Shown piece after piece: positions 1-64,000 of a stretch of 64,000 nt of DNA (positions within the stretch are counted from its first letter, which is position 1; the number at the start of each line of letters is the position of its first letter). Source of the stretch: Candidatus Poriferihabitaceae bacterium. Lineage in GTDB: Bacteria > Pseudomonadota > Gammaproteobacteria > Arenicellales > Poriferihabitantaceae. The stretch covers positions 2,600,612 through 2,664,611 of the forward strand of contig OZ245364.1 in the NCBI GenBank assembly GCA_965226545.1, read 5' to 3'. The notes beneath the pieces are model-generated. The model had not been told where the DNA came from. It ran no database searches and saw nothing but the letters and a program-made list of their open reading frames with translations. The translations under genes and the position numbers were made by a program.

Positions 1-869
1 GCACCGCAGGCGCGCGCGAGTTGTTCGTTTAAGCGAATGAATTGGTCGAGCGGCGGCACCGTCACATTGTGCGGTTTGCGCAGGCGAGTCATGCGCGCGC
101 GGTGGCACATTATTAAATGAGTCGGGCACGCGCCGCGCAACAGTGAAAGCGTTGCGCTGCTGCCCGGATGCAACAGCGAACCCTGCCCTTCGACGATGAC
201 GATGTCGTGCGCGCGCGCAGCCAGCGCCAATTTTTCGACCGCACCGCAGGCGTGGTCGAGACGATAGGCGTCGAGCGCAATGCCGCGTCCGCTAATCGTG
301 ACGCCGATTTGTCCGGTGGCGAGAAATTCGGCGTCGTGTCCGTGCGCGCACAGCCAGCGATGAATTTCCAACGCCGCGGTCATCTTGCCGACGGCCATGT
401 CGGTGCCGACCATCAACACGCGCTTGTTGGTTAACTTCGCGGCGCGCGCCGCGGCGATGCACGGCGTATCCGACACTTGACGCACATCCCAAATCCAACG
501 TCCGGGTTTGCACAATGCGCCGAGTTGTTCATTTAAATTGTCGTGCAGTCCGTTGACGATGGACATGCCCAACTGCAGCGCGCGCGTCAACGGTGCGCGC
601 CATTCGCGCGGCACGCGTCCGCCGGACGGCGCGGTGCCAAGCACCAACACCTCGGCGCCCAACGCCGCGGCTTGTTCGATATCGGCGACCACCGGATACT
701 CAAACGGCAAATCGCAAGTTTGACAAACGCGCCGCCCGGCATGCGCCGAATCGATGACGCAACACACCGGGTTGGATGCATAGCGCATCACGCCGAATCC
801 CATCTTGCCGTACTCGCCGTCCAAACTTTGCTCCATGTAAATCGCCAGCGGTTGATGCGCGCTTAACAC
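1..869 (-). CDS. DUF1611-domain protein (DgcN-like), 3' end beyond window edge
   Basis: Minus-strand frame open to the window edge, so it is absent from the ORF track. My translation from GTG 869 (alt ATG 836) reads (V)LSAHQPLAIYMEQSLDGEYGKMGFGVMRYASNPVCCVIDS...KRVLMVGTDMAVGKMTAALEI...DIVIVEGQGSLLHPGSS. The GTDxxVGK and EGQGS segments are what I recall for DUF1611. It sits next to an enolase-type epimerase, as is usual for this family. Confidence 0.55.
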   Translation of the reverse strand, partial: MLSAHQPLAIYMEQSLDGEYGKMGFGVMRYASNPVCCVIDSAHAGRRVCQTCDLPFEYPVVADIEQAAALGAEVLVLGTAPSGGRVPREWRAPLTRALQLGMSIVNGLHDNLNEQLGALCKPGRWIWDVRQVSDTPCIAAARAAKLTNKRVLMVGTDMAVGKMTAALEIHRWLCAHGHDAEFLATGQIGVTISGRGIALDAYRLDHACGAVEKLALAARAHDIVIVEGQGSLLHPGSSATLSLLRGACPTHLIMCHRARMTRLRKPHNVTVPPLDQFIRLNEQLARACG

Positions 870-1942
870 TGAACAAAACCCGCGCCGTGTCCGGGCTGTT
901 GATTCGGCGTGACGATTCCGTTCACCAATTGCGCGCCGATGCACGGGTCGGGGTTAAGATTGAAATGCGAATCGAGGTCGATGTAATCGATTGCCCCGCC
1001 AAGCGCGGCGGCGGCTGAGATGGCAAGCGACGATTCGCCCATGCAGCCAATCATGGTTTGCAGACGCAATGCGCGCGCCACCGCAATGATGCGCAACGCT
1101 TCGGTGATGCCGCCGCATTTCATTAATTTAAGATTAACGCCATCGACCGCCGCGGCCAATCTCGGCACATCGGCAGCAACGCGACACGACTCATCGATAA
1201 AAATCGGCAACGGTCGGTCGGCAAACAATGCCGGCAATTCGGCTTCATTGCCTTCAGCCAGCGGCTGCTCGATGTATTCGACATCGCGTTCGGCAAGCCA
1301 TTTCATCATCGTGCGCGCTTGCGCGAGATTCCATCCGCCGTTGGCGTCGACGCGCAGGCGCAATGACTCATCGCGCAGGCGGTTGCGCACACATTCGCGC
1401 ACTTGCGCAAGCATCGCTTGGTCGGCGTCGATGCCGTCGGGTGAACCGAGTTTAATTTTAAGCGCGCGGAATTTATCCAACTGCAATTGCGCGATGCGTT
1501 CGCGCACAATATCCGGCGCGCAAATGCCGAGCGTTATTGAAGTCGGCACGCGCGGCGGCGGCATGCCGAGCAATTGATACAACGGCAAGCCGCCCGAGCG
1601 CGCCAATGCATCCCACAAGGCAATATCCAATGCGGCCAGCGCGCAAGGCGGCACTTGCGCATCGCATGCGCGCGCATGCACTTGCATCGGTGAAAGCGTT
1701 TTGGTTTGCGCATCCAACGCCCGCGCCTCATCGTTAAACGCCTCGGCAAACTTGCGCAACGCCGCTTCGCCGACGGCTGCACTTGCCGCGCCTTGCCGCG
1801 CACCCGGCGCCATCTCGCCCCAACCGATTGCGTCGTCGAATGTAACCGAGACAAACAAGTTGTCGGCATCACCGCTTACGCCGCGGCTAATCGCAAGCGG
1901 GATGCGCTTATGCAGACGAAGCGTACGGAAGGCGAGTTGCAT
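863..1942 (-). CDS. Enolase-superfamily dipeptide / N-acyl-amino-acid epimerase (L-Ala-D/L-Glu epimerase or DgcA-like)
   Basis: ORF 863..2149. The homology-consistent start is MQLAFRTLRLHKRIPLAISRG (ATG at 1942). Segments LRVDANGGW, YIEQPL, IFIDES and KLMKCGG fit the MR/MLE-type barrel. The 69 upstream codons only translate the repeat spacer (FELTFTFTFTFIF...). Confidence 0.8.
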   Translation of the reverse strand: MQLAFRTLRLHKRIPLAISRGVSGDADNLFVSVTFDDAIGWGEMAPGARQGAASAAVGEAALRKFAEAFNDEARALDAQTKTLSPMQVHARACDAQVPPCALAALDIALWDALARSGGLPLYQLLGMPPPRVPTSITLGICAPDIVRERIAQLQLDKFRALKIKLGSPDGIDADQAMLAQVRECVRNRLRDESLRLRVDANGGWNLAQARTMMKWLAERDVEYIEQPLAEGNEAELPALFADRPLPIFIDESCRVAADVPRLAAAVDGVNLKLMKCGGITEALRIIAVARALRLQTMIGCMGESSLAISAAAALGGAIDYIDLDSHFNLNPDPCIGAQLVNGIVTPNQQPGHGAGFVQC

Positions 1943-2115
1943 CACAAAACGAATGTCGATATTAATATCAAGATTAATATTAATGTTAATGTTAATGTTA
2001 ATGCAATTAAAAAAAGTAACTGTGAAAGTAACTATAAAAATAAATGTAAAAGTAAAAGTAAAAGTAAGTTCGAAGTGAATGTAAATACAACTACAAAACG
2101 AATTCGAATCAAAAG
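1943..2115. repeat. AT-rich spacer of 6-nt periodic degenerate repeats: (ATTAAT/GTTAAT)n at 1961-2003, (GTAAAA)n at 2046-2067
   Basis: Read directly: attaatatcaagattaatattaatgttaatgttaatgttaatg ... gtaaaagtaaaagtaaaagtaag. Confidence 0.9.
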
Positions 2116-3243
2116 TTACGCACTTGCTTGCGCAGCCGTCACCGCACATAACGCGACAATGTCTTCGACTTGACAGCCGCGCGACAAATCATTCATCGGT
2201 TTTGCCAAGCCCTGCAAAATTGGCCCAATGGCGCGCACCGCACCGAGTCGTTCGGCGATTTTGTAGCCGATGTTCGCGGCTTGCAAATCGGGAAAGATGA
2301 AGATGTTGGCGGGCGCCGGGATATTGTTGTGCGGAGATTTGCGGCGCAAAATTTCCGCATCCACGGCGGCGTCAAACTGCACTTCGCAAAGCACTTCGAG
2401 TTGCGGTCGATGCCGCGCAATGATTGCCCCGGCCTCGCGCACTTTATCAACCAACGGATGATTGGCGCTGCCGGCGGTCGAAAACGACAACAACGCAACG
2501 CGCGGCGCCATCGCCAACAACGCCTTTGCGCTGTCGCCGGTGTCCATCGCGATTTGCGCCAATTGCGCGGCGTCCGGCGCAATCACCATCGCGCAATCGG
2601 CAAACAATGCCGCGCCGCGAATCGCTTGATGCGGCAACTCGTGCTGCATAATAAAAAACGACGAAATCAAGTTTGGCGCCGGCGCCGAATCGGACGGCGA
2701 GTCGGATGACGAGTCGGATGATGAGTCGGACGACGAATCCGATGCGCGTTTGCCGCCGACAATGCGCAAGGCGGCGCGCACGACATCGCCCGTGGTGTGC
2801 GCCGCACCGGCAACGCAACCGTCGGCATCGCCGGCGGCGAGCATGCATGCGCCCAACGTCAACGGCGCGCGGATTTGTTCTTGCGCATCGCGCAGGCTGA
2901 TTGGTTTGCCGCCGTTTTTTTTGTTGGATTGCGCGCGCTGAGTTGCGCGCATATAAATCTCGGCGTGGCGCGCGGCATGCGCATTGTCGTGCGGGTTGAT
3001 GACCGTACACTGCGCCGCGTCCATCGTCGCCTCCATCGACTGACCGGCATCGCGCGCCGCATCGCGCAGGGCGTTTTGCAAAGCGTCGTGCACCGCGCCG
3101 TCACCAAGCACAATAACTTCGGCGATTTGCCGCAACGCGATTTGCGCCGCGGCTTGAACGATGCGCGCATCATCGCCTTCGGGCAACACGATTTTTTTGG
3201 GATGCGCCGCGGCGCGCGCGGTGATTTGGTCGAGCGCGTTCAT
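2116..3243 (-). CDS. pta: Phosphate acetyltransferase (PTA_PTB family) with an internal Ser/Asp low-complexity insertion
   Basis: ORF 2116..3612, start chosen at MNALDQITARAAAHPKKIVLPEGDDARIVQAA (ATG 3243; alt ATG 3273). The C-terminal segment NIFIFPDLQAANIGYKIAERLGAVRAIGPILQGLAKPMNDLSRGC is typical of Pta. It carries the insertion KRASDSSSDSSSDSSSDSPSDSAPAP. Confidence 0.8.
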   Translation of the reverse strand: MNALDQITARAAAHPKKIVLPEGDDARIVQAAAQIALRQIAEVIVLGDGAVHDALQNALRDAARDAGQSMEATMDAAQCTVINPHDNAHAARHAEIYMRATQRAQSNKKNGGKPISLRDAQEQIRAPLTLGACMLAAGDADGCVAGAAHTTGDVVRAALRIVGGKRASDSSSDSSSDSSSDSPSDSAPAPNLISSFFIMQHELPHQAIRGAALFADCAMVIAPDAAQLAQIAMDTGDSAKALLAMAPRVALLSFSTAGSANHPLVDKVREAGAIIARHRPQLEVLCEVQFDAAVDAEILRRKSPHNNIPAPANIFIFPDLQAANIGYKIAERLGAVRAIGPILQGLAKPMNDLSRGCQVEDIVALCAVTAAQASA

Positions 3244-3279
3244 CGGTAAATTATAGCCGCGCGTGACGCGCATTGCGTT

Positions 3280-3293
3280 TTGATTTGCATCAA
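3280..3293. promoter_or_regulatory. FNR/DNR/NnrR-type box TTGAT-N4-ATCAA in the pta-nirK divergent spacer
   Basis: ttgatttgcatcaa is a perfect match to the TTGAT-N4-ATCAA consensus. Its centre lies about 63 nt upstream of the nirK ATG (3350). Confidence 0.6.
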
Positions 3294-3349
3294 GGAAACG
3301 GCGCGGCGGATGCGGCATGTTGAAACACTGTTCACATTTGGAGACTGCA

Positions 3350-4453
3350 ATGAAAACCAAGACGATTGTGTTTCTAATGAGTTGTTTGTTCGCGCCGGCT
3401 GCGTTGGCCGGCGACGGTTGGCAAGGCGCCGAAGTCGGCGTGCATGCCAAGTTGGACGGGCTTAAGCGCGTCAAACAAAAACTGGTTGCGCCGCCGTTTT
3501 TGCCGCAACACGAGCAAACGCGCAGCGGCAAGCCGCGCATTATTGAAGTCGAGATGGTGATTAAGGAAAAGGAAATCGAAGTCGAGCCCGGCGTTTTTAT
3601 GTGGGCGTTCACTTATCAAGACAGCGTGCCGGGGCCGTTGATTGTTGCGCACGAAGGCGATTATGTTGAGTTGACCCTGATTAATCCGTCGACCAATGTG
3701 TTGCCGCACAACATCGATTTTCACGCCGCCACCGGCGCGCTTGGCGGCGGCGGGTTGACGGTGGTGGCGCCCGGTCAACAAACGGTGTTGCGCTGGAAGG
3801 CGATTCGTCCGGGCGTGTTTATTTATCATTGCGCGCCGGGCGGGGCGATGGTGCCGTGGCATGTTGTGCATGGCATGAACGGCGCGATTATGGTGCTGCC
3901 GAAAGGCGGCTTGAAAGATCCCGACGGCAAACCGATACGATACGACCGCGCGTATTACATCGGCGAACAGGATTTTTACATTCCCAAAGACGCGCAAGGC
4001 AAATACAAACGTTATCCGACGCCGGCGGCGTCGCTCAACGACGACTTGCGCGCGATGCGCACGTTGATTCCGACGCATGTTGTGTTCGGTGAAAACACCA
4101 CGGCCTTGGTCGGCGAAAACGCGATGCGCGCCGCCGTCGGCGAAACCGTGTTGTTCATTCATTCGCAAGCCAACCGCCAATCGTATCCGCATCTCATCGG
4201 CGGACACGGCGAATATGTTTGGGAACGCGGCAATCTCGCCGACCCGCCGAGCGCGGATTTGGAGAGTTGGGTAATCGCCGCCGGCTCGGCCGGGGCGTTC
4301 ACTTATCGCTTCTTGCAGCCGGGCACTTATGCGTATTTGTCGCACAACTTGATTGAGGCGTTTTTGTTTGGCGCACTCGCCCACGTAAAAGTTTCCGGCA
4401 AGTGGAACAACGATTTGATGGAACAAGTGGTTGCACCGAGCGCGATTAAATAA
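3350..4453 (+). CDS. nirK: Copper-containing nitrite reductase
   Basis: Signal peptide [20 protein letters not shown]. Copper-ligand contexts [30 protein letters not shown] and SHNLIEA. GGAG lies 8 nt upstream of ATG 3350. Confidence 0.9.
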
Positions 4454-4471
4454 TTGCGCGGTTGACTCAAG

Positions 4472-4509
4472 AAATCGCCCGTACGGTCGACGTGCGGGCG
4501 ATTTTTTTG
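4472..4509 (+). terminator. Rho-independent terminator after nirK
   Basis: The arms atcgcccg and cgggcgat form a perfect 8-bp inverted repeat, followed by ttttttt. Confidence 0.7.
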
Positions 4510-4654
4510 TTGCGCGTTATTTGTCGATAATCCTTTATCGATGATGACTTGATGATTGTTTGATGATTGTTTGATGATAATGATTTGATGATTATTATTT
4601 ATCGATGATTGTGATGGTCATGATGACTATTTGCCGATGATGATTTGACGATGA

Positions 4655-5716
4655 TTATTTTGACGCAGCCGAGTTGGCGTCGATGCGCGAGCCGAGCATA
4701 ATCGCCATCCAGCGCGTTTCGCGATTGCTGTCCAAGGCGATTTTTAAGGCGATGGTCAGCGGCACCGACAACAACATCCCGACCGCACCGAGCACCCAAC
4801 CCCATAAAATTAACGAGACAAACACCACCAAGGTCGACAAGCCCAAACCCTTGCCCATCAGACGCGGCTCGAGCAATGCGCCGATGAACAGATTGACCGA
4901 TGCATAAGCCAGCGCGGTTAAGACGCCGGCGCCGACGCCGATTTGCACCAACGCCAACAGCACCACCGGAATCGCGGCGATGACCGAGCCGATGTTGGGG
5001 ATGAAGTTTAACAAGAACGCCGTCACCCCCCACAGCAGCGGATAATCCACGCCAATCAACCACAGCAACAGCGCAATCGTTGCGCCGGTCAACAAACTGG
5101 TGAGGGTTTTAATCGCCATGTAACGATTGACATTGCGCGCCGCATCGCGGAATCGATTGAGCGATTTTTCGGCGCTGCGCGCATCGGCGTGCGCGGCGCG
5201 CCACTTTGCCGGAATCGTCGGCGCTTCCAACAGGATGAACACCACGGTTAATAAAATTAACAAGCCGTTGGCCAACAAGGTTTGCATGCCGGCAAAAATC
5301 GTCCCGGCCAACCCGAGCAGTCGCGCCGGGTCGGCGTATTCACCGAGCAATTCACCCGGCAACGGCAAGCCGAATCGCGCGAGATGCGCCACCGCGGTTG
5401 CGCTCATCTCTTCGAGACGCGCCTGATACAACGGAAATCGCGCGACAAATTCCTGCGCCGATGAACCGATTAACGAACCGACCAACGCCACCGCCGCGCA
5501 AAACACCGACAACACGCCGAGCAATGCAAGCGGACGCGGCATGCCTTTCGCCTGCAGCCAAGCGTACGGCGAGGCGACTAAGATTGAGATAAACAACGCA
5601 AGCAACATCGACACCAACAACGGCGCGGCGATTTTCATTCCGCCGACGACAATCACAAATGCGGCCAGCGAAGTTAAGATGCGCGCCGGATGCGGTTGGT
5701 TTGACGGCGTTTTCAT
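4655..5716 (-). CDS. AI-2E family transporter (PerM/UPF0118)
   Basis: 353 aa polytopic membrane protein of the size and multi-TM layout I associate with the AI-2E family. Its start overlaps the stop of the upstream gene by 4 nt. Confidence 0.65.
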   Translation of the reverse strand: MKTPSNQPHPARILTSLAAFVIVVGGMKIAAPLLVSMLLALFISILVASPYAWLQAKGMPRPLALLGVLSVFCAAVALVGSLIGSSAQEFVARFPLYQARLEEMSATAVAHLARFGLPLPGELLGEYADPARLLGLAGTIFAGMQTLLANGLLILLTVVFILLEAPTIPAKWRAAHADARSAEKSLNRFRDAARNVNRYMAIKTLTSLLTGATIALLLWLIGVDYPLLWGVTAFLLNFIPNIGSVIAAIPVVLLALVQIGVGAGVLTALAYASVNLFIGALLEPRLMGKGLGLSTLVVFVSLILWGWVLGAVGMLLSVPLTIALKIALDSNRETRWMAIMLGSRIDANSAASK

Positions 5717-7266
5717 TGCACCGCTTCGATGCGCACCGCCTGCGCGGTCGCCGTCACTACATCGTCGGGGTTGACGCTGAAGGGGATGCGGTGGGTGGCG
5801 CGCGGTGCGAGGCGTTGGATGTTTTGTTGGCTGCGATGCGGCTTGCCGTTGATGACCGTTTCAATCGTCAGCGTGATGTTGCGCAGGGTGTAATCAGTCG
5901 AGTTTTGCGCGTGCACGATGAGTTGATTATCAAAGCGCTCAATTTGCACGCGCACATACCGATGCGGCGCGTCGATTAAATCCAGTTTAACAAACGCCTG
6001 TTGCGCCGATTCGCCAATCGCGCCGCCGCCGGCGCGCGCGCGGTCAAACAATTGTTTGGCATTGTCGCGTTCGCCGTTTTGTTGCGCCAACTCGGCCAGC
6101 AGATAAGTCGCCTGCGCGGTCGGCAGCAATGCATTGCTGTTTTCCAAATCGCGCCGCGCCGCGGTGGTGCGACCGAGTTGTTTGCGCGCCGCGCCGCGTC
6201 CGAGGAAATGTTCGTAATAGCCCGGCGCGCCGGCCAGCGCAATCGCGCGGTCATAGGCGCGCACCGCATCGCGCGCGCGTTGTTGATGCATCAACGCATG
6301 CCCGCGAATGCCGTGAAACATCGGCTCGCCGTCGGCACTGCGAATCGCCGCATCGATTTCGCCAAGCGCGGCGCGCGAATCTTTGGCGAGCAATTGCCGC
6401 GCGCGCGCGGCTTGCGCATACGCCGATTGGGTGTCGCGCAGATGCGCGGTCGCGCGCAGATAACGCGCCGCGCCCAATTCGCCGCCCGGCGGAAAATCGG
6501 CCAACGCTTCGCGATTGCGCTTGACGCGTTCGGTCGATGGCGGATGACTGGCGAACAATCCGTCGAGCCAATCGCGCTTTTGGTCTTTGGAAAACGCGAC
6601 GAATTTTTCCTGCAAGGTAACCGCCGCGCGCGCGTCGTAGCCGGCCGCATGCATGTATTTCATCCCGTAATAATCCGCATCCAGTTCGGCGCTGCGGCTG
6701 TATTTTTTACCGACCAAACCGAGCGCGACATTGGCGCCGCCGATGGCGTATTGCGCATCGGATGAATCTTGCGCGGCGATGGCGACGCTGTTTTCAATCG
6801 CCGAGAACAACACGCCGCGTTGCCAGGCATGCGCGCCGTGCCGCGCCGCGGCATGCACGATTTCATGGGCGACGACCGCGGCCAATTCGGCTTCGTTTTC
6901 CAACGCAATCAACAAGCCGCGATTGAGCGCAATTTTGCCGCCGGGCAACGCCCAGGCATTCGGCGTACCGTCGTCCAACACGACAAATTCATACGGCAAT
7001 TTTCGGTCGCTGACCGCGCTTAAACGTTGCCCGATTGTGTTTACATATTCGCTGAGTTCACGGTCGACGGTGTATTGCCCGCCGCCGGTTTGTTGCGCGG
7101 TTAAATAATTATCGATGCCCAAGTCGATTTCGGCGGAAGTCGACAACAACACGATTTCCTTTTTGCCGGTAACCGGATTGGTCGCACAACCGCCGAGCAA
7201 CAACAACGCCGCACCACACGACAACCAACGCCGCCACGGCGCATTGCATATCGAAGACGTTTGCAT
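5713..7266 (-). CDS. M48-family zinc metalloprotease lipoprotein with TPR-like and C-terminal beta domains
   Basis: Lipobox LLLLGGCATNP, the HExxH motif in VVAHEIVHAAARH, and a downstream Ala/Arg-rich TPR-like region. Confidence 0.75.
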   Translation of the reverse strand: MQTSSICNAPWRRWLSCGAALLLLGGCATNPVTGKKEIVLLSTSAEIDLGIDNYLTAQQTGGGQYTVDRELSEYVNTIGQRLSAVSDRKLPYEFVVLDDGTPNAWALPGGKIALNRGLLIALENEAELAAVVAHEIVHAAARHGAHAWQRGVLFSAIENSVAIAAQDSSDAQYAIGGANVALGLVGKKYSRSAELDADYYGMKYMHAAGYDARAAVTLQEKFVAFSKDQKRDWLDGLFASHPPSTERVKRNREALADFPPGGELGAARYLRATAHLRDTQSAYAQAARARQLLAKDSRAALGEIDAAIRSADGEPMFHGIRGHALMHQQRARDAVRAYDRAIALAGAPGYYEHFLGRGAARKQLGRTTAARRDLENSNALLPTAQATYLLAELAQQNGERDNAKQLFDRARAGGGAIGESAQQAFVKLDLIDAPHRYVRVQIERFDNQLIVHAQNSTDYTLRNITLTIETVINGKPHRSQQNIQRLAPRATHRIPFSVNPDDVVTATAQAVRIEAVQ

Positions 7267-7432
7267 CGTTATCTCTTGGTCGCGCGGCGATTGCGATTAA
7301 GGGTTAAGGTTGCGACGGCGTGATTGCATTGCATCGCGCGATGCCGATTACTCGATGCAATTGGCGCGAAACCAATTACTCGATGCAATTGCGCGATGCA
7401 ATGCATATTAACGACGCCGATGCGCGCAAAGA

Positions 7433-9208
7433 TTAAACAAAATCTTTGTACTTCGGCAAGAAGCGCACTGGCTTGGACAGCGCATCGCGGCGGAACGGGT
7501 CGCCCAATTCGCGCGTGCACATCACTTCAATCACCGTGGTTTTGCCGCCGTTCATTTGCATATCGACCGCGCGGGTTAATGCCGGGCCGACCTCGTCTAA
7601 GGTATCGACCGTGATTCCTTCGGTGCCCATCGAGCGCCCAATCTCGGCGAAACTCAATGCGCCCAATTCTTCGGCGACGAAGCGGCGTCCGTAAAAATCC
7701 ACCTGATTTTTCTTCTCCGCGCCCCATTGCCGATTGTTAAACACCACGCCGGTAATCGGAATGTTGTGACGCACCGCGGTGATGATTTCGCTCATGCTCA
7801 TCGTCCACGCGCCGTCGCCGGAATAAGCAATCGCCGGACGCGGGCGTTTTTCGGCGAGCGTCGCGCATTTGGCGCCAATCATCGCCGGCAACGAATAGCC
7901 GCAGTTGCCCCAAGTCATCGGCGCAATAAAACTGCGCGGCGAATCGAAGCGCAAATAACTGTTGGCAACCGCGCTGATGTTGCCGATGTCGGTCGACACC
8001 ATCGCATCGTCCGGCATCGCCTTTTCCAATTCGCGCAACACTTGACGCGGATGCAGCCAGTTGCCGGATTCTTTTTTCTGTTCGGCAATCATGTCCAAAC
8101 TGTATTGGTCGGTTTCGTGAATCCACGAATTGAGTTCGTCTTCCCACGCGGCTTTTTCGGCGGCGACGATGTCGAGGCGCTGTTTGCGATTGGCGTGACA
8201 AGCCGGCTTAACATTGGACAACCGCGCCGTCAATGCATCGGCCGCGGCGCCGGCATCGGCGCAGATGCCGCAGGTGATTTTTTTCACCAAGCCGAGCATT
8301 TTGTGGTCGGCGTCGACTTGAATGATTTTGGCGCCCGTAGGCCAATACTCGATGCCGTATTGCGGCAACGTGCCGAACGGCCCCAGCCGCGAGCCAAGCG
8401 CCAGCACAACATCGGCTTGATTGATGATTTTCATCGCCGCCTTGGCGCCGTGATACCCAAGCGGCCCGCACCACAGCCGATGACTCGCCGGAAATGAATC
8501 GTTGTGCAGATAACTGTTGACCACCGGCGCATCCAGCAACTCGGCCAATTTAACGCACGCCGGCACCGCATCGGCCATGACCACGCCGCCGCCCGACAAA
8601 ATCACCGGGAATTTGGCTGCCGCCAACAATTCAGCCGCTTCGGCAAGCGATTGTTCGCCGCCGGGGCCGCGGTCGACGCGCATCGGCTGCGGGATGTCGA
8701 TATCCAATTCGCCGTAAAAATAATCGCGCGGAATGTTCAACTGCGTCGGCCCGTTCTCCGCCATCGCGCGGTCAAAACAACGCGCGGTGAATTCGGCGAT
8801 GCGGTTGGGGTTGTTGACATGCCCTTGGTATTTAACGAATTCCTGAAACATCGGCAGTTGATTGGCTTCTTGAAAGCCGCCCAACCCCATGCCCATCGTG
8901 CCGCTTTCCGGGGTAATCATCACCACCGGCGAATGCGCCCAATAGGCCGCGGCGATGGCGGTTACGCAATTGCTGATGCCGGGCCCGTTCTGCCCAATCA
9001 CAACACCATGCCGCCCGCTGGCGCGCGCATAGCCGTCGGCCATGTGCCCCGCGCCTTGTTCATGCACCACCGGCACAAGTTTGATTCCAGCCGGCGCAAA
9101 GATATCCATCGAATCCATAAACGCCGAACCCATGATGCCAAAAATTTCGGTTACGCCATTGGCGGCGAGAGTTTCAACAAACGCTTCGGAGGGGGTCATT
9201 TTGGGCAT
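7433..9208 (-). CDS. xsc: Sulfoacetaldehyde acetyltransferase (ThDP-dependent)
   Basis: MPKMTPSEAFVETLAANGV..., GGFQEANQLPMF, NIPRDYF and the C-terminal ELGDPFRRDALSKPV resemble Xsc as I recall it. GAGGA lies 8 nt before ATG 9208. The ORF-track start at 9223 is a TTG. Confidence 0.7.
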   Translation of the reverse strand: MPKMTPSEAFVETLAANGVTEIFGIMGSAFMDSMDIFAPAGIKLVPVVHEQGAGHMADGYARASGRHGVVIGQNGPGISNCVTAIAAAYWAHSPVVMITPESGTMGMGLGGFQEANQLPMFQEFVKYQGHVNNPNRIAEFTARCFDRAMAENGPTQLNIPRDYFYGELDIDIPQPMRVDRGPGGEQSLAEAAELLAAAKFPVILSGGGVVMADAVPACVKLAELLDAPVVNSYLHNDSFPASHRLWCGPLGYHGAKAAMKIINQADVVLALGSRLGPFGTLPQYGIEYWPTGAKIIQVDADHKMLGLVKKITCGICADAGAAADALTARLSNVKPACHANRKQRLDIVAAEKAAWEDELNSWIHETDQYSLDMIAEQKKESGNWLHPRQVLRELEKAMPDDAMVSTDIGNISAVANSYLRFDSPRSFIAPMTWGNCGYSLPAMIGAKCATLAEKRPRPAIAYSGDGAWTMSMSEIITAVRHNIPITGVVFNNRQWGAEKKNQVDFYGRRFVAEELGALSFAEIGRSMGTEGITVDTLDEVGPALTRAVDMQMNGGKTTVIEVMCTRELGDPFRRDALSKPVRFLPKYKDFV

Positions 9209-9320
9209 TTCGAAAATCCTCAATCATTCAAAGGTGATTAAAAAATTAAACATCAACCAAACATCAACGATGTTAATCTCGAATTAAATTCAACATTTAA
9301 TCAAATGTTAAATCAACCAT

Positions 9321-9350
9321 AAAAAAGCGCACGGACGTTAATGTCGGCGC
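9321..9350 (-). terminator. Probable terminator of the ald-denV-SLOG transcript
   Basis: Minus strand reads gcgccgacattaacgtccgtgcgc (imperfect hairpin) followed by ttttttat. Confidence 0.45.
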
Positions 9351-9427
9351 ATGCTTGCGACCGCAAACTGTAATCGTAGCACAACCCAACCCGCAAGCGA
9401 CGCCTTAACCCATGCGGTGTACGTCGC

Positions 9428-10147
9428 TTAATTGCCCGCCGCAATTTTATCCACCCAGTCGTCTTGTCGCGCTTTGCTTTGTTGCGGCTTGCCTTGTTGC
9501 GACTGGACTTGTTGCAAATATTGGACGCGCTTGGAGAATTTAATGGCTTTATCAAAATAGGCGCGCGCCTCATCGCCGCATTTCGCAACCAACGCTTCGA
9601 CATCACCCGCCGATTTAATGTTAACCATTTTGTCGTCGACGGCAAAATACACCCGCGACGACTTGCCTTGCGCAAGCATATTAAGCGCGTTGTTTAATGT
9701 GCCTTTGCTCTTGCCGTACCACAACATCAAGCCGTAATCGGCATCGCGACTCATCGCCGCGTCTTTTTGCGCGAAATAAGAAAAATCCTTGCGCGCGCCG
9801 TTCGCTTCAATCGCGCACACTTCCCAATCGCCGACATTATTACGGCATTTATCGCCCATGCAATAAACGACGACGTTTTTGTAACTTTCGCGGTGCATAA
9901 ACGTCTGCACCGCCTTATCCGCACCGCCGGCGTCGCCAACCAACACGGTGAATTGCTTGTCGATAATGCCGCGCAAATTTTCACACACGGTCTCGTTCAA
10001 ATACACCATCGCACGCGAGCCGCTGATGAAAATTTTTTTGTTGTTGGCAAGAGATTTCATCGTCAACATCACCGTCGCGCCAACGCACTTCCCACTGACC
10101 GCATCGCGCGCCGTCAAGATAACCGTCGGTCGAATCATCGGAATCAT
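9428..10147 (-). CDS. SLOG / DUF2493-like Rossmann-fold protein with a Gln-rich C-terminal tail
   Basis: KKIFISGSR...VLVGDAGGADKAVQ...KDAAMSRDADYGLMLWYGKSKGTLNN matches the layout of the LOG/DprA-like (SLOG) superfamily as I recall it. The start is uncertain (ATG 10147, 10069 or 10060). GC is about 50%, below the genome's coding level. Confidence 0.4.
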   Translation of the reverse strand: MIPMIRPTVILTARDAVSGKCVGATVMLTMKSLANNKKIFISGSRAMVYLNETVCENLRGIIDKQFTVLVGDAGGADKAVQTFMHRESYKNVVVYCMGDKCRNNVGDWEVCAIEANGARKDFSYFAQKDAAMSRDADYGLMLWYGKSKGTLNNALNMLAQGKSSRVYFAVDDKMVNIKSAGDVEALVAKCGDEARAYFDKAIKFSKRVQYLQQVQSQQGKPQQSKARQDDWVDKIAAGN

Positions 10148-10183
10148 TTGGGATATGCGTCCAAACGCAATTCGGCTGTTCGC

Positions 10184-10606
10184 TCATCGGAGTAGCCGCC
10201 GCGCCGCGCTTTTTCTGTACCAATTCGGTTTCATATTAATTTTCTCGCGCAGACGTTTGCGGATGATTTTAAAATCCGCCATTTGCGGAGTCCAGTTTTT
10301 ATACAGCCCATTTTGCCTAAAAATTTCCGCAGGGAAGACGCGCGCACGGTCGGGGTTAAACCCGCGTCGTTTCATTTCATACACGAGTTTTTGATAACGC
10401 AAGTGCAGGTATTTTCCCTTGTCGTAGAAAAAATACACATGTCCCGCGTTTAAGCAAAATCGCTTTGGCACTTTGTCCGCTTGAAAACCGTGTTGGCTTT
10501 TGAGCGTACGCCGCAATGCGCCGGCGACCATAAAAATCTCGCGGTATTCGGCGATGAGATGCTGGTCGGTTAATTCACTCGGCGCAATGAGGTTAATGCG
10601 CGTCAC
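10184..10606 (-). CDS. denV: Pyrimidine-dimer DNA glycosylase (T4 endonuclease V family)
   Basis: (GTG)TRINLIAPSELTDQHLIAEYREI...NAGHVYFFYDKGKYL...RRGFN...KPNWY parallels T4 DenV [25 protein letters not shown]...GAGHVTFFYDK...KRGFN...RPTWY. The GTG start overlaps the ald stop (GTGA). GC is about 45% by eye. Confidence 0.85.
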   Translation of the reverse strand: MTRINLIAPSELTDQHLIAEYREIFMVAGALRRTLKSQHGFQADKVPKRFCLNAGHVYFFYDKGKYLHLRYQKLVYEMKRRGFNPDRARVFPAEIFRQNGLYKNWTPQMADFKIIRKRLREKINMKPNWYRKSAARRLLR

Positions 10607-11721
10607 TTTTTCAACGCATCCACCGCATCAACAAATTCATACCCCAACTCCTCGGCGACGCTTTGATAGGTGACCATGCCGGCATGCACATTCAAACCGT
10701 TGCGCAAATGCGGGTCGTCCAGCAACGCGCGTTTGGCGCCTTTGTTGGCGAGGTCGAGGGCGAATGGCAAGGTGGCGTTGTTTAGCGCATAGGTCGAAGT
10801 GCGCGGTACGCCGCCGGGCATGTTGGCGACGCAATAATGCACGACGCCGTCTACCACGAAGGTTGGCTCGGCGTGGGTGGTGGGTTTGGAGGTTTCGCAG
10901 CAGCCGCCTTGGTCGATGGCGACATCGACAATCACCGCACCGTGTTTCATTCGCTTGACCATCTCGGCGGTTACCAACTTGGGCGCTTCGGCGCCGGGAA
11001 TCAGCACGCCGCCGACCACCAAATCGGCGTCGAGTACATGGCGTTCGAGCGCATCGGCGGTCGAATACACCGTGTTGGTCGACCGCCCGAATTGCGCCCA
11101 ATGGCGTTCGAGGGCGGCGAGATTGTTGTCCAGCACCCAAACATCGGCGCCCATGCCGACGGCGATGTGCGTGGCGTGCGTGCCGACCACGCCGGCGCCG
11201 AGTATCACCACCTTGGCCGGGTCGACCCCGGGCACGCCGCCGAGCAACATGCCCAGCCCGCCGTGCGGTTGTTCGAGGCAATAGGCGCCGGCTTGCACCG
11301 ACATTCGCCCGGCGACTTTGGACATCGGCGCCAGCAACGGCAACCCGCCATGCGGCGAGGTGACCGTTTCATAAGCGACGCAGGTTGCGCCGCTGTCGAC
11401 CAATTCGCGGGTTTGCTCCGCATCCGGCGCAAGGTGCAGATAGGTGTACAGCAATTGCCCGGCGCGCAACATCGCGCGTTCGGACGCCTGCGGTTCTTTG
11501 ACCTTGATAATCATCTCGGCGGTCGCGAAAATTTCCGCGGCGGTGGGCGCAATGCGCGCGCCGGCCGATTGATAGGATTCGTCGCTTGCGCCGATGCCGA
11601 CGCCGGCATTGGTTTCCACCGCGACTTGATGGCCGTGCTTGACCATCTCGCGCACACTGGCCGGCGCCAAGCCGACTCGGTATTCGTGGTTTTTAATTTC
11701 TTTGGGTACGCCAATTTGCAT
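10603..11721 (-). CDS. ald: Alanine dehydrogenase
   Basis: MQIGVPKEIKNHEYRVGLAPASV... and the NAD-binding segment VVILGAGVVGTHA, at 372 aa. Confidence 0.9.
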   Translation of the reverse strand: MQIGVPKEIKNHEYRVGLAPASVREMVKHGHQVAVETNAGVGIGASDESYQSAGARIAPTAAEIFATAEMIIKVKEPQASERAMLRAGQLLYTYLHLAPDAEQTRELVDSGATCVAYETVTSPHGGLPLLAPMSKVAGRMSVQAGAYCLEQPHGGLGMLLGGVPGVDPAKVVILGAGVVGTHATHIAVGMGADVWVLDNNLAALERHWAQFGRSTNTVYSTADALERHVLDADLVVGGVLIPGAEAPKLVTAEMVKRMKHGAVIVDVAIDQGGCCETSKPTTHAEPTFVVDGVVHYCVANMPGGVPRTSTYALNNATLPFALDLANKGAKRALLDDPHLRNGLNVHAGMVTYQSVAEELGYEFVDAVDALKK

Positions 11722-12020
11722 AAATCAACCTCTTGTCCGTCGCAGTACGGTGGTGGTTAAACGAATGTTAGTCAATCGAATTAAATTTCGCATTAAACTT
11801 CGCATTAAAAATTGAATGCGGGGTTAATGTGATTTTAATGGAAGTGCAGGTTAAGGTTAATGGGTTAATGTAATTTTAAGTTAAGTTTAAGTTAAGTTTA
11901 ATTTAAATTAGTAACGCAAGCAAACCAATTATACGAATTTAATAAAGCGAATCATCGACCCAACCGCAGGCGAATTTTAACCAATGCCAACGGATGCAAA
12001 CGGCGCGTATAATCGCGGAC

Positions 12021-12527
12021 ATGCCAAACGCCGCACCTTCCGAACAGGTGGCGATTGTTGACGTCGCCGACCGTGTGATTGACAGCGCATCGCGCTTCGA
12101 TATGCGCGCGCAGCGGCGCATGCATCGCGCCAATTATATCCTGGTGTTCAACCGCAAGGGCGAATTGCTCGCCCAACGGCGCAGCGCAAACAAGGATGTG
12201 CATCCCGGGCGGTTGGATTTTGCGGCCGGCGGCGTCGTGCAATTCGGCGAGGAATATCACGCATCGGCGGTGCGCGAACTGCAAGAAGAGTTGGGCGTTG
12301 CGCCGCCGTTGGTCGAATGTTTCGATATCTGGTTTGAAGATGAAACCGACGCGCCGCCCAATCGACATTGGGGGCGGGTGTTTTCCTGCGTGCATGACGG
12401 GCCGTTTACATTGCAAGCCGCCGAAATCGTCGACGCGAATTTTATGCGCATCGACGATGCATTGGCGCATCCGTTGACCGATGTCACCCCCGACAGTCGG
12501 CTGGCGTTGCTCGCCCATTGTTTGTAA
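12021..12527 (+). CDS. NUDIX hydrolase
   Basis: Nudix box GGVVQFGEEYHASAVRELQEELGV. The alternative start is ATG 11994. Confidence 0.75.
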   Translation: MPNAAPSEQVAIVDVADRVIDSASRFDMRAQRRMHRANYILVFNRKGELLAQRRSANKDVHPGRLDFAAGGVVQFGEEYHASAVRELQEELGVAPPLVECFDIWFEDETDAPPNRHWGRVFSCVHDGPFTLQAAEIVDANFMRIDDALAHPLTDVTPDSRLALLAHCL

Positions 12528-12606
12528 TCTGCGCGCCGATTTTTTGCCGATTTTTCATGTCGATTTGATGTCGTTTTTTTATATCGATTTTTTATGCCGA
12601 TTTTTT

Positions 12607-13377
12607 ATGATACGCGCACATTCCATCAGCAAACATTTCGGCGGCGTGCATGCGGTCGATGATGTCAGCGTAACGATTGAAGCCGGCGCGATTACCGGGT
12701 TAATCGGCCCAAACGGCGCCGGCAAATCGACCTTGTTTAACATCATCGCCGGGTTGACGCCGCCGAGCGGCGGGCGGGTGTATTTGGACGGCGAAGACAT
12801 CACCGGACAAAAGCCGCATCAATTGTTTCACAAGGGGCTGCTGCGCACTTTCCAAATCGCGCATGAATTCGCCCAGTTGACCGTGCGCGAAAATTTAATG
12901 GTCGTGCCCGGCGCGCAACTCGGCGAACGTTTGGCGAGCAACTGGCTGCATCGCGCCAAGGTCGGCGCACAAGACGCCGACATTAATCGACGCGCCGAAT
13001 TCGTTATGGAATTTCTTAACCTCGCGCCGCTCGCCGACCAATTGGCCGGCGAATTGTCCGGCGGGCAAAAAAAACTTCTCGAACTCGGGCGCACAATGAT
13101 GGTCGACGCCAAAGTCGTGTTGCTCGACGAAGTCGGCGCCGGCGTCAACCGCACCTTGTTGCGCGACATCGGCGACGCCATCTTGCGCTTGAACCGCGAA
13201 CGCCATTACACCTTTTGCATGATTGAACACGACATGGATTTCATCAGCCGCCTGTGCGACCCGGTGATTGTCATGGCCGAAGGCGCGGTGCTTACAGTCG
13301 GCGCCATCGATGAAGTTAAAGCCAATGAACAGGTTATCGAAGCCTATCTCGGACGCGGCGCGGGGCGTGATGAGTGA
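12607..13377 (+). CDS. livG: Branched-chain/HAAT-family ABC transporter ATP-binding protein
   Basis: Start at MIRAHSISKHFGG. Walker A GPNGAGKST, signature LSGGQKKLLEL, Walker B VVLLDE. Confidence 0.8.
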   Translation: MIRAHSISKHFGGVHAVDDVSVTIEAGAITGLIGPNGAGKSTLFNIIAGLTPPSGGRVYLDGEDITGQKPHQLFHKGLLRTFQIAHEFAQLTVRENLMVVPGAQLGERLASNWLHRAKVGAQDADINRRAEFVMEFLNLAPLADQLAGELSGGQKKLLELGRTMMVDAKVVLLDEVGAGVNRTLLRDIGDAILRLNRERHYTFCMIEHDMDFISRLCDPVIVMAEGAVLTVGAIDEVKANEQVIEAYLGRGAGRDE

Positions 13378-13521
13378 GGTGAGGTGAAGTTAATTTATTT
13401 AATTTACTTAAGTAAATTAATTACTTAATTAAATTAAAGTGACTTATAAAAAATTAAAGTGACTTATAAAGTAAAGTAACTTAAGTTAAGTAAGTGACAT
13501 TAATAACTGAAACAATCAACA

Positions 13522-14256
13522 ATGAACCCCAACGATAAAACGCCAACCCCAACCCATTATCTGCTCGGCGAAAACATGAGCGGCGGCTACGGCGGCGCCG
13601 ACATTTTGCGCGATTGCACCATCGGTGTCGCGCGCGGCGAGATTGTCGTAATCGTCGGACCGAACGGCGCCGGCAAATCGACCGCAATGAAGGCGTTGCT
13701 CGGCATGATTCAATTGCGCCGCGGACGGGTGACGCTTGGCGGCGAAGACATCAGCGCGCTGTCGCCGCAGGCGCGGGTGGCGCGCGGCATCGCGTTTGTG
13801 CCGCAAACCGCCAATGTGTTTGTCGGCATGACGGTGCGCGAAAATTTGGAGATGGGCGCGTATCTGCGCAAGGATGATTATCGCGACACCATGGCGCGGG
13901 TGTTCGAATTGTTTCCGGCGTTGGCGCAAAAGCGGCGTCAATTGGCCGGCGAATTATCCGGCGGACAACGCCAACAAGTTGCGGTCGGGCGCGCGTTGAT
14001 GACCGAACCCGAAGTGTTGATGTTGGACGAACCAACCGCCGGCGTCTCGCCGATTGTCGTCGATGAATTATTCGAACGCATCCTGGCGGTGCGCAACACC
14101 GGCGTGGCCGTGTTGATGGTCGAACAAAACGCCCGCCAAGCGCTCTCGATTGCCGACCGCGGTTATGTGCTGGTGCTCGGACAAAACCGCCACACCGCCG
14201 CCGGCGCCGCCTTGCTCGCCGACCCCGAAGTGCGCAAATCGTTTCTCGGCGGTTAA
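13522..14256 (+). CDS. livF: Branched-chain/HAAT-family ABC transporter ATP-binding protein
   Basis: GPNGAGKST, LSGGQRQQVAVGRAL and LMLDEPTAGV. Confidence 0.8.
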   Translation: MNPNDKTPTPTHYLLGENMSGGYGGADILRDCTIGVARGEIVVIVGPNGAGKSTAMKALLGMIQLRRGRVTLGGEDISALSPQARVARGIAFVPQTANVFVGMTVRENLEMGAYLRKDDYRDTMARVFELFPALAQKRRQLAGELSGGQRQQVAVGRALMTEPEVLMLDEPTAGVSPIVVDELFERILAVRNTGVAVLMVEQNARQALSIADRGYVLVLGQNRHTAAGAALLADPEVRKSFLGG

Positions 14257-14499
14257 GTGGCGGCGGTTTGCGTTTATTATGCGTTGCGTTGTTTTAAGTT
14301 ACTTGAAGTTGCTTTTACTTGAAGTTGCTTGAACTTACTTTAATTTATTTTGCGTTACTTTTAGTTAAGCACAGTTAGTTAAGCACAGTCACTTTGATTT
14401 ATTTTTATTTTGTTTTGATTTTATTTATTTTGTTTTGATTAATATCATTTCGATAAACTCAATTTAATAAACCGATTTAACAAAACCAAGTTAACACCA

Positions 14500-15510
14500 A
14501 TGGATGTCTTAAACGCATTCGTACTGCTCGCCAACTTCATTATATTGCCGGCGTTAACCTACGGCGCGCAATTGGCGCTCGGCGCGCTCGGCGTGACGTT
14601 GGTGTATGCCGTGCTGCGCTTTTCCAACTTTGCGCACGGCGACACCATGGCGTTCGGTGCGATGACGACGATACTCGCCACATGGTGGCTGCAATCGCAC
14701 GGCGCATCGATTGCGCCGTTGCCGACCGCCTTGTTGGCGTTGCCGATTGGCGTGTTGGCGACCGGCGGCTTGTGCGTGTTGATTGACAAATGCGTGTATC
14801 GCCATTATCGCCGTCAACGAAGTCCGTCGGTGGTGTTTGTCATCGTCTCGGTCGGCGTGATGTTTGTGTTAAACGGCGTCGTGCGTTTTATCATCGGCCC
14901 GCAAGACCGCCAATTTGCCGACGGCGAAAGATACATCATCCGCGCGCGCGAATTTAAACAACTCACCGGCTTGGCCGAAGGGCTGACCATCAAAACCACT
15001 CAAGGCATCACCATCGTGCTGGCGGTGTTAATGGTCGCGCTGCTGTTTTGGTTTTTACAAAACACCCGCACCGGCAAAGCCATGCGCGCGTTTTCCGACA
15101 ACGAACAACTCGCCCGCCTGTCCGGCATCGACCCCAATCGCGTGGTGATGATTACCTGGTGGCTCACCGGCGCATTGGCAACTTTGGCCGGCGTGTTGTA
15201 CGGCTTGGATAAAAGTTTCAAACCGTTCACCTATTTCCATCTGCTGCTGCCGATGTTCGCCGCCGCCATCGTCGGCGGCATCGGCCGCCCAATCGGCGCC
15301 ATCGTCGGCGGCTTCATCATCGCCTTCTCCGAAGTAACCATCACCTACGCCTATAAAAAATTCCTCGCTTATCTGTTGCCGCCGGAATGGCGTCCCGAAG
15401 GCTTGGTGCAATTATTGTCCACCGATTACAAATTCGCCGTATCGTTCATCATCTTAGTGGTCGTGCTGCTGGTGCGCCCAACCGGCATTTTTCGCGGGCG
15501 GGTGATTTAA
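14500..15510 (+). CDS. livH: HAAT-family ABC permease
   Basis: 336 aa polytopic protein. FSNFAHGDTMAFGA and the GGIGRPIGAIVGGFII tail are typical of LivH. Confidence 0.75.
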   Translation: MDVLNAFVLLANFIILPALTYGAQLALGALGVTLVYAVLRFSNFAHGDTMAFGAMTTILATWWLQSHGASIAPLPTALLALPIGVLATGGLCVLIDKCVYRHYRRQRSPSVVFVIVSVGVMFVLNGVVRFIIGPQDRQFADGERYIIRAREFKQLTGLAEGLTIKTTQGITIVLAVLMVALLFWFLQNTRTGKAMRAFSDNEQLARLSGIDPNRVVMITWWLTGALATLAGVLYGLDKSFKPFTYFHLLLPMFAAAIVGGIGRPIGAIVGGFIIAFSEVTITYAYKKFLAYLLPPEWRPEGLVQLLSTDYKFAVSFIILVVVLLVRPTGIFRGRVI

Positions 15511-15690
15511 CGAATTTGTCAAATTGTCGGCATGACTGTTAACGATTGTTGGTGCGTGATGAAGTGACGAAGTAACGAAGTAACAAGTGACATAGTGACG
15601 AGTGCAACTTGATAAGTGAAACTTAACCCGGTGCCCAACCAACAAACCTCCAACCAACCCCAATCAACCTTAACCCAAACCCACCGCAAA

Positions 15691-17127
15691 ATGAAAACCA
15701 ACCCTCATACCGCCAACCCGCAATCAACCGCGCGCGCGCCGATGCATCCCGGAGTGCGCGCCGCGATTGCGTTTGCATTTGTTTTCGGCGCGCTTGGGTT
15801 GGTCGGCGGTGTGCAGTCGTGGGCGTTGGCGTTGGCGATTTTGAATCTTTGTTTAATCTCGGCGGTGATGGCGCTTGGCGTGAATATTCAGTGGGGGTAC
15901 GCCGGGTTGTTTAATGTCGGCGTGGTGGGCTTTGCCGCGTTGGGCGGGTTGGCGCCGGTGTTGGTGTCGAATGCGCCGGTGGTTGGCGCGTGGGCGGCCG
16001 GCGGCAACGGGTTGTTGCTGGCGGCGTTGTGCGTTTTGGTCACCATTGGCGCGGTGATGGTTGTGCGCGCATTAATGCCGCGCGGGATGCGGCGCACCAT
16101 CGCGCTCGGCGCGATTATTGCGCTCGGGTATTTTGGCGCGCGACATTTTTATGACCCGGCGGTCGCCGCCATCGAAGCGCTTAACCCGGCGAAATACGGT
16201 TATCTCGGCGGGTTGGGATTGCCGGTGCTGCTGTCGTGGGCGGTCGGCGGGTTGTTGGCGGCTGGTGCTGCGATGTTGGTCGGCAAGATTGCGCTTGGCT
16301 TGCGTTCGGATTATCTCGCGATAGCGACGCTCGGCATCGCCGAGATTGTCATCGCCGCGCTTAAAAACGAGGAATGGTTGACGCGCGGCGTAAAAAACGT
16401 CACCGGCTTGGCGCGCCCGGTGCCGGTCGAAGTCGAACTGCAGCAACACCAGCAATTTATCGAATGGGTCGCGCGATTAAACGACGGACGATTAACCATC
16501 GCTGCGCGCGAATCCATCGCCGCGCACGACCAACTGTTGACGCAATTGGTGATTGATTATTCCGGCTTGTTGGTTAAATTATGTTACAGCGGCTTGTTTG
16601 CCGGCGTGTTGTTGATAATTTTGGCGGCCAGTCAAGCCGCGCTTAATTCGCCGTGGGGGCGGATGATGCGCGCGATTCGCGACAATGAAACCGCCGCCGA
16701 CGCCATGGGCAAAAACATCACCGCGCGACATCGTCAAGTGTTCATCCTCGGCTCAGCCGTCATCGGCATCGGCGGCGCAATGTTGGTGACCTTGGACGGG
16801 CAATTCACCCCCGGCGCGTATAACCCGTTGCGGTTTACTTTTTTAATTTGGGTGATGGTGATTGTCGGCGGCTCGGGCAACAACTTGGGGGCGGTGCTCG
16901 GCGGCTTTGTCGTTTGGTTGTTGTGGATTGAAGTCGAGCCGGCCGGTTTGTGGTTGACCGACGCCGCCACCCGCGCCCTTGGCGAATCGCATCCGTTGCG
17001 GCTGCATTTAATCGACAACGCCCAGCACATGCGCGTGTTGTTAATGGGCTTGGTGTTGCTCATCGTGATGCGCTTTACGCCCGGCGGCATTTTGCCGGCG
17101 GTCGTGCATCGCCGTGCGCATCGATGA
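15691..17127 (+). CDS. livM: HAAT-family ABC permease
   Basis: Polytopic protein. GYAGLFNVGVVGFAALG and the GGSGNNLGAVLGGF segments are LivM-like. The start is uncertain (GTG 15616, ATG 15691 or 15742). Confidence 0.7.
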   Translation: MKTNPHTANPQSTARAPMHPGVRAAIAFAFVFGALGLVGGVQSWALALAILNLCLISAVMALGVNIQWGYAGLFNVGVVGFAALGGLAPVLVSNAPVVGAWAAGGNGLLLAALCVLVTIGAVMVVRALMPRGMRRTIALGAIIALGYFGARHFYDPAVAAIEALNPAKYGYLGGLGLPVLLSWAVGGLLAAGAAMLVGKIALGLRSDYLAIATLGIAEIVIAALKNEEWLTRGVKNVTGLARPVPVEVELQQHQQFIEWVARLNDGRLTIAARESIAAHDQLLTQLVIDYSGLLVKLCYSGLFAGVLLIILAASQAALNSPWGRMMRAIRDNETAADAMGKNITARHRQVFILGSAVIGIGGAMLVTLDGQFTPGAYNPLRFTFLIWVMVIVGGSGNNLGAVLGGFVVWLLWIEVEPAGLWLTDAATRALGESHPLRLHLIDNAQHMRVLLMGLVLLIVMRFTPGGILPAVVHRRAHR

Positions 17128-17140
17128 GCGGTTAAGTTAA

Positions 17141-17171
17141 ATAAAAACCGGCGACGGTTGCCCGTCGCCGG
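17141..17171. terminator. Hairpin between convergent livM and the binding-protein gene
   Basis: ccggcgacgg ttgc ccgtcgccgg is a perfect 10-bp stem. A T-run follows it on the minus strand (plus strand shows ataaaaa before the stem). Confidence 0.6.
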
Positions 17172-17237
17172 TGAGTGTGCAATGGTTGTTGTGATGCTTA
17201 TCGAAGTGCGTATCGCAACAATTGCGCAACGATAAAT

Positions 17238-17272
17238 GCAAATCAAATCAAATCAAATCAAATTAAATCAAT
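17238..17272. repeat. (CAAAT)n pentanucleotide microsatellite
   Basis: gcaaatcaaatcaaatcaaatcaaattaaatcaat. Confidence 0.9.
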
Positions 17273-17301
17273 ACAACACAACAACCAAAAAAAAACCGCG
17301 A

Positions 17302-18516
17302 TTAACGCACGCGCACGGTGACGAATTCGCCGCCTTTAACTTCCTCTTCCTTATAGGAACCGTACACTTCGCCGACTTCGTTGAACTCGACGCCGGTGGC
17401 GCCGACATAATCAACATCACCGCCTTTGGCGAGAATCTTCAACGCCTTATCCAACTGCCCGGCGTAGATTTTGCGCCCCGGGGCGTTGGCGACTTGCATC
17501 ACCTTCGCTTGAATCGCGCCGCGTTCGGACGATTTTGCAGCCTGCATCGCCAGCAACAACAACGCCGCAGCGTCGTAGGATTCGGCGCGGAACGGGCCGT
17601 CGCCGTCCAAACCGTTTTTGTCGGCGAATTTATGGAAACGCTCGGTGGTTTTGTCTTCGCCGCCGGGACGCGTGCCGACTGCGCCGTTGAGTTCATCGCC
17701 GAATGCATCGGTCAGCGAATCGCCAATCATGCCGTCGCCAAACACGAATTTGTCGAACGCATCGGTGTCCAATGACGCCTGAATGATGCCCTTGCCGCCT
17801 TGGTCGAGATAGCCGAACACGGCCAAATGCGATGCGCCGGTGGTTGCCAATGCCGCGACTTCGGCGGAATAATCGGCGCGCCCGTCTTCATGCGCGACGC
17901 TGGCTTCGACCTTGCCGCCGAGCGATTCGAATGCATCGGTAAACGATTCGGCAAGCCCCTTGCCGTAGTCGCTGTTGGTGTAGGTGACGGCGATTTTTTT
18001 CACGCCGCGTTCCTTCATAATCTGCGCCAACACCTGCCCTTGACGCGCATCCGACGGTGCGGTGCGGAAGAAATAGCCTTTGTCGGCAATCGTCGACAAC
18101 GCCGGCGAAGTCGCCGACGGCGAGATAATCGCGACGCCGTTGGGCACCGCAACATTGTTGGCGATTGCGGTGGTTACGCCCGAACAATCGGCGCCCATAA
18201 TCGCGGCGACGCGGTCCGAGGTTACCAATCGTTCAGCCGCGGCGGTGGCGGCGGCGGCATCGACGCAAGTCGAATCGGCGCGCACCGAAGTCACAGTCGC
18301 GCCATCGAGCAAGCGACCGGACCGATTCACTTCGCTCATCGCCAATTCGGCGGAGGCGGCCATATCCGGGGTGAGCGATTCAATCGGCCCGGTAAAGCCG
18401 AGAATCACGCCGACCTTAATATCGTCGGCAAACGCCGTCGGCAGCAACAGCGCGCCAACGACGCACACCGCCGCCTTGCGCAAAGTGCACCGCCAGTTTT
18501 TGCTGATAACGTTCAT
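17302..18516 (-). CDS. Periplasmic ligand-binding protein (type 1 PBP, LivK-like)
   Basis: Start at MNVISKNWRCTLRKAAVCVVGALLLPTAFA, then DDIKVGVILGFTGP. GAGGA precedes ATG 18516. Confidence 0.75.
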   Translation of the reverse strand: MNVISKNWRCTLRKAAVCVVGALLLPTAFADDIKVGVILGFTGPIESLTPDMAASAELAMSEVNRSGRLLDGATVTSVRADSTCVDAAAATAAAERLVTSDRVAAIMGADCSGVTTAIANNVAVPNGVAIISPSATSPALSTIADKGYFFRTAPSDARQGQVLAQIMKERGVKKIAVTYTNSDYGKGLAESFTDAFESLGGKVEASVAHEDGRADYSAEVAALATTGASHLAVFGYLDQGGKGIIQASLDTDAFDKFVFGDGMIGDSLTDAFGDELNGAVGTRPGGEDKTTERFHKFADKNGLDGDGPFRAESYDAAALLLLAMQAAKSSERGAIQAKVMQVANAPGRKIYAGQLDKALKILAKGGDVDYVGATGVEFNEVGEVYGSYKEEEVKGGEFVTVRVR

Positions 18517-18646
18517 AATCAATTCCTCACAAAAGTAAACGGGGGTGGTTAAAAAAAGTGTTGGAAGTCGCCGGGCAACGGCGCGCCATCGCGGCAAAAC
18601 CCAATGCGGATGTCGTACAATGCCAAGCCGTTTTCCGAACGCGGCG

Positions 18647-18674
18647 ATTATACCCGCAATTGCCGCCGATGCAA
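18647..18674 (-). promoter_or_regulatory. Candidate sigma70 promoter for the binding-protein gene
   Basis: Minus strand reads TTGCAT - 16 nt - TATAAT. This would give a GC-rich leader of about 120 nt. Confidence 0.35.
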
Positions 18675-19079
18675 ACGAAACGCAATCGCTTCGATGTCCA
18701 ACCCGCCGCGTGCAAGTGGAGGTGGATTGCAATGAATATGAATATGAATTTGATTTTTAATTAAATTTAATTTTAATTTTATTTAATTTAATTCCATTCG
18801 CCGCCGCACTGTTTTGGGTTAATCTTTATTGTCGACAGTGGTCGGAAATCCTATTGCAATGCACATTTAACAATGCGCATTACGCTTTAACTTTTTTAGT
18901 TAACTTATTTATAGTTTGCCTTGATTGAATTAAGTTGCACACCGAATTTAATTTGCATTAGTTAAGTTGCACTTTTATTGTGACTGCAATGACGATGTTT
19001 ACAGTGCATACCGCACATACAACGTTTGATTACAGTTCACACAGTGATTAACCCTTCATTATTAAACGGAAAACCCGCG

Positions 19080-20135
19080 ATGAATTTTTACTGGCCGATG
19101 CGCCTGTCGTTGTTGTTGTATCTGGCGTTGCTTGCGTTGATTTCGGTGAATTTGGCGCAGTTGTTTCGCCTGCCGTTAATAGTCGTCGGCATTGCGCCGG
19201 GGATTGCGGCGATTGCATTGCTCGGCGCTTGGCTGTTTGGCGGCGCGCGACGCACCTTATTAACCTGCCTGTTAACCATCGGCACGTTCGGCTTGACCGC
19301 AGTTGCGGTGGTGTTGGCGTTGCCGGCGTGGCGGGTGATTGCCGGCGAACCGTCCGGCGCATCCGCCGGGCAAATGGCGCCGGTGTTTGCGGCCGCGCTG
19401 GCCTTGCATGCCTGCAATCTGTGGGTCGCCGCGGTCAACTCAGGCGAGCAGGAACAAAGCACCGAACGTCTCGCGCGATTGTTGTACGGCCCCGGCGCAT
19501 TGGCGTCGCTGATTACCGCGCTGATTTTATGCGCCGGCGCAACGTTGGGATTGGAATGGCTATCGACGCGCGGCGAACAATACGATGAATGGACGCGGCG
19601 ATTTTTACAGCGCGGCATCATCCCGCCGCTGACCGTAACGCTGTTTTTTTGGGGCGCGTTGTTGTTGTTTGGCAAAGCCTGGAACAACAGTTATCTGCGC
19701 CGCACCATCAAACATTGGCCGAACGCCGCCCCGCCCAGTTTGGCCGCATTTGCGGTCGGGTTGGATGTGCTGAGCGTCAACGCCGCCGCGATTGACCGCG
19801 GCATGCATCTGCTGTGGCAACGCCACGAAGAATCCTATTTGCTGCCGCGCTATCTCAGTTGGGCTGTGCCGATACTCGGCTTCATCGGCACGGTGCTCGG
19901 CATCTCGCTGGCCGCCGAAGGCATTCGCCGCATCATCGGCTCGGACGCCGGGCTGGCGAGTTTATCCGGCGATTTGGACGGCGCGATTGCGCCGCTCGGC
20001 ATCGCATTCGACACCACCTTGGTGGCGTTGTCGCTGAGCGTTGTGCTGATGTTGTTGTTGGTGTTGACGCAACGCAGCGAACAACGGCTGCTGGCCAATC
20101 TCGAACGCCGATTGCGCGAAACCGCCGGTGGCTGA
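19080..20135 (+). CDS. Divergent MotA/TolQ/ExbB-family channel protein with about 5 extra N-terminal TM helices
   Basis: The C-terminal third, PILGFIGTVLGISLAAEG...APLGIAFDTTLVALSLSVVLMLLLVL, parallels this window's TolQ (VGLFGTVWGIMNSF...APGISEALIATAMGLFAAIPAV). The start is taken at ATG 19080; the ORF-track start 19026 is a TTG. Confidence 0.6.
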   Translation: MNFYWPMRLSLLLYLALLALISVNLAQLFRLPLIVVGIAPGIAAIALLGAWLFGGARRTLLTCLLTIGTFGLTAVAVVLALPAWRVIAGEPSGASAGQMAPVFAAALALHACNLWVAAVNSGEQEQSTERLARLLYGPGALASLITALILCAGATLGLEWLSTRGEQYDEWTRRFLQRGIIPPLTVTLFFWGALLLFGKAWNNSYLRRTIKHWPNAAPPSLAAFAVGLDVLSVNAAAIDRGMHLLWQRHEESYLLPRYLSWAVPILGFIGTVLGISLAAEGIRRIIGSDAGLASLSGDLDGAIAPLGIAFDTTLVALSLSVVLMLLLVLTQRSEQRLLANLERRLRETAGG

Positions 20136-20649
20136 GCAGCCTCGACAAGTTGCGCCGGACGACGACAACAACGCGCCGATGATGGCGATTTTCGGCGGCG
20201 TGTTTGGGTTGCTGATGGTGTTTTTGGTGGTGGTCAATTTATATTCAGACGCCGCCCAACGCGAACGTCTCGAAAAAGGCGGCGAAGACGGCTTGTATCG
20301 CATCGAGCGGTTGGACGGCGGCAGCGGCTTTATCGTCATCACCTTCCCCGGCGAATTGCGCATCATCGAACTCGGCTTGAGCATCGCCTCGACAAAAATC
20401 TGCGCGCCCGGCGGCGCGTTTGTTAATTATGCGCGGCGCATCTATGAAGGCGACCGTGACCAATTGGTGTTTTTTATGTTGGAAGGCAGCGTGCCGACCA
20501 TGGCGATTGCGCGCGAATGTTTGCGCCAACTGTGGCCGCAAACGCCGCTGACCATCGGCTGGGTGATTGCCGACAACGAACTGCTCAAATCGGTTGCGCT
20601 CAACGACATCCCCAACTACATCCGCGAATACGTCGAGGAATCTCGATGA
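20128..20649 (+). CDS. ExbD/TolR-like bitopic membrane protein, no Asp in the TM
   Basis: Short acidic N-tail, one TM ([21 protein letters not shown]), then [13 protein letters not shown]...[21 protein letters not shown], which resembles the ExbD periplasmic domain. GTG 20128 overlaps the upstream stop; the alternative start is ATG 20179. Confidence 0.45.
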
Positions 20650-22508
20650 AACGCGAAGCCGCGCGCAATGCATTGCCGGATTTTGCCGGCGTCGCCTTGG
20701 TCGATATTCTCGCCAACGGTTTGGCGATGTTGATTATTTTAATCGCCTTGAGCATCAGTGCGCGCAGCGAACACGAACAACGCACCACCGCGCAAGTCGA
20801 GGAAGTCGAGACCATGATGAGTCGACGTTTTAGCACTTCGCTGGTGCTGAACAGCCTCGCCGCCAGCCCGCCGGCGCAACTGCATGATTACGACAACTCG
20901 CCGATAGACCAGATTCTCGACCCGCAAATCCTGCCGATTATCGAACTGCATCGCGGGTTTGTGCGCGAATATTATCGCGGCACGGTGTGGACGCGCGCCG
21001 AATTGTTGCGCGAACCGAATGCGATGGACGCTTGGCTGCTCGAGTTTGACGAACAACGCAAAAACCGTTTGCGCGTCGACATCTACGACATCACGCAATT
21101 TTATTTGGTGATGTCGATTTTGCGCGACCACGATGTGCCGACACGCCATTGGCATTTTCTCGATGGCGGACTCGGTGCACTGGCCGCCGCCAACTGCCCG
21201 CCGGGCGTCGCCGCCAAAGATTGCAAAGGCGAAGGCGAACAAGGCGCATTGGCAAAATTAGCCGGCGAAAGCGGCGGCGGGCAAGGTGATGGCGATGGCG
21301 ATGGCGATGGCGATGGCAACGGTGAAGGCGGCGGACAAGGCGAAGGTCAATGGCCGCCGCAGGATGATGCACAAGGGCAAGGCGGGCAAGGCGCCGGCGG
21401 TGCGCCGTTTCCCGGCGGTGCCGCATTTGGCGATGTCGGCGGAATGCCCGGCGGCGTGCCCGGTGGACAACCGGGCGGGCAACCCGGCGGTGCCGCCGGT
21501 GGCATACCGGGCGGCATGCCCGGCGGATTGCCGGGCGGCGAACCGATGCTCGGCGGCGGCAGTTTCCCCAACGCCCGCCCCTTGCGCGCGCAACAATTGC
21601 CGGCCGATTTAAGCGCGTTTGGCTTGCTCGGCAGCGATTTGGATGCGCCGGTGCAGTTCCGCCGCTCGACGCCGGAATCGCTGCAATCCGCACAGCCACT
21701 CGACGATTTACAAGGCGAAGCGCCAAGCATCGCCGAAGTGCTGGCGGTGTTGTTGACCTATCTCGAACGATTGCAATTGACGTTGGAATTGGGCGGCTCG
21801 CCAACTTCGTTATTGGAAAACTTCAACGCCTATCTGCGCGCCGCCTTCGCCAACCCGCCGCCATTGCGCGGCGCCTCCGCCGAAATCGTCGATGACTTGG
21901 CGGCGCAATTAACCGATGCAACCCCGTCGCTCAGCGATTGGGATAAACCGCAGGCAACCTTAACCATCCGCCATCGCGCGCCGTTAATTGACACCGCCGA
22001 CGCCGCCGATGATGACGATGACAACGCCGCCACCCCGGCGCAGTTAATCGTTGCGCCGAACCGTCGATTGCAAGCCGTCATCGTTGCCGGCGGCGCACAA
22101 CCCCCGCCGCCGGCGGCGCGCCCGACCTTGCATCTCAACGCGCATCCGGATGTGTGGCGCGGGTTGTTGGTGGCGTTGGAACCGGATTCGATTTTATTGA
22201 TGCCGCCGGTGCAGCACGGCGCGACGCCATCGAACACAACGCAATTAAAATGGCGCGCACTCGCCTACATCGCCCCGACCTTTGACGACTTCATCGTCGG
22301 CTTCGCCTATGCCGCCATCGATGCCGACGGCAATCTGCAAATCGGCGGCGACGACAATCGCGTGCGATTGGACGGCGGCGCCTTGCGCACGCCGCATCTC
22401 AGCGCAAACTTCGGCGCACGCGGCTGGCTGTGGTCGTTGTATGTTGTATTGCTGCTCGGCTTGTTCGGCGCGGTTCTCCTCACCCGCCGATTATTCGCGC
22501 GCGGTTGA
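20646..22508 (+). CDS. Giant ExbD/TolR-like protein: N-terminal TM with Asp, ExbD-like domain, Gly/Pro/Asp-rich linker, about 300-aa unknown domain, C-terminal TM
   Basis: Start at [35 protein letters not shown], with an ATGA overlap onto the upstream stop. [24 protein letters not shown] is ExbD-like. Low complexity spans aa 194-307. The C-terminal TM is [20 protein letters not shown]. Confidence 0.45.
21285..21326 (+). repeat. In-frame (GGYGAT)n hexamer repeat encoding (GD)n
   Basis: ggtgat ggcgat ggcgat ggcgat ggcgat ggcaac ggtgaa. Confidence 0.9.
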
Positions 22509-22552
22509 ATGATGTTGATGGGTTGATGCGGGGCTTGCACAGTAATTTGTGC

Positions 22553-22583
22553 AATGTTTATTTAATGTTTATTTAATGTTTAT
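22553..22583. repeat. Tandem 11-mer (aatgtttattt) x 2.8
   Basis: aatgtttatttaatgtttatttaatgtttatg, in the spacer before the FGE-fold gene. Confidence 0.85.
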
Positions 22584-22676
22584 GCATTACGCATGCACCG
22601 TTCGACAGTACACATGCAACCCACACGCAACTTTATTAACGCGCACACACTTCCCAACACCGCAACAACCACTTAA

Positions 22677-24218
22677 ATGAACGCTTATAAACTCGCCGCG
22701 ATTGGTTTGTTGGTGTTGCTTGGCTTGGTCGGCTGGGTCACGCGGTTTGGCGCCGGTGAATTGCAAAGTGACACCCGCACCATCCAACTCGGTTTTGCCG
22801 CGGCGCAAACCGCGCGCGCCAAACCATTGGACGAGGCCACGCTCGATGCATTGGAACGCGGTTATTTCTCGCGCGAATTATCCGCGCGACTCGACCGTCC
22901 GCCGCATCGCGCGCAACTCGATGAATTTTGGGTTGACCGTTGCGAAGTGCGTCAAATTGATTTCGAACGTTTTGTCGCGTGGCGCGAACAAAACGGTGAA
23001 GCCGCGCCGCGCAGCACCTCGAGCGGACATCGCATCGCCGGCTTGTTGCATTCCCCGGCCAGCGGCGTCGATGCCGCCGACGCCGAGTTGTATTGCCAAT
23101 CGGCCGGCGGACGCCTGCCGTGGGCGGAGGAACTCGAGGCATTGGCAAGCGGGCGCAACGGGCGGCTGTATCCGTGGGGCGATTCGTTTGACGGCTCGTT
23201 TTGGCCGTATCAAGATGCGCATCGCAACGCTTCGCAACCGTGCGCGATTCATCCGCGCGCGTCCTCGCCCGAAGGCGTGCATGATTTGGCAAACAACGTG
23301 ATGGAATGGAGTCGCGGGCGGCGCGATGCGCATCCGCGCGACCGTCGTCCGGGCGCGCACGGTGCGCCGCCGATTCGCGCGCGCGGGCGGGCGTTGTATG
23401 CATTGTCGTCCGCGTGGCTGCCGATTGGCGCGCACACCCGCAGCCATCATCTCGGCTTTCGTTGCGCATATAACCAACCGCCGCGCGCGCCGTTTGCCTG
23501 GGGCGCGCGCGTTGACGCCGCGCGAATCGCCGGCGGCGATTATCCGCTTGGCGTGCCGGCTGATTTTCCGCTGGCGCGCGTCGCCGTGTTGTTGCCGCAG
23601 GCGCAACACCGCGAAGCGCGCCGCATGATTGGCGCAACCAAACGCGCGCGCCGTTTGCGCGTCGGCGTATGCGAAGTCAGCCGCGCCGAATACGCCGCAT
23701 TTTTGCGCCATCCGCTGGCACAACTCGGGCTGTTTGCCAATCAACACGAACCGCGCGGCGAAAATTACACGCCGCACAATTGGCAAAGCCAACGGCAAAA
23801 TCCAACCTTGCCGGTCAGCGGCGTCAACTGGTGGGCTGCCGATGCCTTCGCCCGCTGGGCCGGCGGACGTCTGCCGCGGCGCGATGAATGGCAACTGCTC
23901 GCCGCCGGCAAGGACGCGCGCGACTATCCATGGGGCGATGAATATTCGCCGGCGTTTGCCGCCGCCGGCATCGAACACGGCGTGCATGCTTGCGCAACCA
24001 ACGCACTCGACCAAAACGCGGACGGCGTGTTTGATTTGGCCGGCAATGTCTCCGAATGGACGCGCTCAGTGGTCGCCGAACGCGGCGATTACGCCGCCTG
24101 GGTGCAAGGCGGCAACCCGCGCCTGCCGCCGCAAACCGCCGCGCGTAGCGTGTTTGGCAGATTGGTGCCGCTCAATCACCAATCACCAAGCATCGGTTTT
24201 CGCGTGGTGTTTGATTAA
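22677..24218 (+). CDS. Membrane-anchored protein with two tandem FGE-sulfatase (SUMF1/GldK-like) domains
   Basis: N-terminal TM LAAIGLLVLLGLVGWV. Domain 1: DRCEVRQIDFERFV, GGRLPWAEELE, YPWGD, GVHDLANNVMEWS, HLGFRCA. Domain 2: CEVSRAEYAAFL, GGRLPRRDEWQ, DYPWGDE, GVFDLAGNVSEWT, IGFRVVF. Confidence 0.7.
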   Translation: MNAYKLAAIGLLVLLGLVGWVTRFGAGELQSDTRTIQLGFAAAQTARAKPLDEATLDALERGYFSRELSARLDRPPHRAQLDEFWVDRCEVRQIDFERFVAWREQNGEAAPRSTSSGHRIAGLLHSPASGVDAADAELYCQSAGGRLPWAEELEALASGRNGRLYPWGDSFDGSFWPYQDAHRNASQPCAIHPRASSPEGVHDLANNVMEWSRGRRDAHPRDRRPGAHGAPPIRARGRALYALSSAWLPIGAHTRSHHLGFRCAYNQPPRAPFAWGARVDAARIAGGDYPLGVPADFPLARVAVLLPQAQHREARRMIGATKRARRLRVGVCEVSRAEYAAFLRHPLAQLGLFANQHEPRGENYTPHNWQSQRQNPTLPVSGVNWWAADAFARWAGGRLPRRDEWQLLAAGKDARDYPWGDEYSPAFAAAGIEHGVHACATNALDQNADGVFDLAGNVSEWTRSVVAERGDYAAWVQGGNPRLPPQTAARSVFGRLVPLNHQSPSIGFRVVFD

Positions 24219-24540
24219 GCGGGATGGATGTGACGATTGATGTGTCAATTGATTTGACCATCGACACTTTGGGTTGTGGCGGCGATGCGGATTTGTTTTT
24301 GTTTAGTTGATTTCAGTTTTACTTTCGACTTGTTTTTGTTTTACTGCATACCGTTATATTGTTATGTCGTTTAATACTGTTTGGTTTTACTTAACCGAAT
24401 CAAGTAACAGCGAATCAAGTAACTAACTGCACAACGAATCGAATAACGAAGTGCATAATGAAGTGCATAGCATAATGAAGTGCATAGCATAACGAAGTGC
24501 ATAACAAGTCGAGACAATCAATGCATCGACGACCACACAT

Positions 24541-26931
24541 TCAAAACAACCCTTCGGCATTATTTTCAGGCGGCGGTTGGTCGACCGATTCGTCGCGGTT
24601 GTCGAGCGGTATTTCCGGCTGGCTGCCGGCGATGTAGTATTCGACATACGCATCCGGGTCGCCGATGACGGTCGGTTCGCCGCTGGTTTTGTTAATTAAT
24701 TGCGTAACAATATTCGCCGGCGGTTCGAAAGGTTGTTCCGGCATTTTTTTCAGCACATCGCGCATGTACTCGACCCAAATCGGCAAGGCCGCGGACGCGC
24801 CGGATTCGCGCCGTCCCAAATTCGACGGTTCATCGAAGCCGACAAACACCGTGGTCACGATGTCGCGGTTAAACCCGGAAAACCACGCATCGCGAAAATC
24901 GTTGGTCGTGCCGGTTTTGCCGGCGAGGTCGTCGCGCCCCAAGGCGCGCGCGCGTTGTCCGGTGCCGGTGAGAATCACTTGGCGCAACATATCGCTGACA
25001 ATAAACGCGTTTTGCGCCGAGATGACTCGGTCTTGTTCATCGACATGCGGATTGGCGCGCGGCAACAAATGCGCGTTTTCACAATCGCTGCACCAATCGC
25101 CGCTTAACTCAATCGCATTGCCTTCGCCGTCGGTGATGCGCGCGATTAAATACGGGCGGACGCGCTTGCCGCCGTTGGCAAACACCGCAAACCCGGCGGC
25201 CAAATCCAGCGGGGTGACGCTTAAACTGCCGAGCGCCAGCGAAAAACTGCGCGGCAATTTATCGCGGTCGAAACCGAATTTGGCGAGATGATTAACCGTG
25301 GCGTCGATGCCGATGGCGCGCAACAAACGCACCGAAACCAAATTGAGCGAACGGCTCAACGCTTCGCGCAAACGAGTCGGCCCGTAAAACTTGCGCCCGA
25401 AATTTTGCGGGCTCCAAATGCCTTCGAGATTGTCCTCGATGACAATCGGCATCGCGCTGACCAAACTGCCGGCGGTAAAACCGTTGTCCAACGCGGCCGA
25501 ATAAATAAACGGTTTGATGTTCGAGCCCGGTTGACGCCGCGCTTGCGTCGCGCGATTGAACTTGCTGAGATAATAATCAAACCCGCCGGTCAAGGCGAGA
25601 ATCGCGCCGCTGTTTGGGTCCATGCTGACCAAGGCGCCGGAGATTTCCGGCATCTGCGCCAACTCCCATTCGCCGAGTTGATTGCGCGCGACATACACCA
25701 CATCGCCAATCGCGGCCACTTCATCGCTCGAGGTCGGCGCGCTGGTGGTGCGATTGGGCGTCAAGTAGGCGCGCGCCCATTGGATGTAACGCCATTTGAT
25801 GTCGATGGTTTTGTCGGTGCGCGTAACCGCGCGCAATTGGCGTTCGCTGTTGTCGAGAACAATCGCCGGAATCAATTCGCGGCTCGACGGATAATCGCGC
25901 AACAACTCGGTCGGCGATTTGGATTCGAGTTCGCTCGGCGCAATGTTGCCGACCGCGCCGCGAAATCCGTGCCGACGGTCATACGCCAACAACCCGGCGC
26001 GCAACGCGGCCTCGGCGTGGGTTTGATAATCGCTGTTGACGGTGACTTCGACTTCATAGCCGAGTTCATAAACGCGCTCGCCGAAACGGTCGACCATCAT
26101 CCGCCGCACCAACTCGGCGACAAACGGCGCTTGGGATTCGCCTTCGACCATGTGGCGATTGGCGGTGACCGGCGCGGCCAACGCGGTTTGATAACTGAGC
26201 GCGTCAATCTTGCCCTGTTCATGCATGCGCTTTAATACATAGGCGCGACGTTGCGCGGCGCGTTTCGAGTTGGTGATGGGGTTGTCGCGCGACGGCGCCT
26301 TGGGCAGCCCGGCAAGCATCGCCACCTGCGGCACGCTTAAGTTTTTCATCGCCACGCCGTAATAGACCCGCGAGGCCGCGGCGAAGCCGTATGAACGATG
26401 CCCGAGAAAAATTTTGTTGAGATACAACTCGAGAATTTCATCCTTGGTCAACGCGCGCTCCATATTAAAAGCCAACAGGATTTCGCGCAACTTGCGTTTA
26501 TAGGTGCGCTCCGGCGTCAGGAAAAAATTGCGCGCGACCTGCATCGTAATCGTGCTGGCGCCTTGCGCGCGCGATTGGCTGCGCAAATTGCTGACCACGG
26601 CGCGCGCGATGCCGCGAAAATCGACGCCGCTGTGATGATAAAAACGATCGTCTTCGGTTACCAAAATCGCGTCGATTAACAACAGCGGCGTTTCATCCAG
26701 CGACACCGGAATGCGCCGTTCATTGCCGTACTGCCCAATCAAATCTCCGTCGGCGCTGTAAATGCGCAGCGGAATGTTAAGCGGCACGCGGCGAATCTCA
26801 TCGATGGTCGGCAAGCCCGGCAACAGAGTCGCGACATAGACCGCAACGCCGACCGCGCACAAGGTCGCCGGCGGCACCAACCGCAACAGCGTGCGAAACA
26901 AAAACCGCAGGATTGCCAACAACACTCGCAT
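24541..26931 (-). CDS. mrcA: Penicillin-binding protein 1A (bifunctional transglycosylase/transpeptidase)
   Basis: Start at MRVLLAILRFLF. GT51 motifs EDDRFYHHSGVD and GASTITMQVARN. Transpeptidase motifs RQPGSNIKPF and KTGTTND. Confidence 0.9.
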   Translation of the reverse strand: MRVLLAILRFLFRTLLRLVPPATLCAVGVAVYVATLLPGLPTIDEIRRVPLNIPLRIYSADGDLIGQYGNERRIPVSLDETPLLLIDAILVTEDDRFYHHSGVDFRGIARAVVSNLRSQSRAQGASTITMQVARNFFLTPERTYKRKLREILLAFNMERALTKDEILELYLNKIFLGHRSYGFAAASRVYYGVAMKNLSVPQVAMLAGLPKAPSRDNPITNSKRAAQRRAYVLKRMHEQGKIDALSYQTALAAPVTANRHMVEGESQAPFVAELVRRMMVDRFGERVYELGYEVEVTVNSDYQTHAEAALRAGLLAYDRRHGFRGAVGNIAPSELESKSPTELLRDYPSSRELIPAIVLDNSERQLRAVTRTDKTIDIKWRYIQWARAYLTPNRTTSAPTSSDEVAAIGDVVYVARNQLGEWELAQMPEISGALVSMDPNSGAILALTGGFDYYLSKFNRATQARRQPGSNIKPFIYSAALDNGFTAGSLVSAMPIVIEDNLEGIWSPQNFGRKFYGPTRLREALSRSLNLVSVRLLRAIGIDATVNHLAKFGFDRDKLPRSFSLALGSLSVTPLDLAAGFAVFANGGKRVRPYLIARITDGEGNAIELSGDWCSDCENAHLLPRANPHVDEQDRVISAQNAFIVSDMLRQVILTGTGQRARALGRDDLAGKTGTTNDFRDAWFSGFNRDIVTTVFVGFDEPSNLGRRESGASAALPIWVEYMRDVLKKMPEQPFEPPANIVTQLINKTSGEPTVIGDPDAYVEYYIAGSQPEIPLDNRDESVDQPPPENNAEGLF

Positions 26932-27071
26932 CGTCCAATTTGTCCAATTCACCGAAAGAATAAACCGCCGCCGCGCATCAACGCCGCGCGCCGGCGGCGT
27001 GCAAGCGGTTATTATAGCCGCAATTGACAAGCGACGATGTCGGCAACGATGTCGGCACGATATCGATAACC

Positions 27072-27602
27072 ATGTCGAACAACATTTATCTAATCGGTTT
27101 GATGGGCGCGGGCAAAACCACCGTCGGGCGCAAACTCGCGAAAATGATGCAGCGCGATTTTTTCGACGCCGACCAACTGCTCGAAGAACGCACCGGCGTT
27201 ACCATCGCGCACATTTTTGAAGTCGAAGGCGAAGCCGGCTTTCGCAAGCGCGAACAAAAATTGCTCGCCGAAATCGGCGCGCAACATCAAGACGCGGTGG
27301 TGTCGACCGGCGGCGGCGCGGTGCTGCGCGCCGAAAACCGCGCGGTGTTGCGCACCGGACGGGTGGTTTATTTGCGCGCGCCGCTGGACTTGCTGGCGAC
27401 GCGCCTGCACAACAACAAAACCCGCCCATTGCTCGAAGCGCCCGAGTTGCACGCGCGGCTGGCTGAATTGCAGGAACAACGCGAACCGTTGTACGCCAAC
27501 GAAGCCGAATTAATCGTCGAAGTCGGCGGCGTGTCGGCGGTGTATGTCGCCCAAGAGATTCACGCGTTTTTGGACGGGCATCCGCAACGGCAAAGTGATT
27601 AA
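27072..27602 (+). CDS. aroK: Shikimate kinase
   Basis: MSNNIYLIGLMGAGKTTVGRKLA...DADQLLEERTG. Confidence 0.9.
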   Translation: MSNNIYLIGLMGAGKTTVGRKLAKMMQRDFFDADQLLEERTGVTIAHIFEVEGEAGFRKREQKLLAEIGAQHQDAVVSTGGGAVLRAENRAVLRTGRVVYLRAPLDLLATRLHNNKTRPLLEAPELHARLAELQEQREPLYANEAELIVEVGGVSAVYVAQEIHAFLDGHPQRQSD

Positions 27603-27840
27603 CTTGTCGGGCCGGCGGACTTGTTAACTAAACTTCATTAAAGTTAATTAAATTAATTTTGATTAACTTGTACATGATTAACTTAAACTTGTAACTTAAC
27701 TTTGTAACTGCACCTTGCACTTATCCGCATTCGAGCAATAAATTGTTTGCATATCGAACACATATCGAATGCATAGTGACAGTGCGCGCAAGTGAACGCC
27801 ATCATCCAATCAATCGAACCACCCACCGCCAACCACATTA

Positions 27841-28926
27841 ATGAAAACCGTTGAAATTGCATTGCCGACGCGCGGCTATCAAGTGCGCATCGGCGCCGGG
27901 TTGTTGTCGCAACGCGATGAATTTGCGCCGTGGATTGAGGCGCGGCGGGTTTGCATCGTGACCGATGAAACGGTCGCCAAGTTGTATCTCGACCGCTTGC
28001 GCGATGCCTTGCGCGATTTCGAACCGTTGATTGCGACTTTGCCGACCGGCGAATCGCATAAAAATTTGCGCACTTTGGAAAGCGTGATTGATTTGCTGAT
28101 GCAACATCATTGCGACCGCCAAACCACCGTGATTGCGCTCGGCGGCGGCGTGGTCGGCGACATCGCCGGCTTTGCCGCGGCTTGTTATCAACGCGGCGTC
28201 AACTACATTCAAGCGCCGACCACGTTGTTGGCGCAGGTCGATTCATCGGTCGGCGGCAAAACCGGCGTCAATCATCCGCGCGGCAAAAACATGATTGGCG
28301 CGTTTTACCAACCGCGCCGCGTGCTCGCCGACACCGATTGTTTGGCCTCGTTGGATGCGCGTCAATTTTCAGCCGGGCTGGCTGAGGTAATTAAATACGG
28401 CGTCATCGGCGACCGCGATTTTTTTGCGTGGCTGGAAACCAACATGCAATCGGTCATCGCGCGCAACAATGATGCACTCGAACACATCATCGCCGCCTCG
28501 TGCATCAACAAAGCGCGCATCGTCGAACGCGATGAACGCGAAAGCGGCGCGCGCGCGCTGCTTAATCTTGGCCACACTTTCGCGCATGCAATTGAAACCG
28601 CCGGCGATTATCGACGCTGGCTGCACGGCGAAGCGGTCGGCATCGGCATCGCCATGGCCGCGCGCATGGCAACGCAACTCGGCGCATTGCACATCGATGA
28701 TTGCGCGCGCATCGAGCGGTTGTTGACGGCGGCCGGTTTATCGATTGCACCGTTCGACGGCGTCGATGCGCATATGTTGTTGACGTTAATGCAAAGCGAT
28801 AAAAAAGTGCGCGACGGCAAAGTGCGGTTGGTGTTGCCGTGCGCCATCGGCGAAGCAATACTCACCGATGATTATCCGCCGCAAGCCCTCGCCGACGTTG
28901 TCGCGGCATTCACCAACGGCGCATAA
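27841..28926 (+). CDS. aroB: 3-dehydroquinate synthase
   Basis: ALGGGVVGDIAGFAAACYQRGVNYIQAPTTLLAQVDSSVGGKTGVNHP and LNLGHTFAHAIE. Confidence 0.9.
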   Translation: MKTVEIALPTRGYQVRIGAGLLSQRDEFAPWIEARRVCIVTDETVAKLYLDRLRDALRDFEPLIATLPTGESHKNLRTLESVIDLLMQHHCDRQTTVIALGGGVVGDIAGFAAACYQRGVNYIQAPTTLLAQVDSSVGGKTGVNHPRGKNMIGAFYQPRRVLADTDCLASLDARQFSAGLAEVIKYGVIGDRDFFAWLETNMQSVIARNNDALEHIIAASCINKARIVERDERESGARALLNLGHTFAHAIETAGDYRRWLHGEAVGIGIAMAARMATQLGALHIDDCARIERLLTAAGLSIAPFDGVDAHMLLTLMQSDKKVRDGKVRLVLPCAIGEAILTDDYPPQALADVVAAFTNGA

Positions 28927-29058
28927 CATTCGCGCAAGCGCAATCGATGCGCGCAATTAATATTTGATGAATATTATTGACAACTAATATTATTGACAAC
29001 ATTAATGACAACATCACGGCAACATACGCCATCAACCCAATCGCAATATAATGCCGCA

Positions 29059-30699
29059 ATGAACGCGCGCCGCAACCAACCCGCCAACAACGCCGCCAAC
29101 GCCAAACCAAAACCGTGGGGCGGACGGTTTCGCGACGCCACCGATGCGCGCGTCGAAAAATTCACCGCCTCGCTCGACCACGACCGTCGCTTGTATCGTT
29201 GCGACATTCGCGGCTCAATCGCGCATGCGCGCATGCTCGCCGCCGTCGGTTTATTAACCGCCGATGAATTGGCGGCGATTGAACGCGGGCTGTCGACGAT
29301 ACTGCAACAAATCGAATCCGGCGAGTTTGTTTGGGATGAACAACTCGAGGATGTACACATGAACATCGAGGCGCGATTAATTGAATTGGTCGGCGACGCC
29401 GGCAAAAAACTGCACACCGCGCGCTCGCGCAACGACCAAGTGGCGACCGATTTGCGCCTTTATTTGCGCGAACACATCGACAAATTGTGCGGCGGGCTGC
29501 ATGCATTGCAGCGCGTCATCGTCGAATTCGCGGCGCGCGAAGCGGATACGCTGATGCCCGGTTTCACCCATCTGCAAACCGCGCAACCGATTACCTTCGG
29601 GCATCATCTGCTCGCTTGGAATGAAATGTTGGCGCGCGATGACGAACGTTTGCGCGATTGTCGGCGGCGCGTTAATCGTTCACCGCTCGGCGCCTGCGCA
29701 TTGGCCGGCACCGGCTTTGCCATCGACCGCAACTACGTGGCCACCGAACTCGGCTTTGATTCGCTTTGCAACAATTCGTTGGATGCGGTGTCGGACCGCG
29801 ATTTTGCCGTGGAGTTTTGCGCGCATGCGGCGTTGTTGATGGTGCATCTGTCGCGCATCGCCGAGGAAATTATTTTGTGGTGTTCGGATGCATTCGGTTT
29901 TGTCACGGTCGGCGATTCGTTTTGCACCGGCTCGAGCATCATGCCGCAAAAGAAAAACCCCGATGTCGCCGAATTGATTCGCGGCAAATGCGCGCGCGCC
30001 TGCGGCAATGTAGCGGCAACGTTGATGTTGATGAAGGCGCAGCCGCTTGCCTATAACCGCGACAATCAAGAGGATAAAGCGCCGTTGTTCGATTCGATAG
30101 ACACGGTCTCGAGTTGCGTCGACATGCTGGCGGCGTTGCTCAACCAAACCGCGCCGCAACGCGAAACCATGCGCGTCGCTGCGATGCGCGGGCATTCGAC
30201 CGCAACCGATTTGGCGGATTATCTGGTCGGCAAAAACGTGCCGTTTCGCGACGCCCACGAAGCGGTCGGCAAGGCGGTCGGCTTGGCGGATGCGCGGCAA
30301 GTGCAATTGGCTGATATGGATTGGCGCGAACTGCATAAAATTCATCCGGCGATTGATGAAGATGTGCATAGCGTGCTGGACATCGACGGCTCAGTGCGCG
30401 CACGCCAATCCGCCGGCGGCACCGCCCCAGCCCAAGTTATCAAAGCCGCCGAACGCGCCTTGCGCGAAATCGATGCGCGGGCGCGTGATGATGAAATGGT
30501 TGCAGTCGACGATGTGGTCGGCGGCGGTGCAAGTACAAGTGCAAGTGCAGATGTAAGTGCGAGTGCGAATGCAAGTGCAAGTACCAATACAAGTTCAAGT
30601 GCACATACAAATACAACCGGTCGCGCAACAACCGCGCGCAAGAAAAGTGCACGACAAAGTGCAAAACACACTTCGCAACAAAGTAAAAGTAAACGATGA
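29059..30699 (+). CDS. argH: Argininosuccinate lyase with an approximately 75-aa low-complexity C-terminal extension
   Basis: KPWGGRFRDATDARVEKFTASLDHDRRL, GFTHLQTAQP and GSSIMPQKKNPDVAELIRGK. The tail is ASTSASADVSASANASASTNTSSS...SKSKR. Confidence 0.85.
   Translation: MNARRNQPANNAANAKPKPWGGRFRDATDARVEKFTASLDHDRRLYRCDIRGSIAHARMLAAVGLLTADELAAIERGLSTILQQIESGEFVWDEQLEDVHMNIEARLIELVGDAGKKLHTARSRNDQVATDLRLYLREHIDKLCGGLHALQRVIVEFAAREADTLMPGFTHLQTAQPITFGHHLLAWNEMLARDDERLRDCRRRVNRSPLGACALAGTGFAIDRNYVATELGFDSLCNNSLDAVSDRDFAVEFCAHAALLMVHLSRIAEEIILWCSDAFGFVTVGDSFCTGSSIMPQKKNPDVAELIRGKCARACGNVAATLMLMKAQPLAYNRDNQEDKAPLFDSIDTVSSCVDMLAALLNQTAPQRETMRVAAMRGHSTATDLADYLVGKNVPFRDAHEAVGKAVGLADARQVQLADMDWRELHKIHPAIDEDVHSVLDIDGSVRARQSAGGTAPAQVIKAAERALREIDARARDDEMVAVDDVVGGGASTSASADVSASANASASTNTSSSAHTNTTGRATTARKKSARQSAKHTSQQSKSKR
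30529..30610 (+). repeat. In-frame (GCAAGT)n-like hexamer repeat inside the argH 3' extension
   Basis: gcaagtacaagtgcaagtgcagatgtaagtgcgagtgcgaatgcaagtgcaagtaccaatacaagttcaagtgca. Confidence 0.85.
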
Positions 30700-30833
30700 A
30701 CGCTTTCCATTTCATCGGCGTTGCATCGCGCCTGCTTGGCGCAATCACCCTGTGCGCATTGTTGCTCGGCGGTTGCGGACAAAGCGGCGCGTTATACCTG
30801 CCGCCGGACAATACGCAATCGAGCGACGAATAA
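30696..30833 (+). CDS. lptM: Small lipoprotein LptM (YifL/LppL family), 45 aa, below the ORF-track cutoff
   Basis: My translation is MNAFHFIGVASRLLGAITLCALLLGGCGQSGALYLPPDNTQSSDE. It has a lipobox followed by the GxLYLP hallmark. It sits directly upstream of lysA, as is usual, and its ATG overlaps the argH stop (ATGA). Confidence 0.75.
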   Translation: MNAFHFIGVASRLLGAITLCALLLGGCGQSGALYLPPDNTQSSDE

Positions 30834-30955
30834 TGCGTCGACAATTGCGTCGCACTTGCCATCGCGCAACAAGTTGCATAACGAGTTTTATTAATGAGTC
30901 GCACAATGAATTGCATAACAAGTTAACCAACAACTTGCGCGAACGTTAACCGCAA

Positions 30956-32236
30956 ATGGACCACTTCACCTACATCGACGACCAACTGCACGCCGAACAA
31001 ACGCCGTTGGCGGAAATCGCGCGGCGGTTTGGCACGCCGTGTTATGTCTATTCACGCGCGACGCTCGAGCGGCATTGGCGCGCGTTCGACGACGCCTTCG
31101 GCAATTATCCGCATCGGATTTGTTATGCGGTTAAAGCCAACGACAATTTGGCGGTGTTAAATTTATTGGCGCGATTGGGCGGCGGGTTTGACATTGTTTC
31201 GGGCGGCGAATTGGCGCGCGTGATTCGCGCCGGCGGTGCGCCGCAACGCGTGTTGTTTTCCGGCGTCGGCAAACAGGATTGGGAGATTGCCGCGGCACTC
31301 GACGCCGGCATCGATTGCTTCAACATCGAATCCGAATCCGAACTGGCGCGCATCGATCAATTGGCGCGCGAACGAAACGTGACCGCCGGCGTATCGGTGC
31401 GCATCAACCCCGACATCGACGCCGGCGCGCATCCGTACATCGCCACCGGTCAGCGCGAAAACAAATTCGGTTTGACGCCCAATCGCGCGCGCGCGGTCTA
31501 TCAACGCGCGCATGAACTTGCGCACATTCGAATTCGCGGCGTCGCTTGTCACATCGGTTCGCAACTGTTGGACTTGACGCCGTATTGCGCGGCGTTGGAT
31601 TGCATGTTGGATTTCATCGAGCAATTGCGCGGCGACGGCATCGAGTTGGAGCATCTCGATTTTGGCGGCGGCTTGGGCGTGAGGTATCACGATGAAACCC
31701 CGCCGTCGCCGCAACAATACGCCGACGCGATTATCCAACGCCTGCGCGCGCGCGCGATGCAATTGCAGGTGGTGATTGAACCGGGGCGCGCGATTGTCGG
31801 CAACGCCGGCGTGTTGTTGACGCGCGTCATCGGCATCAAGCGCGGCGCCGAACGAAATTTTTGCATCACCGATGCGGCGATGAATGATTTGTTGCGCCCG
31901 GCGTTGTATCAAGCGCATCAACAAATCGTCGAAGTGTCCAAACACAAAGTGTCGAAACAAGCAATGTCAAAACAAACCGCATCGCCGACGCAATACGACG
32001 TCGTCGGGCCGGTGTGCGAAACCGGCGACTTCCTTGGCTTGCAGCGTGAACTTAATGTGCGCGAAGGGGATTTGTTGGCGGTGCGCACCGCCGGCGCGTA
32101 TTGCGCGGTGATGAGTTCGAATTACAACGCGCGACCGCGCGCGGCTGAAGTGATGGTCGATGCCGCCGATGCGCACTTGGTGCGCGCGCGCGAAACTGTC
32201 GAGGCGTTGTATAAAGATGAATCGATGTTGCCGTGA
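30956..32236 (+). CDS. lysA: Diaminopimelate decarboxylase
   Basis: TPCYVYSRATLERHWRAF, CYAVKANDNLAVLNLL, EPGRAIVGNAG and CETGDFL. Confidence 0.9.
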   Translation: MDHFTYIDDQLHAEQTPLAEIARRFGTPCYVYSRATLERHWRAFDDAFGNYPHRICYAVKANDNLAVLNLLARLGGGFDIVSGGELARVIRAGGAPQRVLFSGVGKQDWEIAAALDAGIDCFNIESESELARIDQLARERNVTAGVSVRINPDIDAGAHPYIATGQRENKFGLTPNRARAVYQRAHELAHIRIRGVACHIGSQLLDLTPYCAALDCMLDFIEQLRGDGIELEHLDFGGGLGVRYHDETPPSPQQYADAIIQRLRARAMQLQVVIEPGRAIVGNAGVLLTRVIGIKRGAERNFCITDAAMNDLLRPALYQAHQQIVEVSKHKVSKQAMSKQTASPTQYDVVGPVCETGDFLGLQRELNVREGDLLAVRTAGAYCAVMSSNYNARPRAAEVMVDAADAHLVRARETVEALYKDESMLP

Positions 32237-32463
32237 GTTGACGAACGCGATGCGTTAACTGCGAATGAATATATCAGTGCGGCGATTAATAACACGGTGC
32301 ATAACGATGAAGTGTGGAAGTGAAATGCGGAAGTGAGGTGCGGAAGTAAACTGCAACAGTGCAATGAAGATATGAAACGGTAAATAACAAAGTGCACTGC
32401 AAAAGTGCAATGTAAAAAGTGCAATGTACAACGTAACAAAAAAAATAAAACGCCAACCCCCAA

Positions 32464-32775
32464 TCAACCGCGCGCCATCACCCGTTGCGACCACATCAAC
32501 GCACCGAGTACGCAAACCGCGCCGCCCCACTGTAGCGCGGTGAATCGTTCGCCCAACACCACCGCCGCCGCCAACACCACGCGCGCACCGCGCAACAACC
32601 CGAGTGCAAGCGCGGTGACCGCAAAACGAAACAACAACATCGTCAATGCATTGCCGCCGTCCTGATAATACAGCCGCGCCAATGTCGTCAATCCGCCAAA
32701 ACTGAGCGCGGTGAGCAATGCATAGCCGACGCCCGGGGCGATTGCGCGCGGCACTATGCACATATTTATGCGCAT
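32464..32775 (-). pseudogene. Internally deleted EamA/DMT-family transporter remnant
   Basis: The 103-aa ORF joins an EamA N-terminal-like part (GYALLTALSFGGLTTLARLYYQ...LLFRFAVTALALGLL) directly to the typical C-terminal end (LGERFTALQWGGAVCVLGALMW). About 190 aa of a normal 10-TM protein are missing. Confidence 0.4.
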
Positions 32776-32816
32776 ATTAATGAATCGACAACGACGCCGC
32801 CGCGCGCGCGCAACGG

Positions 32817-33848
32817 TTACGCGCTGCGTTTTTTATTGCGATTGATTTGGTCGCGGTTGGCGTCGTCGCGGACGACATCATCGCGGTTGACGATGCCGTA
32901 CGGCACATGTCCGGTGGCGACATGTTCGCGCGCCGAGTCGCAGTTTTCGCGACGGTCATCGAAGAAAATGTCGGCGCCGAATTGGCGCAAAAATTTGCCT
33001 TTGGGCAAGCCGCCGAGAAACATGCTGACATTGACGCGCACCCCCCAATCGCGCAGGGTTTTAATCGCGCGCTTATGCGCCGGCGCCGCGCGCGTGGTAA
33101 TCAATGCGGTGCGAATCGGCGAATTTTCCGCGCCGAAGTTTTTTTGGATGTCGTGCAACTTCGCCAGCAATTTTTTAAACGGACCTTCGGACAACGGATG
33201 TTCGGCGTCGCGTTTTTCGGTTTCGATAAACGCCATCGCGCCGTCTTGTTGATAAACGCGGTCGGCTTCATCGGAAAACAAAACTGAATCACCGTCGAAT
33301 GCAATGCGCAACGGTTCATGCGGCGCATCTTCGGTGTTGGAATGCAAAATGGTGGCCGCGGCGATTCCCGAATCCAATGCGGCGCGCACATCATCGGAAT
33401 CCGCGGATAAAAACAAATCGGCGCCAAACGCATGCAGATACGGCTGCGTCGGATGCCCGCCGGTAAACACCGCGCGCTTAATCGGCAAACCGTAATGTTC
33501 TATCGAATTAAAAATGCGCAAGCCGGTGTCGGCGCTGTTGCGCGACACCAACACGATGTCGACCGAGAAGTTGTCCGGCGCACCGCGCGGACGGGCGCGA
33601 TTGATTTCCAAAAACTTTTCCGTCATCGAAAACGCAACGCCTTTATCGAGCGGACGGTCTTCATTATCGATTTGATATTTCGAATACGTCTCGACGCCTT
33701 GTTGCGTAAACACCGCGTGGCTGTCCTGCAAATCGAACAACGCGCGCGATGAGATTGCAATCAACAGCGTTTTGTCGTTCGGGGCGTCGTCAAACGCATC
33801 CGTCGTCGTTTCACCCAGTTCGGATTTTTTAAAAAAGTTCATTGCCAT
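32817..33848 (-). CDS. 5'-nucleotidase (cN-IA-like, bacterial PF06189-type)
   Basis: LLIAISSRALFDLQDSH...YSKYQ...RIAFDGDSVLFSDEAD...FFDD resembles this family as I recall it. Confidence 0.5.
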   Translation of the reverse strand: MAMNFFKKSELGETTTDAFDDAPNDKTLLIAISSRALFDLQDSHAVFTQQGVETYSKYQIDNEDRPLDKGVAFSMTEKFLEINRARPRGAPDNFSVDIVLVSRNSADTGLRIFNSIEHYGLPIKRAVFTGGHPTQPYLHAFGADLFLSADSDDVRAALDSGIAAATILHSNTEDAPHEPLRIAFDGDSVLFSDEADRVYQQDGAMAFIETEKRDAEHPLSEGPFKKLLAKLHDIQKNFGAENSPIRTALITTRAAPAHKRAIKTLRDWGVRVNVSMFLGGLPKGKFLRQFGADIFFDDRRENCDSAREHVATGHVPYGIVNRDDVVRDDANRDQINRNKKRSA

Positions 33849-33882
33849 ACGCCCCGTCAGTTAACGTATTAATCGCCGCGCC

Positions 33883-34767
33883 TTACTGCGCATCGACCTG
33901 CATCGACTCGCGCACCGCCGCGATGACCGGCGCGGTGCTTGGGCGCTTATCGTGCCACAAATAAAACGATTCGGCGGCTTGTTCGACCAACATTCCCAAG
34001 CCGTCGGCGATGCGCGTTGCGCCGCATTCGCGCGCGCGGCGCAAAAATTCGCTCGGCGCGGCGGCGTATACCATGTCGTACACCGCGCTGCGCGCGCCGA
34101 TGCATTCGCGCGCCAACGGCGGCGCCGCGCCGCTCAAGCCGCTCGAGGTGGCGTTTACGATTAAATCAAATTCGCCTTCGACATGCGCCAAGCCGCAGCC
34201 GAGTAATTGGGTTGCGCCATGTTCGGCGAAGTGTTCGTCGAATTGCGCGGCAAGTTGTTCGGCGCGATGCGCGGTGCGGTTGGCGATGACGATGCGCGCC
34301 GCGCGATGTTCGCACAACGCCGCCAACGCACCGCGCGCCGCACCGCCGGCGCCGAGTAGCAACACGCGCGAATCATCGATGCGCCAATCGAGGTTGTCGG
34401 TTAAATCGCGCATCAAGCCGACGCCGTCGGTGTTGTCGCCAAACACCGCGCCGTCGGTTTCGAAGCGCAAGGTGTTGACCGCTTGGGCGCGCGCAGCGCG
34501 TTGGCTGAGCCGCCGCATAGCGCAAAATTTCCACGCGGCGACCTTAAACGGCACGGTGACATTTAAGCCGCGTCCGCGCCGCGCAATAAAATGGCTGACC
34601 GCTTGGCCGAAGCCGCCCAAATCGGCCTGAATTCGTTCGTAGGTTAACTGCATATCAAACTGCGCGGCAAACAATTGATGAATGCGCGGCGATTGACTGT
34701 GCGCAACCGGATTGCCGAGCACCGCAAAACGATTCGGCGGCGCTTGAAAATCAAACAGGTCAGTCAT
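33883..34767 (-). CDS. aroE: Shikimate dehydrogenase
   Basis: FAVLGNPVAHSQSPRIHQLF, NVTVPFK, LLLGAGGAARG. Confidence 0.9.
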   Translation of the reverse strand: MTDLFDFQAPPNRFAVLGNPVAHSQSPRIHQLFAAQFDMQLTYERIQADLGGFGQAVSHFIARRGRGLNVTVPFKVAAWKFCAMRRLSQRAARAQAVNTLRFETDGAVFGDNTDGVGLMRDLTDNLDWRIDDSRVLLLGAGGAARGALAALCEHRAARIVIANRTAHRAEQLAAQFDEHFAEHGATQLLGCGLAHVEGEFDLIVNATSSGLSGAAPPLARECIGARSAVYDMVYAAAPSEFLRRARECGATRIADGLGMLVEQAAESFYLWHDKRPSTAPVIAAVRESMQVDAQ

Positions 34768-34845
34768 TGCGAGTCATTGGACGAGTCATTGGGTTGCGGC
34801 GACAATAAAGGTAACGGTGATAAGCGCGGTTTTATTTTTACTTTG

Positions 34846-34920
34846 GAAGTCGAAGTGAAAGTAAAAGTAAAAATGAAAACAAGTGGAAGTATGAAAGTAA
34901 AAGTAAAAACAAAAGTAACA
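34846..34920. repeat. (GTAAAA/GTGAAA)n hexamer-periodic spacer
   Basis: gaagtcgaagtgaaagtaaaagtaaaaatgaaaacaagtggaagtatgaaagtaaaagtaaaaacaaaagtaaca. Confidence 0.9.
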
Positions 34921-34935
34921 ATAAAATTCGACAAC

Positions 34936-35565
34936 CTATTTAACACGAATCAAAAACACCGGCGCATCGGTCTGCAAAGTAACTTCGCCAACCCCAACAT
35001 TACTCAACCCAAACGAACTAAGCGGCGCGATGCGTTGCGCCGGAGCAATGGGATATTTGCACGCACCTTGTAACGTCACAGTCGCCGCGCCAATCGCCGC
35101 CAAACTAAACACGCCATCGACATGCAGTCGCCATTCACCGCGCGAGCAACCGATGATTGTATCGTCAAACCGCGCCTTGCATGGCGCGGTGCGCGCCGCC
35201 AAAAAATGATGCACTTCGCCGACATTAAACCATTGATGATCGATGCGCCCGCCGACAAAACCGCACAACACGATTTCATCCAAATTTTCACATTGCGCCA
35301 AACAACGCAACGCAAACGCCAAATCGGAATAATCCTTGTCGGTCGGCAACAGTTGATTTAATTCGCCGTGCGCCGAATCACCGTCGCCAACCGCAAAGCC
35401 GCGCAAGGTCGGCGCATGCGCGCGATGCGCAACGCCGCCGTCCACCCAAATCAACGGTTCATCGGCGGCGCGCAACATCGACGGCTGCACCGTCATCGGC
35501 CCAACCAAGGTCGCGCAACGACGGTTTCGAAATTGATGCAAATAATTTTTAAGATGGGTGCACAT
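34936..35565 (-). CDS. Thiamine diphosphokinase-like protein
   Basis: VGDGDS, DKDYSDL and GGRIDH correspond to the TPK catalytic-domain motifs (GDxDS, KDxTD, GGRxDH). Confidence 0.55.
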   Translation of the reverse strand: MCTHLKNYLHQFRNRRCATLVGPMTVQPSMLRAADEPLIWVDGGVAHRAHAPTLRGFAVGDGDSAHGELNQLLPTDKDYSDLAFALRCLAQCENLDEIVLCGFVGGRIDHQWFNVGEVHHFLAARTAPCKARFDDTIIGCSRGEWRLHVDGVFSLAAIGAATVTLQGACKYPIAPAQRIAPLSSFGLSNVGVGEVTLQTDAPVFLIRVK

Positions 35566-35790
35566 TGGTTACGCAATCAAATCGCATTGGTCAAACAAAA
35601 GCGTCACAACGACGTTATAAAATAGTACAACAACATTCGCACAATAAAACCAATCGCAATGCGAAGTGATGAACAAAGACGGCATAAACAAAATGAATAA
35701 CCAAGATGCGTCGATAAAGGCGGCGCGGCGTATAATGACGGCGCGTCCGGTTGGGCGCATTGCATTGATTGGAACTCGATAACACCGACG

Positions 35791-37083
35791 ATGGTTAAGA
35801 TTTTTAAGTTGCGCCGCCCGCTCAAAATACAAATTACCAAAAAAAATTTGCCGGCGGTAATTTTGTTGGCCGCAGCGCTGATTTTTATCGGCTTGCGACT
35901 GACCGCGCCGGCGGTCGAACCGTTGCGCACCACCGCGCGCGCACCGGGCGTGGCCGTGCAGATTGTCGAAATCGTTGCGGCACAGCCGACCGTGCAATTG
36001 TTTGGCGAAGTCGAAACGCCGAGCATGAGTTTGTTGTCGGCCGCGATTGACGCCGAAGTGCTGGCGGTCAATGCGCTCGAAGGCGATGCGGTGGCGCGCG
36101 GCGCGGAATTAATCGCGCTCGACGACGCCGATGTCGCGCTCGAGGTTGCGCAACGCAACGCCGAGTTGGCGCAAATTATTGCGCAAATCGAAAACGACCA
36201 AATCAAACTGCGCGCCGACCAAGCCGCGTTGACCGCCGAACAAGCGCTGTTGGAATTGGCGCGCACTTCGGTGGCGCGCGCCGAACAGTTGGCGCAAACC
36301 AATGTCGGCACGCAGGACGCGCTCGACCAATCGCGCCGCGAACAACAACGTCAACTGCTGGCCGTGGCCGCGCGTCGACAGGCGGTGGACGGATTCGAAT
36401 CGCTGTCGCAACAACGCTTCGCCGCGCGGCAAGGCGCCGAAGCCGCATTGGCGCGCGCCGAACGCGACTTGATGCGCGCGCGCATTCGCGCGCCGTTTGA
36501 CGCGCGCATCACCGAAGTGCTGGCCGCACGCGGCATGCGCGCGCGACGCGGCGACGGTTTGATTCGCCTGTACGATGAATCGAAACTCGAACTGCGCGCA
36601 CAAATGCCGTCCAACCAATTGGCGACGCTGCAAGCCGCGCTGGCAAACGGACGCACGGTGCGCGCAACCGCGTCAACCGCGCCCGAGGCCAAGCGCATCG
36701 AGTTAATCTTGACGCGGTTGTCGGGCAACATCGGCGCCGGGCAATCCGGCGTGGATGGATTCTTTCGCGCCGCCGGGCGCGACCGTCTGCCGTTGCCGGG
36801 GCGCACAATGGAGGTGGCGTTGACATTGCCGCCGTTGACCGATGTTGTGTTGTTGCCGCCCGATGCGTTGTACGGCAACGCGCGCGTTTATCGAGTGCGC
36901 GCCGACGGTTTGCGCGGCGTTGCGGTCAAGCAACTCGGGCGACGCATCGATGCCGACGGGCGGTTGTGGTTGATTGTGCAAAGCGATTTGTTGCAGGACG
37001 GCGACCAAATTTTAAGTTCGCGCCTGCCGCAAGCCATCGACGGCATTTTGGTGCGCGTGATTGAAAAAAACCGCGCCGATTAA
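35791..37083 (+). CDS. RND efflux periplasmic adaptor (HlyD/MFP family)
   Basis: N-terminal TM anchor, a long Ala/Gln/Arg coiled-coil hairpin, IRAPFDARITEV, and a position upstream of an RND pump. Confidence 0.75.
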   Translation: MVKIFKLRRPLKIQITKKNLPAVILLAAALIFIGLRLTAPAVEPLRTTARAPGVAVQIVEIVAAQPTVQLFGEVETPSMSLLSAAIDAEVLAVNALEGDAVARGAELIALDDADVALEVAQRNAELAQIIAQIENDQIKLRADQAALTAEQALLELARTSVARAEQLAQTNVGTQDALDQSRREQQRQLLAVAARRQAVDGFESLSQQRFAARQGAEAALARAERDLMRARIRAPFDARITEVLAARGMRARRGDGLIRLYDESKLELRAQMPSNQLATLQAALANGRTVRATASTAPEAKRIELILTRLSGNIGAGQSGVDGFFRAAGRDRLPLPGRTMEVALTLPPLTDVVLLPPDALYGNARVYRVRADGLRGVAVKQLGRRIDADGRLWLIVQSDLLQDGDQILSSRLPQAIDGILVRVIEKNRAD

Positions 37084-37087
37084 TCGC

Positions 37088-40000
37088 ATGCAACCCGCCG
37101 CGCGCGCCAATCCGATTGAGTTGTTTTGCAATCATCCGGTTGCCGCCAATTTGTTGATGGTGATGATGCTGCTGGCCGGCTTTTGGAGCGTCAAACAACT
37201 CAACACCCAATTCTTCCCGACCTTCGACATTAACTATGTCAGCGTAACCACCGTGTGGAGCGGCGCAAGCGCATCCGACATGGAGGAGTTGGTGACCACC
37301 GCGCTCGAACAACAATTGCGCGATGTCGATTATGTTAAGGAAATCACTTCGACTTCCTCCGAAAGCGCATCGGTGATAACGCTCGAGTTCGAGGAAAACG
37401 CCGACATGAGTTTGGCGGTTGCGCAAGTGAAAGAGCGCGTGGATTTAACCCGCAATCTGCCAAGCGGCAGTGATACGCCCGAAGTCGCCAAGGCCGTCAA
37501 CTACGAAGGCATTACCCGATTGTTGGTGACCGGCGGCGCGGATTTAATGCAACTGCGCGCCTTGGTTAATCGTTTCGAAGCCGAATTGCTCGAGCGCGGC
37601 ATCGCCAAAATTTTCATCACCGGTTTGCCGGCGCAACAAATCGCGATAGAAATACCGTCGCGCGAATTGCGTCGATTGCGCTTGTCGCTCGACGACATCG
37701 GCGCGCGCATCAGTCAATGGTCGAGGGATGCGCCGTTGGGCGTGGTTGGGCGCGCGCAAACTTCGCGGCAACTTCGATTCCGCGAACGTCGCACCGATGA
37801 ACTGGCGTTCGAATCAGTGCCGATTGTCGCCGAAGCGCAAGGGCGGCTGATTGCGCTCGGCGCCATCGCCGAGATACAACGCAAGCCGCGCGACGGACAA
37901 GTGGCGATTTGGCATCGCAACCAACCGGCCGTCGAGATGTCGCTCAATCGCAGCGCCAACAGCGACAGTTTAAAAGCCGCGCGGATATTCGCCGATTGGC
38001 TGGCTGATACGCGCCCAACCTTGCCCGAAGGCGTCGAGTTGATTCCCTTCGACGGCTCTTGGGAATTGCTCGCCGACCGCATTGCGTTGTTGGTCAAAAA
38101 CGGCTTGAGCGGATTGGCATTGGTGGTGTTGGTGTTGTTTGTGTTTATGACCGGACGCGTCGCTTGGTGGACTGCCGTCGGCATTCCGGTGTCGTTTATG
38201 GCCGCGTTGGCGGTGTTTTATTTAATCGGCGGCTCGATTAATATGATCAGTTTGTTCGGCTTAATTATGGCGCTCGGCATCATCGTCGACGACGCCATCG
38301 TGGTCGGCGAAGAGGCGATGAGCAATTATGAAAGCGGCGGCGATGCGCAGGTCGCCGCGCAACACGCGGCACAGCGGATGTTGCCGCCGGTGTTTTCATC
38401 ATCGTTGACCACCATCTCGGCGTTTATGCCGCTGTTGTTGGTCGGCGGAATCATCGGCGCGATTATGCAGGCGATTCCGACGGTGGTGATTTGCGTGATT
38501 ATCGCCTCGTTAATCGAATGCTTTTTGATTTTGCCCGGGCACTTAACCCATTCGTTTCGACGCATGGGCGAATATCGCCCCGGACGATTGCGGCGACGGT
38601 TGGACGGCGCCTTTGTGCATTTTCGCGAACGCCATTTTCGCCGCTGGGTTACGACGGCGGTCACGCATCGCTGGAGCACCTTGGCCGCGGCGATGGCTTT
38701 GATGATTGTAACCTTCGGCTGGCTCGGCAGCGGACGCATCAATTTTGAATTCTTCCCGACCGCCGAAGCCGACCGTCTGTACGCCAATGTCGGCTTTGTC
38801 GCCGGCACGCCGCGCGCACAAGTGCGCGATTATTTGGATGAAATCGAACGCGCGTTACTCGAAGTCGAAACCGAAATGGGCGAACCGTTGATTCGCACAA
38901 TCATCAGCCGCGTCGGTGAAGTCGAAGGCGAAGGAAGTGGCGCGCGCGGCGATCATTTTGGCGGCGTGCGCGCCGAATTAACCGACCCCGACCGTCGCAC
39001 AACGCGCAACCGCGACATTATCCAAGCGTGGCGCAACAAACTGCCGGAGCGCGCCGGACTGGAAAGTTTGACGGTCATCGAGCCGCGCGCCGGGCCGCCG
39101 GGGCGCGACATCGACCTGCGCATCGAAGGCGACGACATCTTCATCGTCAAACGCGCCGCGCAACAACTGCAGAACATTCTCAACGACATCCCCGGGGTCA
39201 GCGGCATCGGCGACGATGCGCCGTTTGGACGCGAGCAGATGGTGTTGGAATTGACGCCGACGGCGCAGGCGCTCGGCTTGCGCACCGACAATGTTGCGCG
39301 CCAATTGCGCGCGGCCTTCGACGGCGTGTTGGTGCAGGAATTATCCGACGGCAAGGACGACATCGAAGTGCGCCTGATGTTGCCGGCGCGCGAACGCAAT
39401 GCAAGCGGCGGGTTGAACAATGTGTCGATAGTGTTGCCGAACGGCGGCGTCGAACCCATCGTCAACTTGGCGACGATTCGCGGCGAACGCGGCTTCGAAT
39501 CGATTCGCCATTCCGACGGCAACTTGGCGATTAGCGTCACCGCCGGCGTCGACCCGGCGGTCAACAACAGCAACCGCATCCGCGCCGAACTCGAAGCCGA
39601 AGTGCTGCCGCAACTTGCCGCCGAATACGGCGTGCGGTTTGCATTCGGCGGACGACAAGCCGACCAAGCCGAAACCTTGGGCGACATGCAACTCGGGATG
39701 TTGTTGGCGTTGGTGCTGATTTATTTGGTGCTGGCCTGGGTGTTTGGCGGCTATGGCTGGCCGTTGGTGGTGATGTTCATCATTCCGTTTGGCATCATCG
39801 GCGCATTGTGGGGGCATGTCGTGATGGGGCAGGACATCACCGTGTTGTCGCTGTTTGGATTCTTTGCGCTGTCCGGCATCGTCATCAACGATTCGATTAT
39901 TTTGGTGGTGCGGTATCAACAATTGCGCGCACAAGGTATGCCGATTATCGATGCGGTGATTGAAGCGGCTTGCATGCGGTTGCGCGCCGTGTTGCTCACT

Positions 40001-40273
40001 TCGCTGACCACGATTGGCGGGTTGACTCCGTTGTTGTTTGAGACTTCGTTGCAAGCGCAGTTTTTAATCCCGATGGCGACCACCTTGGCGTTTGGCTTGG
40101 GGTTTGCAACCGCGCTGGTGTTGTTGGTGATTCCGGCGTTGTTGTTGATTTATGAAAATGCGCAACTGCACATACGCCAACGAATTGATAAACGAATGCA
40201 CGCCGCACCGGTGGCGCAAATGCGCAACAACGAGTCGCACGTACACACAAATAAATCGCCGCGCGACGCTTGA
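37088..40273 (+). CDS. RND efflux transporter (AcrB/AcrD/AcrF family)
   Basis: About 1060 aa with 12 TM helices and two large periplasmic loops. Duplicated GIIVDDAIVVGE and GIVINDSIILV motifs. Confidence 0.85.
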   Translation: MQPAARANPIELFCNHPVAANLLMVMMLLAGFWSVKQLNTQFFPTFDINYVSVTTVWSGASASDMEELVTTALEQQLRDVDYVKEITSTSSESASVITLEFEENADMSLAVAQVKERVDLTRNLPSGSDTPEVAKAVNYEGITRLLVTGGADLMQLRALVNRFEAELLERGIAKIFITGLPAQQIAIEIPSRELRRLRLSLDDIGARISQWSRDAPLGVVGRAQTSRQLRFRERRTDELAFESVPIVAEAQGRLIALGAIAEIQRKPRDGQVAIWHRNQPAVEMSLNRSANSDSLKAARIFADWLADTRPTLPEGVELIPFDGSWELLADRIALLVKNGLSGLALVVLVLFVFMTGRVAWWTAVGIPVSFMAALAVFYLIGGSINMISLFGLIMALGIIVDDAIVVGEEAMSNYESGGDAQVAAQHAAQRMLPPVFSSSLTTISAFMPLLLVGGIIGAIMQAIPTVVICVIIASLIECFLILPGHLTHSFRRMGEYRPGRLRRRLDGAFVHFRERHFRRWVTTAVTHRWSTLAAAMALMIVTFGWLGSGRINFEFFPTAEADRLYANVGFVAGTPRAQVRDYLDEIERALLEVETEMGEPLIRTIISRVGEVEGEGSGARGDHFGGVRAELTDPDRRTTRNRDIIQAWRNKLPERAGLESLTVIEPRAGPPGRDIDLRIEGDDIFIVKRAAQQLQNILNDIPGVSGIGDDAPFGREQMVLELTPTAQALGLRTDNVARQLRAAFDGVLVQELSDGKDDIEVRLMLPARERNASGGLNNVSIVLPNGGVEPIVNLATIRGERGFESIRHSDGNLAISVTAGVDPAVNNSNRIRAELEAEVLPQLAAEYGVRFAFGGRQADQAETLGDMQLGMLLALVLIYLVLAWVFGGYGWPLVVMFIIPFGIIGALWGHVVMGQDITVLSLFGFFALSGIVINDSIILVVRYQQLRAQGMPIIDAVIEAACMRLRAVLLTSLTTIGGLTPLLFETSLQAQFLIPMATTLAFGLGFATALVLLVIPALLLIYENAQLHIRQRIDKRMHAAPVAQMRNNESHVHTNKSPRDA

Positions 40274-40277
40274 CACG

Positions 40278-40299
40278 CCGCAACGGTTGCGGTTATTTT
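40278..40299 (+). terminator. Hairpin plus T-run after the RND gene
   Basis: ccgcaa cgg ttgcgg ttatttt. Confidence 0.5.
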
Positions 40300-40305
40300 G
40301 CGCTT

Positions 40306-40333
40306 GGGGTTGCGAACAACCCCACACCTTTTT
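40306..40333 (+). terminator. Second hairpin plus T-run
   Basis: ggggttg cgaa caacccc acaccttttt. Confidence 0.55.
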
Positions 40334-40334
40334 C

Positions 40335-40560
40335 AGGTGCCCGCCAATCCATTCGGGTTGTCGGGTGAAACGGGAAGCCGGTGCGTTGGCATTAATATCG
40401 ATGCCCACCATCCCGGCGCTGCCCCCGCAACGGTAAATGAGGCGCAAGTTGCTCATCGCCACTGTATCTAATAAGCACGATACGGGAAGGCGCAAATTGC
40501 CGTGTGTCGCAACTTAACGGTTGCCGTACACAACTCATGAGCCCGGAGACCGGCCTGAAT
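40335..40560 (+). promoter_or_regulatory. Cobalamin (AdoCbl) riboswitch
   Basis: Conserved elements ggtgaaacgggaagccggtg, gcccccgcaacggtaa, gccactg and gggaaggc, plus the B12 box gagcccggagaccggcc at 40539-40556. It lies directly upstream of btuB. Confidence 0.85.
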
Positions 40561-40625
40561 CATTCTTGCGATTGACAGGGGAAATCGCAAAACACTTCGT
40601 TGCGCGGGTGCGCGTGGAGGTTGTG

Positions 40626-42509
40626 ATGATTCATCCTTTCTTGCCGGCGCGCGCCGGCGCCTTGGTTGCACTGTCAACCGCACTGTTGTTTACCTTGTTT
40701 TCATCGTTGCTGTTCTCGCCCGGCGCCGCTGCGCAATATTTTGACGACGGGCGATTGACGATTTTAATTACGCCGTCGAGATTTGCCGAAACCGCCGATG
40801 AAACATTGGCGCCGGTGTCGGTGATAACGCGCGAACAAATCGAAAGCAGTCAAGCCGACACGGTCGAGGAAGTGTTGCGCACTGTGCCCGGCGTGGCCTT
40901 TGGCAACAACGGCGGCGTCGGCAAGGCGACTTCGTTGTTTTTGCGCGGCGCCAATTCGAATCATGTGTTGGTGTTGATTGACGGCGTAAAAATCGGCAGC
41001 GCCACCACCGGCTTGGCGCCGTTTGGATTGTTGCCGCTCGACCAAATCGAACGCATCGAAGTGGTGCGCGGGCCGCGTTCGAGTTTATACGGCTCGGAAG
41101 CCATCGGCGGCGTTGTGCAAATTTTCACGCGCAAAGGACAGGGCGAAACGCGCCGACAATTCGCCGCAAGCGCCGGTTCGCACAACAGCGTCAAAGCCAA
41201 CGCCGGCGCAAGCGGCGGCGGCGATGCCGGTTGGTTTAATGTCAGCGTATCGCATCATTCGACCGACGGTTATGACGCTTGCTTAACCTCAAGTTGCGGC
41301 TTCGACAAAACGCCGGACGATGACGGTTATGACAATCAGGCGGTTTCCTTGCGCGGCGGTTGGAATATAAACGACGACTTGCGTCTCGAAGCCAACCTGC
41401 TTAATTCGCAAAGTGAAAACGATTACGACGCCAGTTACTACACCCCAAGTTTCACGCAAGTGTTTGTCGAAGATGCGGTGCAGGAACACACGCTCGAGGT
41501 GCTCGACTTGCGCGCCAATTGGCGCAATGCGCGCGGTGAATCTTCATTGTCGGTCAGCCGCTCGGAGGATGATTCGGAAAACCTTTATAACGGCGAACGC
41601 AACAGCGCGTTTAACACCGTGCGCAATCAACTGGGCGCACAACACGCAATGCAAATCGGCGCAGCCAACAAAATCATCGGCGGCATCGACCACTTGACCG
41701 ATAAAATCGACGGCACCACCGTATACAGCGTAACCGAACGCGACAACACCGGGGTGTATGCGTTGTATCGGCGGCAAGGCAAAATAAACGATTGGGAAAT
41801 TTCGTTGCGCAACGACGACAACGAGCAATTCGGCAACCACGCCACCGGCAGCGTCGCTTGGGGGTTTGGCTCGCTGGACGGCGGGCGATTGTCGGCTTCC
41901 TACGGCACCGGCTTTCAAGCGCCGACGCTGCATAATTTGTATGCGCCGAGTTACAGCAACCCCGACCTCGAGCCGGAGGAATCCAAAAGCGTCGACATCG
42001 GCTTTGCCTACGCCGACCAAAACTCGAGCGCGTCGATAAACTTTTTTCACACCACCATCACCGGTTTGTTGGTGTACCCGGCGCCGAATTTCATTCCGAT
42101 GAATGTGCAAACCGCCAAAATCACCGGGGTTGAGTTGTCGATGCAACAACGACTCGGGCCGTGGCAATGGGGCGCGAATTTCACTTTGCTTAATCCGCAA
42201 AACGAAGACAGCAATACACAGTTATTGCGCCGCCCAAAATCGATGGTTAATTTTGACGTCGTGCGCGCGTTTGGCAACTCGAGTGTCGGTGCGTCATTAA
42301 ACGCGCACGGCAAGTCGCCGGATTTTGGCGCGGTGTTGGACAGTTATCACATCGTCAATCTGCGCGGTGAAACGCGCCTAAGCGACGGTTGGCAAGGCGA
42401 GTTCATCATCAAAAATTTGTTTGACGAAGCGTATGAAACCGCCGCCGGCTATCCGCAAGACGGGCGCAACTACCTGTTCACCCTGCGTTACAAACCGATA
42501 CCGCAATGA
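40626..42509 (+). CDS. btuB: TonB-dependent vitamin B12 outer-membrane receptor
   Basis: Start at [11 protein letters not shown], after GGAGG. Signal peptide, plug segment [15 protein letters not shown], a beta-barrel body and the terminal ...YLFTLRYKP. The gene is riboswitch-controlled. Confidence 0.8.
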
Positions 42510-44056
42510 CGCAAACGTTAATGGTGCAGGGATGCACCTCAGACGCCGGCAAATCGATGTTGGTCGCCGCACTCGGGCGGGTGTTGGCGCGCAAGGGCGT
42601 GTCGGTTGCGCCTTGCAAGCCGCAGAACATGTCGCTCAACAGCGCACCGGCAGCGAACGGCGGCGAGATTGGGCGCGCGCAACATCTGCAGGCGCAAGCC
42701 TGTCGAGTTGCGCCGCACACCGACATGAATCCGGTGCTGCTCAAACCAACCGACGACCGCAATGCGCAGGTGATTATTCACGGTCGCGCGTTGGCGCAAA
42801 TGCATGCGCGCGAATTTCACGACTATAAAAAAATCGCGCAACGCGCAACGCTCGAATCGCATGCGCGATTGGCGCGTCGCCATCAAGTTGTGCTGGTCGA
42901 AGGCGCCGGCAGCCCGGCCGAGATTAACCTGCGCGACGGCGACATCGCCAACATGGGCTTTGCCGAAGCGGTCGATTGCAATGTTGTGCTCATCGCCGAC
43001 ATCGACCGCGGCGGCGTGTTTGCGCAGATTGTCGGCACCTTGGCGTTGTTGTCCGAATCCGAACGCGCGCGCATCATCGGCGTGGTCATCAATAAATTTC
43101 GCGGCGATATAACGCTGCTGAACCCCGGCTTGGATTCAATAACGCGCATCACCGGCAAGCCGGTACTCGGCGTGTTGCCGTATTTGCCGGCGTTGGAATT
43201 GGACGCCGAAGACGCCATCGACACCGCCCAACAATTCGATGCGCACGCCGCGCAAACCTTAACCGTCGCCGTGCCGGTGTTGGCGCACATCAGCAATCAC
43301 ACCGACTTCGATGCGTTGCGCGCCCATCCGCAAATCGACTTGCACTATGTTGCGCCCAGTTGCCACGCATCGATTCCGCCGTGCGATTTAATCATCCTGC
43401 CCGGCAGCAAAAACGTGCGCGCCGACCTTGCGCAATTGCGCGAACACGGACGCGATGCGGAGATTGCGCGACACTTGCGTTATGGCGGCAAACTGCTCGG
43501 CATTTGCGGCGGCTATCAAATGCTCGGGCGATGCATAAACGACCAACACGGCATCGAAGGCAAACGCGGCGCATCCGACGGCTTGGGGTTGTTGGACATC
43601 ACCACCGAATTGACCGCGCATAAAAACGTGCGCGAAGTGCGCGGTACATTAACCCTCGACAATGCGCGCGCGCACGGTTATTTCATTCATTGCGGACGCA
43701 CCATGCGCAACGATGATTGCGCGCCGTTGTTGCACATCGACGGTGACGGTGATGTTGACAACAGTGGTGACAGTGAAAGTAACAGTGACAGTGTAAGTGT
43801 CGATAACAGCGGCAGCGGCAACGGCAACGACGGCATCGTAAGTGGCGACCAACAAATCATCGGCACTTATCTGCACGGCATATTCGACCACCCGCCGGCA
43901 TGCACGGCGTTATTGCATTGGGCCGGATTAACCGATGCACAATCCATCGACCGCAATGCAACCCGCGAAACGCAACTCGACCGATTGGCTGATTGCGTCT
44001 CCGCGCACTTGGATTGCGATGCATTGTTTGCCGAAAGTTTACAAAACGTCGCGTGA
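42506..44056 (+). CDS. cobQ: Cobyric acid synthase with a low-complexity insertion in the amidotransferase half
   Basis: [31 protein letters not shown]...[26 protein letters not shown]. The insertion is [35 protein letters not shown] overlap with btuB. Confidence 0.85.
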
Positions 44057-44088
44057 AACTTCGAATGCAACTTCGAATGAAGTGTCAA

Positions 44089-45144
44089 ATGAAACCTCGA
44101 ATACATCGTCGAATACACCGTCGCACAATTTGCGCGTTGAAGTCGACATCGTCATCGGCGACGGTGTTGACGTTGGCATCGACATCGACATCAACGTCAA
44201 CGTCAACGTCAACATCGAAGTTAACGTCAACGTTGGCGTTGCTATTAACGTTGACGTTAACGTTGCCATTGTCACTCGCACCCAACACCGCGAATGCCGA
44301 GATAACCGTGGTCGACGATTTTGACCGCAACGTCACCTTGCCAACTCACGCCGAACGAATTTTAAGTTTAGGCCCCCACATCACCGAAAATTTATTTTCC
44401 GCCGGCGCCGGCGATAAAATCATCGGCGTAACCGCGCACAGCGATTATCCGCCGGCGGCAAACAACATCCAATCGATTGGCTCCGCCTATGCCGGCATTA
44501 ACTTGGAGGCGGTGTTGTCGCTCAAGCCGGATTTCATCGTCGCGTGGCAAACCGCCGGCAATCGCGATTCGCTTGCGAAGTTAATCGAATGGGGGTTTGT
44601 GTTGTATTACTCCGAGCCGCGCACCTTCGACGACATCATCGACAACATCCGCGACTTTGCCAAACTCGCCGGTACGCAGAATCGAATCGACCCGTCGCCG
44701 CAGGCGTTGCGCGATGAACTTGCAAGTTTGCGCGAACAATTTTCGCAACGCGAAACGATGCGCGTGTTTTATCAAATTTGGCGCGAACCGTTGATTACCT
44801 TAAACGGCGCGCATTACATCAGCCGCGCGCTCGAACTGTGCGGCGCGCGCAATGTCTTCGCCAAGTTGCCGATGATTGCGCCGCGCGTCAGCGTCGAAGC
44901 GGTGCTGGATGCCGCGCCGGACATCATCATCGCCGGACGCGGCGACGGCTGGACTGTCGACACCGCCTTGTGGCGCAAATGGCAATCGTTGCCGGCGGTG
45001 CGCTACGACGGCTTGCTGGCGGTCGACGGCGCGCGCATGCATCGCCACACCGCGCGAATGATTACCGGCATCCGCGCGATGTGCGAACAAATCGATGCGG
45101 TGCGGCGGGTGAAACTTGCGCAAGCGGAAGTGGAGGGAAAGTGA
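44089..45144 (+). CDS. btuF: Periplasmic cobalamin-binding protein (BtuF-like, class 8 SBP); start uncertain
   Basis: The mature part, AEITVVDDFDRNVTLPTHAERILSLGPHITENLFSAGAGDKIIGV...LKPDFIVAW, is BtuF/FhuD-like. The N-terminal approximately 65 aa are encoded by the hexamer repeat, and in-frame ATGs occur at 43993, 44065, 44077 and 44089. Confidence 0.65.
   Translation: MKPRIHRRIHRRTICALKSTSSSATVLTLASTSTSTSTSTSTSKLTSTLALLLTLTLTLPLSLAPNTANAEITVVDDFDRNVTLPTHAERILSLGPHITENLFSAGAGDKIIGVTAHSDYPPAANNIQSIGSAYAGINLEAVLSLKPDFIVAWQTAGNRDSLAKLIEWGFVLYYSEPRTFDDIIDNIRDFAKLAGTQNRIDPSPQALRDELASLREQFSQRETMRVFYQIWREPLITLNGAHYISRALELCGARNVFAKLPMIAPRVSVEAVLDAAPDIIIAGRGDGWTVDTALWRKWQSLPAVRYDGLLAVDGARMHRHTARMITGIRAMCEQIDAVRRVKLAQAEVEGK
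44143..44272 (+). repeat. About 22 tandem in-frame hexamers of consensus RTYRRC (gtcgac, gttgac, gtcaac, gttaac, atcgac...)
   Basis: gtcgacatcgtcatcggcgacggtgttgacgttggcatcgacatcgacatcaacgtcaacgtcaacgtcaacatcgaagttaacgtcaacgttggcgttgctattaacgttgacgttaacgttgcc. Confidence 0.9.
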
Positions 45145-45285
45145 AGTGAAGTGAAGTGAAAATAAAAGTAACAATAAAATGAAAAGTAACAGTGCAAGTG
45201 CGAACGACAACAAACAAAACTAAAAACTAAATAACAAATAATGAATAATAAATAATAAAAATACACAATCCACAAACCCGCCGCG

Positions 45286-45711
45286 TTAATTCAACTCGGC
45301 AAATTGACGACCAATCGCCTTTAACTTGTTGACCATATTGACCAAGCCGTTGGCGCGCGTCGATGACAAATGTTGACGCAAGCCGATGGTGTCGATGAAA
45401 TACAACTCGGCGTTGGCGACCGCATTGGGTTGTTGCCCGGCCAACACGCGAATCAACAAGGCGATGATGCCTTTGGTAATCACCGCGTCGCTGTCGGCGG
45501 AAAACGCAATCGCGCCGTTATGCAACTCGGCATGCAGCCACACGCGGCTTTGGCAGCCGGGGATTAAATGCGCGTCGGTTTTAAATTGCGATTCAATCAT
45601 CGGCAAATTTTTGCCGAGTTCAATCAAATATTCGTATTTGTCCATCCATTGGTCGAAGCAGGCAAACTCATCGATGATTTTGTCCTGCACTTGATTGATG
45701 TCCATCGACAT
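45286..45711 (-). CDS. sufE: Cysteine desulfuration (sulfur acceptor) protein SufE/CsdE
   Basis: KYEYLIELGKNLP...LIPGCQSRVWL...DSDAVITKGIIALL. Confidence 0.85.
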   Translation of the reverse strand: MSMDINQVQDKIIDEFACFDQWMDKYEYLIELGKNLPMIESQFKTDAHLIPGCQSRVWLHAELHNGAIAFSADSDAVITKGIIALLIRVLAGQQPNAVANAELYFIDTIGLRQHLSSTRANGLVNMVNKLKAIGRQFAELN

Positions 45712-46973
45712 TAACCCAGCATTTTGGCCGCGCGCCGCACGCCGCCGACCAGCGCATCGACATCGGCGCGCGTGTTGTACAACGCAAACGATGCGCGCAC
45801 CGTGCCGCTGATTTCATAAAAATCCATCAACGGCTGCGTGCAGTGATGGCCGGTGCGCACCGCAATGCCTTGTTGATCCAAAATCGCGCCGACATCGAAC
45901 GGATGCGCATCGCCGAGCAAAAATGAAATCACGCAGACCTTGTCGCGCGCTTCGCCGATGATGCGCACGCCGTCAATCGCGCGCAGTTGTTCCTCGGCCG
46001 TGCGCAACAACTCGAGTTCATGCGCTTTGACTTGCGCGGCGTCGTATTGCCCGAGCCATTCAATCGCCGCGCCCATGCCGATGGCGCCGACGATGTTCGG
46101 CGTGCCGGCTTCGAATTTATGCGGCAACTCGGCGTAGGTGGTGTTGTCGAAAGTGACCTTGGCGATCATCTCGCCGCCGCCTTGATACGGCGGCATCGCG
46201 TCGAGCAATTCGCGCTTGCCGTACAACACGCCGACGCCGGTTGGGCCAAACACTTTATGCGCCGAGAACGCGTAAAAATCAACATCGAGTTGGCGCACAT
46301 CGATGTCGAAATGCGGCGCGGCTTGAGCGCCGTCCAACAACACTTTGGCGTCGCATAGATGCGCCGCATCGATAATTTGCGCGACCGGGTTAATCGTGCC
46401 GAGCGCGTTGGAGACATGCGCCAGCGCGACCAATTTGGTTTTATCCGACAGCATTTTTTCGAGCGCATCGATGCGCAATTCGCCGCGCGGCGAAATCGGC
46501 GCAACGCGCAACACCGCGCCGCGTTCGGCGCACACCAACTGCCACGGCACGATATTCGAATGATGTTCCATCATCGACACAATCACTTCATCACCGGGTT
46601 GCAGATGGCTGCGCCCCCACGAGGCGGCGACCAAATTAATGCCGTCGGTTGTGCCGCCGGTAAACAACACTTCGCAAGCGTGCTCGGCGTTTAAGTGCGC
46701 GCGCGCAATCTCGCGCGCGTTTTCATAGGCGTCGGTCGCCTCTCGGCTTAAATAATGCACGCCGCGATGAATGTTGGCGTTGAACGCGCGGTAATAATGC
46801 GCAATCGCATCGACCACACATTGCGGCTTTTGCGCGGTCGCGCCGTTGTCCAAATACACCAGCGGATGCCCGTCAATCGCGCGCTGCAAAATCGGAAACT
46901 GCGCGCGCACCGATTCGACATCAAACGCTTTGCGCTCAATGCGCGGCTGCACAGATTCGGTTAATTTATTCAT
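45711..46973 (-). CDS. sufS: Cysteine desulfurase, group II (SufS/CsdA)
   Basis: LVYLDNGATAQKPQCV, ANIHRGVHYLS, SAHKVFGPTGVG, RTGHHCTQPL. TAATG overlap with sufE. Confidence 0.9.
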   Translation of the reverse strand: MNKLTESVQPRIERKAFDVESVRAQFPILQRAIDGHPLVYLDNGATAQKPQCVVDAIAHYYRAFNANIHRGVHYLSREATDAYENAREIARAHLNAEHACEVLFTGGTTDGINLVAASWGRSHLQPGDEVIVSMMEHHSNIVPWQLVCAERGAVLRVAPISPRGELRIDALEKMLSDKTKLVALAHVSNALGTINPVAQIIDAAHLCDAKVLLDGAQAAPHFDIDVRQLDVDFYAFSAHKVFGPTGVGVLYGKRELLDAMPPYQGGGEMIAKVTFDNTTYAELPHKFEAGTPNIVGAIGMGAAIEWLGQYDAAQVKAHELELLRTAEEQLRAIDGVRIIGEARDKVCVISFLLGDAHPFDVGAILDQQGIAVRTGHHCTQPLMDFYEISGTVRASFALYNTRADVDALVGGVRRAAKMLG

Positions 46974-47179
46974 CGCAACTCATCGTAATTGCATCGTAAT
47001 TGCATCGTGGTCATTGCATCGCGGCGTTGCATCGAAACTGCATCGCAGTTGTTTGTCGCAACTTTTGCATTGCAACTTACATCGCCAACTTGGCATCGCA
47101 CTTGTGACGGTTGCACTTGCATTTGCATTTGCCAATCGCAAATTGCAACCGTCAACCGCACCCATTCATCCTGCCCGCA

Positions 47180-47854
47180 TTAATTGCGCAGCGTAACATC
47201 GGCGCACATCAACCCGCCGCGTCGAGTGGTTGCGCCGATTTGCACATCAATCGGGCAATCAAACATCGGCGCATCATACACAACCGTATGGAACTCGCCG
47301 TTTTCGCCGCAGGGATCGACATCGCTTGGCAGGTCGTTTATAAATTCACGGTCGAACGTCCGCCCGAGAAAAGTTTCGTCCAATCGCTCAGGGTTGACGC
47401 AAGCAACCACGGCGCGCACGCCGCCGTCAATCATCGCTTCAGCCAATTGGCGCGTATCGCATTGCCACAACGGAAACAGCGGCTCGATGGCGCAGGATTG
47501 CATTGTCTTGATTCGATATTGGCGAATGTCGTCCAAAAATAAATCGCCGAATGCAAATTGTTCGACTCGTTCACGCGCGGCGCGCTCGGCAAATTGCGCC
47601 ATCAAAGATTCGTATTGCGCGTTGGTGCTGTTCATCGGAAGGTCAATCAACGACAACGGCAGATGCGCGCGTTCGGCTTGCAGTTGCAACAACGCCAAGC
47701 GGGTTGCATGCACCGCCGTGCGCTCATGCGCGCGATGCACATTGCAAAACAATCCGACGACCTCGACTTGTGCATCAGCCAACAGCCGCGCACACATCCA
47801 CGCGCTGTCTTTGCCGGTGCTCCACGCAATCATGGTTTTTTTCGCCATTTGCAT
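47180..47854 (-). CDS. PP-loop ATP pyrophosphatase-like protein (DUF71 / MJ0570 / Dph6-like)
   Basis: MIAWSTGKDSAW (an SGGKDS-like PP-loop), PLWQ, and ENGEFHTVVYDAPMF near the C-terminus. Confidence 0.5.
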   Translation of the reverse strand: MQMAKKTMIAWSTGKDSAWMCARLLADAQVEVVGLFCNVHRAHERTAVHATRLALLQLQAERAHLPLSLIDLPMNSTNAQYESLMAQFAERAARERVEQFAFGDLFLDDIRQYRIKTMQSCAIEPLFPLWQCDTRQLAEAMIDGGVRAVVACVNPERLDETFLGRTFDREFINDLPSDVDPCGENGEFHTVVYDAPMFDCPIDVQIGATTRRGGLMCADVTLRN

Positions 47855-47888
47855 AGTGTAGCAAATGCGCGGTGCTACAATCGCGCGC

Positions 47889-49529
47889 ATGCAAAACGTT
47901 GTTCGAAGCGGCGGGCGCGCGCTGGTGGACGGCTTAATCGCCAACGGTGTGCGCAATGTATTTTGCGTACCCGGCGAAAGTTACCTCGGCGCATTGGATG
48001 CAATGTACGCGCATCGCGCGCAACTGCGCGTCATCGCCTGCCGACAGGAAGGCGGCGCCGCGTACATGGCCGAAGCGCACGGCAAGTTAACCGGCGAACC
48101 CGGCGTATGTTTTGTGTCGCGCGGGCCTGGCGCGGCCAATGCAATGATTGGCGTGCATACCGCGTTTCAGGATTCGACGCCGATGTTGTTGTTCATCGGG
48201 CAAATCCCGCGCGCCGAACGCGGGCGCGAAGCGTTTCAAGAATTGGATTATGCGCGCGTCTATGACGGCGTCGCCAAACGGGTGATGCGCGTCGACTCGG
48301 CTGAACAGATTCCGCAAACCTTGCACGATGCCTGGCAACTCTCGATTGACCGTCGCCCCGGCCCGGTGGTGATTGAATTGCCCGAAGATACGTTGACTGA
48401 AACCTGTCAAGCCGATGATTGCGCCAAACCAACGCGCGCATCATGCGCACCGCCGCCATCGAGCGTGGCAACCTTTTCGACCTTGCTCGATGCGGCCGAA
48501 CGACCGCTGATAATTTTTGGCGGGGCGGCGTGGACGCCGCGCGCATCTAAATTGTTGCGCGCGTTTATCGAAAAGCATCGCCTGCCGGCCGCGTGCGCGT
48601 TTCGCCGACAGGATATGTTGGACAACACGCATTCGCATTATGTCGGCGAATTGGGCATCGCGCCCAACCCGGAATTGGTGCGCATGGTCGACGACGCCGA
48701 TTTAATTGTCGCGTTGAGCGCGCGGCTTGGAGAAATGACCAGCGGCGGGTATACGTTGTTCGATGTGCCGCAATTTGACGCGCGCGCGCGGCGCAAGTTG
48801 ATTCACATCTTCGCCGAGCGCGCGGAATTAAACGCGGTGTATCGCGCCGAACTCGGCATTGCCTGCGACGCCGAATCGTTTCTGCAAGGCGTTGCCGACA
48901 TCCCCGCGCGCCGCCAACGCGACAACGATGATGCGCGGATTGCGCGCGCGCATCAATCGTATTTGGATTTTATGAATCAACCGCGCGATGAACATCGCGC
49001 ATTGCGCATGGATAAAATTATGCAATGGCTGCGCGCGCGATTGGCGGCCGACGACATCATCACCTGCGGCGCCGGCAACTATACGGTGTGGGCGCAGCGC
49101 AATTATCAATTCCGCCAACCGCGCACCCAACTGGCTTGCACCAACGGCTCGATGGGTTATGCCGTGCCGGCCGCGATTGCCGCCAAATTGCATCGCGTTG
49201 ACGCGAAGGTTGTGTCGTTTTCCGGCGACGGTTGTTTTTTAATGAACGGGCAGGAGTTGGCGACGGCGATGCAGCATCGCTTGGCGATTGTGTTTATCGT
49301 GCTCAACAACCGTTGCTACGGCACCATTCGCGCGCATCAACAACGGCATTATCCGTGCCGCCCGATTGCAACCGCGTTGCGCAATCCAAACTTCGCCGAA
49401 TTGGCGCGCGCCCACGGCGCATTTGGCGCGCAAGTTTCGCGCACCGAAGAATTTGCCCCGACATTCGAACAAGCACTCGACTGCGGACGCGCGGCGGTGA
49501 TTGAGGTTAAACTCGACGACCCTGAGTGA
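47889..49529 (+). CDS. Thiamine-diphosphate enzyme of the acetolactate-synthase-like family
   Basis: FCVPGESYLGALDA, GVCFVSRGPGAANAM, the ThDP motif GDGCFLMNGQELATA...NN. The alternative start is 47865. Confidence 0.7.
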   Translation: MQNVVRSGGRALVDGLIANGVRNVFCVPGESYLGALDAMYAHRAQLRVIACRQEGGAAYMAEAHGKLTGEPGVCFVSRGPGAANAMIGVHTAFQDSTPMLLFIGQIPRAERGREAFQELDYARVYDGVAKRVMRVDSAEQIPQTLHDAWQLSIDRRPGPVVIELPEDTLTETCQADDCAKPTRASCAPPPSSVATFSTLLDAAERPLIIFGGAAWTPRASKLLRAFIEKHRLPAACAFRRQDMLDNTHSHYVGELGIAPNPELVRMVDDADLIVALSARLGEMTSGGYTLFDVPQFDARARRKLIHIFAERAELNAVYRAELGIACDAESFLQGVADIPARRQRDNDDARIARAHQSYLDFMNQPRDEHRALRMDKIMQWLRARLAADDIITCGAGNYTVWAQRNYQFRQPRTQLACTNGSMGYAVPAAIAAKLHRVDAKVVSFSGDGCFLMNGQELATAMQHRLAIVFIVLNNRCYGTIRAHQQRHYPCRPIATALRNPNFAELARAHGAFGAQVSRTEEFAPTFEQALDCGRAAVIEVKLDDPE

Positions 49530-49633
49530 TTCGATGTTCGATGAAGTTGGTGAAGTTGATTAAGTGAATTTGATTAAGTGAAGTTGGTGAAGTTAGCGAA
49601 GTTAATGAAGTCAACGAAATCAACGCCAATGCA

Positions 49634-50521
49634 ATGAACGACTTAATGAATGACGCAATGAACAATGCAATGAACAAAGACGCAAACAACGACAACGCAA
49701 ACACCGCCGCACTGCGCGGCAATGCATTGTTGACCGACAAAGTCGCAATCATCACCGGCGCCGCGCAAGGCATCGGCTTTGCCTGCGCCGCGCGCTTCGG
49801 CGCCGAAGGCGCCAAGGTGGTGCTCGGCGACATCAACTGTGATGCCGGCGAAGCGGCGGCAAAGCAATTGCGCGAACGCGGCATCGATGCGCGCCATCAG
49901 GTCTGCGATGTCGGGCGCGAATCATCGATTGACGCCCTGTTGGATTTTGCCGAAGCCGCGCATGGGCGGATTGATTGCGCGATTGCCAACGCCGGCATCG
50001 TCAAACACGTCGACCCGTTGACGATGTCCATCGACGACTTCGATGCGGTGCTGACCGTGAACTTGCGCGGCGTGGTGTTGACCGGGCAACGCGCCGCGCA
50101 ACGAATGATTCGCCAGCCGCCGGATGAAAACGGCGCGCGCGGCTGCATCATCAATATGTCGTCGATTAACGCCGTGCTTGCCATCCCCGAAATCGCGCCG
50201 TACATCGTCGCCAAAGGCGGCGTCAATCAATGGACAAAATGTTTGGGCATTCGTTTGGCGCAAGACGGCGTGCGCGTCAATGCAATCGGCCCCGGCTCGA
50301 TCAACACCGAAATGTTTCACGCCATCGCCGACAACCCGCAAAAATATCGCGCGGTGCTGTCGCGCACGCCGATTGGCCGGCCCGGCGAACCGGATGAAAT
50401 CGCCAAGGTCGCGGTGTTTTTGGCGTGCGATTATTCAAGTTATTTAATCGGCGAGACGGTGTACCCTGACGGCGGACGACTCGGCTTGAATTATTTCGTC
50501 AAGGTCGATGACAATGCCTAA
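49634..50521 (+). CDS. SDR-family oxidoreductase; the N-terminus is built from a 12-nt repeat and the start is uncertain
   Basis: KVAIITGAAQGIG, NAGI, SSINAV...YIVAKGG. The N-terminal MNDLMNDAMNNAMNKDANNDNAN is encoded by aatgaaygaygc-type repeats. Confidence 0.8.
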   Translation: MNDLMNDAMNNAMNKDANNDNANTAALRGNALLTDKVAIITGAAQGIGFACAARFGAEGAKVVLGDINCDAGEAAAKQLRERGIDARHQVCDVGRESSIDALLDFAEAAHGRIDCAIANAGIVKHVDPLTMSIDDFDAVLTVNLRGVVLTGQRAAQRMIRQPPDENGARGCIINMSSINAVLAIPEIAPYIVAKGGVNQWTKCLGIRLAQDGVRVNAIGPGSINTEMFHAIADNPQKYRAVLSRTPIGRPGEPDEIAKVAVFLACDYSSYLIGETVYPDGGRLGLNYFVKVDDNA

Positions 50522-50768
50522 ACGCATTCGCGTACGACATGAAGTGTTGTTGTAGAAGTGCTGTTGTAAACGAAGCGTTACATTGACGGTGCGTTAACAG
50601 TGGATTAACCATGCATTAACAACGCGCGTTTGCCGCAACGGTTACAACCACGTTCGCCGCGTCAATTGTAACGACACTTGTAGTGACATCGGCATCGACA
50701 TCTGAATCGATAGTTACACCGACGCTGCATTCACCGCATCACACTGCGCACCGCGCGGGAGGTCCAGC

Positions 50769-51749
50769 ATGTCATCATCACCGCACAACTCAGCCGGCGC
50801 CTATCAACCGGAAGATTCGATACAAGTTCCGCCGCTGTACACCTGGCCGCCAAAGCCCATCGCCATCGCGCGATATTTGTTGGTCGGGTTGTTGTTCCCG
50901 TGGGGCTATTTGTTCATCGCCTTGGCCGCATTCAGTTGGCGATTTTTGACGCCCGAGTTGGCGAGCATGGCGCAATGGGATTGGCGTTGGGTCGGCTTGA
51001 TTTGGCTGCGCAACGCCGCCTTGTTGACGTTGCTTGCCGGCGGCTTGCATTGGCTGTTGTATCGCCGCCGCCGACAGGCGCGCGATTACAAATTCAACGA
51101 CCGCTGGCCCGAGCGGCGCAACACGCTGTTTTGGTTTGGCAATCAAACCTTCGACAACATTTTTTGGAGCGTCGCTTCGGGCGTTACGATTTGGACGCTG
51201 TATGAATCGGCGACTTTATGGATGATTGCATCCGGGCATCGTCCGTTGATTGGCATCGCCGAGCATCCGGTGATTTTTGCGTTGATGATGTTGAGCGTGT
51301 TTTTTTGGAACACCGCGCATTTTTATTTTGTGCATCGCCTGTTGCATTGGCGACCGTTGTATCAACTTGCGCATGAACTGCATCACCGCAACACCAGCCC
51401 GTGTCCGTGGAGCGGCATCTCGATGCATCCGCTCGAGCATGTGTTGTATTTCAGCGTGTTTATGTTGTGGTGGGTTGTGCCGGTGCATCCGATTGTGATT
51501 TTATTGTGCGGATTTTTTAACGGCTTGGGCCCGGCGATTTCGCATTCGGGGTTTGCCTATTTGCGCATCGGCGCATGGCGCATGCCGATTGGCGATTGGT
51601 ATCACCAACTGCATCATCAATATTTTCACTTCAACTACGGCAACGTGGAGACGCCGTTCGATAAACTGTTCGGCAGTTGGCATGACGGCGGCGCACAATC
51701 GTTGCAGACGCAAAAACATCGCATCCGCAAAATGCGCGCGGCGCGCTGA
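50769..51749 (+). CDS. Fatty-acid hydroxylase / sterol desaturase-superfamily membrane protein
   Basis: His boxes HRLLHW, HELHHRN and HQLHHQYFHFNYG, with several TM helices. Confidence 0.7.
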   Translation: MSSSPHNSAGAYQPEDSIQVPPLYTWPPKPIAIARYLLVGLLFPWGYLFIALAAFSWRFLTPELASMAQWDWRWVGLIWLRNAALLTLLAGGLHWLLYRRRRQARDYKFNDRWPERRNTLFWFGNQTFDNIFWSVASGVTIWTLYESATLWMIASGHRPLIGIAEHPVIFALMMLSVFFWNTAHFYFVHRLLHWRPLYQLAHELHHRNTSPCPWSGISMHPLEHVLYFSVFMLWWVVPVHPIVILLCGFFNGLGPAISHSGFAYLRIGAWRMPIGDWYHQLHHQYFHFNYGNVETPFDKLFGSWHDGGAQSLQTQKHRIRKMRAAR

Positions 51750-51759
51750 CGGCGAATCG

Positions 51760-52035
51760 ATGCCGCGCACATCGCGCACATCATGGTCGGTGTATGTCGT
51801 GCGTTGCGCCGACGGTTCGCTGTATACCGGCGTCACCACCGACCTTGCGCGGCGCATCGATGAACACAACGACGGCCCGCGCGCAGCGCGTTACACCCGT
51901 GCGCGACGCCCGGTGCGATTGGTATACGCCGAATCGAAATGCACGCGGGTTGACGCCTGTCGCCGCGAAAGCGCGATTCGACACTTAACCAAACCCAATA
52001 AGGAAGCGTTAATTGCGCGCGGCGTTAATCGATGA
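51760..52035 (+). CDS. GIY-YIG domain protein (UPF0213/YhbQ-like)
   Basis: WSVYVVRCADGSLYTGVTTDLARRIDEHN...ARYT...LVY. Confidence 0.75.
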   Translation: MPRTSRTSWSVYVVRCADGSLYTGVTTDLARRIDEHNDGPRAARYTRARRPVRLVYAESKCTRVDACRRESAIRHLTKPNKEALIARGVNR

Positions 52036-52096
52036 CGGTCGACAGTGGATAACGGGTGACTCTCGACGCACGACGCGCGGCGCATCGAATAACGGA

Positions 52097-52834
52097 TTAA
52101 CCGTCGCGCAAAAATTCGCCGAGTTGTGCGGCGATGATGCGCGGATGTTCGAGCGGCGCAAGATGGCGATGCGCGCGATTGACAATCAATCGGCTGCCGG
52201 GCAATTGCTGATGCAAGCCGCGCGCCATGCGCGGCGGTGCGCCCGGGTCATCAAAGCCGGTCAACACCAACATCGGCCGCGCCAACGCGCGCAACCGCGC
52301 AAGCGGATAACGCTCGATGGCAACGTCGCCGTCGGCAAACAATTGATACGCCTTTTGATAACCTTCGCCGTGCCGGGCAAACGCCGCGCGGATTTCATCG
52401 ATGACCGCAGCATGCGCGGCGCGATAATGCGGCGAAAACCATCGCGCCAACGACGCATCCAACGACGCCGATGCGCCTTCATCGCGCGCCAATCGACACC
52501 GCGCCTGCACCGCGCGACGTTCGTCGGCATTGCGTTGATAAACGCCGTGCAGGAATGCGATATGGGTTAGGCGCGCGCCCAGTGTGACGGCGGCGGCGCG
52601 CGCAATCAACGCCCCGAGCGAAAAGCCGACCAAGCCGAATGAATCGATGCCGAGATGGTCGGTGAGATGCGCCAATTGCGCGACATAATCATCGAAGCCG
52701 CGCGCGCCTTGCCAATCCGGGCAATCGCCGTGGCCGATTAAATCATACGACAACACGCAAAAATCGCGCGCCAACAACGCATCGACTTCGCGCCACATAA
52801 AACGCCCCAAACCGACGCCATGCACCAACACCAC
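52097..52834 (-). CDS. Alpha/beta-fold hydrolase; the 5' end is unclear
   Basis: VVLVHGVGLG and the nucleophile elbow GFSLGA. There is no in-frame ATG between the tRNA and VVLVHG, so GTG 52834 is tentative. The ORF-track N-terminus is the tRNA read antisense. Confidence 0.6.
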   Translation of the reverse strand: MVLVHGVGLGRFMWREVDALLARDFCVLSYDLIGHGDCPDWQGARGFDDYVAQLAHLTDHLGIDSFGLVGFSLGALIARAAAVTLGARLTHIAFLHGVYQRNADERRAVQARCRLARDEGASASLDASLARWFSPHYRAAHAAVIDEIRAAFARHGEGYQKAYQLFADGDVAIERYPLARLRALARPMLVLTGFDDPGAPPRMARGLHQQLPGSRLIVNRAHRHLAPLEHPRIIAAQLGEFLRDG

Positions 52835-52893
52835 AACCGGACGATTGCGGTCGCCGCATAAGCGATGGGAATTCGAATGGGGATTCGAGGCGA

Positions 52894-52969
52894 TGGTGGG
52901 GCGTGCAGGATTCGAACCTGCGACCACCTGATTAAAAGTCAGATGCTCTACCAACTGAGCTAACGCCCC
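52894..52969 (-). tRNA. tRNA-Lys (anticodon UUU), CCA encoded
   Basis: Minus strand reads GGGGCGTTAGCTCAGTTGGTAGAGCATCTGACTTTTAATCAGGTGGTCGCAGGTTCGAATCCTGCACGCCCCACCA. The cloverleaf was folded by hand: 7-bp acceptor stem, anticodon loop CTTTTAA, T-loop GGTTCGAATCC. Confidence 0.95.
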
Positions 52970-53082
52970 TTATGCAAAACGCGCGGCGAGATGCAAGCGC
53001 GCGTGAAACAAGACACGAACAAAAACTGTGACCGTGACGGTGATGAATGCAATATTAACTCGACGGTCAACGCAACCCGACA

Positions 53083-53853
53083 CTATTGAATGTTTTGCTC
53101 GATGCGTCGCAGCCGCGTTTTGGCCGGCGTTGCCACTTGATGCGCCGGGAAGCGCGACAAGATGTCGCGGAAAGTCGCGGCGGCATCGTCGTATGCGCCC
53201 ATGTCGTATTGCACATAACCGATTTTAAGCATCGCCTCCGGCACCCGCTGGCTTTGCGGATAACGCGTTACCACGGTGCTGAAGCCTTTGAGCGCGTCTT
53301 CGAATTTGCGATTGACATAACGCGCTTCGGAAATCCAATAATACGCGTCGTCAGCCAATTGCCCTTCGGGCCAAGTGTCGGCGAGTTGTTGAAACGAATT
53401 AATCGCCTCTTGATAACGCCCGCCTTTAAGCAAGTCGAACGCGCGGTCATACGCCTGTTGTTCCTGCAGCGACACCGCCTGCCCGCCGCGCGAATTGCTC
53501 GGCGTCTCCACCGATGCGCTTGTGCCGCCGGTTGCGCGCGTGCCGCTGGCGCTCGGCGTGATGCGCAAATTGCGCTCGACGCGCACCATCCGCCGGTCGT
53601 AATCCTCGAACAAATTGCGCTGACGAATGTCGGCCGCTTCGACCTCAAACTGCATCTCTTCGATGGCGTTGCGTTGGCGTTTTAATTCCTCCTTCAAATC
53701 GGTTAAATCATCCAACGCGCGCACCGAGTTGCCGCCGAACGACGCGCCGTCGCCCGACCCCGAAAAACTCGCGCAACCGGCCAGCGATAATGACAACGAC
53801 AACCACAACGCCGACCAAACGCCCGCGCGCAAAAATAATTTAATGATGCTCAT
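53083..53853 (-). CDS. cpoB: Cell-division coordinator CpoB (YbgF), Tol-Pal associated
   Basis: Signal/lipobox-like N-terminus, coiled coil, then the TPR segment DDAYYWISEARYVNRKFEDALKGF...YPQSQRVPEAMLKIGYVQYDMG. Confidence 0.85.
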   Translation of the reverse strand: MSIIKLFLRAGVWSALWLSLSLSLAGCASFSGSGDGASFGGNSVRALDDLTDLKEELKRQRNAIEEMQFEVEAADIRQRNLFEDYDRRMVRVERNLRITPSASGTRATGGTSASVETPSNSRGGQAVSLQEQQAYDRAFDLLKGGRYQEAINSFQQLADTWPEGQLADDAYYWISEARYVNRKFEDALKGFSTVVTRYPQSQRVPEAMLKIGYVQYDMGAYDDAAATFRDILSRFPAHQVATPAKTRLRRIEQNIQ

Positions 53854-53939
53854 CGGTTTCCCCTTGTGTGACGCGATACTTAATGAATGCCAATGCGGCG
53901 CAAATGAAGTGAAAATTTAAAGCGTGAATTAAAGTGCCA

Positions 53940-53975
53940 ACGAAGTGCAAGCGAAGTGCAAGCGAAGTGCAAACA
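53940..53975. repeat. (CGAAGTGCAAG) x 3
   Basis: cgaagtgcaagcgaagtgcaagcgaagtgcaaac. Confidence 0.85.
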
Positions 53976-54042
53976 CACTGCAAGCACAGTGATTAATGTC
54001 GGCGATAATGCAAAAAACAATGCAACCAATTAATACCCAAGA

Positions 54043-54582
54043 TTAATACAAAATCTCCACGCGGCGATTTTTTTTCCACGCCGCTTCATCATGCCCAAAA
54101 GCAACCGGGCGTTCTTCGCCGTAGGAAATCGTCTCGATGCGCGCGGCATCGACGCCGAGCGCGTTCATCATGTTGGCGACCGATTTGGCGCGGTCTTCAG
54201 CCAGCGCGAGATTATATTCGCGCGTGCCGCGTTCATCGGCGTGGCCTTCGAGCACAACGCGCAACGGCGGATTGTCGCGCAATTGCCGCGCGTGTTCGCG
54301 TATTGCATCTTTGGCGTCGGCACTCAATACGCTGCTGTCGTATTTAAAATACACGGTGCGACGGTCGCCGGACGACACCGCCAATGACTCATCGGCGAAT
54401 GCGCCAAGCCCGCTGGCGGTCGCCGTGCCTTCATCGAACACCACAACATCGGCGATGCCGCCAACCGATTGGTCGATAATCGCCGGGCCGTATGACGACC
54501 CGCCGCAACCGGCCAGCAACAAGGCAAACGCAAATATCGCGCTTGTCGTTGCGGTTTGGATTATGCGGTTAACCTTGCGCAT
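54043..54582 (-). CDS. pal: Peptidoglycan-associated lipoprotein
   Basis: Start at MRKVNRIIQT...LLLAGCGG. OmpA-like segment VVLEGHADERGTREYNLALAEDRA...YGEE. Confidence 0.9.
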   Translation of the reverse strand: MRKVNRIIQTATTSAIFAFALLLAGCGGSSYGPAIIDQSVGGIADVVVFDEGTATASGLGAFADESLAVSSGDRRTVYFKYDSSVLSADAKDAIREHARQLRDNPPLRVVLEGHADERGTREYNLALAEDRAKSVANMMNALGVDAARIETISYGEERPVAFGHDEAAWKKNRRVEILY

Positions 54583-54759
54583 CGCGGTAAGTTTGGATGA
54601 GTGTCGGGGATGAATGTCGACGATGAATTGGAATGAATGTCGGGTGCGGACGTTTACGGTTACGTTTTGGTTTACGTTGGCGGTGATTTTAACTGTTAAC
54701 GAGACGCGCGACAACAAAACGCATCACCATAAACATTGCAGTACACATTAAATTACGCA

Positions 54760-56175
54760 TTACAGTTGTCGGTTGCGCTGCCGGTTAATCGGCGACCACG
54801 CCGGGTCGCGCACCGAGCCGTTTTTCAATCGGATAATCTGCCGCACTTTGCCGTCCAACGAAACCACCTCGAGCACATTGCGCCCGGACAATTGCGTTGC
54901 GTACATAATCATCTCGCCGTTCGGCGCAAATGTCGGCGATTCGTCCAGCCAAGTTTCGGTCAATTCGGTCGCGGCAAAGTCGTCGGCAGAGTATACCCCA
55001 ACTCGATAGCCTTTGCCTTGGTTGGTTATCAGCGCGATTTTGCCGTCGACCGAATAATGCGCGGCCGCGTTGTAATTGCCGACGCGGGTGATGCGCCGCG
55101 CATCGCCGCCGCGCGATTTGATTCGATAGAGTTGCGGCGTGCCCGAGCGATTCGAAGTGAACAGAATCCATTTGCCGTCCGGCGACCACGCCGGTTCGGT
55201 GTCGATGGCGGTGTGGCGGGTCAGCCGACGCAAGGCGCCGTCGGATAATTGATGGATGTATATCTCGGCGTTGCCTTCCTTGGATAAGGTCAGCGCGATT
55301 TGTTTGCCGTTGGGCGACCAAGCCGGCGCGCCGTTGATGCCGTTATGCGCGGCGATGGCGCGGCGTTTGCCGCTCCATAAATCCTGCACATAAATCATCG
55401 AGCGGTTTTGTTCGAACGATACATACGCCAACTCGGCGCCGTTGGGCGACCAAGCCGGCGACAAAATCGGCTGCTTGGAGGCGAGTATCGTGCGCGCGTT
55501 ATGTCCGTCGGCATCGGCAACCTTTAACGAAAAGTTGTCTTCGCCGCCAATCGATTCGACCGTGATGTAGGCGATGCGGGTGTCGAACGCGCCGCTTTTG
55601 CCGGTGAGTTGTTCATGAATGATGTCGCTGATTTGATGCCCGACCTTGCGCAAGCCTTCGCCTTGCGCCAAAAATTTGCGCCCGGTTAATTGTTTTTGGC
55701 GAAACACATCGAGCAATCGAAAGCGCACTTCGAGCCGCCCGTCGGCAACCGCATCGATGCGCCCGATGACCAACATCTCGGCTTTGAGCAACCGCCAATT
55801 TTTATAATTCACTTCATCCGGCGCGGTCGGCGTCGCCGGAAAATCGCCGCGCGCAATCGGCTCGAATTTGCCGCTGCGGTCGAGGTCGGATTCGATAATA
55901 TCCGCCAGCAACACGCCGTTGGCGGCATCGGCGTCGCCGCCAAACGGCACCACCGCAATCGGCGCGCCTATCTCGCTGCCTTCGGTGATTTCAATCGTCA
56001 ACAATGCGTGCGCCGGTGCGCCGATTACCGACAACGCCGACAGCAACATCACCATCAACGCTGACAGTAGACCTGCGCAGGTGCGGCGAATCAATTGTGC
56101 CAAGCGGCGGCGAGTGTGTCGGCGATGGCGAAATGCCGGCGGCGTGCCGGCATCGAATGCGGTGGCGTCAGTCAT
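54760..56175 (-). CDS. tolB: Tol-Pal system beta-propeller protein TolB
   Basis: Repeated PAWSPDG/PAWSPNG blades and an N-terminal TolB domain. The start is uncertain (ATG 56175 or 56223). Confidence 0.9.
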   Translation of the reverse strand: MTDATAFDAGTPPAFRHRRHTRRRLAQLIRRTCAGLLSALMVMLLSALSVIGAPAHALLTIEITEGSEIGAPIAVVPFGGDADAANGVLLADIIESDLDRSGKFEPIARGDFPATPTAPDEVNYKNWRLLKAEMLVIGRIDAVADGRLEVRFRLLDVFRQKQLTGRKFLAQGEGLRKVGHQISDIIHEQLTGKSGAFDTRIAYITVESIGGEDNFSLKVADADGHNARTILASKQPILSPAWSPNGAELAYVSFEQNRSMIYVQDLWSGKRRAIAAHNGINGAPAWSPNGKQIALTLSKEGNAEIYIHQLSDGALRRLTRHTAIDTEPAWSPDGKWILFTSNRSGTPQLYRIKSRGGDARRITRVGNYNAAAHYSVDGKIALITNQGKGYRVGVYSADDFAATELTETWLDESPTFAPNGEMIMYATQLSGRNVLEVVSLDGKVRQIIRLKNGSVRDPAWSPINRQRNRQL

Positions 56176-56228
56176 TGGTCGGCGGCGATGGTTGCGAACG
56201 TTGATTATGGCTGAGGTCGACATTGCGT

Positions 56229-56963
56229 TTAGCGCAAGGCGTCCGGGGAAAACTTAAAATCAAATTCGTTGATGTATTCATAATACTCCGGGTTGGGGGG
56301 AAACGGCAACGGCGACGATTTATGCACGGCGATTTCGGCCGAGCGGTCGAACATCGAATCGCCGCTGCTGTGGGCCACCACCGCCGACAACACCCGCCCG
56401 CTTTGCGCGACCTTGACGCGAATCGTCACGCTTAAGCCCGCTTGACTGGTTTGCGGCTTGCGCCAATTTTTTCGCACCGCAAAGCGAATTCGGTCGACCA
56501 ATGCACTCAATGCATCAGCCGCCTCGCGTTGGGTTTGTGCGCGTTGTTCGGCTTCGATTTGGCGGCGCAGTTCATCCTTGCGGCGTTGTTCATCTTCGCG
56601 CAATTGACGCGCGGCTTCGGCTTGCGCCTTTTGTTCGGCTTCGGCTTTGGCTTTGGCGGCGGCTTCGGCTTTGCGTTTTTGTTCGGCTTTGCGTTTTTTT
56701 TCGGCGCGTTGTTCAGCCAGTTTACGTTCGCGCGCCGCTTGCGCTTGGCGGGCGCGTTCGGCGCGTTCGATGCGTTGTTGTCGCGCCGCGCGCACTTCCT
56801 TATCGGACACCGCGCGCGCTTCAATCGGCGCGGCGCCGCCCGGCTCGATGGTTTGCACCCAACTAAACCCGATGGTCAAAAACACAAACAACAGCCCGTG
56901 TACCGCCGCGGTAAACAACGCCGATGTTGACACTTGACGCCATTGCCGCCAACGCCCGCCCAT
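56229..56963 (-). CDS. tolA: TolA
   Basis: N-terminal TM, long AEQKRKAEAAAKAKAEAEQKAQAEAARQ helical domain and a C-terminal TolA/TonB-like domain. Its position is between tolR and tolB. Confidence 0.85.
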   Translation of the reverse strand: MGGRWRQWRQVSTSALFTAAVHGLLFVFLTIGFSWVQTIEPGGAAPIEARAVSDKEVRAARQQRIERAERARQAQAARERKLAEQRAEKKRKAEQKRKAEAAAKAKAEAEQKAQAEAARQLREDEQRRKDELRRQIEAEQRAQTQREAADALSALVDRIRFAVRKNWRKPQTSQAGLSVTIRVKVAQSGRVLSAVVAHSSGDSMFDRSAEIAVHKSSPLPFPPNPEYYEYINEFDFKFSPDALR

Positions 56964-56989
56964 CAAGATATCCCGTTATGAGGTTGCGG

Positions 56990-57406
56990 TTACGAGGTTG
57001 GCGGCTCGGTCACCAACCCGACCGATTGCACGCCGGCGGCTTGCAACAACACCATCGCGCGCACCACAAAACGATAGGCAACATTGGCGTCGCCGCGCAC
57101 CAAAAACGGCAACGCCGGATTGCGCCGCAACACCGCGCGCGCGCGAGTTTCTATGTCGCGCGGCGACACGGCGGCGGCGCGGTTGTCGTTGAGATAATAG
57201 TTGCCGGCGGCGTCTACGGTGACCACAAACGGTTCTTCCTCTTCGGGCGTCAACGTTTTCGCCGCGGCTTGCGGCAATTCAACTTTGACGCCTTGACTAA
57301 GCAACGGCGCGGTGACCATAAAAATCACCAGCAACACCAACATTACATCGATGTACGGCACGACGTTAATTTCGCCGACCAATCGTCTGCGGCGTTTGCG
57401 AATCAT
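56990..57406 (-). CDS. tolR: TolR (ExbD/TolR family)
   Basis: EINVVPYIDVMLVLLVIFMVTAP. ATGA overlap with tolQ. Confidence 0.9.
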   Translation of the reverse strand: MIRKRRRRLVGEINVVPYIDVMLVLLVIFMVTAPLLSQGVKVELPQAAAKTLTPEEEEPFVVTVDAAGNYYLNDNRAAAVSPRDIETRARAVLRRNPALPFLVRGDANVAYRFVVRAMVLLQAAGVQSVGLVTEPPTS

Positions 57407-58119
57407 TCGCCGCGTCCGGCCATGTCTTGGCGATTGACGATGCTTAAGAATTCCTCCATAAACACTTCATAACGATTGCCGAGTCGTTCGGCGCGGTGGA
57501 TGAAACTGTTATAGGCGATGACCGCCGGGATGGCCGCGAACAATCCCATCGCGGTTGCAATCAACGCTTCGGAAATGCCCGGGGCGACCGTGGCGATGGT
57601 GACGGATTGCATCACGCCAATCGCGCGAAAGGAATTCATAATGCCCCACACCGTGCCGAACAACCCGACATACGGACTGGTCGAGCCGACCGTTGCCAAA
57701 AACGGCAGATGCACTTCGAGATGGTCGACTTCACGGCTGAGGGCGACGCGCATTGCGCGATGCACGCCGTCGACGGTGTCGCTGCGGTTGGCGTTGGTTT
57801 TTTGTCGCAACCGCAAATATTCGCCGTAGCCGGCGAGGAAGATGAGGACGATGCCTTCGGGTTCATCGCGCGCCTCCAAGTCGCCGCTCCATTTGCGATA
57901 GAGTTGATTCATCTTGCCGCCGGACCAAAACTGCGCCTCGAATTCATCGGCGATGCGCGTCAGTCGTTTATACGCGGCGCGCTTGCGGTCAATCAAAAAC
58001 CACGACAGCAACGACGCCGCCAACAACAACACCAGCACCAACTGCACCAACAACCCGGCGTTGGCCAACAGCGAAAGGATTGACAAGCCGTCCGTTGCGG
58101 CGGTGATTTCAATCGGCAT
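57403..58119 (-). CDS. tolQ: TolQ (MotA/TolQ/ExbB family)
   Basis: LATVGSTSPYVGLFGTVWGIMNSF...APGISEALIATAMGLFAAIPAVIAYN. ATG at 58119. Confidence 0.9.
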   Translation of the reverse strand: MPIEITAATDGLSILSLLANAGLLVQLVLVLLLAASLLSWFLIDRKRAAYKRLTRIADEFEAQFWSGGKMNQLYRKWSGDLEARDEPEGIVLIFLAGYGEYLRLRQKTNANRSDTVDGVHRAMRVALSREVDHLEVHLPFLATVGSTSPYVGLFGTVWGIMNSFRAIGVMQSVTIATVAPGISEALIATAMGLFAAIPAVIAYNSFIHRAERLGNRYEVFMEEFLSIVNRQDMAGRGE

Positions 58120-58131
58120 GGGCGCGAACAA

Positions 58132-58505
58132 AAAGGGTGGCGGGGAGGATGGCGCGGACTATACCATTAAAAGTTAACTTGCAAAGTTAATGTTAAAAGT
58201 AAGAGTGCAAGTGAAAGTAAAAGTAAAGTTAATAATTTAAAGTTAACCATTAATAACCGAACGTTAACGAAAACATTGACGGTGATATTAATGTTGATGT
58301 TGATGAAGTGTTAACAATCATTAATAACAACACCGGCCATTGCGCGCATTAATCAAATGTTAATAATGTCGTTGATGACAATGTCGATAGACAGTGACAA
58401 TGTTAATGGCAATGTTGATGACGGCATCGATGACAACGTCGATGACAATGTTGACGACAATGTCGATGACGACAACGACGGTAACAAAACCAAATCACCG
58501 CCACA
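58132..58505. repeat. Longest AT-rich repeat spacer; includes 12-nt periodic gatgacaaygty units at 58429-58485
   Basis: gatgacaacgtc gatgacaatgtt gacgacaatgtc gatgacgacaac, preceded by gtaaaagt / gttaat word runs. Confidence 0.9.
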
Positions 58506-59627
58506 TCACTTACCCGCCCCCGTATCTTCCGGCAACGCGCCTTGCGCGGTTTGTTGCGCAAATCTGCGCGCGGCGTCGGGCGGCATATCGATGTGCAGAT
58601 GTTGCCACGCCGCGCGCGTCGCTTCGCGGCCGCGCGCGGTGCGTTTTAACAATCCTTGTTGAATTAAATACGGTTCGATGACGTCCTCTATCGTGCCGCG
58701 TTCTTCGCCGATGGCCGCGGCGATGCTTTCGATGCCGACCGGGCCGCCGTCAAAGTTGCGCATAATCGCAAGCAACACTTCGCGGTCGAGCAAATCCAAA
58801 CCGCGTTGATCGACCGCCAACATATCCAATGCCGCGTTGGCGGTCGCCTCGGTCAATCGACTGTCGGCGCGCACTTCGGCATAATCGCGCACCCGCCGCA
58901 ACAATCGATTGGCGATGCGCGGCGTGCCGCGTGCGCGCGCGGCGACCGCGGCCACGCCGCCCAATTCGTAATCGACCTCGAGCAGTTTCGCCGAACGTTC
59001 GACGATTTGCGCCAATTCATCGGCGGTGTAAAACTGCAGCCGCTGCACAATGCCGAATCGCCCGCGCAACGGCGAAGTCAACAACCCGGCGCGCGTGGTT
59101 GCGCCGACCAAGGTAAACGGCGGCAAACTTAATCGTATCGACCGCGCCGCCGGGCCTTCGCCGATGATGATGTCGAGATGATAATCCTCCATCGCCGGAT
59201 ACAAAATCTCCTCAATCGCCGGGCTCATTCGATGAATTTCATCGATGAACAACACATCGCCCTTTTCCAAATTGGTTAATATCGCGGCCAAGTCGCCGGC
59301 TTTTTCCAGCACCGGGCCGGAAGTTTGCCGCAGGCGCGCGCCCATTTCATTGGCGACGATGTGCGCCAAGGTGGTCTTGCCCAAGCCGGGCGGGCCAAAC
59401 ACCAGCACATGGTCGAGCGTGCCGCCGCGATTGCGCGCCGCTTGAATAAACACGCCGAGTTGTTCGCGCGTATCCGGCTGCCCGATAAACTCATGCATGC
59501 GTGCCGGGCGCAACGTTTGTTCGATGCGCTCATCCGGCGCATCGCTTTCGCCGGACAACAACGGATTGCCGGCGGGGTTGGATGTGGATTTAACTTTGGA
59601 GTTCGAGTTGGATGCGGATGCGTTCAT
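58506..59627 (-). CDS. ruvB: Holliday junction helicase RuvB
   Basis: [32 protein letters not shown]. Confidence 0.95.
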
Positions 59628-59688
59628 CGATATCGATTCAGTTGGATGTCAACATGTTACTTGGCGGCGACGGCTATGTCTTGCACTG

Positions 59689-60285
59689 TTATGCCTTGCC
59701 CGCCGGCGCACTTAAATATTGCAACGCACTTTTAATTAATTCCTCGCGCCCGTTGGCGTCGCCGCGCACCGCGCGCAAGGCGCGGTTGATGGCGGCGGCG
59801 TTATAACCCAATGCAAGCAAGGCCGCGGCCGCATCGTGTTCGGGGGCGTCCGCCGCGGGCGGGTGGGTCGAGTCGACGGCGAAATCGGCCATTCGGTCGC
59901 GCAGTTGAAAGATGATTTGCTCGGCGGTTTTTGCGCCGATGCCGGGCACGCGCGTCAACGCGCCGACATCGCCTCGATGAATGCAGCCGGCGAATTCATC
60001 ATTGCGCAAGGTCGATAAAATCGCCAATGCCACGCGCGGCCCAACGCCGCTGACGCGCAACAACACGCGAAACAATTCGCGCTGCGTACGTTCGGTGAAG
60101 CCGAACAACAAATGCGCATCGTCGCGCACCACGCAATGCACAAACAACGCGACCTGCGCGTCGCCATCCGGCAATTCATAAAATGCGGTCATCGGCGCCT
60201 CCAATTCATAACCGACGCCGCCGACATCCAACAACAACATCGGCGGTTTTTTGTCGAGCACCCGACCGCGCAAAAATCCAATCAT
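59689..60285 (-). CDS. ruvA: Holliday junction DNA-binding protein RuvA
   Basis: Start at MIGFLRGRVLDKKPPMLLLDVGGVGYELEAPM. HhH segment LTRVPGIGAKTAEQI. Confidence 0.95.
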   Translation of the reverse strand: MIGFLRGRVLDKKPPMLLLDVGGVGYELEAPMTAFYELPDGDAQVALFVHCVVRDDAHLLFGFTERTQRELFRVLLRVSGVGPRVALAILSTLRNDEFAGCIHRGDVGALTRVPGIGAKTAEQIIFQLRDRMADFAVDSTHPPAADAPEHDAAAALLALGYNAAAINRALRAVRGDANGREELIKSALQYLSAPAGKA

Positions 60286-60328
60286 TTGATTCTCGAAGTT
60301 TTGATTCGCATAAGCGACACGGTAAAAA

Positions 60329-60385
60329 GTATGGTGAGTATGGTGAGTACGGTAAGCACTGTAATCACAATAACAACAGTAACAG
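60329..60385. repeat. 9-nt periodic repeat (gtatggtga-like) upstream of ruvA
   Basis: gtatggtga gtatggtga gtacggtaa gcactgtaa tcacaataa caacagtaa. Confidence 0.85.
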
Positions 60386-60559
60386 TAGACGATGCAGTAC
60401 ATCATGTCGCAAACAATTTATTAACTAATAACTAAAACTAAACTTAAAACAAACGCACGAAACAATGCATTAATAAATCGATACATTAATACGTTAATAC
60501 ATTAATGCATTAATACATCGACGCACCGCTACACGACATCGATGGCAACGCCATGCATC

Positions 60560-61054
60560 TTAAGACGCGCGCCGCAGTTTTTCCTCCACCTGCATCGTAT
60601 GAATATGGCAAATCGCGCACGCCAATGCATCGGCTTCATCAAAACCCGGCGGCGCATCCAAGCCGAGCAGTATGCGCACCATGTGCTGCACTTGTTGCTT
60701 ATCCGCCGCGCCCTTGCCGACCACCGCGCGCTTAATTTGCAGCGCGCTGTATTCGACAACATCGCAGCCGGCAACCGTGGCTGCGCAAATTGCACTGCCG
60801 CTGGCTTGCCCAAGCACCAACGCCGAACGCGGATTGCGCGCGACAAACACGCGCTCGACCGCCACAACTTGCGGCGCATGCGCATCGATGATGCGCTGCA
60901 CGCCGCGATAAATATCGCCGAGCCGCGCGCTCAATTGCGCATCGCGCATCGTTATGCAATCGCCGCCAACCCGCCGCAATCGATCGCCGTCGGCTTCGAC
61001 CACGCCAAGCCCGGTGCGGCGCGAACCCGGGTCAATGCCGAGTACGCGCATCAA
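60560..61054 (-). CDS. ruvC: Holliday junction resolvase RuvC
   Basis: MMRVLGIDPGSRRTGLGVVE...AVERVFV...DEADALACAICH. Confidence 0.95.
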   Translation of the reverse strand: MMRVLGIDPGSRRTGLGVVEADGDRLRRVGGDCITMRDAQLSARLGDIYRGVQRIIDAHAPQVVAVERVFVARNPRSALVLGQASGSAICAATVAGCDVVEYSALQIKRAVVGKGAADKQQVQHMVRILLGLDAPPGFDEADALACAICHIHTMQVEEKLRRAS

Positions 61055-61800
61055 CCCGCCGCGTCGCCGCCGCTGTCGTCGCCGACAAACATTGCATTGG
61101 TGAAGACGTTTTGTACATCGTCCAATTGTTCCAATGCATCGATTAACTTGCCGACTTGTTCGGCGGCATCGCCTTGCAATTCGGTTTGCGTCGTGGCGCG
61201 ATAAATTAATTCCGCCATATCCGGCACAACGCCTTCGGCTTTAAACGCGCCTTCGACGCGCAAAAATTCGCGCGGCGGCGCGGTCACTTCGACAACGCCG
61301 TCTTCACTGTCGATATCCTCGGCGCCGGCGCGCAAGGCGATTTCCATAATGCGCTCTTCGTCGGCGTTTTCGGAAAACACCAAGCAGCCGATGTGTTCAA
61401 ACAAATACGCGACCGAGCCGTCGGTGCCGAGATTGCCGCCGTGTTTGGTGAATGCATGGCGCACTTCGCCGACCGAACGATTGCGATTGTCGGTCGCGCA
61501 TTCGACCAACACGGCCACGCCGTGCGGCGCATACCCTTCATAGCGAATCTCCTCCATTGCCCGCCCATCGCCGTCGCCGGCGCCGCGCTTGACCGCGCGC
61601 GCAATCGTATCGCGCGTCATGTTCGCCGCCAACGCCTTATCCACCGCCGACCGCAACCGCGGATTCGCATCCGCATCCCCCCCGCCCAACCGCGCCGCGA
61701 CGGTGATTTCCTTTATCAACTTGGTAAACACCCGCCCGCGCTTGGCGTCTTGCGCGGCTTTGCGGAATTTAATGTTTGCCCATTTGCTGTGGCCGGCCAT
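61051..61800 (-). CDS. yebC: YebC/PmpR-family DNA-binding regulator
   Basis: MAGHSKWANIKFRKAAQDAKRGRVFTKL... 4-nt overlap with ruvC. Confidence 0.95.
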   Translation of the reverse strand: MAGHSKWANIKFRKAAQDAKRGRVFTKLIKEITVAARLGGGDADANPRLRSAVDKALAANMTRDTIARAVKRGAGDGDGRAMEEIRYEGYAPHGVAVLVECATDNRNRSVGEVRHAFTKHGGNLGTDGSVAYLFEHIGCLVFSENADEERIMEIALRAGAEDIDSEDGVVEVTAPPREFLRVEGAFKAEGVVPDMAELIYRATTQTELQGDAAEQVGKLIDALEQLDDVQNVFTNAMFVGDDSGGDAAG

Positions 61801-61814
61801 GCGGTTACTTCACG

Positions 61815-62636
61815 TTAATTGGTTGCGCCATTTTCGATGGCTTCTTTGGCAAAACGTTGGAACATTTTATCCAACTGTTCCGGGCTTAACGCATTAAGCA
61901 TAATGCGCCCGCCTTGTCGGTTTATCCGCTTCATAAATTCGCGGAAGTTGTCTCGCTTGTAAATATCAAGGTTTTGTTTTTCGTAAAGCGCTTTGCCAAG
62001 CACGCGAATGACGCCGTTAAAAATTTCCGCACTTGCGCTTGCCGAAGTACGCTCGAGCAGGTTGGCGCGTACATCGGAATTTTTCAGCAAAATGGTTAGG
62101 GTTTTTTCAAGGTCGTAGTCCTTCTTGCAACGAGACGCCGCGTACCCCATCCACCAAAGGCGCGCAACGGCATTATTGCGGATTAATCCGCGTGCATCGC
62201 GCGCAAAATAATGCGCTTGCACATGCTTAATTTGCCGTTTTTTAATTTCAACCTCTTTTTCGTTTTCGGTTTTTTCTTTTTGACCTTTTTTGGATTTCCC
62301 GGCAGTTTTAGGGAAATTGCTCCAACGTGTGCGCGTGTACTTGTTGGCAGCCACATGCGTGGCATAAACCCAAATGCGCTCATCCGCCGCTTGTTGCGGC
62401 GAAAGGCATTTTAATGCGGTGTAAACGGCGATGATGTTTTCTTTGTCGTGCTCTTCGTCGCCTTTGTCATTCAGCGCTTCAAAGCAATCCAAGTTTGCCG
62501 TCAACTTCATCTCGTTGTAATCGGTAAACACGACGGGGGGCGCGTCTTGCTCGTCCCGATACCAATCGAGATTTTCCACAATCGCGCTTTTTAAGTCATC
62601 GACCTGACTCAACGTAAAAAAACGAATTCGATTCAT
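61815..62636 (-). CDS. Hypothetical protein (273 aa), low-GC operon, Lys/Glu-rich internal insert
   Basis: Clean ORF with ordinary amino-acid composition, unlike the Arg/Ala-rich shadow ORFs elsewhere. ATGA overlap with the upstream gene. I recognise no family. Segments include ERIWVYATHV and NAVARLWWMGY. Confidence 0.6.
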   Translation of the reverse strand: MNRIRFFTLSQVDDLKSAIVENLDWYRDEQDAPPVVFTDYNEMKLTANLDCFEALNDKGDEEHDKENIIAVYTALKCLSPQQAADERIWVYATHVAANKYTRTRWSNFPKTAGKSKKGQKEKTENEKEVEIKKRQIKHVQAHYFARDARGLIRNNAVARLWWMGYAASRCKKDYDLEKTLTILLKNSDVRANLLERTSASASAEIFNGVIRVLGKALYEKQNLDIYKRDNFREFMKRINRQGGRIMLNALSPEQLDKMFQRFAKEAIENGATN

Positions 62637-63454
62637 TTTATCCTCTCAAGGTGCGTCAACATCGTACCAAGCGGGTTACGCATAAGTTTTTGCGTAATCA
62701 TAAACGGGTCGATGTTGGATAAATCTTTATCCTCGAAGTGATGCGCAAACACGCGATACCAACGTTTGCCGGATTCCGCATCGTCGATTTTCATTTGTTG
62801 CAGTACTTCGATAATCGCCGTCAAGTAAACCAACATTGCGATTGGTTTGTAATTCGAGTTTCCGCGCATCGCCTCAAATTTGGATTTGTCGCTGGGATTC
62901 ATTTGAATCTTTACTTTGTCACCGCTTGTATCCACCGAAAATTGTCCGGCGACAACGGTGTGGTTTGCGACCAGGTCAATAACCGAATGAATCGGTTTGG
63001 CTAATTCGGTGCTCCAGTAATACGAAAACGCGCCGTCAGCGGCCAGCACATCGCCGGGTTGCAAATCAAACGAAGCATTTTCGCCGAATTCACCGTTGAA
63101 ATTTTTGCTTGCGTGATTTTTAACTTCCGCAGTGCAGACAACAAATGCATTCACATCCACATCGGCAAAAAGCGCGCCTTTGTCCAGCGAAATTTTTCCG
63201 CTTTCTTCTTGCGTTTTAAACACGCACCGAAAAAGCGTCATTGGGCAATGAATTTCCAGCGCGTACGCCGCTTTATTGTCGCGGATAAGTTCACGAATGC
63301 TTTCTTCGTTAACGGTGAATTTGAACGCTATCGACGGAATGTTGTCTTTGCTTATCACAAAGTCACGAGTTAATTGAAACGCCCGATTCACATAATCGTC
63401 GGCTTGATTCCACAGCACTGGGTGCGGAAACGTCTTATTTGCCAACAGTTTCAT
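62633..63454 (-). CDS. Hypothetical protein (273 aa), low-GC operon, possible PD-(D/E)xK-like motif
   Basis: Clean ORF with ATGA overlaps at both ends. AYALEIHC ... FADVDVNAFVVCTAEVK gives an E ... D ... ExK spacing. No family recognised. Confidence 0.6.
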   Translation of the reverse strand: MKLLANKTFPHPVLWNQADDYVNRAFQLTRDFVISKDNIPSIAFKFTVNEESIRELIRDNKAAYALEIHCPMTLFRCVFKTQEESGKISLDKGALFADVDVNAFVVCTAEVKNHASKNFNGEFGENASFDLQPGDVLAADGAFSYYWSTELAKPIHSVIDLVANHTVVAGQFSVDTSGDKVKIQMNPSDKSKFEAMRGNSNYKPIAMLVYLTAIIEVLQQMKIDDAESGKRWYRVFAHHFEDKDLSNIDPFMITQKLMRNPLGTMLTHLERIK

Positions 63455-64000
63455 CGTTTTTTACCCTCTGCATCTTGGTCAACGATTTCGTAAGCCCGCA
63501 CAACAATCGAGTCGCTTACGGGTTTTTCGAGAGAAACTTGCAGGGCAACGCGCGGAATTGTGCCGTCACCCAATTTTTCGACCTGCAAGGCAACACTTTT
63601 ACCTTTAACCTCCGCTTTGTTGCCGGCGAAATTCGCATCGACGATGCCGAGCACGCCATCCACTTTGCCGTCATCGCCTCTCACCTCAAGCAAGACGTAC
63701 ATTTTTCCAGATTTCTCCGCGGTAAAGAAAACGGTTTTCTTTTCACCGCTCGTGGTGTCCGCAACAACGCGAACGTTGTTTATTACAACGGCTTTTCTTG
63801 GTGTTTTGGTGCCTTCGGTGCCTTCCTCGGTTTTCACACCACCTCCGCCACCGCCAACACCACCACTATTGTGGTCACTGTCGCCTTCAACATCACCCGA
63901 ATCCCCGTCGTCATCGTCAATCACGAGGGCTGGGATTGACCGTCTTCTTTGCGGTTTTAACGTGCAGTCTGAAATCCCCTCGATATCCGGCTCATCACCA
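63451..64000 (-). CDS. C-terminal part of a larger hypothetical protein whose 5' end lies beyond the window
   Basis: The frame stays open upstream of the ORF-track GTG (63924) to the window edge (...GDEPDIEGISDCTLKPQRRRSIPALVIDDDD...). An acidic/Gly-rich linker (DDDDGDSGDVEGDSDHNSGGVGGGGGG) is followed by an approximately 110-aa beta-rich domain. Confidence 0.55.
   Translation of the reverse strand, partial: GDEPDIEGISDCTLKPQRRRSIPALVIDDDDGDSGDVEGDSDHNSGGVGGGGGGVKTEEGTEGTKTPRKAVVINNVRVVADTTSGEKKTVFFTAEKSGKMYVLLEVRGDDGKVDGVLGIVDANFAGNKAEVKGKSVALQVEKLGDGTIPRVALQVSLEKPVSDSIVVRAYEIVDQDAEGKKR

Follow-up and report, generated by a model that had tools for sequence, protein, structure and literature searches.

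A four-gene module of sponge and coral symbionts that looks like an undescribed relative of the Ton, Tol and flagellar-stator motors

In the ExbB-ExbD(-TonB) and TolQ-TolR(-TolA) systems, a channel subunit of the PF01618 type, with Thr residues in its last two helices, is accompanied by N-in single-pass partners with an acidic residue in the membrane and a small alpha/beta domain in the periplasm, all encoded by overlapping genes of a single operon. In other known cases, the channel gene shares its operon with two ExbD paralogues. The AglR-AglQ-AglS gliding motor of Myxococcus similarly consists of one TolQ-like channel and two different TolR-like single-pass proteins, and the Zorya pair ZorA/ZorB represents a divergent MotA/MotB-type pair in a non-motility role. 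In GldL/GldM with GldK/GldN (PorLMKN), which serve type IX secretion and gliding in Bacteroidota, an ion-driven inner-membrane motor is coupled genetically to a non-catalytic FGE-sulfatase-fold protein, and the long periplasmic arm of a single-pass subunit joins the two. Furthermore, TolQ-like genes have been described paired with heterologous trans-pore-helix vWA proteins, whose N-terminal helices with a conserved Asp take the place of canonical TolR/ExbD (Mol Biol Evol 2025, PMC12204202). Traits of all these systems appear to be shared by a module of four genes, P1 to P4, found in a 64,000-nt stretch of Candidatus Poriferihabitaceae bacterium DNA (the window). It resembles the proton-driven Ton/Tol/flagellar-stator motors and seems to be a relative not described before, most likely working as an ion-driven inner-membrane motor of the 5:2 type with a putative periplasmic output.

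The original prediction of four same-strand genes with overlapping junctions and a 168-nt repeat spacer was verified at positions 19080-24218, where four ORFs lie on the plus strand (Table 1). The P1/P2 junction reads GGTGGCTGA, the GTG start of P2 being placed 8 nt inside P1, while public gene calls start P2 at ATG 20182, giving 155 aa. The P2/P3 junction, CGATGAA, is an ATGA overlap. The P3-P4 spacer holds the tandem repeat AATGTTTATTT (x2.8, 22553-22583) and a weak stem-loop (22535-22554). Flanking spacers are indeed AT-rich, with GC of 0.40 at 18500-19250 and 0.44-0.48 at 24000-24750 compared to about 0.6 within genes. A single sigma-70-like site in the upstream spacer (18887-18915) is given as a position only and not as evidence of a promoter, since promoter-like sites in this spacer were not more numerous than in shuffled sequence. 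The neighbours named in the original prediction, a LIV ABC system and an mrcA-type gene, were found as Liv-type ABC genes, a side backed by Pfam marks, and a PBP1A-like gene, and the housekeeping surroundings within the window also include aro genes. A canonical TolQRA-TolB-Pal-CpoB cluster is also present in the window, and the four-gene module is additional to this housekeeping Tol system.

Table 1. Positions of the module genes, their spacers, the predicted protein segments and the Tol genes used for comparison, numbered within the window.
Feature	Residues	Position	Strand	Remarks
P1		19080-20135	+	ORF, 351 aa
P2		20128-20649	+	ORF, 173 aa counted from GTG 20128
P3		20646-22508	+	ORF, 620 aa
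P4		22677-24218	+	ORF, 513 aa
Upstream spacer		18733-19079	+	AT-rich, GC ~0.40, short tandem repeats
P3-P4 spacer		22509-22676	+	168 nt, AT-rich
P3 N-terminal TM helix	16-34	20691-20747	+	Invariant Asp20 at 20703-20705
P3 periplasmic alpha/beta domain	~75-195			Invariant H80, H102, RHWHF (168-171), C184, C193
P3 disordered Gly/Pro/Asp-rich linker	196-335	21231-21650	+	Encoded by DNA tandem repeats
P3 C-terminal helical and beta-sandwich domain	336-590			
P3 C-terminal TM helix	~591-619	22416-22502	+	Basic tail
P4 signal-anchor helix	6-24	22692-22748	+	N-terminal
P4 FGE-sulfatase-fold (C-type-lectin-like) domains	~84-266 and 320-513			
TolQ of the window		57403-58131	-	PF01618 E=1.5e-37
TolA of the window		56229-56966		Within TolQRA-TolB-Pal-CpoB cluster

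The four membrane-protein genes, presumably co-transcribed, appear to form one functional unit, as indicated by their overlapping starts and stops, the order kept in other genomes, the varied neighbours, the distant variants and the P3-P4 fusions. In 73 of the 80 species-level genomes the four genes follow one another directly on one strand as P1-P2-P3-P4, and five of the seven remaining ones are truncated by a contig end. Across these genomes, identities are 37-66% for P1, 47-82% for P2, 28-52% for P3 and 35-66% for P4. The adjoining genes belong to 45 different families upstream and 44 downstream, and therefore only the cassette itself is conserved. Distant relatives of P3 (E ~1e-21 to 1e-27) keep the order as well, with a MotA-like protein, a protein of ~180-200 aa, the P3-like protein and one to three FGE genes. 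In three genomes a single ORF of 1138-1176 aa covers both P3 and P4, where the C-terminal TM helix of P3 passes through an 11-residue basic loop into the anchor helix of P4 and the P3-P4 spacer is missing; an outside gene caller also reports such a fusion as one protein of 1118 aa. All 80 records are uncultured-symbiont-type genomes, many of them named for sponges, and the hosts are mostly labelled Gammaproteobacteria. As the original prediction had it, the combination could not be placed in any described system: no matching named system was found in Pfam, NCBIfam, PADLOC or PHROGs, and no description of the module was found in the literature.

In regard to the individual components, P1 is, judged from its sequence, a very divergent member of the MotA/ExbB/TolQ type. 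A hydropathy scan gave about eight transmembrane segments with both termini inside, comprising an extra N-terminal block of five (residues 1-161) without known family and a divergent MotA/ExbB/TolQ core (residues ~179-351). The proposed MotA/ExbB assignment fell below the Pfam cut-off for the window copy, which matched PF01618 at residues 247-342 with E=0.017 and 15.3 bits (gathering score 22.9), but it stood for the family, as 12/12 diverse relatives matched PF01618 at E<0.1 (best 5.4e-6), always in the C-terminal core, with no other recurrent Pfam match among them. Precomputed PF01618 matches exist for four database relatives, one of them named MotA/TolQ/ExbB by NCBI, and the channel protein of one distant variant also matches weakly. 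The motifs GFIGTVLGI (T271) and APLGIAFDTTL (D311, T312, T313) are invariant among 12 diverse members; their GTV and FDTT parts are located in the last two TM helices and are retained in distant variants. The TolQ segments that had been compared with P1 by eye, YVGLFGTVWGIM and VAPGISEALIATAMGLFAAI, are present in the window TolQ, which reads GLFGTVWGI and GISEALIAT at the matching places. E. coli ExbB/TolQ and the PDB motor proteins were not reached by a profile built from the P1 family only.

The claim that P2 and P3 are of the ExbD/TolR type stood in part. In contrast to ExbD/TolR proteins, neither they nor 10 divergent or distant relatives matched PF02472, even at E<=10, and profiles of P2 or P3 found none of the PDB ExbD, TolR or MotB chains. 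On the other hand, both families present the helix trait of ExbD/TolR, namely a single N-in TM helix in which an acidic residue follows a Pro-type turn by three positions. P2, whose family of 192 proteins is named "hypothetical" in RefSeq and has no Pfam domain, begins with a short acidic tail (DDDNNAP; EENNAP in relatives), followed by a single TM helix (residues 18-36) and a predicted periplasmic alpha/beta domain (residues 60-150) in which two Cys are invariant (C92, C131). Its AF2 model (domain pLDDT 84-94, order bbb-a-b-a-b) was paired by Foldseek with ExbD 8vgd_B (prob 0.89, TMt 0.70, rmsd 2.9 A over 83 columns, E=0.2), 8p9r_A (TMt 0.69) and TolR 5by4 (TMt 0.46), all at E of 0.2-1. A weak hhalign match to ExbD/TolR (P=0.003) has the correct register, pairing E-x-N-N-A-P-M-M-A of P2 with E-I-N-I-V-P-L-L-D of TolR and placing the acidic position on TolR D23. 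This position is Ala in 72/80 loci, window included, and Glu in 8/80, the Glu being found in basal members and in 3/3 distant variants. P2 thus resembles ExbD/TolR in model and motif, with Ala replacing the ExbD Asp.

At the same position, P3 has Asp in 75/75 loci and in four distant members, and this Asp too was aligned by hhalign with TolR D23. Hydropathy and charge predict that both ends of P3 lie in the inner membrane and its bulk in the periplasm. The AF2 model separates well-predicted domains (pLDDT ~90) from the linker (~33), and the DNA repeats behind this linker are located at 21288-21317 and 21411-21545. The P3 family has no Pfam domains, carries the RefSeq name "hypothetical" and has no significant PDB neighbour by sequence or fold. 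A search with its N-terminal profile in 1.84 billion representative proteins retrieved only 133 clusters, nearly all of 500-770 aa, and stopped sharply at its own family, without reaching ExbD proteins. The ExbD-likeness of P3 is suggested by the helix motif and the predicted order of strands and helices.

The prediction of a tandem FGE-sulfatase fold for P4 was confirmed by PF03781 (E=5.9e-48, two stretches). Hydrophobic helices with no lipobox Cys form the N-termini of 70 homologues, which marks P4, by sequence, as a signal-anchored inner-membrane protein and not an outer-membrane lipoprotein. The catalytic, copper-binding Cys pair of FGE is missing from both domains, and CxxxxC is absent in 69/69 homologues. 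Domain 2 has no Cys past the GGN motif and domain 1 just the structural GFRC Cys, the conserved Cys of domain 1 in the 69 homologues being C89, C140, C189 and C263; PDB alignments of P4 to FGE, OvsA and EgtB stop short of the catalytic segment. P4 accordingly looks like a non-enzymatic, sulfatase-maturase-like binding protein.

Compared to the known systems, the module shows clear differences. P1 adds five N-terminal TM helices to the ExbB/TolQ plan and has a short cytoplasmic loop, and P3, unlike ExbD/TolR, is 620 aa long and is anchored in the membrane a second time, at its C-terminus. Unlike the Ton/Tol systems, the module has neither a TonB/TolA-type transducer nor an outer-membrane partner, while an FGE-fold protein is its obligatory fourth component; P3 was itself considered as a TonB/TolA force transducer, a reading contradicted by the lack of a Pfam match and by its C-terminal TM helix. 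The parallel drawn with GldLM/GldK holds as an analogy only. P4 scored 33.7 bits against GldK TIGR03525 (cut-off 350) and has an inner-membrane anchor instead of a lipoprotein signal; together with the missing lipobox and the lack of any GldL/GldM match for P1 or P3 in Pfam and NCBIfam, this ruled it out as a GldK/PorK-type ring lipoprotein of the type IX secretion system. In addition, GldN has no equivalent, no type IX secretion genes lie near the module, its hosts are mostly labelled Gammaproteobacteria, and the protonatable residue would sit on a single-pass subunit (Asp, ExbD-style) and not on a GldL-type one. In contrast to AglR-AglQ-AglS, the module is unlinked to Glt-type gliding genes, has an FGE-fold component, and its partners are much larger or more divergent. 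The TolQ/vWA systems (PMC12204202) likewise have a TolQ-like gene beside a pair of unlike single-pass proteins. The module departs from them in that a vWA domain is missing from both P2 and P3, the acidic residue has disappeared from P2 in most lineages, an FGE-fold gene invariably comes as the fourth member, and the ecological range is very narrow. Zorya differs in its long ZorA tail, the peptidoglycan-binding domain of ZorB and the ZorC/D/E effectors, all absent here, and in its location, as the module lies outside defence islands. The module was ruled out as Zorya since its ZorA match covers only the MotA core, the tail of P1 is short and P2-P4 have no PADLOC match.

We lean towards a single machine in the inner membrane, belonging to the MotA/ExbB/TolQ ("5:2 motor") class, with periplasmic output via P4, as the explanation that is somewhat more probable than not. 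It is also conceivable, yet unlikely, that the proteins form a periplasmic sensing or signalling complex, with P4 as a ligand sensor and P1-P3 as a gated channel or scaffold relaying the signal. FGE-like domains fused to bacterial Ser/Thr kinases act as ligand sensors, the best PDB and PHROG matches of P4 include kinase-associated FGE-like domains (7spq ToxD, E=3e-10; phrog_18508 "kinase"), the invariant His/Cys cluster of P3 could bind metal or ligand, and in 16-24 loci from the Azotimanducaceae/Pseudomonadales group the module is immediately preceded by a divergently oriented Ser/Thr kinase gene. However, this neighbour is limited to that one group of related genomes and is missing from the window as it is from most loci, a cytoplasmic output domain is found in none of the four proteins, and the invariant membrane Asp and Thr motifs are hallmarks of ion-coupled motors. 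A Ton-like energiser, in which P3 would combine an ExbD with a TonB-like arm extending to the outer membrane to energise a TonB-dependent transporter or some other protein there, has a low probability. The long Gly/Pro-rich linker of P3 recalls the TonB spacer, and in 9-17 loci P4 is directly followed by a TonB-dependent receptor gene (Plug and barrel), although none adjoins the module in the window or in most lineages. P3 has no TonB_C or TolA domain in Pfam; its C-terminal TM helix with basic tail is predicted to bring it back to the inner membrane, and in three genomes this helix is covalently joined to the P4 anchor.

To an oxidase of the FGE/EgtB/PvdO type acting on a periplasmic substrate, with P1-P3 supplying energy, protons or metal, we likewise assign little probability. 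NCBIfam models of SenA (E=8e-16), EgtB (E=3e-13) and PvdO do match P4 over the FGE-fold region, one distant P4-like protein has an inserted thioredoxin domain, and the invariant His/Cys of P3 would suit such a role, but the enzyme-family scores are far under their cut-offs (58 vs 420; 50 vs 360). The FGE Cys pair is lacking throughout the family, and, from what is known of these families and from single-domain NCBIfam matches, P4 has no EgtB/SenA iron-binding domain. A Zorya-like anti-phage or envelope-breach defence system is very improbable. PADLOC ZorA profiles matched P1 at E=3.7e-4 at best and only over the shared MotA core, one distant variant adjoins Trypsin_2/Trypco2/AAA genes typical of conflict systems, and defence systems are known to abound in sponge symbionts. 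Against this, P2-P4 gave no PADLOC match, P1 has no ZorA-type tail because it ends 21 residues after its last TM helix, and a nuclease, helicase or other cytoplasmic effector is absent. The neighbourhoods examined are housekeeping ones (Liv, PBP1A and aro in the window; thiC/thiG and gatA/gatB elsewhere), and the module is present in whole lineages instead of patchily and is absent from viral contigs.

If the four proteins do work as a motor, P1 would be the ion-conducting outer ring, presumably a pentamer, around an axle made of the N-terminal helices of P2 and P3. P3-Asp20 would be the protonatable residue, probably in contact with P1 Thr271 and Asp311-Thr312-Thr313, and since the acidic residue of P2 has been lost (Glu to Ala) in this lineage, the axle would probably be an asymmetric P2:P3 pair. 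Ion flow could drive rotation or conformational cycling of P3. The positive-inside charge distribution places every large domain of the module in the periplasm, and nothing links it to an outer-membrane partner. The Gly/Pro linker and C-terminal domain of P3 would return to a second membrane helix paired with the P4 anchor, so that the two non-catalytic, lectin-like FGE-fold domains of P4 would receive the work at the periplasmic side of the inner membrane; P4 may bind or handle a periplasmic or envelope ligand, e.g. a glycan or peptide. The module is confined almost only to sponge and coral symbiont genomes, and for this reason our guess is that its output is probably of use for living within the host, e.g. 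through remodelling of the envelope or surface or through ligand capture.

The four plus-strand open reading frames (ORFs) of the original prediction, P1 to P4, were all found with exactly the boundaries it had proposed, and their arrangement as one gene module was borne out in other genomes. Scanning a single genome for each of 185,579 species gave 152 P1 relatives, of which the best 80 were examined as species-level loci, and the order P1-P2-P3-P4 was kept on one strand in 73 of these 80. A contig end interrupts the module in five of the remaining seven, and in two Porisulfidus genomes P1-P3 are followed by gatA and gatB. In the latter two loci (L074 and L075, Ca. Porisulfidus, 7887-14585), gatA/gatB stand immediately after P1-P3 with no adjacent P4, and L074 has an IS-type transposase ~1.1 kb upstream of P1. 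ORF clustering around the 80 loci revealed no fifth conserved gene; the neighbours fall into 45 different families upstream and 44 downstream, and the Liv flank of the window is common to only four loci. In the group of loci labelled Azotimanducaceae/Pseudomonadales (L026-L066; e.g. L026, 6814-7836 and 13317-16622, and L037, 12760-14004), 16-24 loci have a divergent Ser/Thr kinase gene upstream, and on the downstream side there is a TonB-dependent receptor in 9-17 loci or a TPR protein in 14-16; these recurrent neighbours may represent lineage synteny or a functional link.

Features of the module in the window, of P3-P4 fusions at loci in other genomes, and of the Tol-Pal/ruvAB region of the window
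Feature	Coordinates	Strand	Description
P1	19080-20135	+	ORF, 351 aa
P2	20128-20649	+	ORF, 173 aa
P3	20646-22508	+	ORF, 620 aa
P4	22677-24218	+	ORF, 513 aa
P3-P4 fusion, L053	9396-12878
P3-P4 fusion, L061	9258-12788
P3-P4 fusion, L069	9258-12674
CpoB-like TPR protein	53083-53853	minus
Pal	54043-54717	minus	OmpA domain
TolB	54760-56223	minus
TolA	56229-56966	minus
TolR	about 56990-57400	minus
TolQ	57403-58131	minus
RuvB	58506-59627	minus
RuvA	59689-60405	minus
YebC-family gene	61051-61800

The genes are tightly joined in the window, where the GTG start of P2 lies 8 nt within P1 (GGTGGCTGA), the P2 stop and P3 ATG overlap as ATGA, and a 168-nt gap containing a short tandem repeat separates P3 from P4. 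In public gene calls P2 starts at ATG 20182 (155 aa), directly at the TM helix. Because an acidic motif upstream of this ATG is conserved (EENNAP among the 80 loci, DDDNNAP in the window), GTG 20128 is the likelier start, and many P2-family database entries are probably truncated N-terminally. The AT-rich spacers bordering the module have a GC content of 0.40-0.48, compared with ~0.6 within the genes; Liv-type ABC transporter genes flank the module upstream, while its downstream side has a PBP1A-like gene, aroK and aroB. TTTAA-unit tandem repeats occupy 18732-18793 in an AT-rich intergenic spacer by the module, 2.8 copies of AATGTTTATTT the P3-P4 spacer at 22553-22583, and three copies of the 17-nt unit GCATAATGAAGTGCATA the spacer at 24407-24509. 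A scan for promoters and terminators found sites no commoner than in shuffled sequence. A complete canonical Tol-Pal cluster is present beside ruvAB at 53-60 kb of the same window, so the module is an addition to the standard envelope motors and no replacement for them.

In regard to P1, the copy in the window matches the Pfam family MotA_ExbB below threshold (residues 247-342, E=0.017, with 15.3 bits where the cut-off is 22.9), and ZorA profiles from PADLOC match the same stretch with E=3.7e-4. The P1 family has 556 relatives in the database, and all 12 diverse members scanned match PF01618 (best 5.4e-6), as originally anticipated, with no other family recurring. The invariant motifs GFIGTVLGI and APLGIAFDTTL are located in the last two of ~8 hydrophobic segments and align with GLFGTVWGI and APGISEALIAT in the TolQ of the window, as in the alignment first drawn by eye. 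On the other hand, a family-only profile reached neither E. coli ExbB/TolQ nor any PDB chain, and a local profile of the P1 core against E. coli ExbB/TolQ was not significant. Since relatives match PF01618 and the motifs align while the family-only profile falls short, P1 is read as a very divergent member of the MotA/ExbB/TolQ superfamily. Five additional helices precede its core at the N-terminus, and no more than ~60 residues separate core helices one and two.

The two putative partners of P1 carry no Pfam domain, and neither do their 192 (P2) and 222 (P3) listed relatives; both are named hypothetical in RefSeq. The strongest argument for an ExbD/TolR likeness of both proteins comes from their membrane helices. 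The membrane-helix Asp of P3 (Asp20 in the window) is present without exception in 75 of 75 genomes and is shared by four distant relatives (SLIDI, SLVDV). At the corresponding position P2 has Ala in 72 of 80 genomes and Glu in the other eight, six of which, from Oxydemutatoraceae and Porisulfidus loci, read E(K/R)NNAPM(V/I)EIFGG; L076 and L077 have the same Glu within DDAN(S/G)APMVEIFGG, and Glu also occupies this position in three of three distant variants. It coincides exactly with the ExbD/TolR Asp of E-I-N-V-x-P-L-I-D-V, and hhalign with 84 P2 sequences recovered the Glu/Asp register (P=0.003, helix region only). With shallow alignments hhalign was uninformative, and it gave no match of P3 to ExbD or of P2 to P3.

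Structural models were also compared. The periplasmic domain of the P2 model (pLDDT 84-94) has the strand/helix order b-b-b-a-b-a-b, and its best-fitting small PDB targets were ExbD and TolR, with target-normalised TM-scores, all at E 0.2-1, of 0.70 for the ExbD periplasmic domain 8vgd_B (prob 0.89, rmsd 2.9 A), 0.69 for ExbD 8p9r_A and 0.46 for TolR 5by4. The P3 model consists of two confident domains joined by a 140-residue disordered Gly/Pro/Asp-rich linker and ends in a C-terminal transmembrane helix with a basic tail. Its N-domain is predicted to have the same strand/helix order as P2 and gave no significant PDB match, while Foldseek with the full-length model returned noise alone, such as phage tube proteins (prob<0.05, rmsd ~15 A). 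In the DNA encoding the linker (21231-21650), tandem repeats (GATGGC x5; 36/72-nt units) lie at 21288-21317 and 21411-21545. Co-occurring strains of ENA sample ERZ25073868 have P3 proteins of 610, 614 and 618 aa, compared with 620 aa in the window, so the length of the linker varies within a population.

Of the ExbD/TolR identity originally proposed for P2 and P3, the helix register and the likeness of the P2 model spoke in favour, while the profile check did not, PF02472 being matched by neither protein. Likewise, distant P2-like and P3-like proteins had no ExbD match in a Pfam scan at E<=10, the P2 and P3 profiles found nothing relevant among PDB sequences, and the P3 N-terminal profile retrieved only 133 clusters, almost all of 500-770 aa, from 1.84 billion representative proteins, without reaching ExbD. 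As PF02472 is unmatched and the P3 profile does not extend to ExbD, P2 and P3 are best described as ExbD/TolR-like in working mode and probably remote homologues, outside the demonstrable members of the Pfam family.

In agreement with the tandem architecture foreseen for it, P4 contains two FGE-sulfatase-fold domains (E=5.9e-48), preceded by an N-terminal hydrophobic anchor; a lipobox is absent from all 70 P4 homologues. In 69 of 69 aligned family members both domains lack the FGE catalytic cysteine pair, the four conserved cysteines of domain 1 look structural, and scores against EgtB, SenA, GldK and PvdO models were far under the cut-offs. Given the missing cysteine pair and these low scores, P4 is read as a non-FGE module, probably ligand-binding, with a C-type-lectin-like fold and tethered to the inner membrane. 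In three species-level genomes, labelled Thermodesulfobacteriota, Poriferihabitaceae and Gammaproteobacteria, P3 and P4 form a single ORF of 1138-1176 aa, and an independent gene caller also called the fusion as a single 1118-aa protein. Such fusions are Rosetta-stone evidence for joint action of P3 and P4. At the junction, the P3 C-terminal helix leads through an 11-residue basic loop into the P4 anchor helix, which supports a predicted inner-membrane hairpin of these two helices.

Around distant relatives of P3 (E of about 1e-21 to 1e-27), the architecture is preserved as MotA-like gene, ~180-200 aa protein, P3-like gene, then one to three FGE genes. Variants L086 (4715-10715), L087 (9244-12838) and L097 (3463-6341) have two or three FGE-fold genes; one FGE gene has a thioredoxin domain between its two FGE domains, and in a second type a long N-terminal region and one TM helix are combined with a single FGE domain at the C-terminus. 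Trypsin_2, Trypco2 and AAA genes follow the module of L086.

Uncultured symbionts of sponges and corals, from several orders, appear to be the only carriers of the module. Metagenome-assembled genomes (MAGs) account for 79 of the 80 records, the other being Thioalkalivibrio sp. HK1. Of the 80, 16 bear candidate names created for symbionts of sponges (Poriferihabitaceae, Spongiihabitans, Porisulfidus), all three contained in sponge genome notes; the module is present in the Amphimedon symbiont AqS1, and the other isolate series (SB06xx, COS, STY, Plut, LS_SOB, HK1) are, we presume, for the most part sponge or coral MAG sets. Among 2.9 million viral contigs there were no relatives, and 241 million JGI metagenome records contained only seven. 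Five MAGs are labelled Nitrospirales, Myxococcota, Alphaproteobacteria, Spirochaetales and Thermodesulfobacteriota; their flanking genes did not confirm these phylum labels, and cross-phylum transfer of the module, although possible, therefore stays unproven. One Alphaproteobacteria-labelled MAG holds two whole cassettes (L019 and L067, CBDBIK01 contigs 8 and 9), whose P1 proteins share 64% and 47% identity with that of the window, which suggests paralogous cassettes or a mixed bin.

The best reading of the module is a MotA/ExbB-type ion-driven inner-membrane motor, for which we infer stoichiometry, ion coupling and target. P2 and P3 would form its axle, on which the lineage of the window retains one acidic residue, that of P3, and work would pass via the periplasmic arm of P3 to the inner-membrane-tethered, lectin-like P4. 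As a wider and tentative proposal, rather doubtful as yet, this could be an ion-driven envelope machine of an unrecognised class, with a MotA/ExbB ring, an asymmetric pair of ExbD-like axle proteins and a lectin-like FGE-fold output kept at the inner membrane, which arose in and spread horizontally among sponge and coral symbionts of several gammaproteobacterial orders, possibly other phyla, and serves in host interaction, for example through envelope remodelling or masking, or capture of host-matrix glycans.

Several other explanations were weighed against such a motor, the closest known systems being Ton/Tol, AglRQS, GldLM-GldK and Zorya. A sensor complex seems unlikely, as none of P1-P4 has a cytoplasmic output domain. 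Still less probable is an energiser of the Ton type, since both ends of P3 are anchored in the inner membrane, and a system centred on an enzyme is just as improbable with the catalytic residues missing. Zorya-like defence has the smallest chance, considering the housekeeping context and the lack of a cytoplasmic effector. Chance adjacency was rejected in view of the fusions and the conserved synteny, the reading of P4 as a true FGE because it lacks the cysteine pair, and a T9SS relative on account of failed membership tests; a mobile or phage element was rejected since the flanks examined are housekeeping and P1-P3 have no PHROG matches.

TolQ-like genes have been proposed as paired with trans-pore-helix vWA proteins (PMC12204202), which offers a precedent, and a broad MotAB survey mentions neither sulfatase-fold partners nor sponges (PMC12505986). 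Our literature search found no description of the four-gene module, in line with the initial view that it fits no described system. MotA/ExbB-type motors fall into few known functional classes (flagellar stators, Ton, Tol, Agl, GldLM, Zorya), and every new class has brought to light another use of membrane potential outside the cytoplasm. The module, an unannotated, tightly conserved and niche-restricted motor cassette with two of its four proteins lacking family annotation anywhere, would add a class whose output does not leave the inner membrane and has a lectin-like FGE fold at its end. Hypotheses for structural and mutational study are provided by the naturally occurring fusions of P3 with P4 and by the replacement of Glu by Ala in P2, and the apparent restriction to sponge and coral symbionts makes the module a concrete, testable candidate for a symbiosis factor in a field whose evidence consists mostly of correlative lists of enriched genes.

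Follow-up and report, generated by a model that had tools for sequence, protein, structure and literature searches.

A low-GC block of three genes beside yebC

The block at positions 61815–64000 of the window, by which we mean the whole 64,000-nucleotide stretch of DNA that was analyzed, is made up of two complete minus-strand genes, referred to here as C and B, together with the 3′ portion of a third, A, whose reading frame (63451–63999, minus strand) is open as far as the window edge. [quoted passage not shown] An earlier note on this DNA had described three minus-strand genes joined by ATGA overlaps; both overlaps are confirmed on the coding strand, and B and C are each of the length that it gave. 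The coordinates of the features are collected in Table 1.

Table 1. Features of the cassette and of its boundary with yebC, in window coordinates
Feature	Positions	Strand	Basis
Junction, C stop to yebC ATG, 14 nt	61801..61814	-	Sequence read
Gene C, 273 aa, DUF6339 / PDC-M33C	61815..62636	-	Pfam, PADLOC, AlphaFold2
Transition zone, putative recombination breakpoint, 3′ part of C	61943..62182	-	Sliding 60-nt identity
Lys/Glu-rich insertion in C, lineage-specific	62221..62300	-	GC, repeat finder, alignment
B/C stop/start overlap, ATGA	62633..62636	-	Sequence read
Gene B, 273 aa, PDC-M33B	62633..63454	-	PADLOC, AlphaFold2
A/B stop/start overlap, ATGA	63451..63454	-	Sequence read
Gene A, 3′ end, last 182 codons, cut by window edge	63451..64000	-	Open frame, PADLOC

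The GC content of the block is 47.6%, against a mean of 56.8% for the rest of the window, and no other stretch of its size is as low: none of 299 other 2186-nt intervals falls below 52%. The earlier note had estimated local GC at about 30–50%; the block does lie below the window mean, but local values are mostly 43–52%. The patch for which it gave about 28% (62221–62280) measures 28.3%, and this patch is a single short lineage-specific insertion. GC at third codon positions (GC3) is 0.50–0.53 in the block, as compared with 0.68–0.74 in yebC, ruvC, ruvA, ruvB, tolQ, and tolR. Codon usage is therefore shifted toward A/T endings relative to the neighboring genes, as had been proposed, but since GC3 is about 0.5, A/T-ending codons are not predominant. 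Lys makes up 7.7–9.5% of the block proteins versus 2–4% of the compared neighbors, and Asn 6–7% of B and C versus 0.6–4%. Of the amino acid bias described previously, the excess of Lys, and of Asn in B and C, is thus seen, whereas Glu shows no enrichment. Next to the block, the window contains no integrase or transposase, in agreement with the first reading.

Protein families and predicted folds

The genes lie on one strand in the order A, B, C that PDC-M33 requires, with A represented in the window by its C-terminal fragment, and all three match the corresponding PADLOC profiles. The cassette almost certainly belongs to this candidate system, and the PADLOC result supports the proposal in the earlier note of a candidate defense-type operon; no housekeeping family is matched by the cassette genes. 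PDC-M33 is a three-gene phage defense candidate in PADLOC (Payne et al., bioRxiv 10.1101/2024.01.29.577857), where it corresponds to cassette CAS_00129, listed with a value of 98 that apparently gives its occurrences in RefSeq v209, and was nominated for its embedding in BREX, DISARM, or type I restriction-modification loci. A literature search for PDC-M33 or DUF6339 found no papers that mention either. Distant A-B-C cassettes are located in defense islands on plasmids and also beside a prophage integrase, and they adjoin Shedu, ABC-three-component, AbiG, AlwI restriction-modification, and type I restriction-modification genes.

Gene C is matched by Pfam PF19866 (DUF6339) at 1.1e-36, with 126.7 bits against a gathering threshold of 23.2, and by PDC-M33C at E = 2.2e-36, where residues 3–266 align to profile positions 2–242 of 247. 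The AlphaFold2 model is all-α (pLDDT 93, pTM 0.89), and fold searches of the PDB and BFVD gave no matches (best E-values 2.3 and 1.5). Across 54 homologues, W89, Y100, R104, W105, H142, R149, N155, R159, and W162 are invariant. C is possibly a DNA-binding or effector subunit, and we infer that, of the proteins in the window, this Arg/Trp/His-rich all-α protein is the strongest candidate for binding or cleaving DNA. Ferritin matches in a PDB sequence profile search (E 0.01 or weaker over ∼35 residues) were discarded as chance alignments of helices. The insertion in C contains two copies of a 32-nt repeat (array at 62237–62298, Tandem Repeats Finder) and, among 11 aligned sequences, is common only to the window and the C protein (P0027) of the relative L101.

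Gene B is matched by PDC-M33B at E = 2e-50, with residues 5–272 on profile positions 4–282 of 289, and by no sequence family in Pfam, NCBIfam, or PHROG; a profile search of PDB sequences with B yielded nothing beyond low-complexity or chance matches. Its AlphaFold2 model (pLDDT 81) consists of an N-terminal β-sandwich and a C-terminal helical part, for which Foldseek returns only weak FN3/Ig-like matches in the PDB (TM ∼0.25). Both B and C are therefore predicted, from confident models, to have folds with no match among solved structures. Among 142 distant representatives of B, the conserved positions are P10, P12, V13, L14, and D20 in the N-terminal part, along with C70, T73, G134, A138, and W232; no conserved acidic or basic catalytic set is present. 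B probably has an adaptor or sensor function and not an enzymatic one. An assignment as a PD-(D/E)xK nuclease was also considered, as E67, E122, and D135 never vary within the close clade, and was rejected because these residues are unconserved in the wider family.

The fragment of A matches PDC-M33A at 2.4e-5 over profile positions 496–625 of 627 and encodes a Gly/Asp-rich linker followed by a C-terminal β-rich domain. Over 117 aa it shares 43.6% identity with full-length A from locus L001, and a homologue search with the truncated fragment as query gave no matches. Full-length A proteins in relatives are ∼625–650 aa and match PDC-M33A at 1e-126 to 1e-135. Judged from motifs in these relatives, A is a probable divergent GHKL-type (Bergerat-fold) ATPase. 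The ATP-binding motifs REIIQNSLDA (N box), SDxxTTGL (G1), and GGSFGIGK (G2) occur in this order, show little or no variation across members that are only 23–28% identical, and are the most conserved positions of A across the whole family. In an 11-member alignment reaching down to 23% identity, the invariant positions are R36, E37, Q40, D44, D113, T116, G118, G149, G152, and G154. With E. coli mutL and htpG as GHKL comparators, hhalign places the motifs on the MutL N box and the HtpG G1-G2 region, at E ∼0.04 and a probability of ∼1%. Pfam, NCBIfam, and PHROGs have no above-threshold family for full-length A; the sole recurring Pfam match is HATPase_c_3 (PF13589), which is sub-threshold (11–16 bits versus 25) in three of seven proteins. 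A profile search of PDB sequences with A recovered no GHKL protein, only low-complexity or chance matches, and none is found among the ten large ORFs of the window that were scanned. The middle domain of A carries a conserved N-L-E-H motif.

An upstream methyltransferase in related loci and a variable site at yebC

A B profile scan of GTDB genomes recovered relatives. A single-protein scan of GTDB genomes with B gave no matches, an exact look-up of the B product, aimed at extending the contig, matched no record, an exact 50-mer from B had no match in JGI metagenomes, and no relatives were present among IMG/VR viral contigs scanned with a profile. The clade of the window is rare: its B proteins form 25 clusters at 90% identity, and only 3 of 2613 representatives (50% identity) score in its range. 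At least one related genome belongs to a named sponge-symbiont genus.

The four-gene, same-strand operon M-A-B-C is present in 13 of the 13 distinct related loci recovered (L001, L002, L003, L004 (= L008), L005, L006, L007, L009, L095, L097, L101, L102, and L103), where M encodes a C5 DNA methyltransferase directly upstream of A. The earlier count of at least three genes is consistent with this fourth gene. M is M.HhaI-like, aligning over its full length with M.HhaI at 2e-29, and in most of these loci its reading frame and that of A share 4 nt; M is 53–70% identical among loci and, in the core set, more conserved than A, B, or C. In a variant locus, L096, M, B, and C are kept and an HNH nuclease gene (HNH_2) replaces the A core, while an 84-aa remnant of the C-terminal domain of A is retained beside intact B and C. 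For the cassette studied here, the N-terminal two-thirds of A would lie beyond the window edge, and so would an M gene like the one found upstream in the relatives, the near-identical L101 included.

Housekeeping proteins of L101 are 96–100% identical to those of the window, whereas its cassette is only 38–62% identical. The layout is the same, with four intact cassette genes between aspS and yebC and an identical C/yebC junction, and L101 carries an extra type II restriction-modification pair between aspS and M. In a global alignment, nucleotide identity between the two is 93–100% downstream of the transition zone listed in Table 1, 77–88% inside it, and mostly 50–65% upstream. Because the cassette is divergent while the background is near-identical, and because the similarity switches within the 3′ end of C, these alignments indicate an apparent allele replacement at a variable locus. 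The identity of B to the window protein is a constant 48–51%, whether host proteins are ∼97%, ∼78%, or ∼69% identical.

Both in the window and in the eight related hosts that were measured, one of them with a variant locus, the GC content of the cassette is 5–16 points below that of its flanks, which bears out the foreign composition proposed earlier. Comparison with relatives shows the allele swapped in a near-identical background and the cassette absent at 80 other proteobacterial yebC loci, and the idea of the cassette as a conserved proteobacterial neighbor of yebC was rejected on this basis; in many of these genomes aspS abuts yebC. The earlier note had set its reading against conservation of the genes at this position with native-like composition. 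The cassette does lie beside yebC, directly upstream of Holliday-junction genes, in four related lineages, yet its composition is non-native, its alleles are swapped, and copies decay; in other hosts it occupies unrelated sites.

Candidate mechanism and alternatives

We read the block as the downstream three-quarters of a horizontally transferred M-A-B-C operon forming an ATP-dependent, restriction-modification-like candidate defense system, and give this reading an even chance of being correct. M precedes A-B-C in all 13 loci, and the operon therefore probably acts like a restriction-modification system, which we infer to be the most likely mechanism of the options considered. M would methylate a short cytosine-containing site on host DNA to provide a self mark. 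A, probably a dimeric ATP-driven clamp or switch in the manner of MutL, MORC, and paraMORC, would assemble with B and C, with B as a noncatalytic adaptor or sensor docking via the C-terminal domain of A, and C as the candidate for DNA binding or cleavage. The A-B-C complex would then act against incoming DNA without the methyl mark. Beyond base 64000 one would expect the rest of A (the 5′ two-thirds), then M, and then aspS, as in L101. Two observations were counted as support for an interaction between A and B, namely the natural fusion P0080 (L103), where the A core is joined straight to B with loss of the linker and C-terminal domain of A, and the retention in L096 of the A remnant with B and C.

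No nuclease or effector domain is detected in A, B, or C by Pfam, NCBIfam, PHROGs, or PDB sequence searches, or in B and C by fold search, and none of the three is recognizable as the endonuclease component of a restriction-modification system, an HNH_2 gene being found only in the variant L096. Tentatively, M-A-B-C may represent a new class of ATP-dependent restriction-modification, in which a GHKL ATPase and two previously unseen folds form the restriction complex, and DNA is cleaved, or inactivated in some other manner, at a noncanonical active site. This site would most plausibly reside in C or in the N-L-E-H motif of A, and the C-terminal domain of A would tether B.

Alternatively, A-B-C may be a self-contained, methylation-independent defense that, for example, senses a phage protein or DNA structure and halts the cell or the phage. 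M would then be an accessory gene: an orphan methylase hitch-hiking with the cassette, a protection from other restriction systems, or a regulator. The three-gene definition of PDC-M33 in PADLOC fits this possibility, as does the resemblance of B, with no conserved catalytic residues, to a sensor or adaptor. Furthermore, cassettes on Lactococcus and Ligilactobacillus plasmids and in the phage NatCom_9291 have no adjoining cytosine methyltransferase (no neighboring Dcm), so that A-B-C is not generally dependent on a dedicated methylase, and in three plasmid versions the position immediately upstream of A is occupied not by M but by a conserved ∼76-aa gene. We nevertheless regard this alternative as rather unlikely for the clade of the window, where M occurs at all 13 loci, is usually coupled to A, is the most conserved gene in core loci, and is kept in L096 although the A core has been replaced. 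Dcm recurs near distant plasmid versions too: in three of the five distinct plasmid contexts it lies at most ∼3.5 kb upstream, and Vsr is close by.

It is improbable that the window copy is an inactive remnant, with B and C intact by chance or through recent acquisition and A or M broken beyond the edge. The upstream part does lie past that edge, and relatives are decaying: the cassette of Ca. Spongiihabitans shows a frameshift in C (L004) and IS insertions (IS elements interrupt the homologous cassette in L003), L103 carries the A-B deletion fusion, and L096 has lost the A core. However, B and C are complete and align to nearly all of their PADLOC profiles, the A fragment has 182 codons free of stops, the ATGA couplings are intact, and in the closest relative, L101, each of the four genes is intact. 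A non-defense role in DNA repair or maintenance, in which a MutL-like A with B and C would process T:G mismatches or lesions arising from methylation by M, has in its favor the MutL/MORC-type motifs of A, the position of the cassette next to yebC and ruvCAB (directly upstream of Holliday-junction genes in four related lineages), and the fact that Dcm normally travels with the Vsr repair nuclease while no Vsr gene is present in the M-A-B-C gene lists of this clade, but it is highly improbable given the unrelated sites in other hosts, the absence from 80 proteobacterial yebC loci, the distant versions in defense islands and on mobile elements (some without Dcm), and a foreign composition, swaps between near-identical genomes, and decay that would be unexpected of a repair pathway.

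The restriction-modification-like reading can be set beside several known systems. The cassette has the same three protein families as PDC-M33 in the same order; PDC-M33 is a three-gene candidate, however, and the clade of the window adds the C5 methyltransferase as a fourth, translationally coupled gene. GHKL ATPases were predicted as restriction-modification components together with Dcm and Vsr by Iyer, Abhiman and Aravind (2008, PMC2292703), and the MORC/paraMORC systems, as they appear in the parts of that article drawn on here, share with the M-A-B-C operons a GHKL-type ATPase that is encoded beside a DNA cytosine methylase, with Vsr in distant plasmid versions, and that is predicted to drive a restriction complex. 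Unlike the proteins described in those parts, A is accompanied by no superfamily II helicase and no recognizable restriction-fold, HNH, or TIR domain, and neither B nor C (DUF6339) is named there as a partner; A also falls below the Pfam HATPase_c_3 threshold. VcSduA of Vibrio cholerae (Shedu type I-D / paraMORC3) is a GHKL-nuclease fusion in which the ATPase glutamate is required for phage defense (PMC12137116), and by analogy may serve as a functional precedent for A as an ATP-driven controller of an effector. VcSduA is, however, a single protein with a fused PD-(D/E)xK nuclease (DUF4263), whereas the presumed effector of the cassette is separately encoded, and A, B, and C have no match to the PADLOC Shedu profiles.

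Methyltransferase operons with several non-nuclease-looking proteins are also found in DISARM class 2 (DrmMII), Druantia type II (DruM), and BREX, and M scores on the profiles for DrmMII and DruM, as would be true of any C5 methylase. A link to these systems was rejected, as A, B, and C match only PDC-M33 and no Drm, Dru, or Brx/Pgl profiles; the signature proteins PglZ and BrxC, DrmA and DrmB, and DruE are not found in the PADLOC scan of the three proteins, and the cassette differs in having no helicase, PLD, PglZ, or Lon-like component. Finally, M resembles the methylase of the M.HhaI / R.HhaI type II pair in being a full-length, single-domain M.HhaI-like protein, and L096 pairs it with an HNH_2 gene. 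The partner in the cassette is nonetheless three proteins totaling ∼1170 aa, including an ATPase, and not one small endonuclease.

PDC-M33 is one of 145 catalogued candidate defense systems, and the present analysis gives it a testable shape, that of a probable GHKL ATPase engine with two partners whose models, though confident, match none of the solved folds. The shape includes, in one clade, an obligatory cytosine methyltransferase, which points to discrimination of self from foreign DNA by methylation. The occurrence of ∼50% identical cassette alleles at the same site in two near-identical genomes constitutes a natural experiment on the turnover of defense alleles. If the proposed mechanism is true, M-A-B-C would be a restriction system that is driven by a GHKL ATPase and uses a new type of effector, and a function would be assigned to DUF6339.

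Layout and composition of the gene block

The earlier note had described three minus-strand genes coupled by ATGA overlaps beside yebC and read them as a foreign, possibly defence-type operon. ORF and sequence reading bears out the arrangement, with a stop/start overlap at both the A/B and B/C junctions. The yebC ATG follows the C stop codon after 14 nt, and a site scan of this junction found no promoter-like or terminator-like site. At 47.6% GC the block (61815-64000) lies under the remainder of the window, which has a mean of 56.8%, and all 299 other size-matched windows are at 52% or more. The 28% GC patch noted previously at 62221-62280 is real; it corresponds to a Lys/Glu-rich insertion in C that holds two copies of a 32-nt repeat and, among 11 aligned sequences, is common only to the window and its closest relative. 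The local range of 30-50% is corrected to an average nearer 47%, and the A/T-ending codon usage was not found: third-position usage is balanced, with a GC3 of 0.50-0.53 versus 0.68-0.74 in yebC, ruvC, ruvA, ruvB, tolQ and tolR. The enrichment of Lys and Asn in the encoded proteins is confirmed.

Elsewhere in the window, the tolQ-ruvB and ruvA-ruvC spacers have a GC content of 36-44% and many short tandem repeats. As the longest ruvA ORF extends into these repeats, the real start is probably the methionine of MIGFLRG, ∼40 codons further downstream, near 60285. A 663-aa ORF on the plus strand matches no Pfam family at E ≤1e-5, and the nine other large ORFs in the scan encode ordinary proteins, among them PBP1, a TonB-dependent receptor, TPP enzymes, argininosuccinate lyase and CobQ.

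Positions of the features discussed; L numbers are loci recovered from other genomes or contigs
Feature	Location	Positions	Strand	Detail
Gene C	window	61815-62636	minus	complete ORF, 273 aa
Gene B	window	62633-63454	minus	complete ORF, 273 aa
Gene A, partial	window	63451 to window edge	minus	open frame, 182 codons
tolQ-ruvB spacer	window	58132-58505		
12-nt repeat GATGACAACATC	window	58417-58478		∼5 copies
ruvA-ruvC spacer	window	60292-60559		
8-nt repeat AATACATT	window	60464-60518		∼7 copies
Longest ruvA ORF	window	59689-60405		
663-aa ORF	window	20517-22508	plus	
Restriction-modification pair	L101	2584-4946		48% GC
M-A-B-C	L095	5109-9643		
A-B fusion (P0080)	L103	702-2951		
Variant cassette	L096	5061-8756		
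Decaying cassette	L003	8659-11329		
Decaying cassette	L004	10707-11509		
∼76-aa gene	L012	4870-5097		
∼76-aa gene	L098	3877-4110		
∼76-aa gene	L099	3864-4094		

A catalogued candidate family and, in the close clade, an upstream methyltransferase gene

In a Pfam search C matches DUF6339 (E 1e-36), while no family was found for B or the A fragment. In PADLOC-DB, C matches PDC-M33C (E 2e-36), B matches PDC-M33B (E 2e-50), and the A fragment matches the C-terminal end of PDC-M33A (E 2e-5), with no match outside PDC-M33 for any of the three. These results support the defence-type interpretation of the block, and the window genes add a member to a candidate family that is catalogued but uncharacterised, so that current tools would already label them. 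PDC-M33 is cassette CAS_00129 of Payne et al. (bioRxiv 10.1101/2024.01.29.577857), one of 145 nominated systems with candidate status only; the number 98 given for it is apparently a RefSeq v209 count, and nomination was based on the location of members inside BREX, DISARM or type I restriction-modification loci. No mention of PDC-M33 or DUF6339 was found in the literature searched.

The close clade is rare (25 clusters for B and 54 for C, among 5.8 billion). From its B and C proteins we recovered 13 distinct related loci (listed as L001-L007, L009, L095-L097 and L101-L103), and in every one a C5 DNA methyltransferase gene, M (Pfam DNA_methylase, ∼330-350 aa), lies directly upstream on the same strand. 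In most of these loci M and A overlap by 4 nt and A and B by 4 to 20 nt. M is the best-conserved gene of the core-set cassettes (65-70% identity) and aligns end to end with M.HhaI (E 2e-29). The named hosts are Nitrospirales, Pseudomonadales, unclassified Gammaproteobacteria and the sponge-symbiont genus Ca. Spongiihabitans, and in the window and eight related loci the GC content of the cassette is 5-16 points under that of its flanks. In L095 the cassette sits among respiratory-complex genes (Complex I 30 kDa, 49 kDa and 2Fe-2S subunits upstream, RnfD/NqrB-like downstream), and since all are on the same strand, expression by read-through from the housekeeping operon is suggested; the same may occur at yebC in the window.

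The wider B family comprises 2613 clusters at 50% identity (E ≤1e-3). Distant A-B-C cassettes occur on plasmids of Arthrobacter, Planococcus, Deinococcus, Lactococcus and Ligilactobacillus, with neighbours that include Shedu, ABC-three-component, AbiG, AlwI restriction-modification and type I restriction-modification genes; in a [Clostridium] innocuum temperate phage the cassette adjoins the integrase. In three of five plasmid contexts (Arthrobacter, Planococcus and Deinococcus) a Dcm gene lies no more than ∼3.5 kb upstream and Vsr is close by, and a conserved ∼76-aa gene lies immediately 5′ of A. Its products are 32-52% identical, carry no family assignment, and may represent a fourth component or regulator outside PADLOC's model.

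Allele replacement at the aspS-yebC site and natural variants

The host of L101 is closely related to that of the window: YebC, RuvC, RuvA, RuvB, TolQ and TolR share 96-100% identity, and both have the same 14-nt C-yebC junction. Its layout is aspS, a type II restriction-modification pair, M, A, B, C, yebC, ruvC and onward; the extra pair (N4/N6 methylase and CfrBI-like endonuclease) makes the site there a two-system island. The cassette proteins are only 62% (C), 50% (B) and 38% (A tail) identical to those of the window. At the nucleotide level the two are 93-100% identical from yebC to ∼61942, 77-88% from there to ∼62182, and mostly 50-65% further upstream. This drop inside C indicates that a divergent allele has replaced the cassette, with a crossover within the 3′ end of C. 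The cassette is also upstream of yebC in L103 and in Ca. Spongiihabitans, whose host proteins are ∼78% and ∼69% identical, respectively, and B is 48-51% identical to that of the window in all three. The cassette is missing from all 80 other proteobacterial yebC loci compared; aspS lies ≤152 nt from yebC in 15 of the 65 loci having ≥3 kb of upstream sequence, an adjacency that represents the empty site.

Two variants alter A. In L103, A residues 1 to ∼472 are joined in frame straight to B, with loss of the Gly-rich linker and C-terminal domain, though this fusion rests on one short contig and may be an assembly artefact. In L096 the order is M, an HNH_2 endonuclease (277 aa), an 84-aa A C-terminal remnant, B and C, such that a nuclease gene stands in place of the GHKL core while B and C are intact. 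Together, these variants suggest that A is anchored to B through its C-terminal domain, with the A core serving as an exchangeable engine or effector module. Two contigs of one sample, L003 and L004, hold decaying copies, and one of the two contigs matches a Ca. Spongiihabitans chromosome. In L003 IS elements have entered C and the A-B interval, and in L004 a frameshift splits C.

Components and possible mechanism

The part of A inside the window is a Gly/Asp-rich linker and a C-terminal beta-rich domain only; in relatives the full-length protein is ∼620-650 aa and contains REIIQNSLDA, SDxxTTGL and GGSFGIGK, ordered and spaced as are the GHKL N, G1 and G2 boxes. When plasmid homologues of only 23-28% identity are included in the alignment, these motifs form its invariant core; N378, L381, E385 and H389 of the middle domain do not vary either. 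HATPase_c_3 is the sole recurring Pfam match, below threshold; hhalign aligns the N box with its counterpart in E. coli MutL and the G1-G2 region with the equivalent part of HtpG (E ∼0.04), and a profile search of PDB sequences returned nothing. As this statistical support is weak, A is graded only as a probable divergent GHKL ATPase.

The B model is a beta-sandwich followed by a helical bundle (pLDDT 81), with weak FN3/Ig-like fold matches. Across 142 distant representatives, conservation is found in a PxPVL...D peptide at the N terminus and at a few structural positions and not in any catalytic-looking residue set, which points to an adaptor or sensor. For C, the model is all-alpha and very confident (pLDDT 93, pTM 0.89) and resembles no structure in the PDB and no predicted viral structure; the invariant residues are rich in Arg, Trp, His and Tyr.

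The best reading of the cassette is a restriction-modification-like system, in which M would mark host DNA and unmarked DNA would be the target of an A-B-C complex powered by the ATPase of A. Such a mechanism is in line with a 2008 prediction that MORC/paraMORC GHKL ATPases act in restriction-modification alongside Dcm and Vsr (PMC2292703), and with the demonstration that the defence protein VcSduA requires its GHKL ATPase (PMC12137116). Two points chiefly weaken it: no nuclease was found in A, B or C, and some A-B-C cassettes have no dedicated methylase. These same observations make the chief rival a sensor-effector module that works independently of methylation, with M in an accessory role. 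A repair role, or an inactive remnant in the window, is less likely. The interest of the cassette lies in a methyltransferase that is obligatory in this clade, a probable GHKL engine, two partner proteins whose models are unmatched by solved structures, and a clear allele replacement at the aspS-yebC site.
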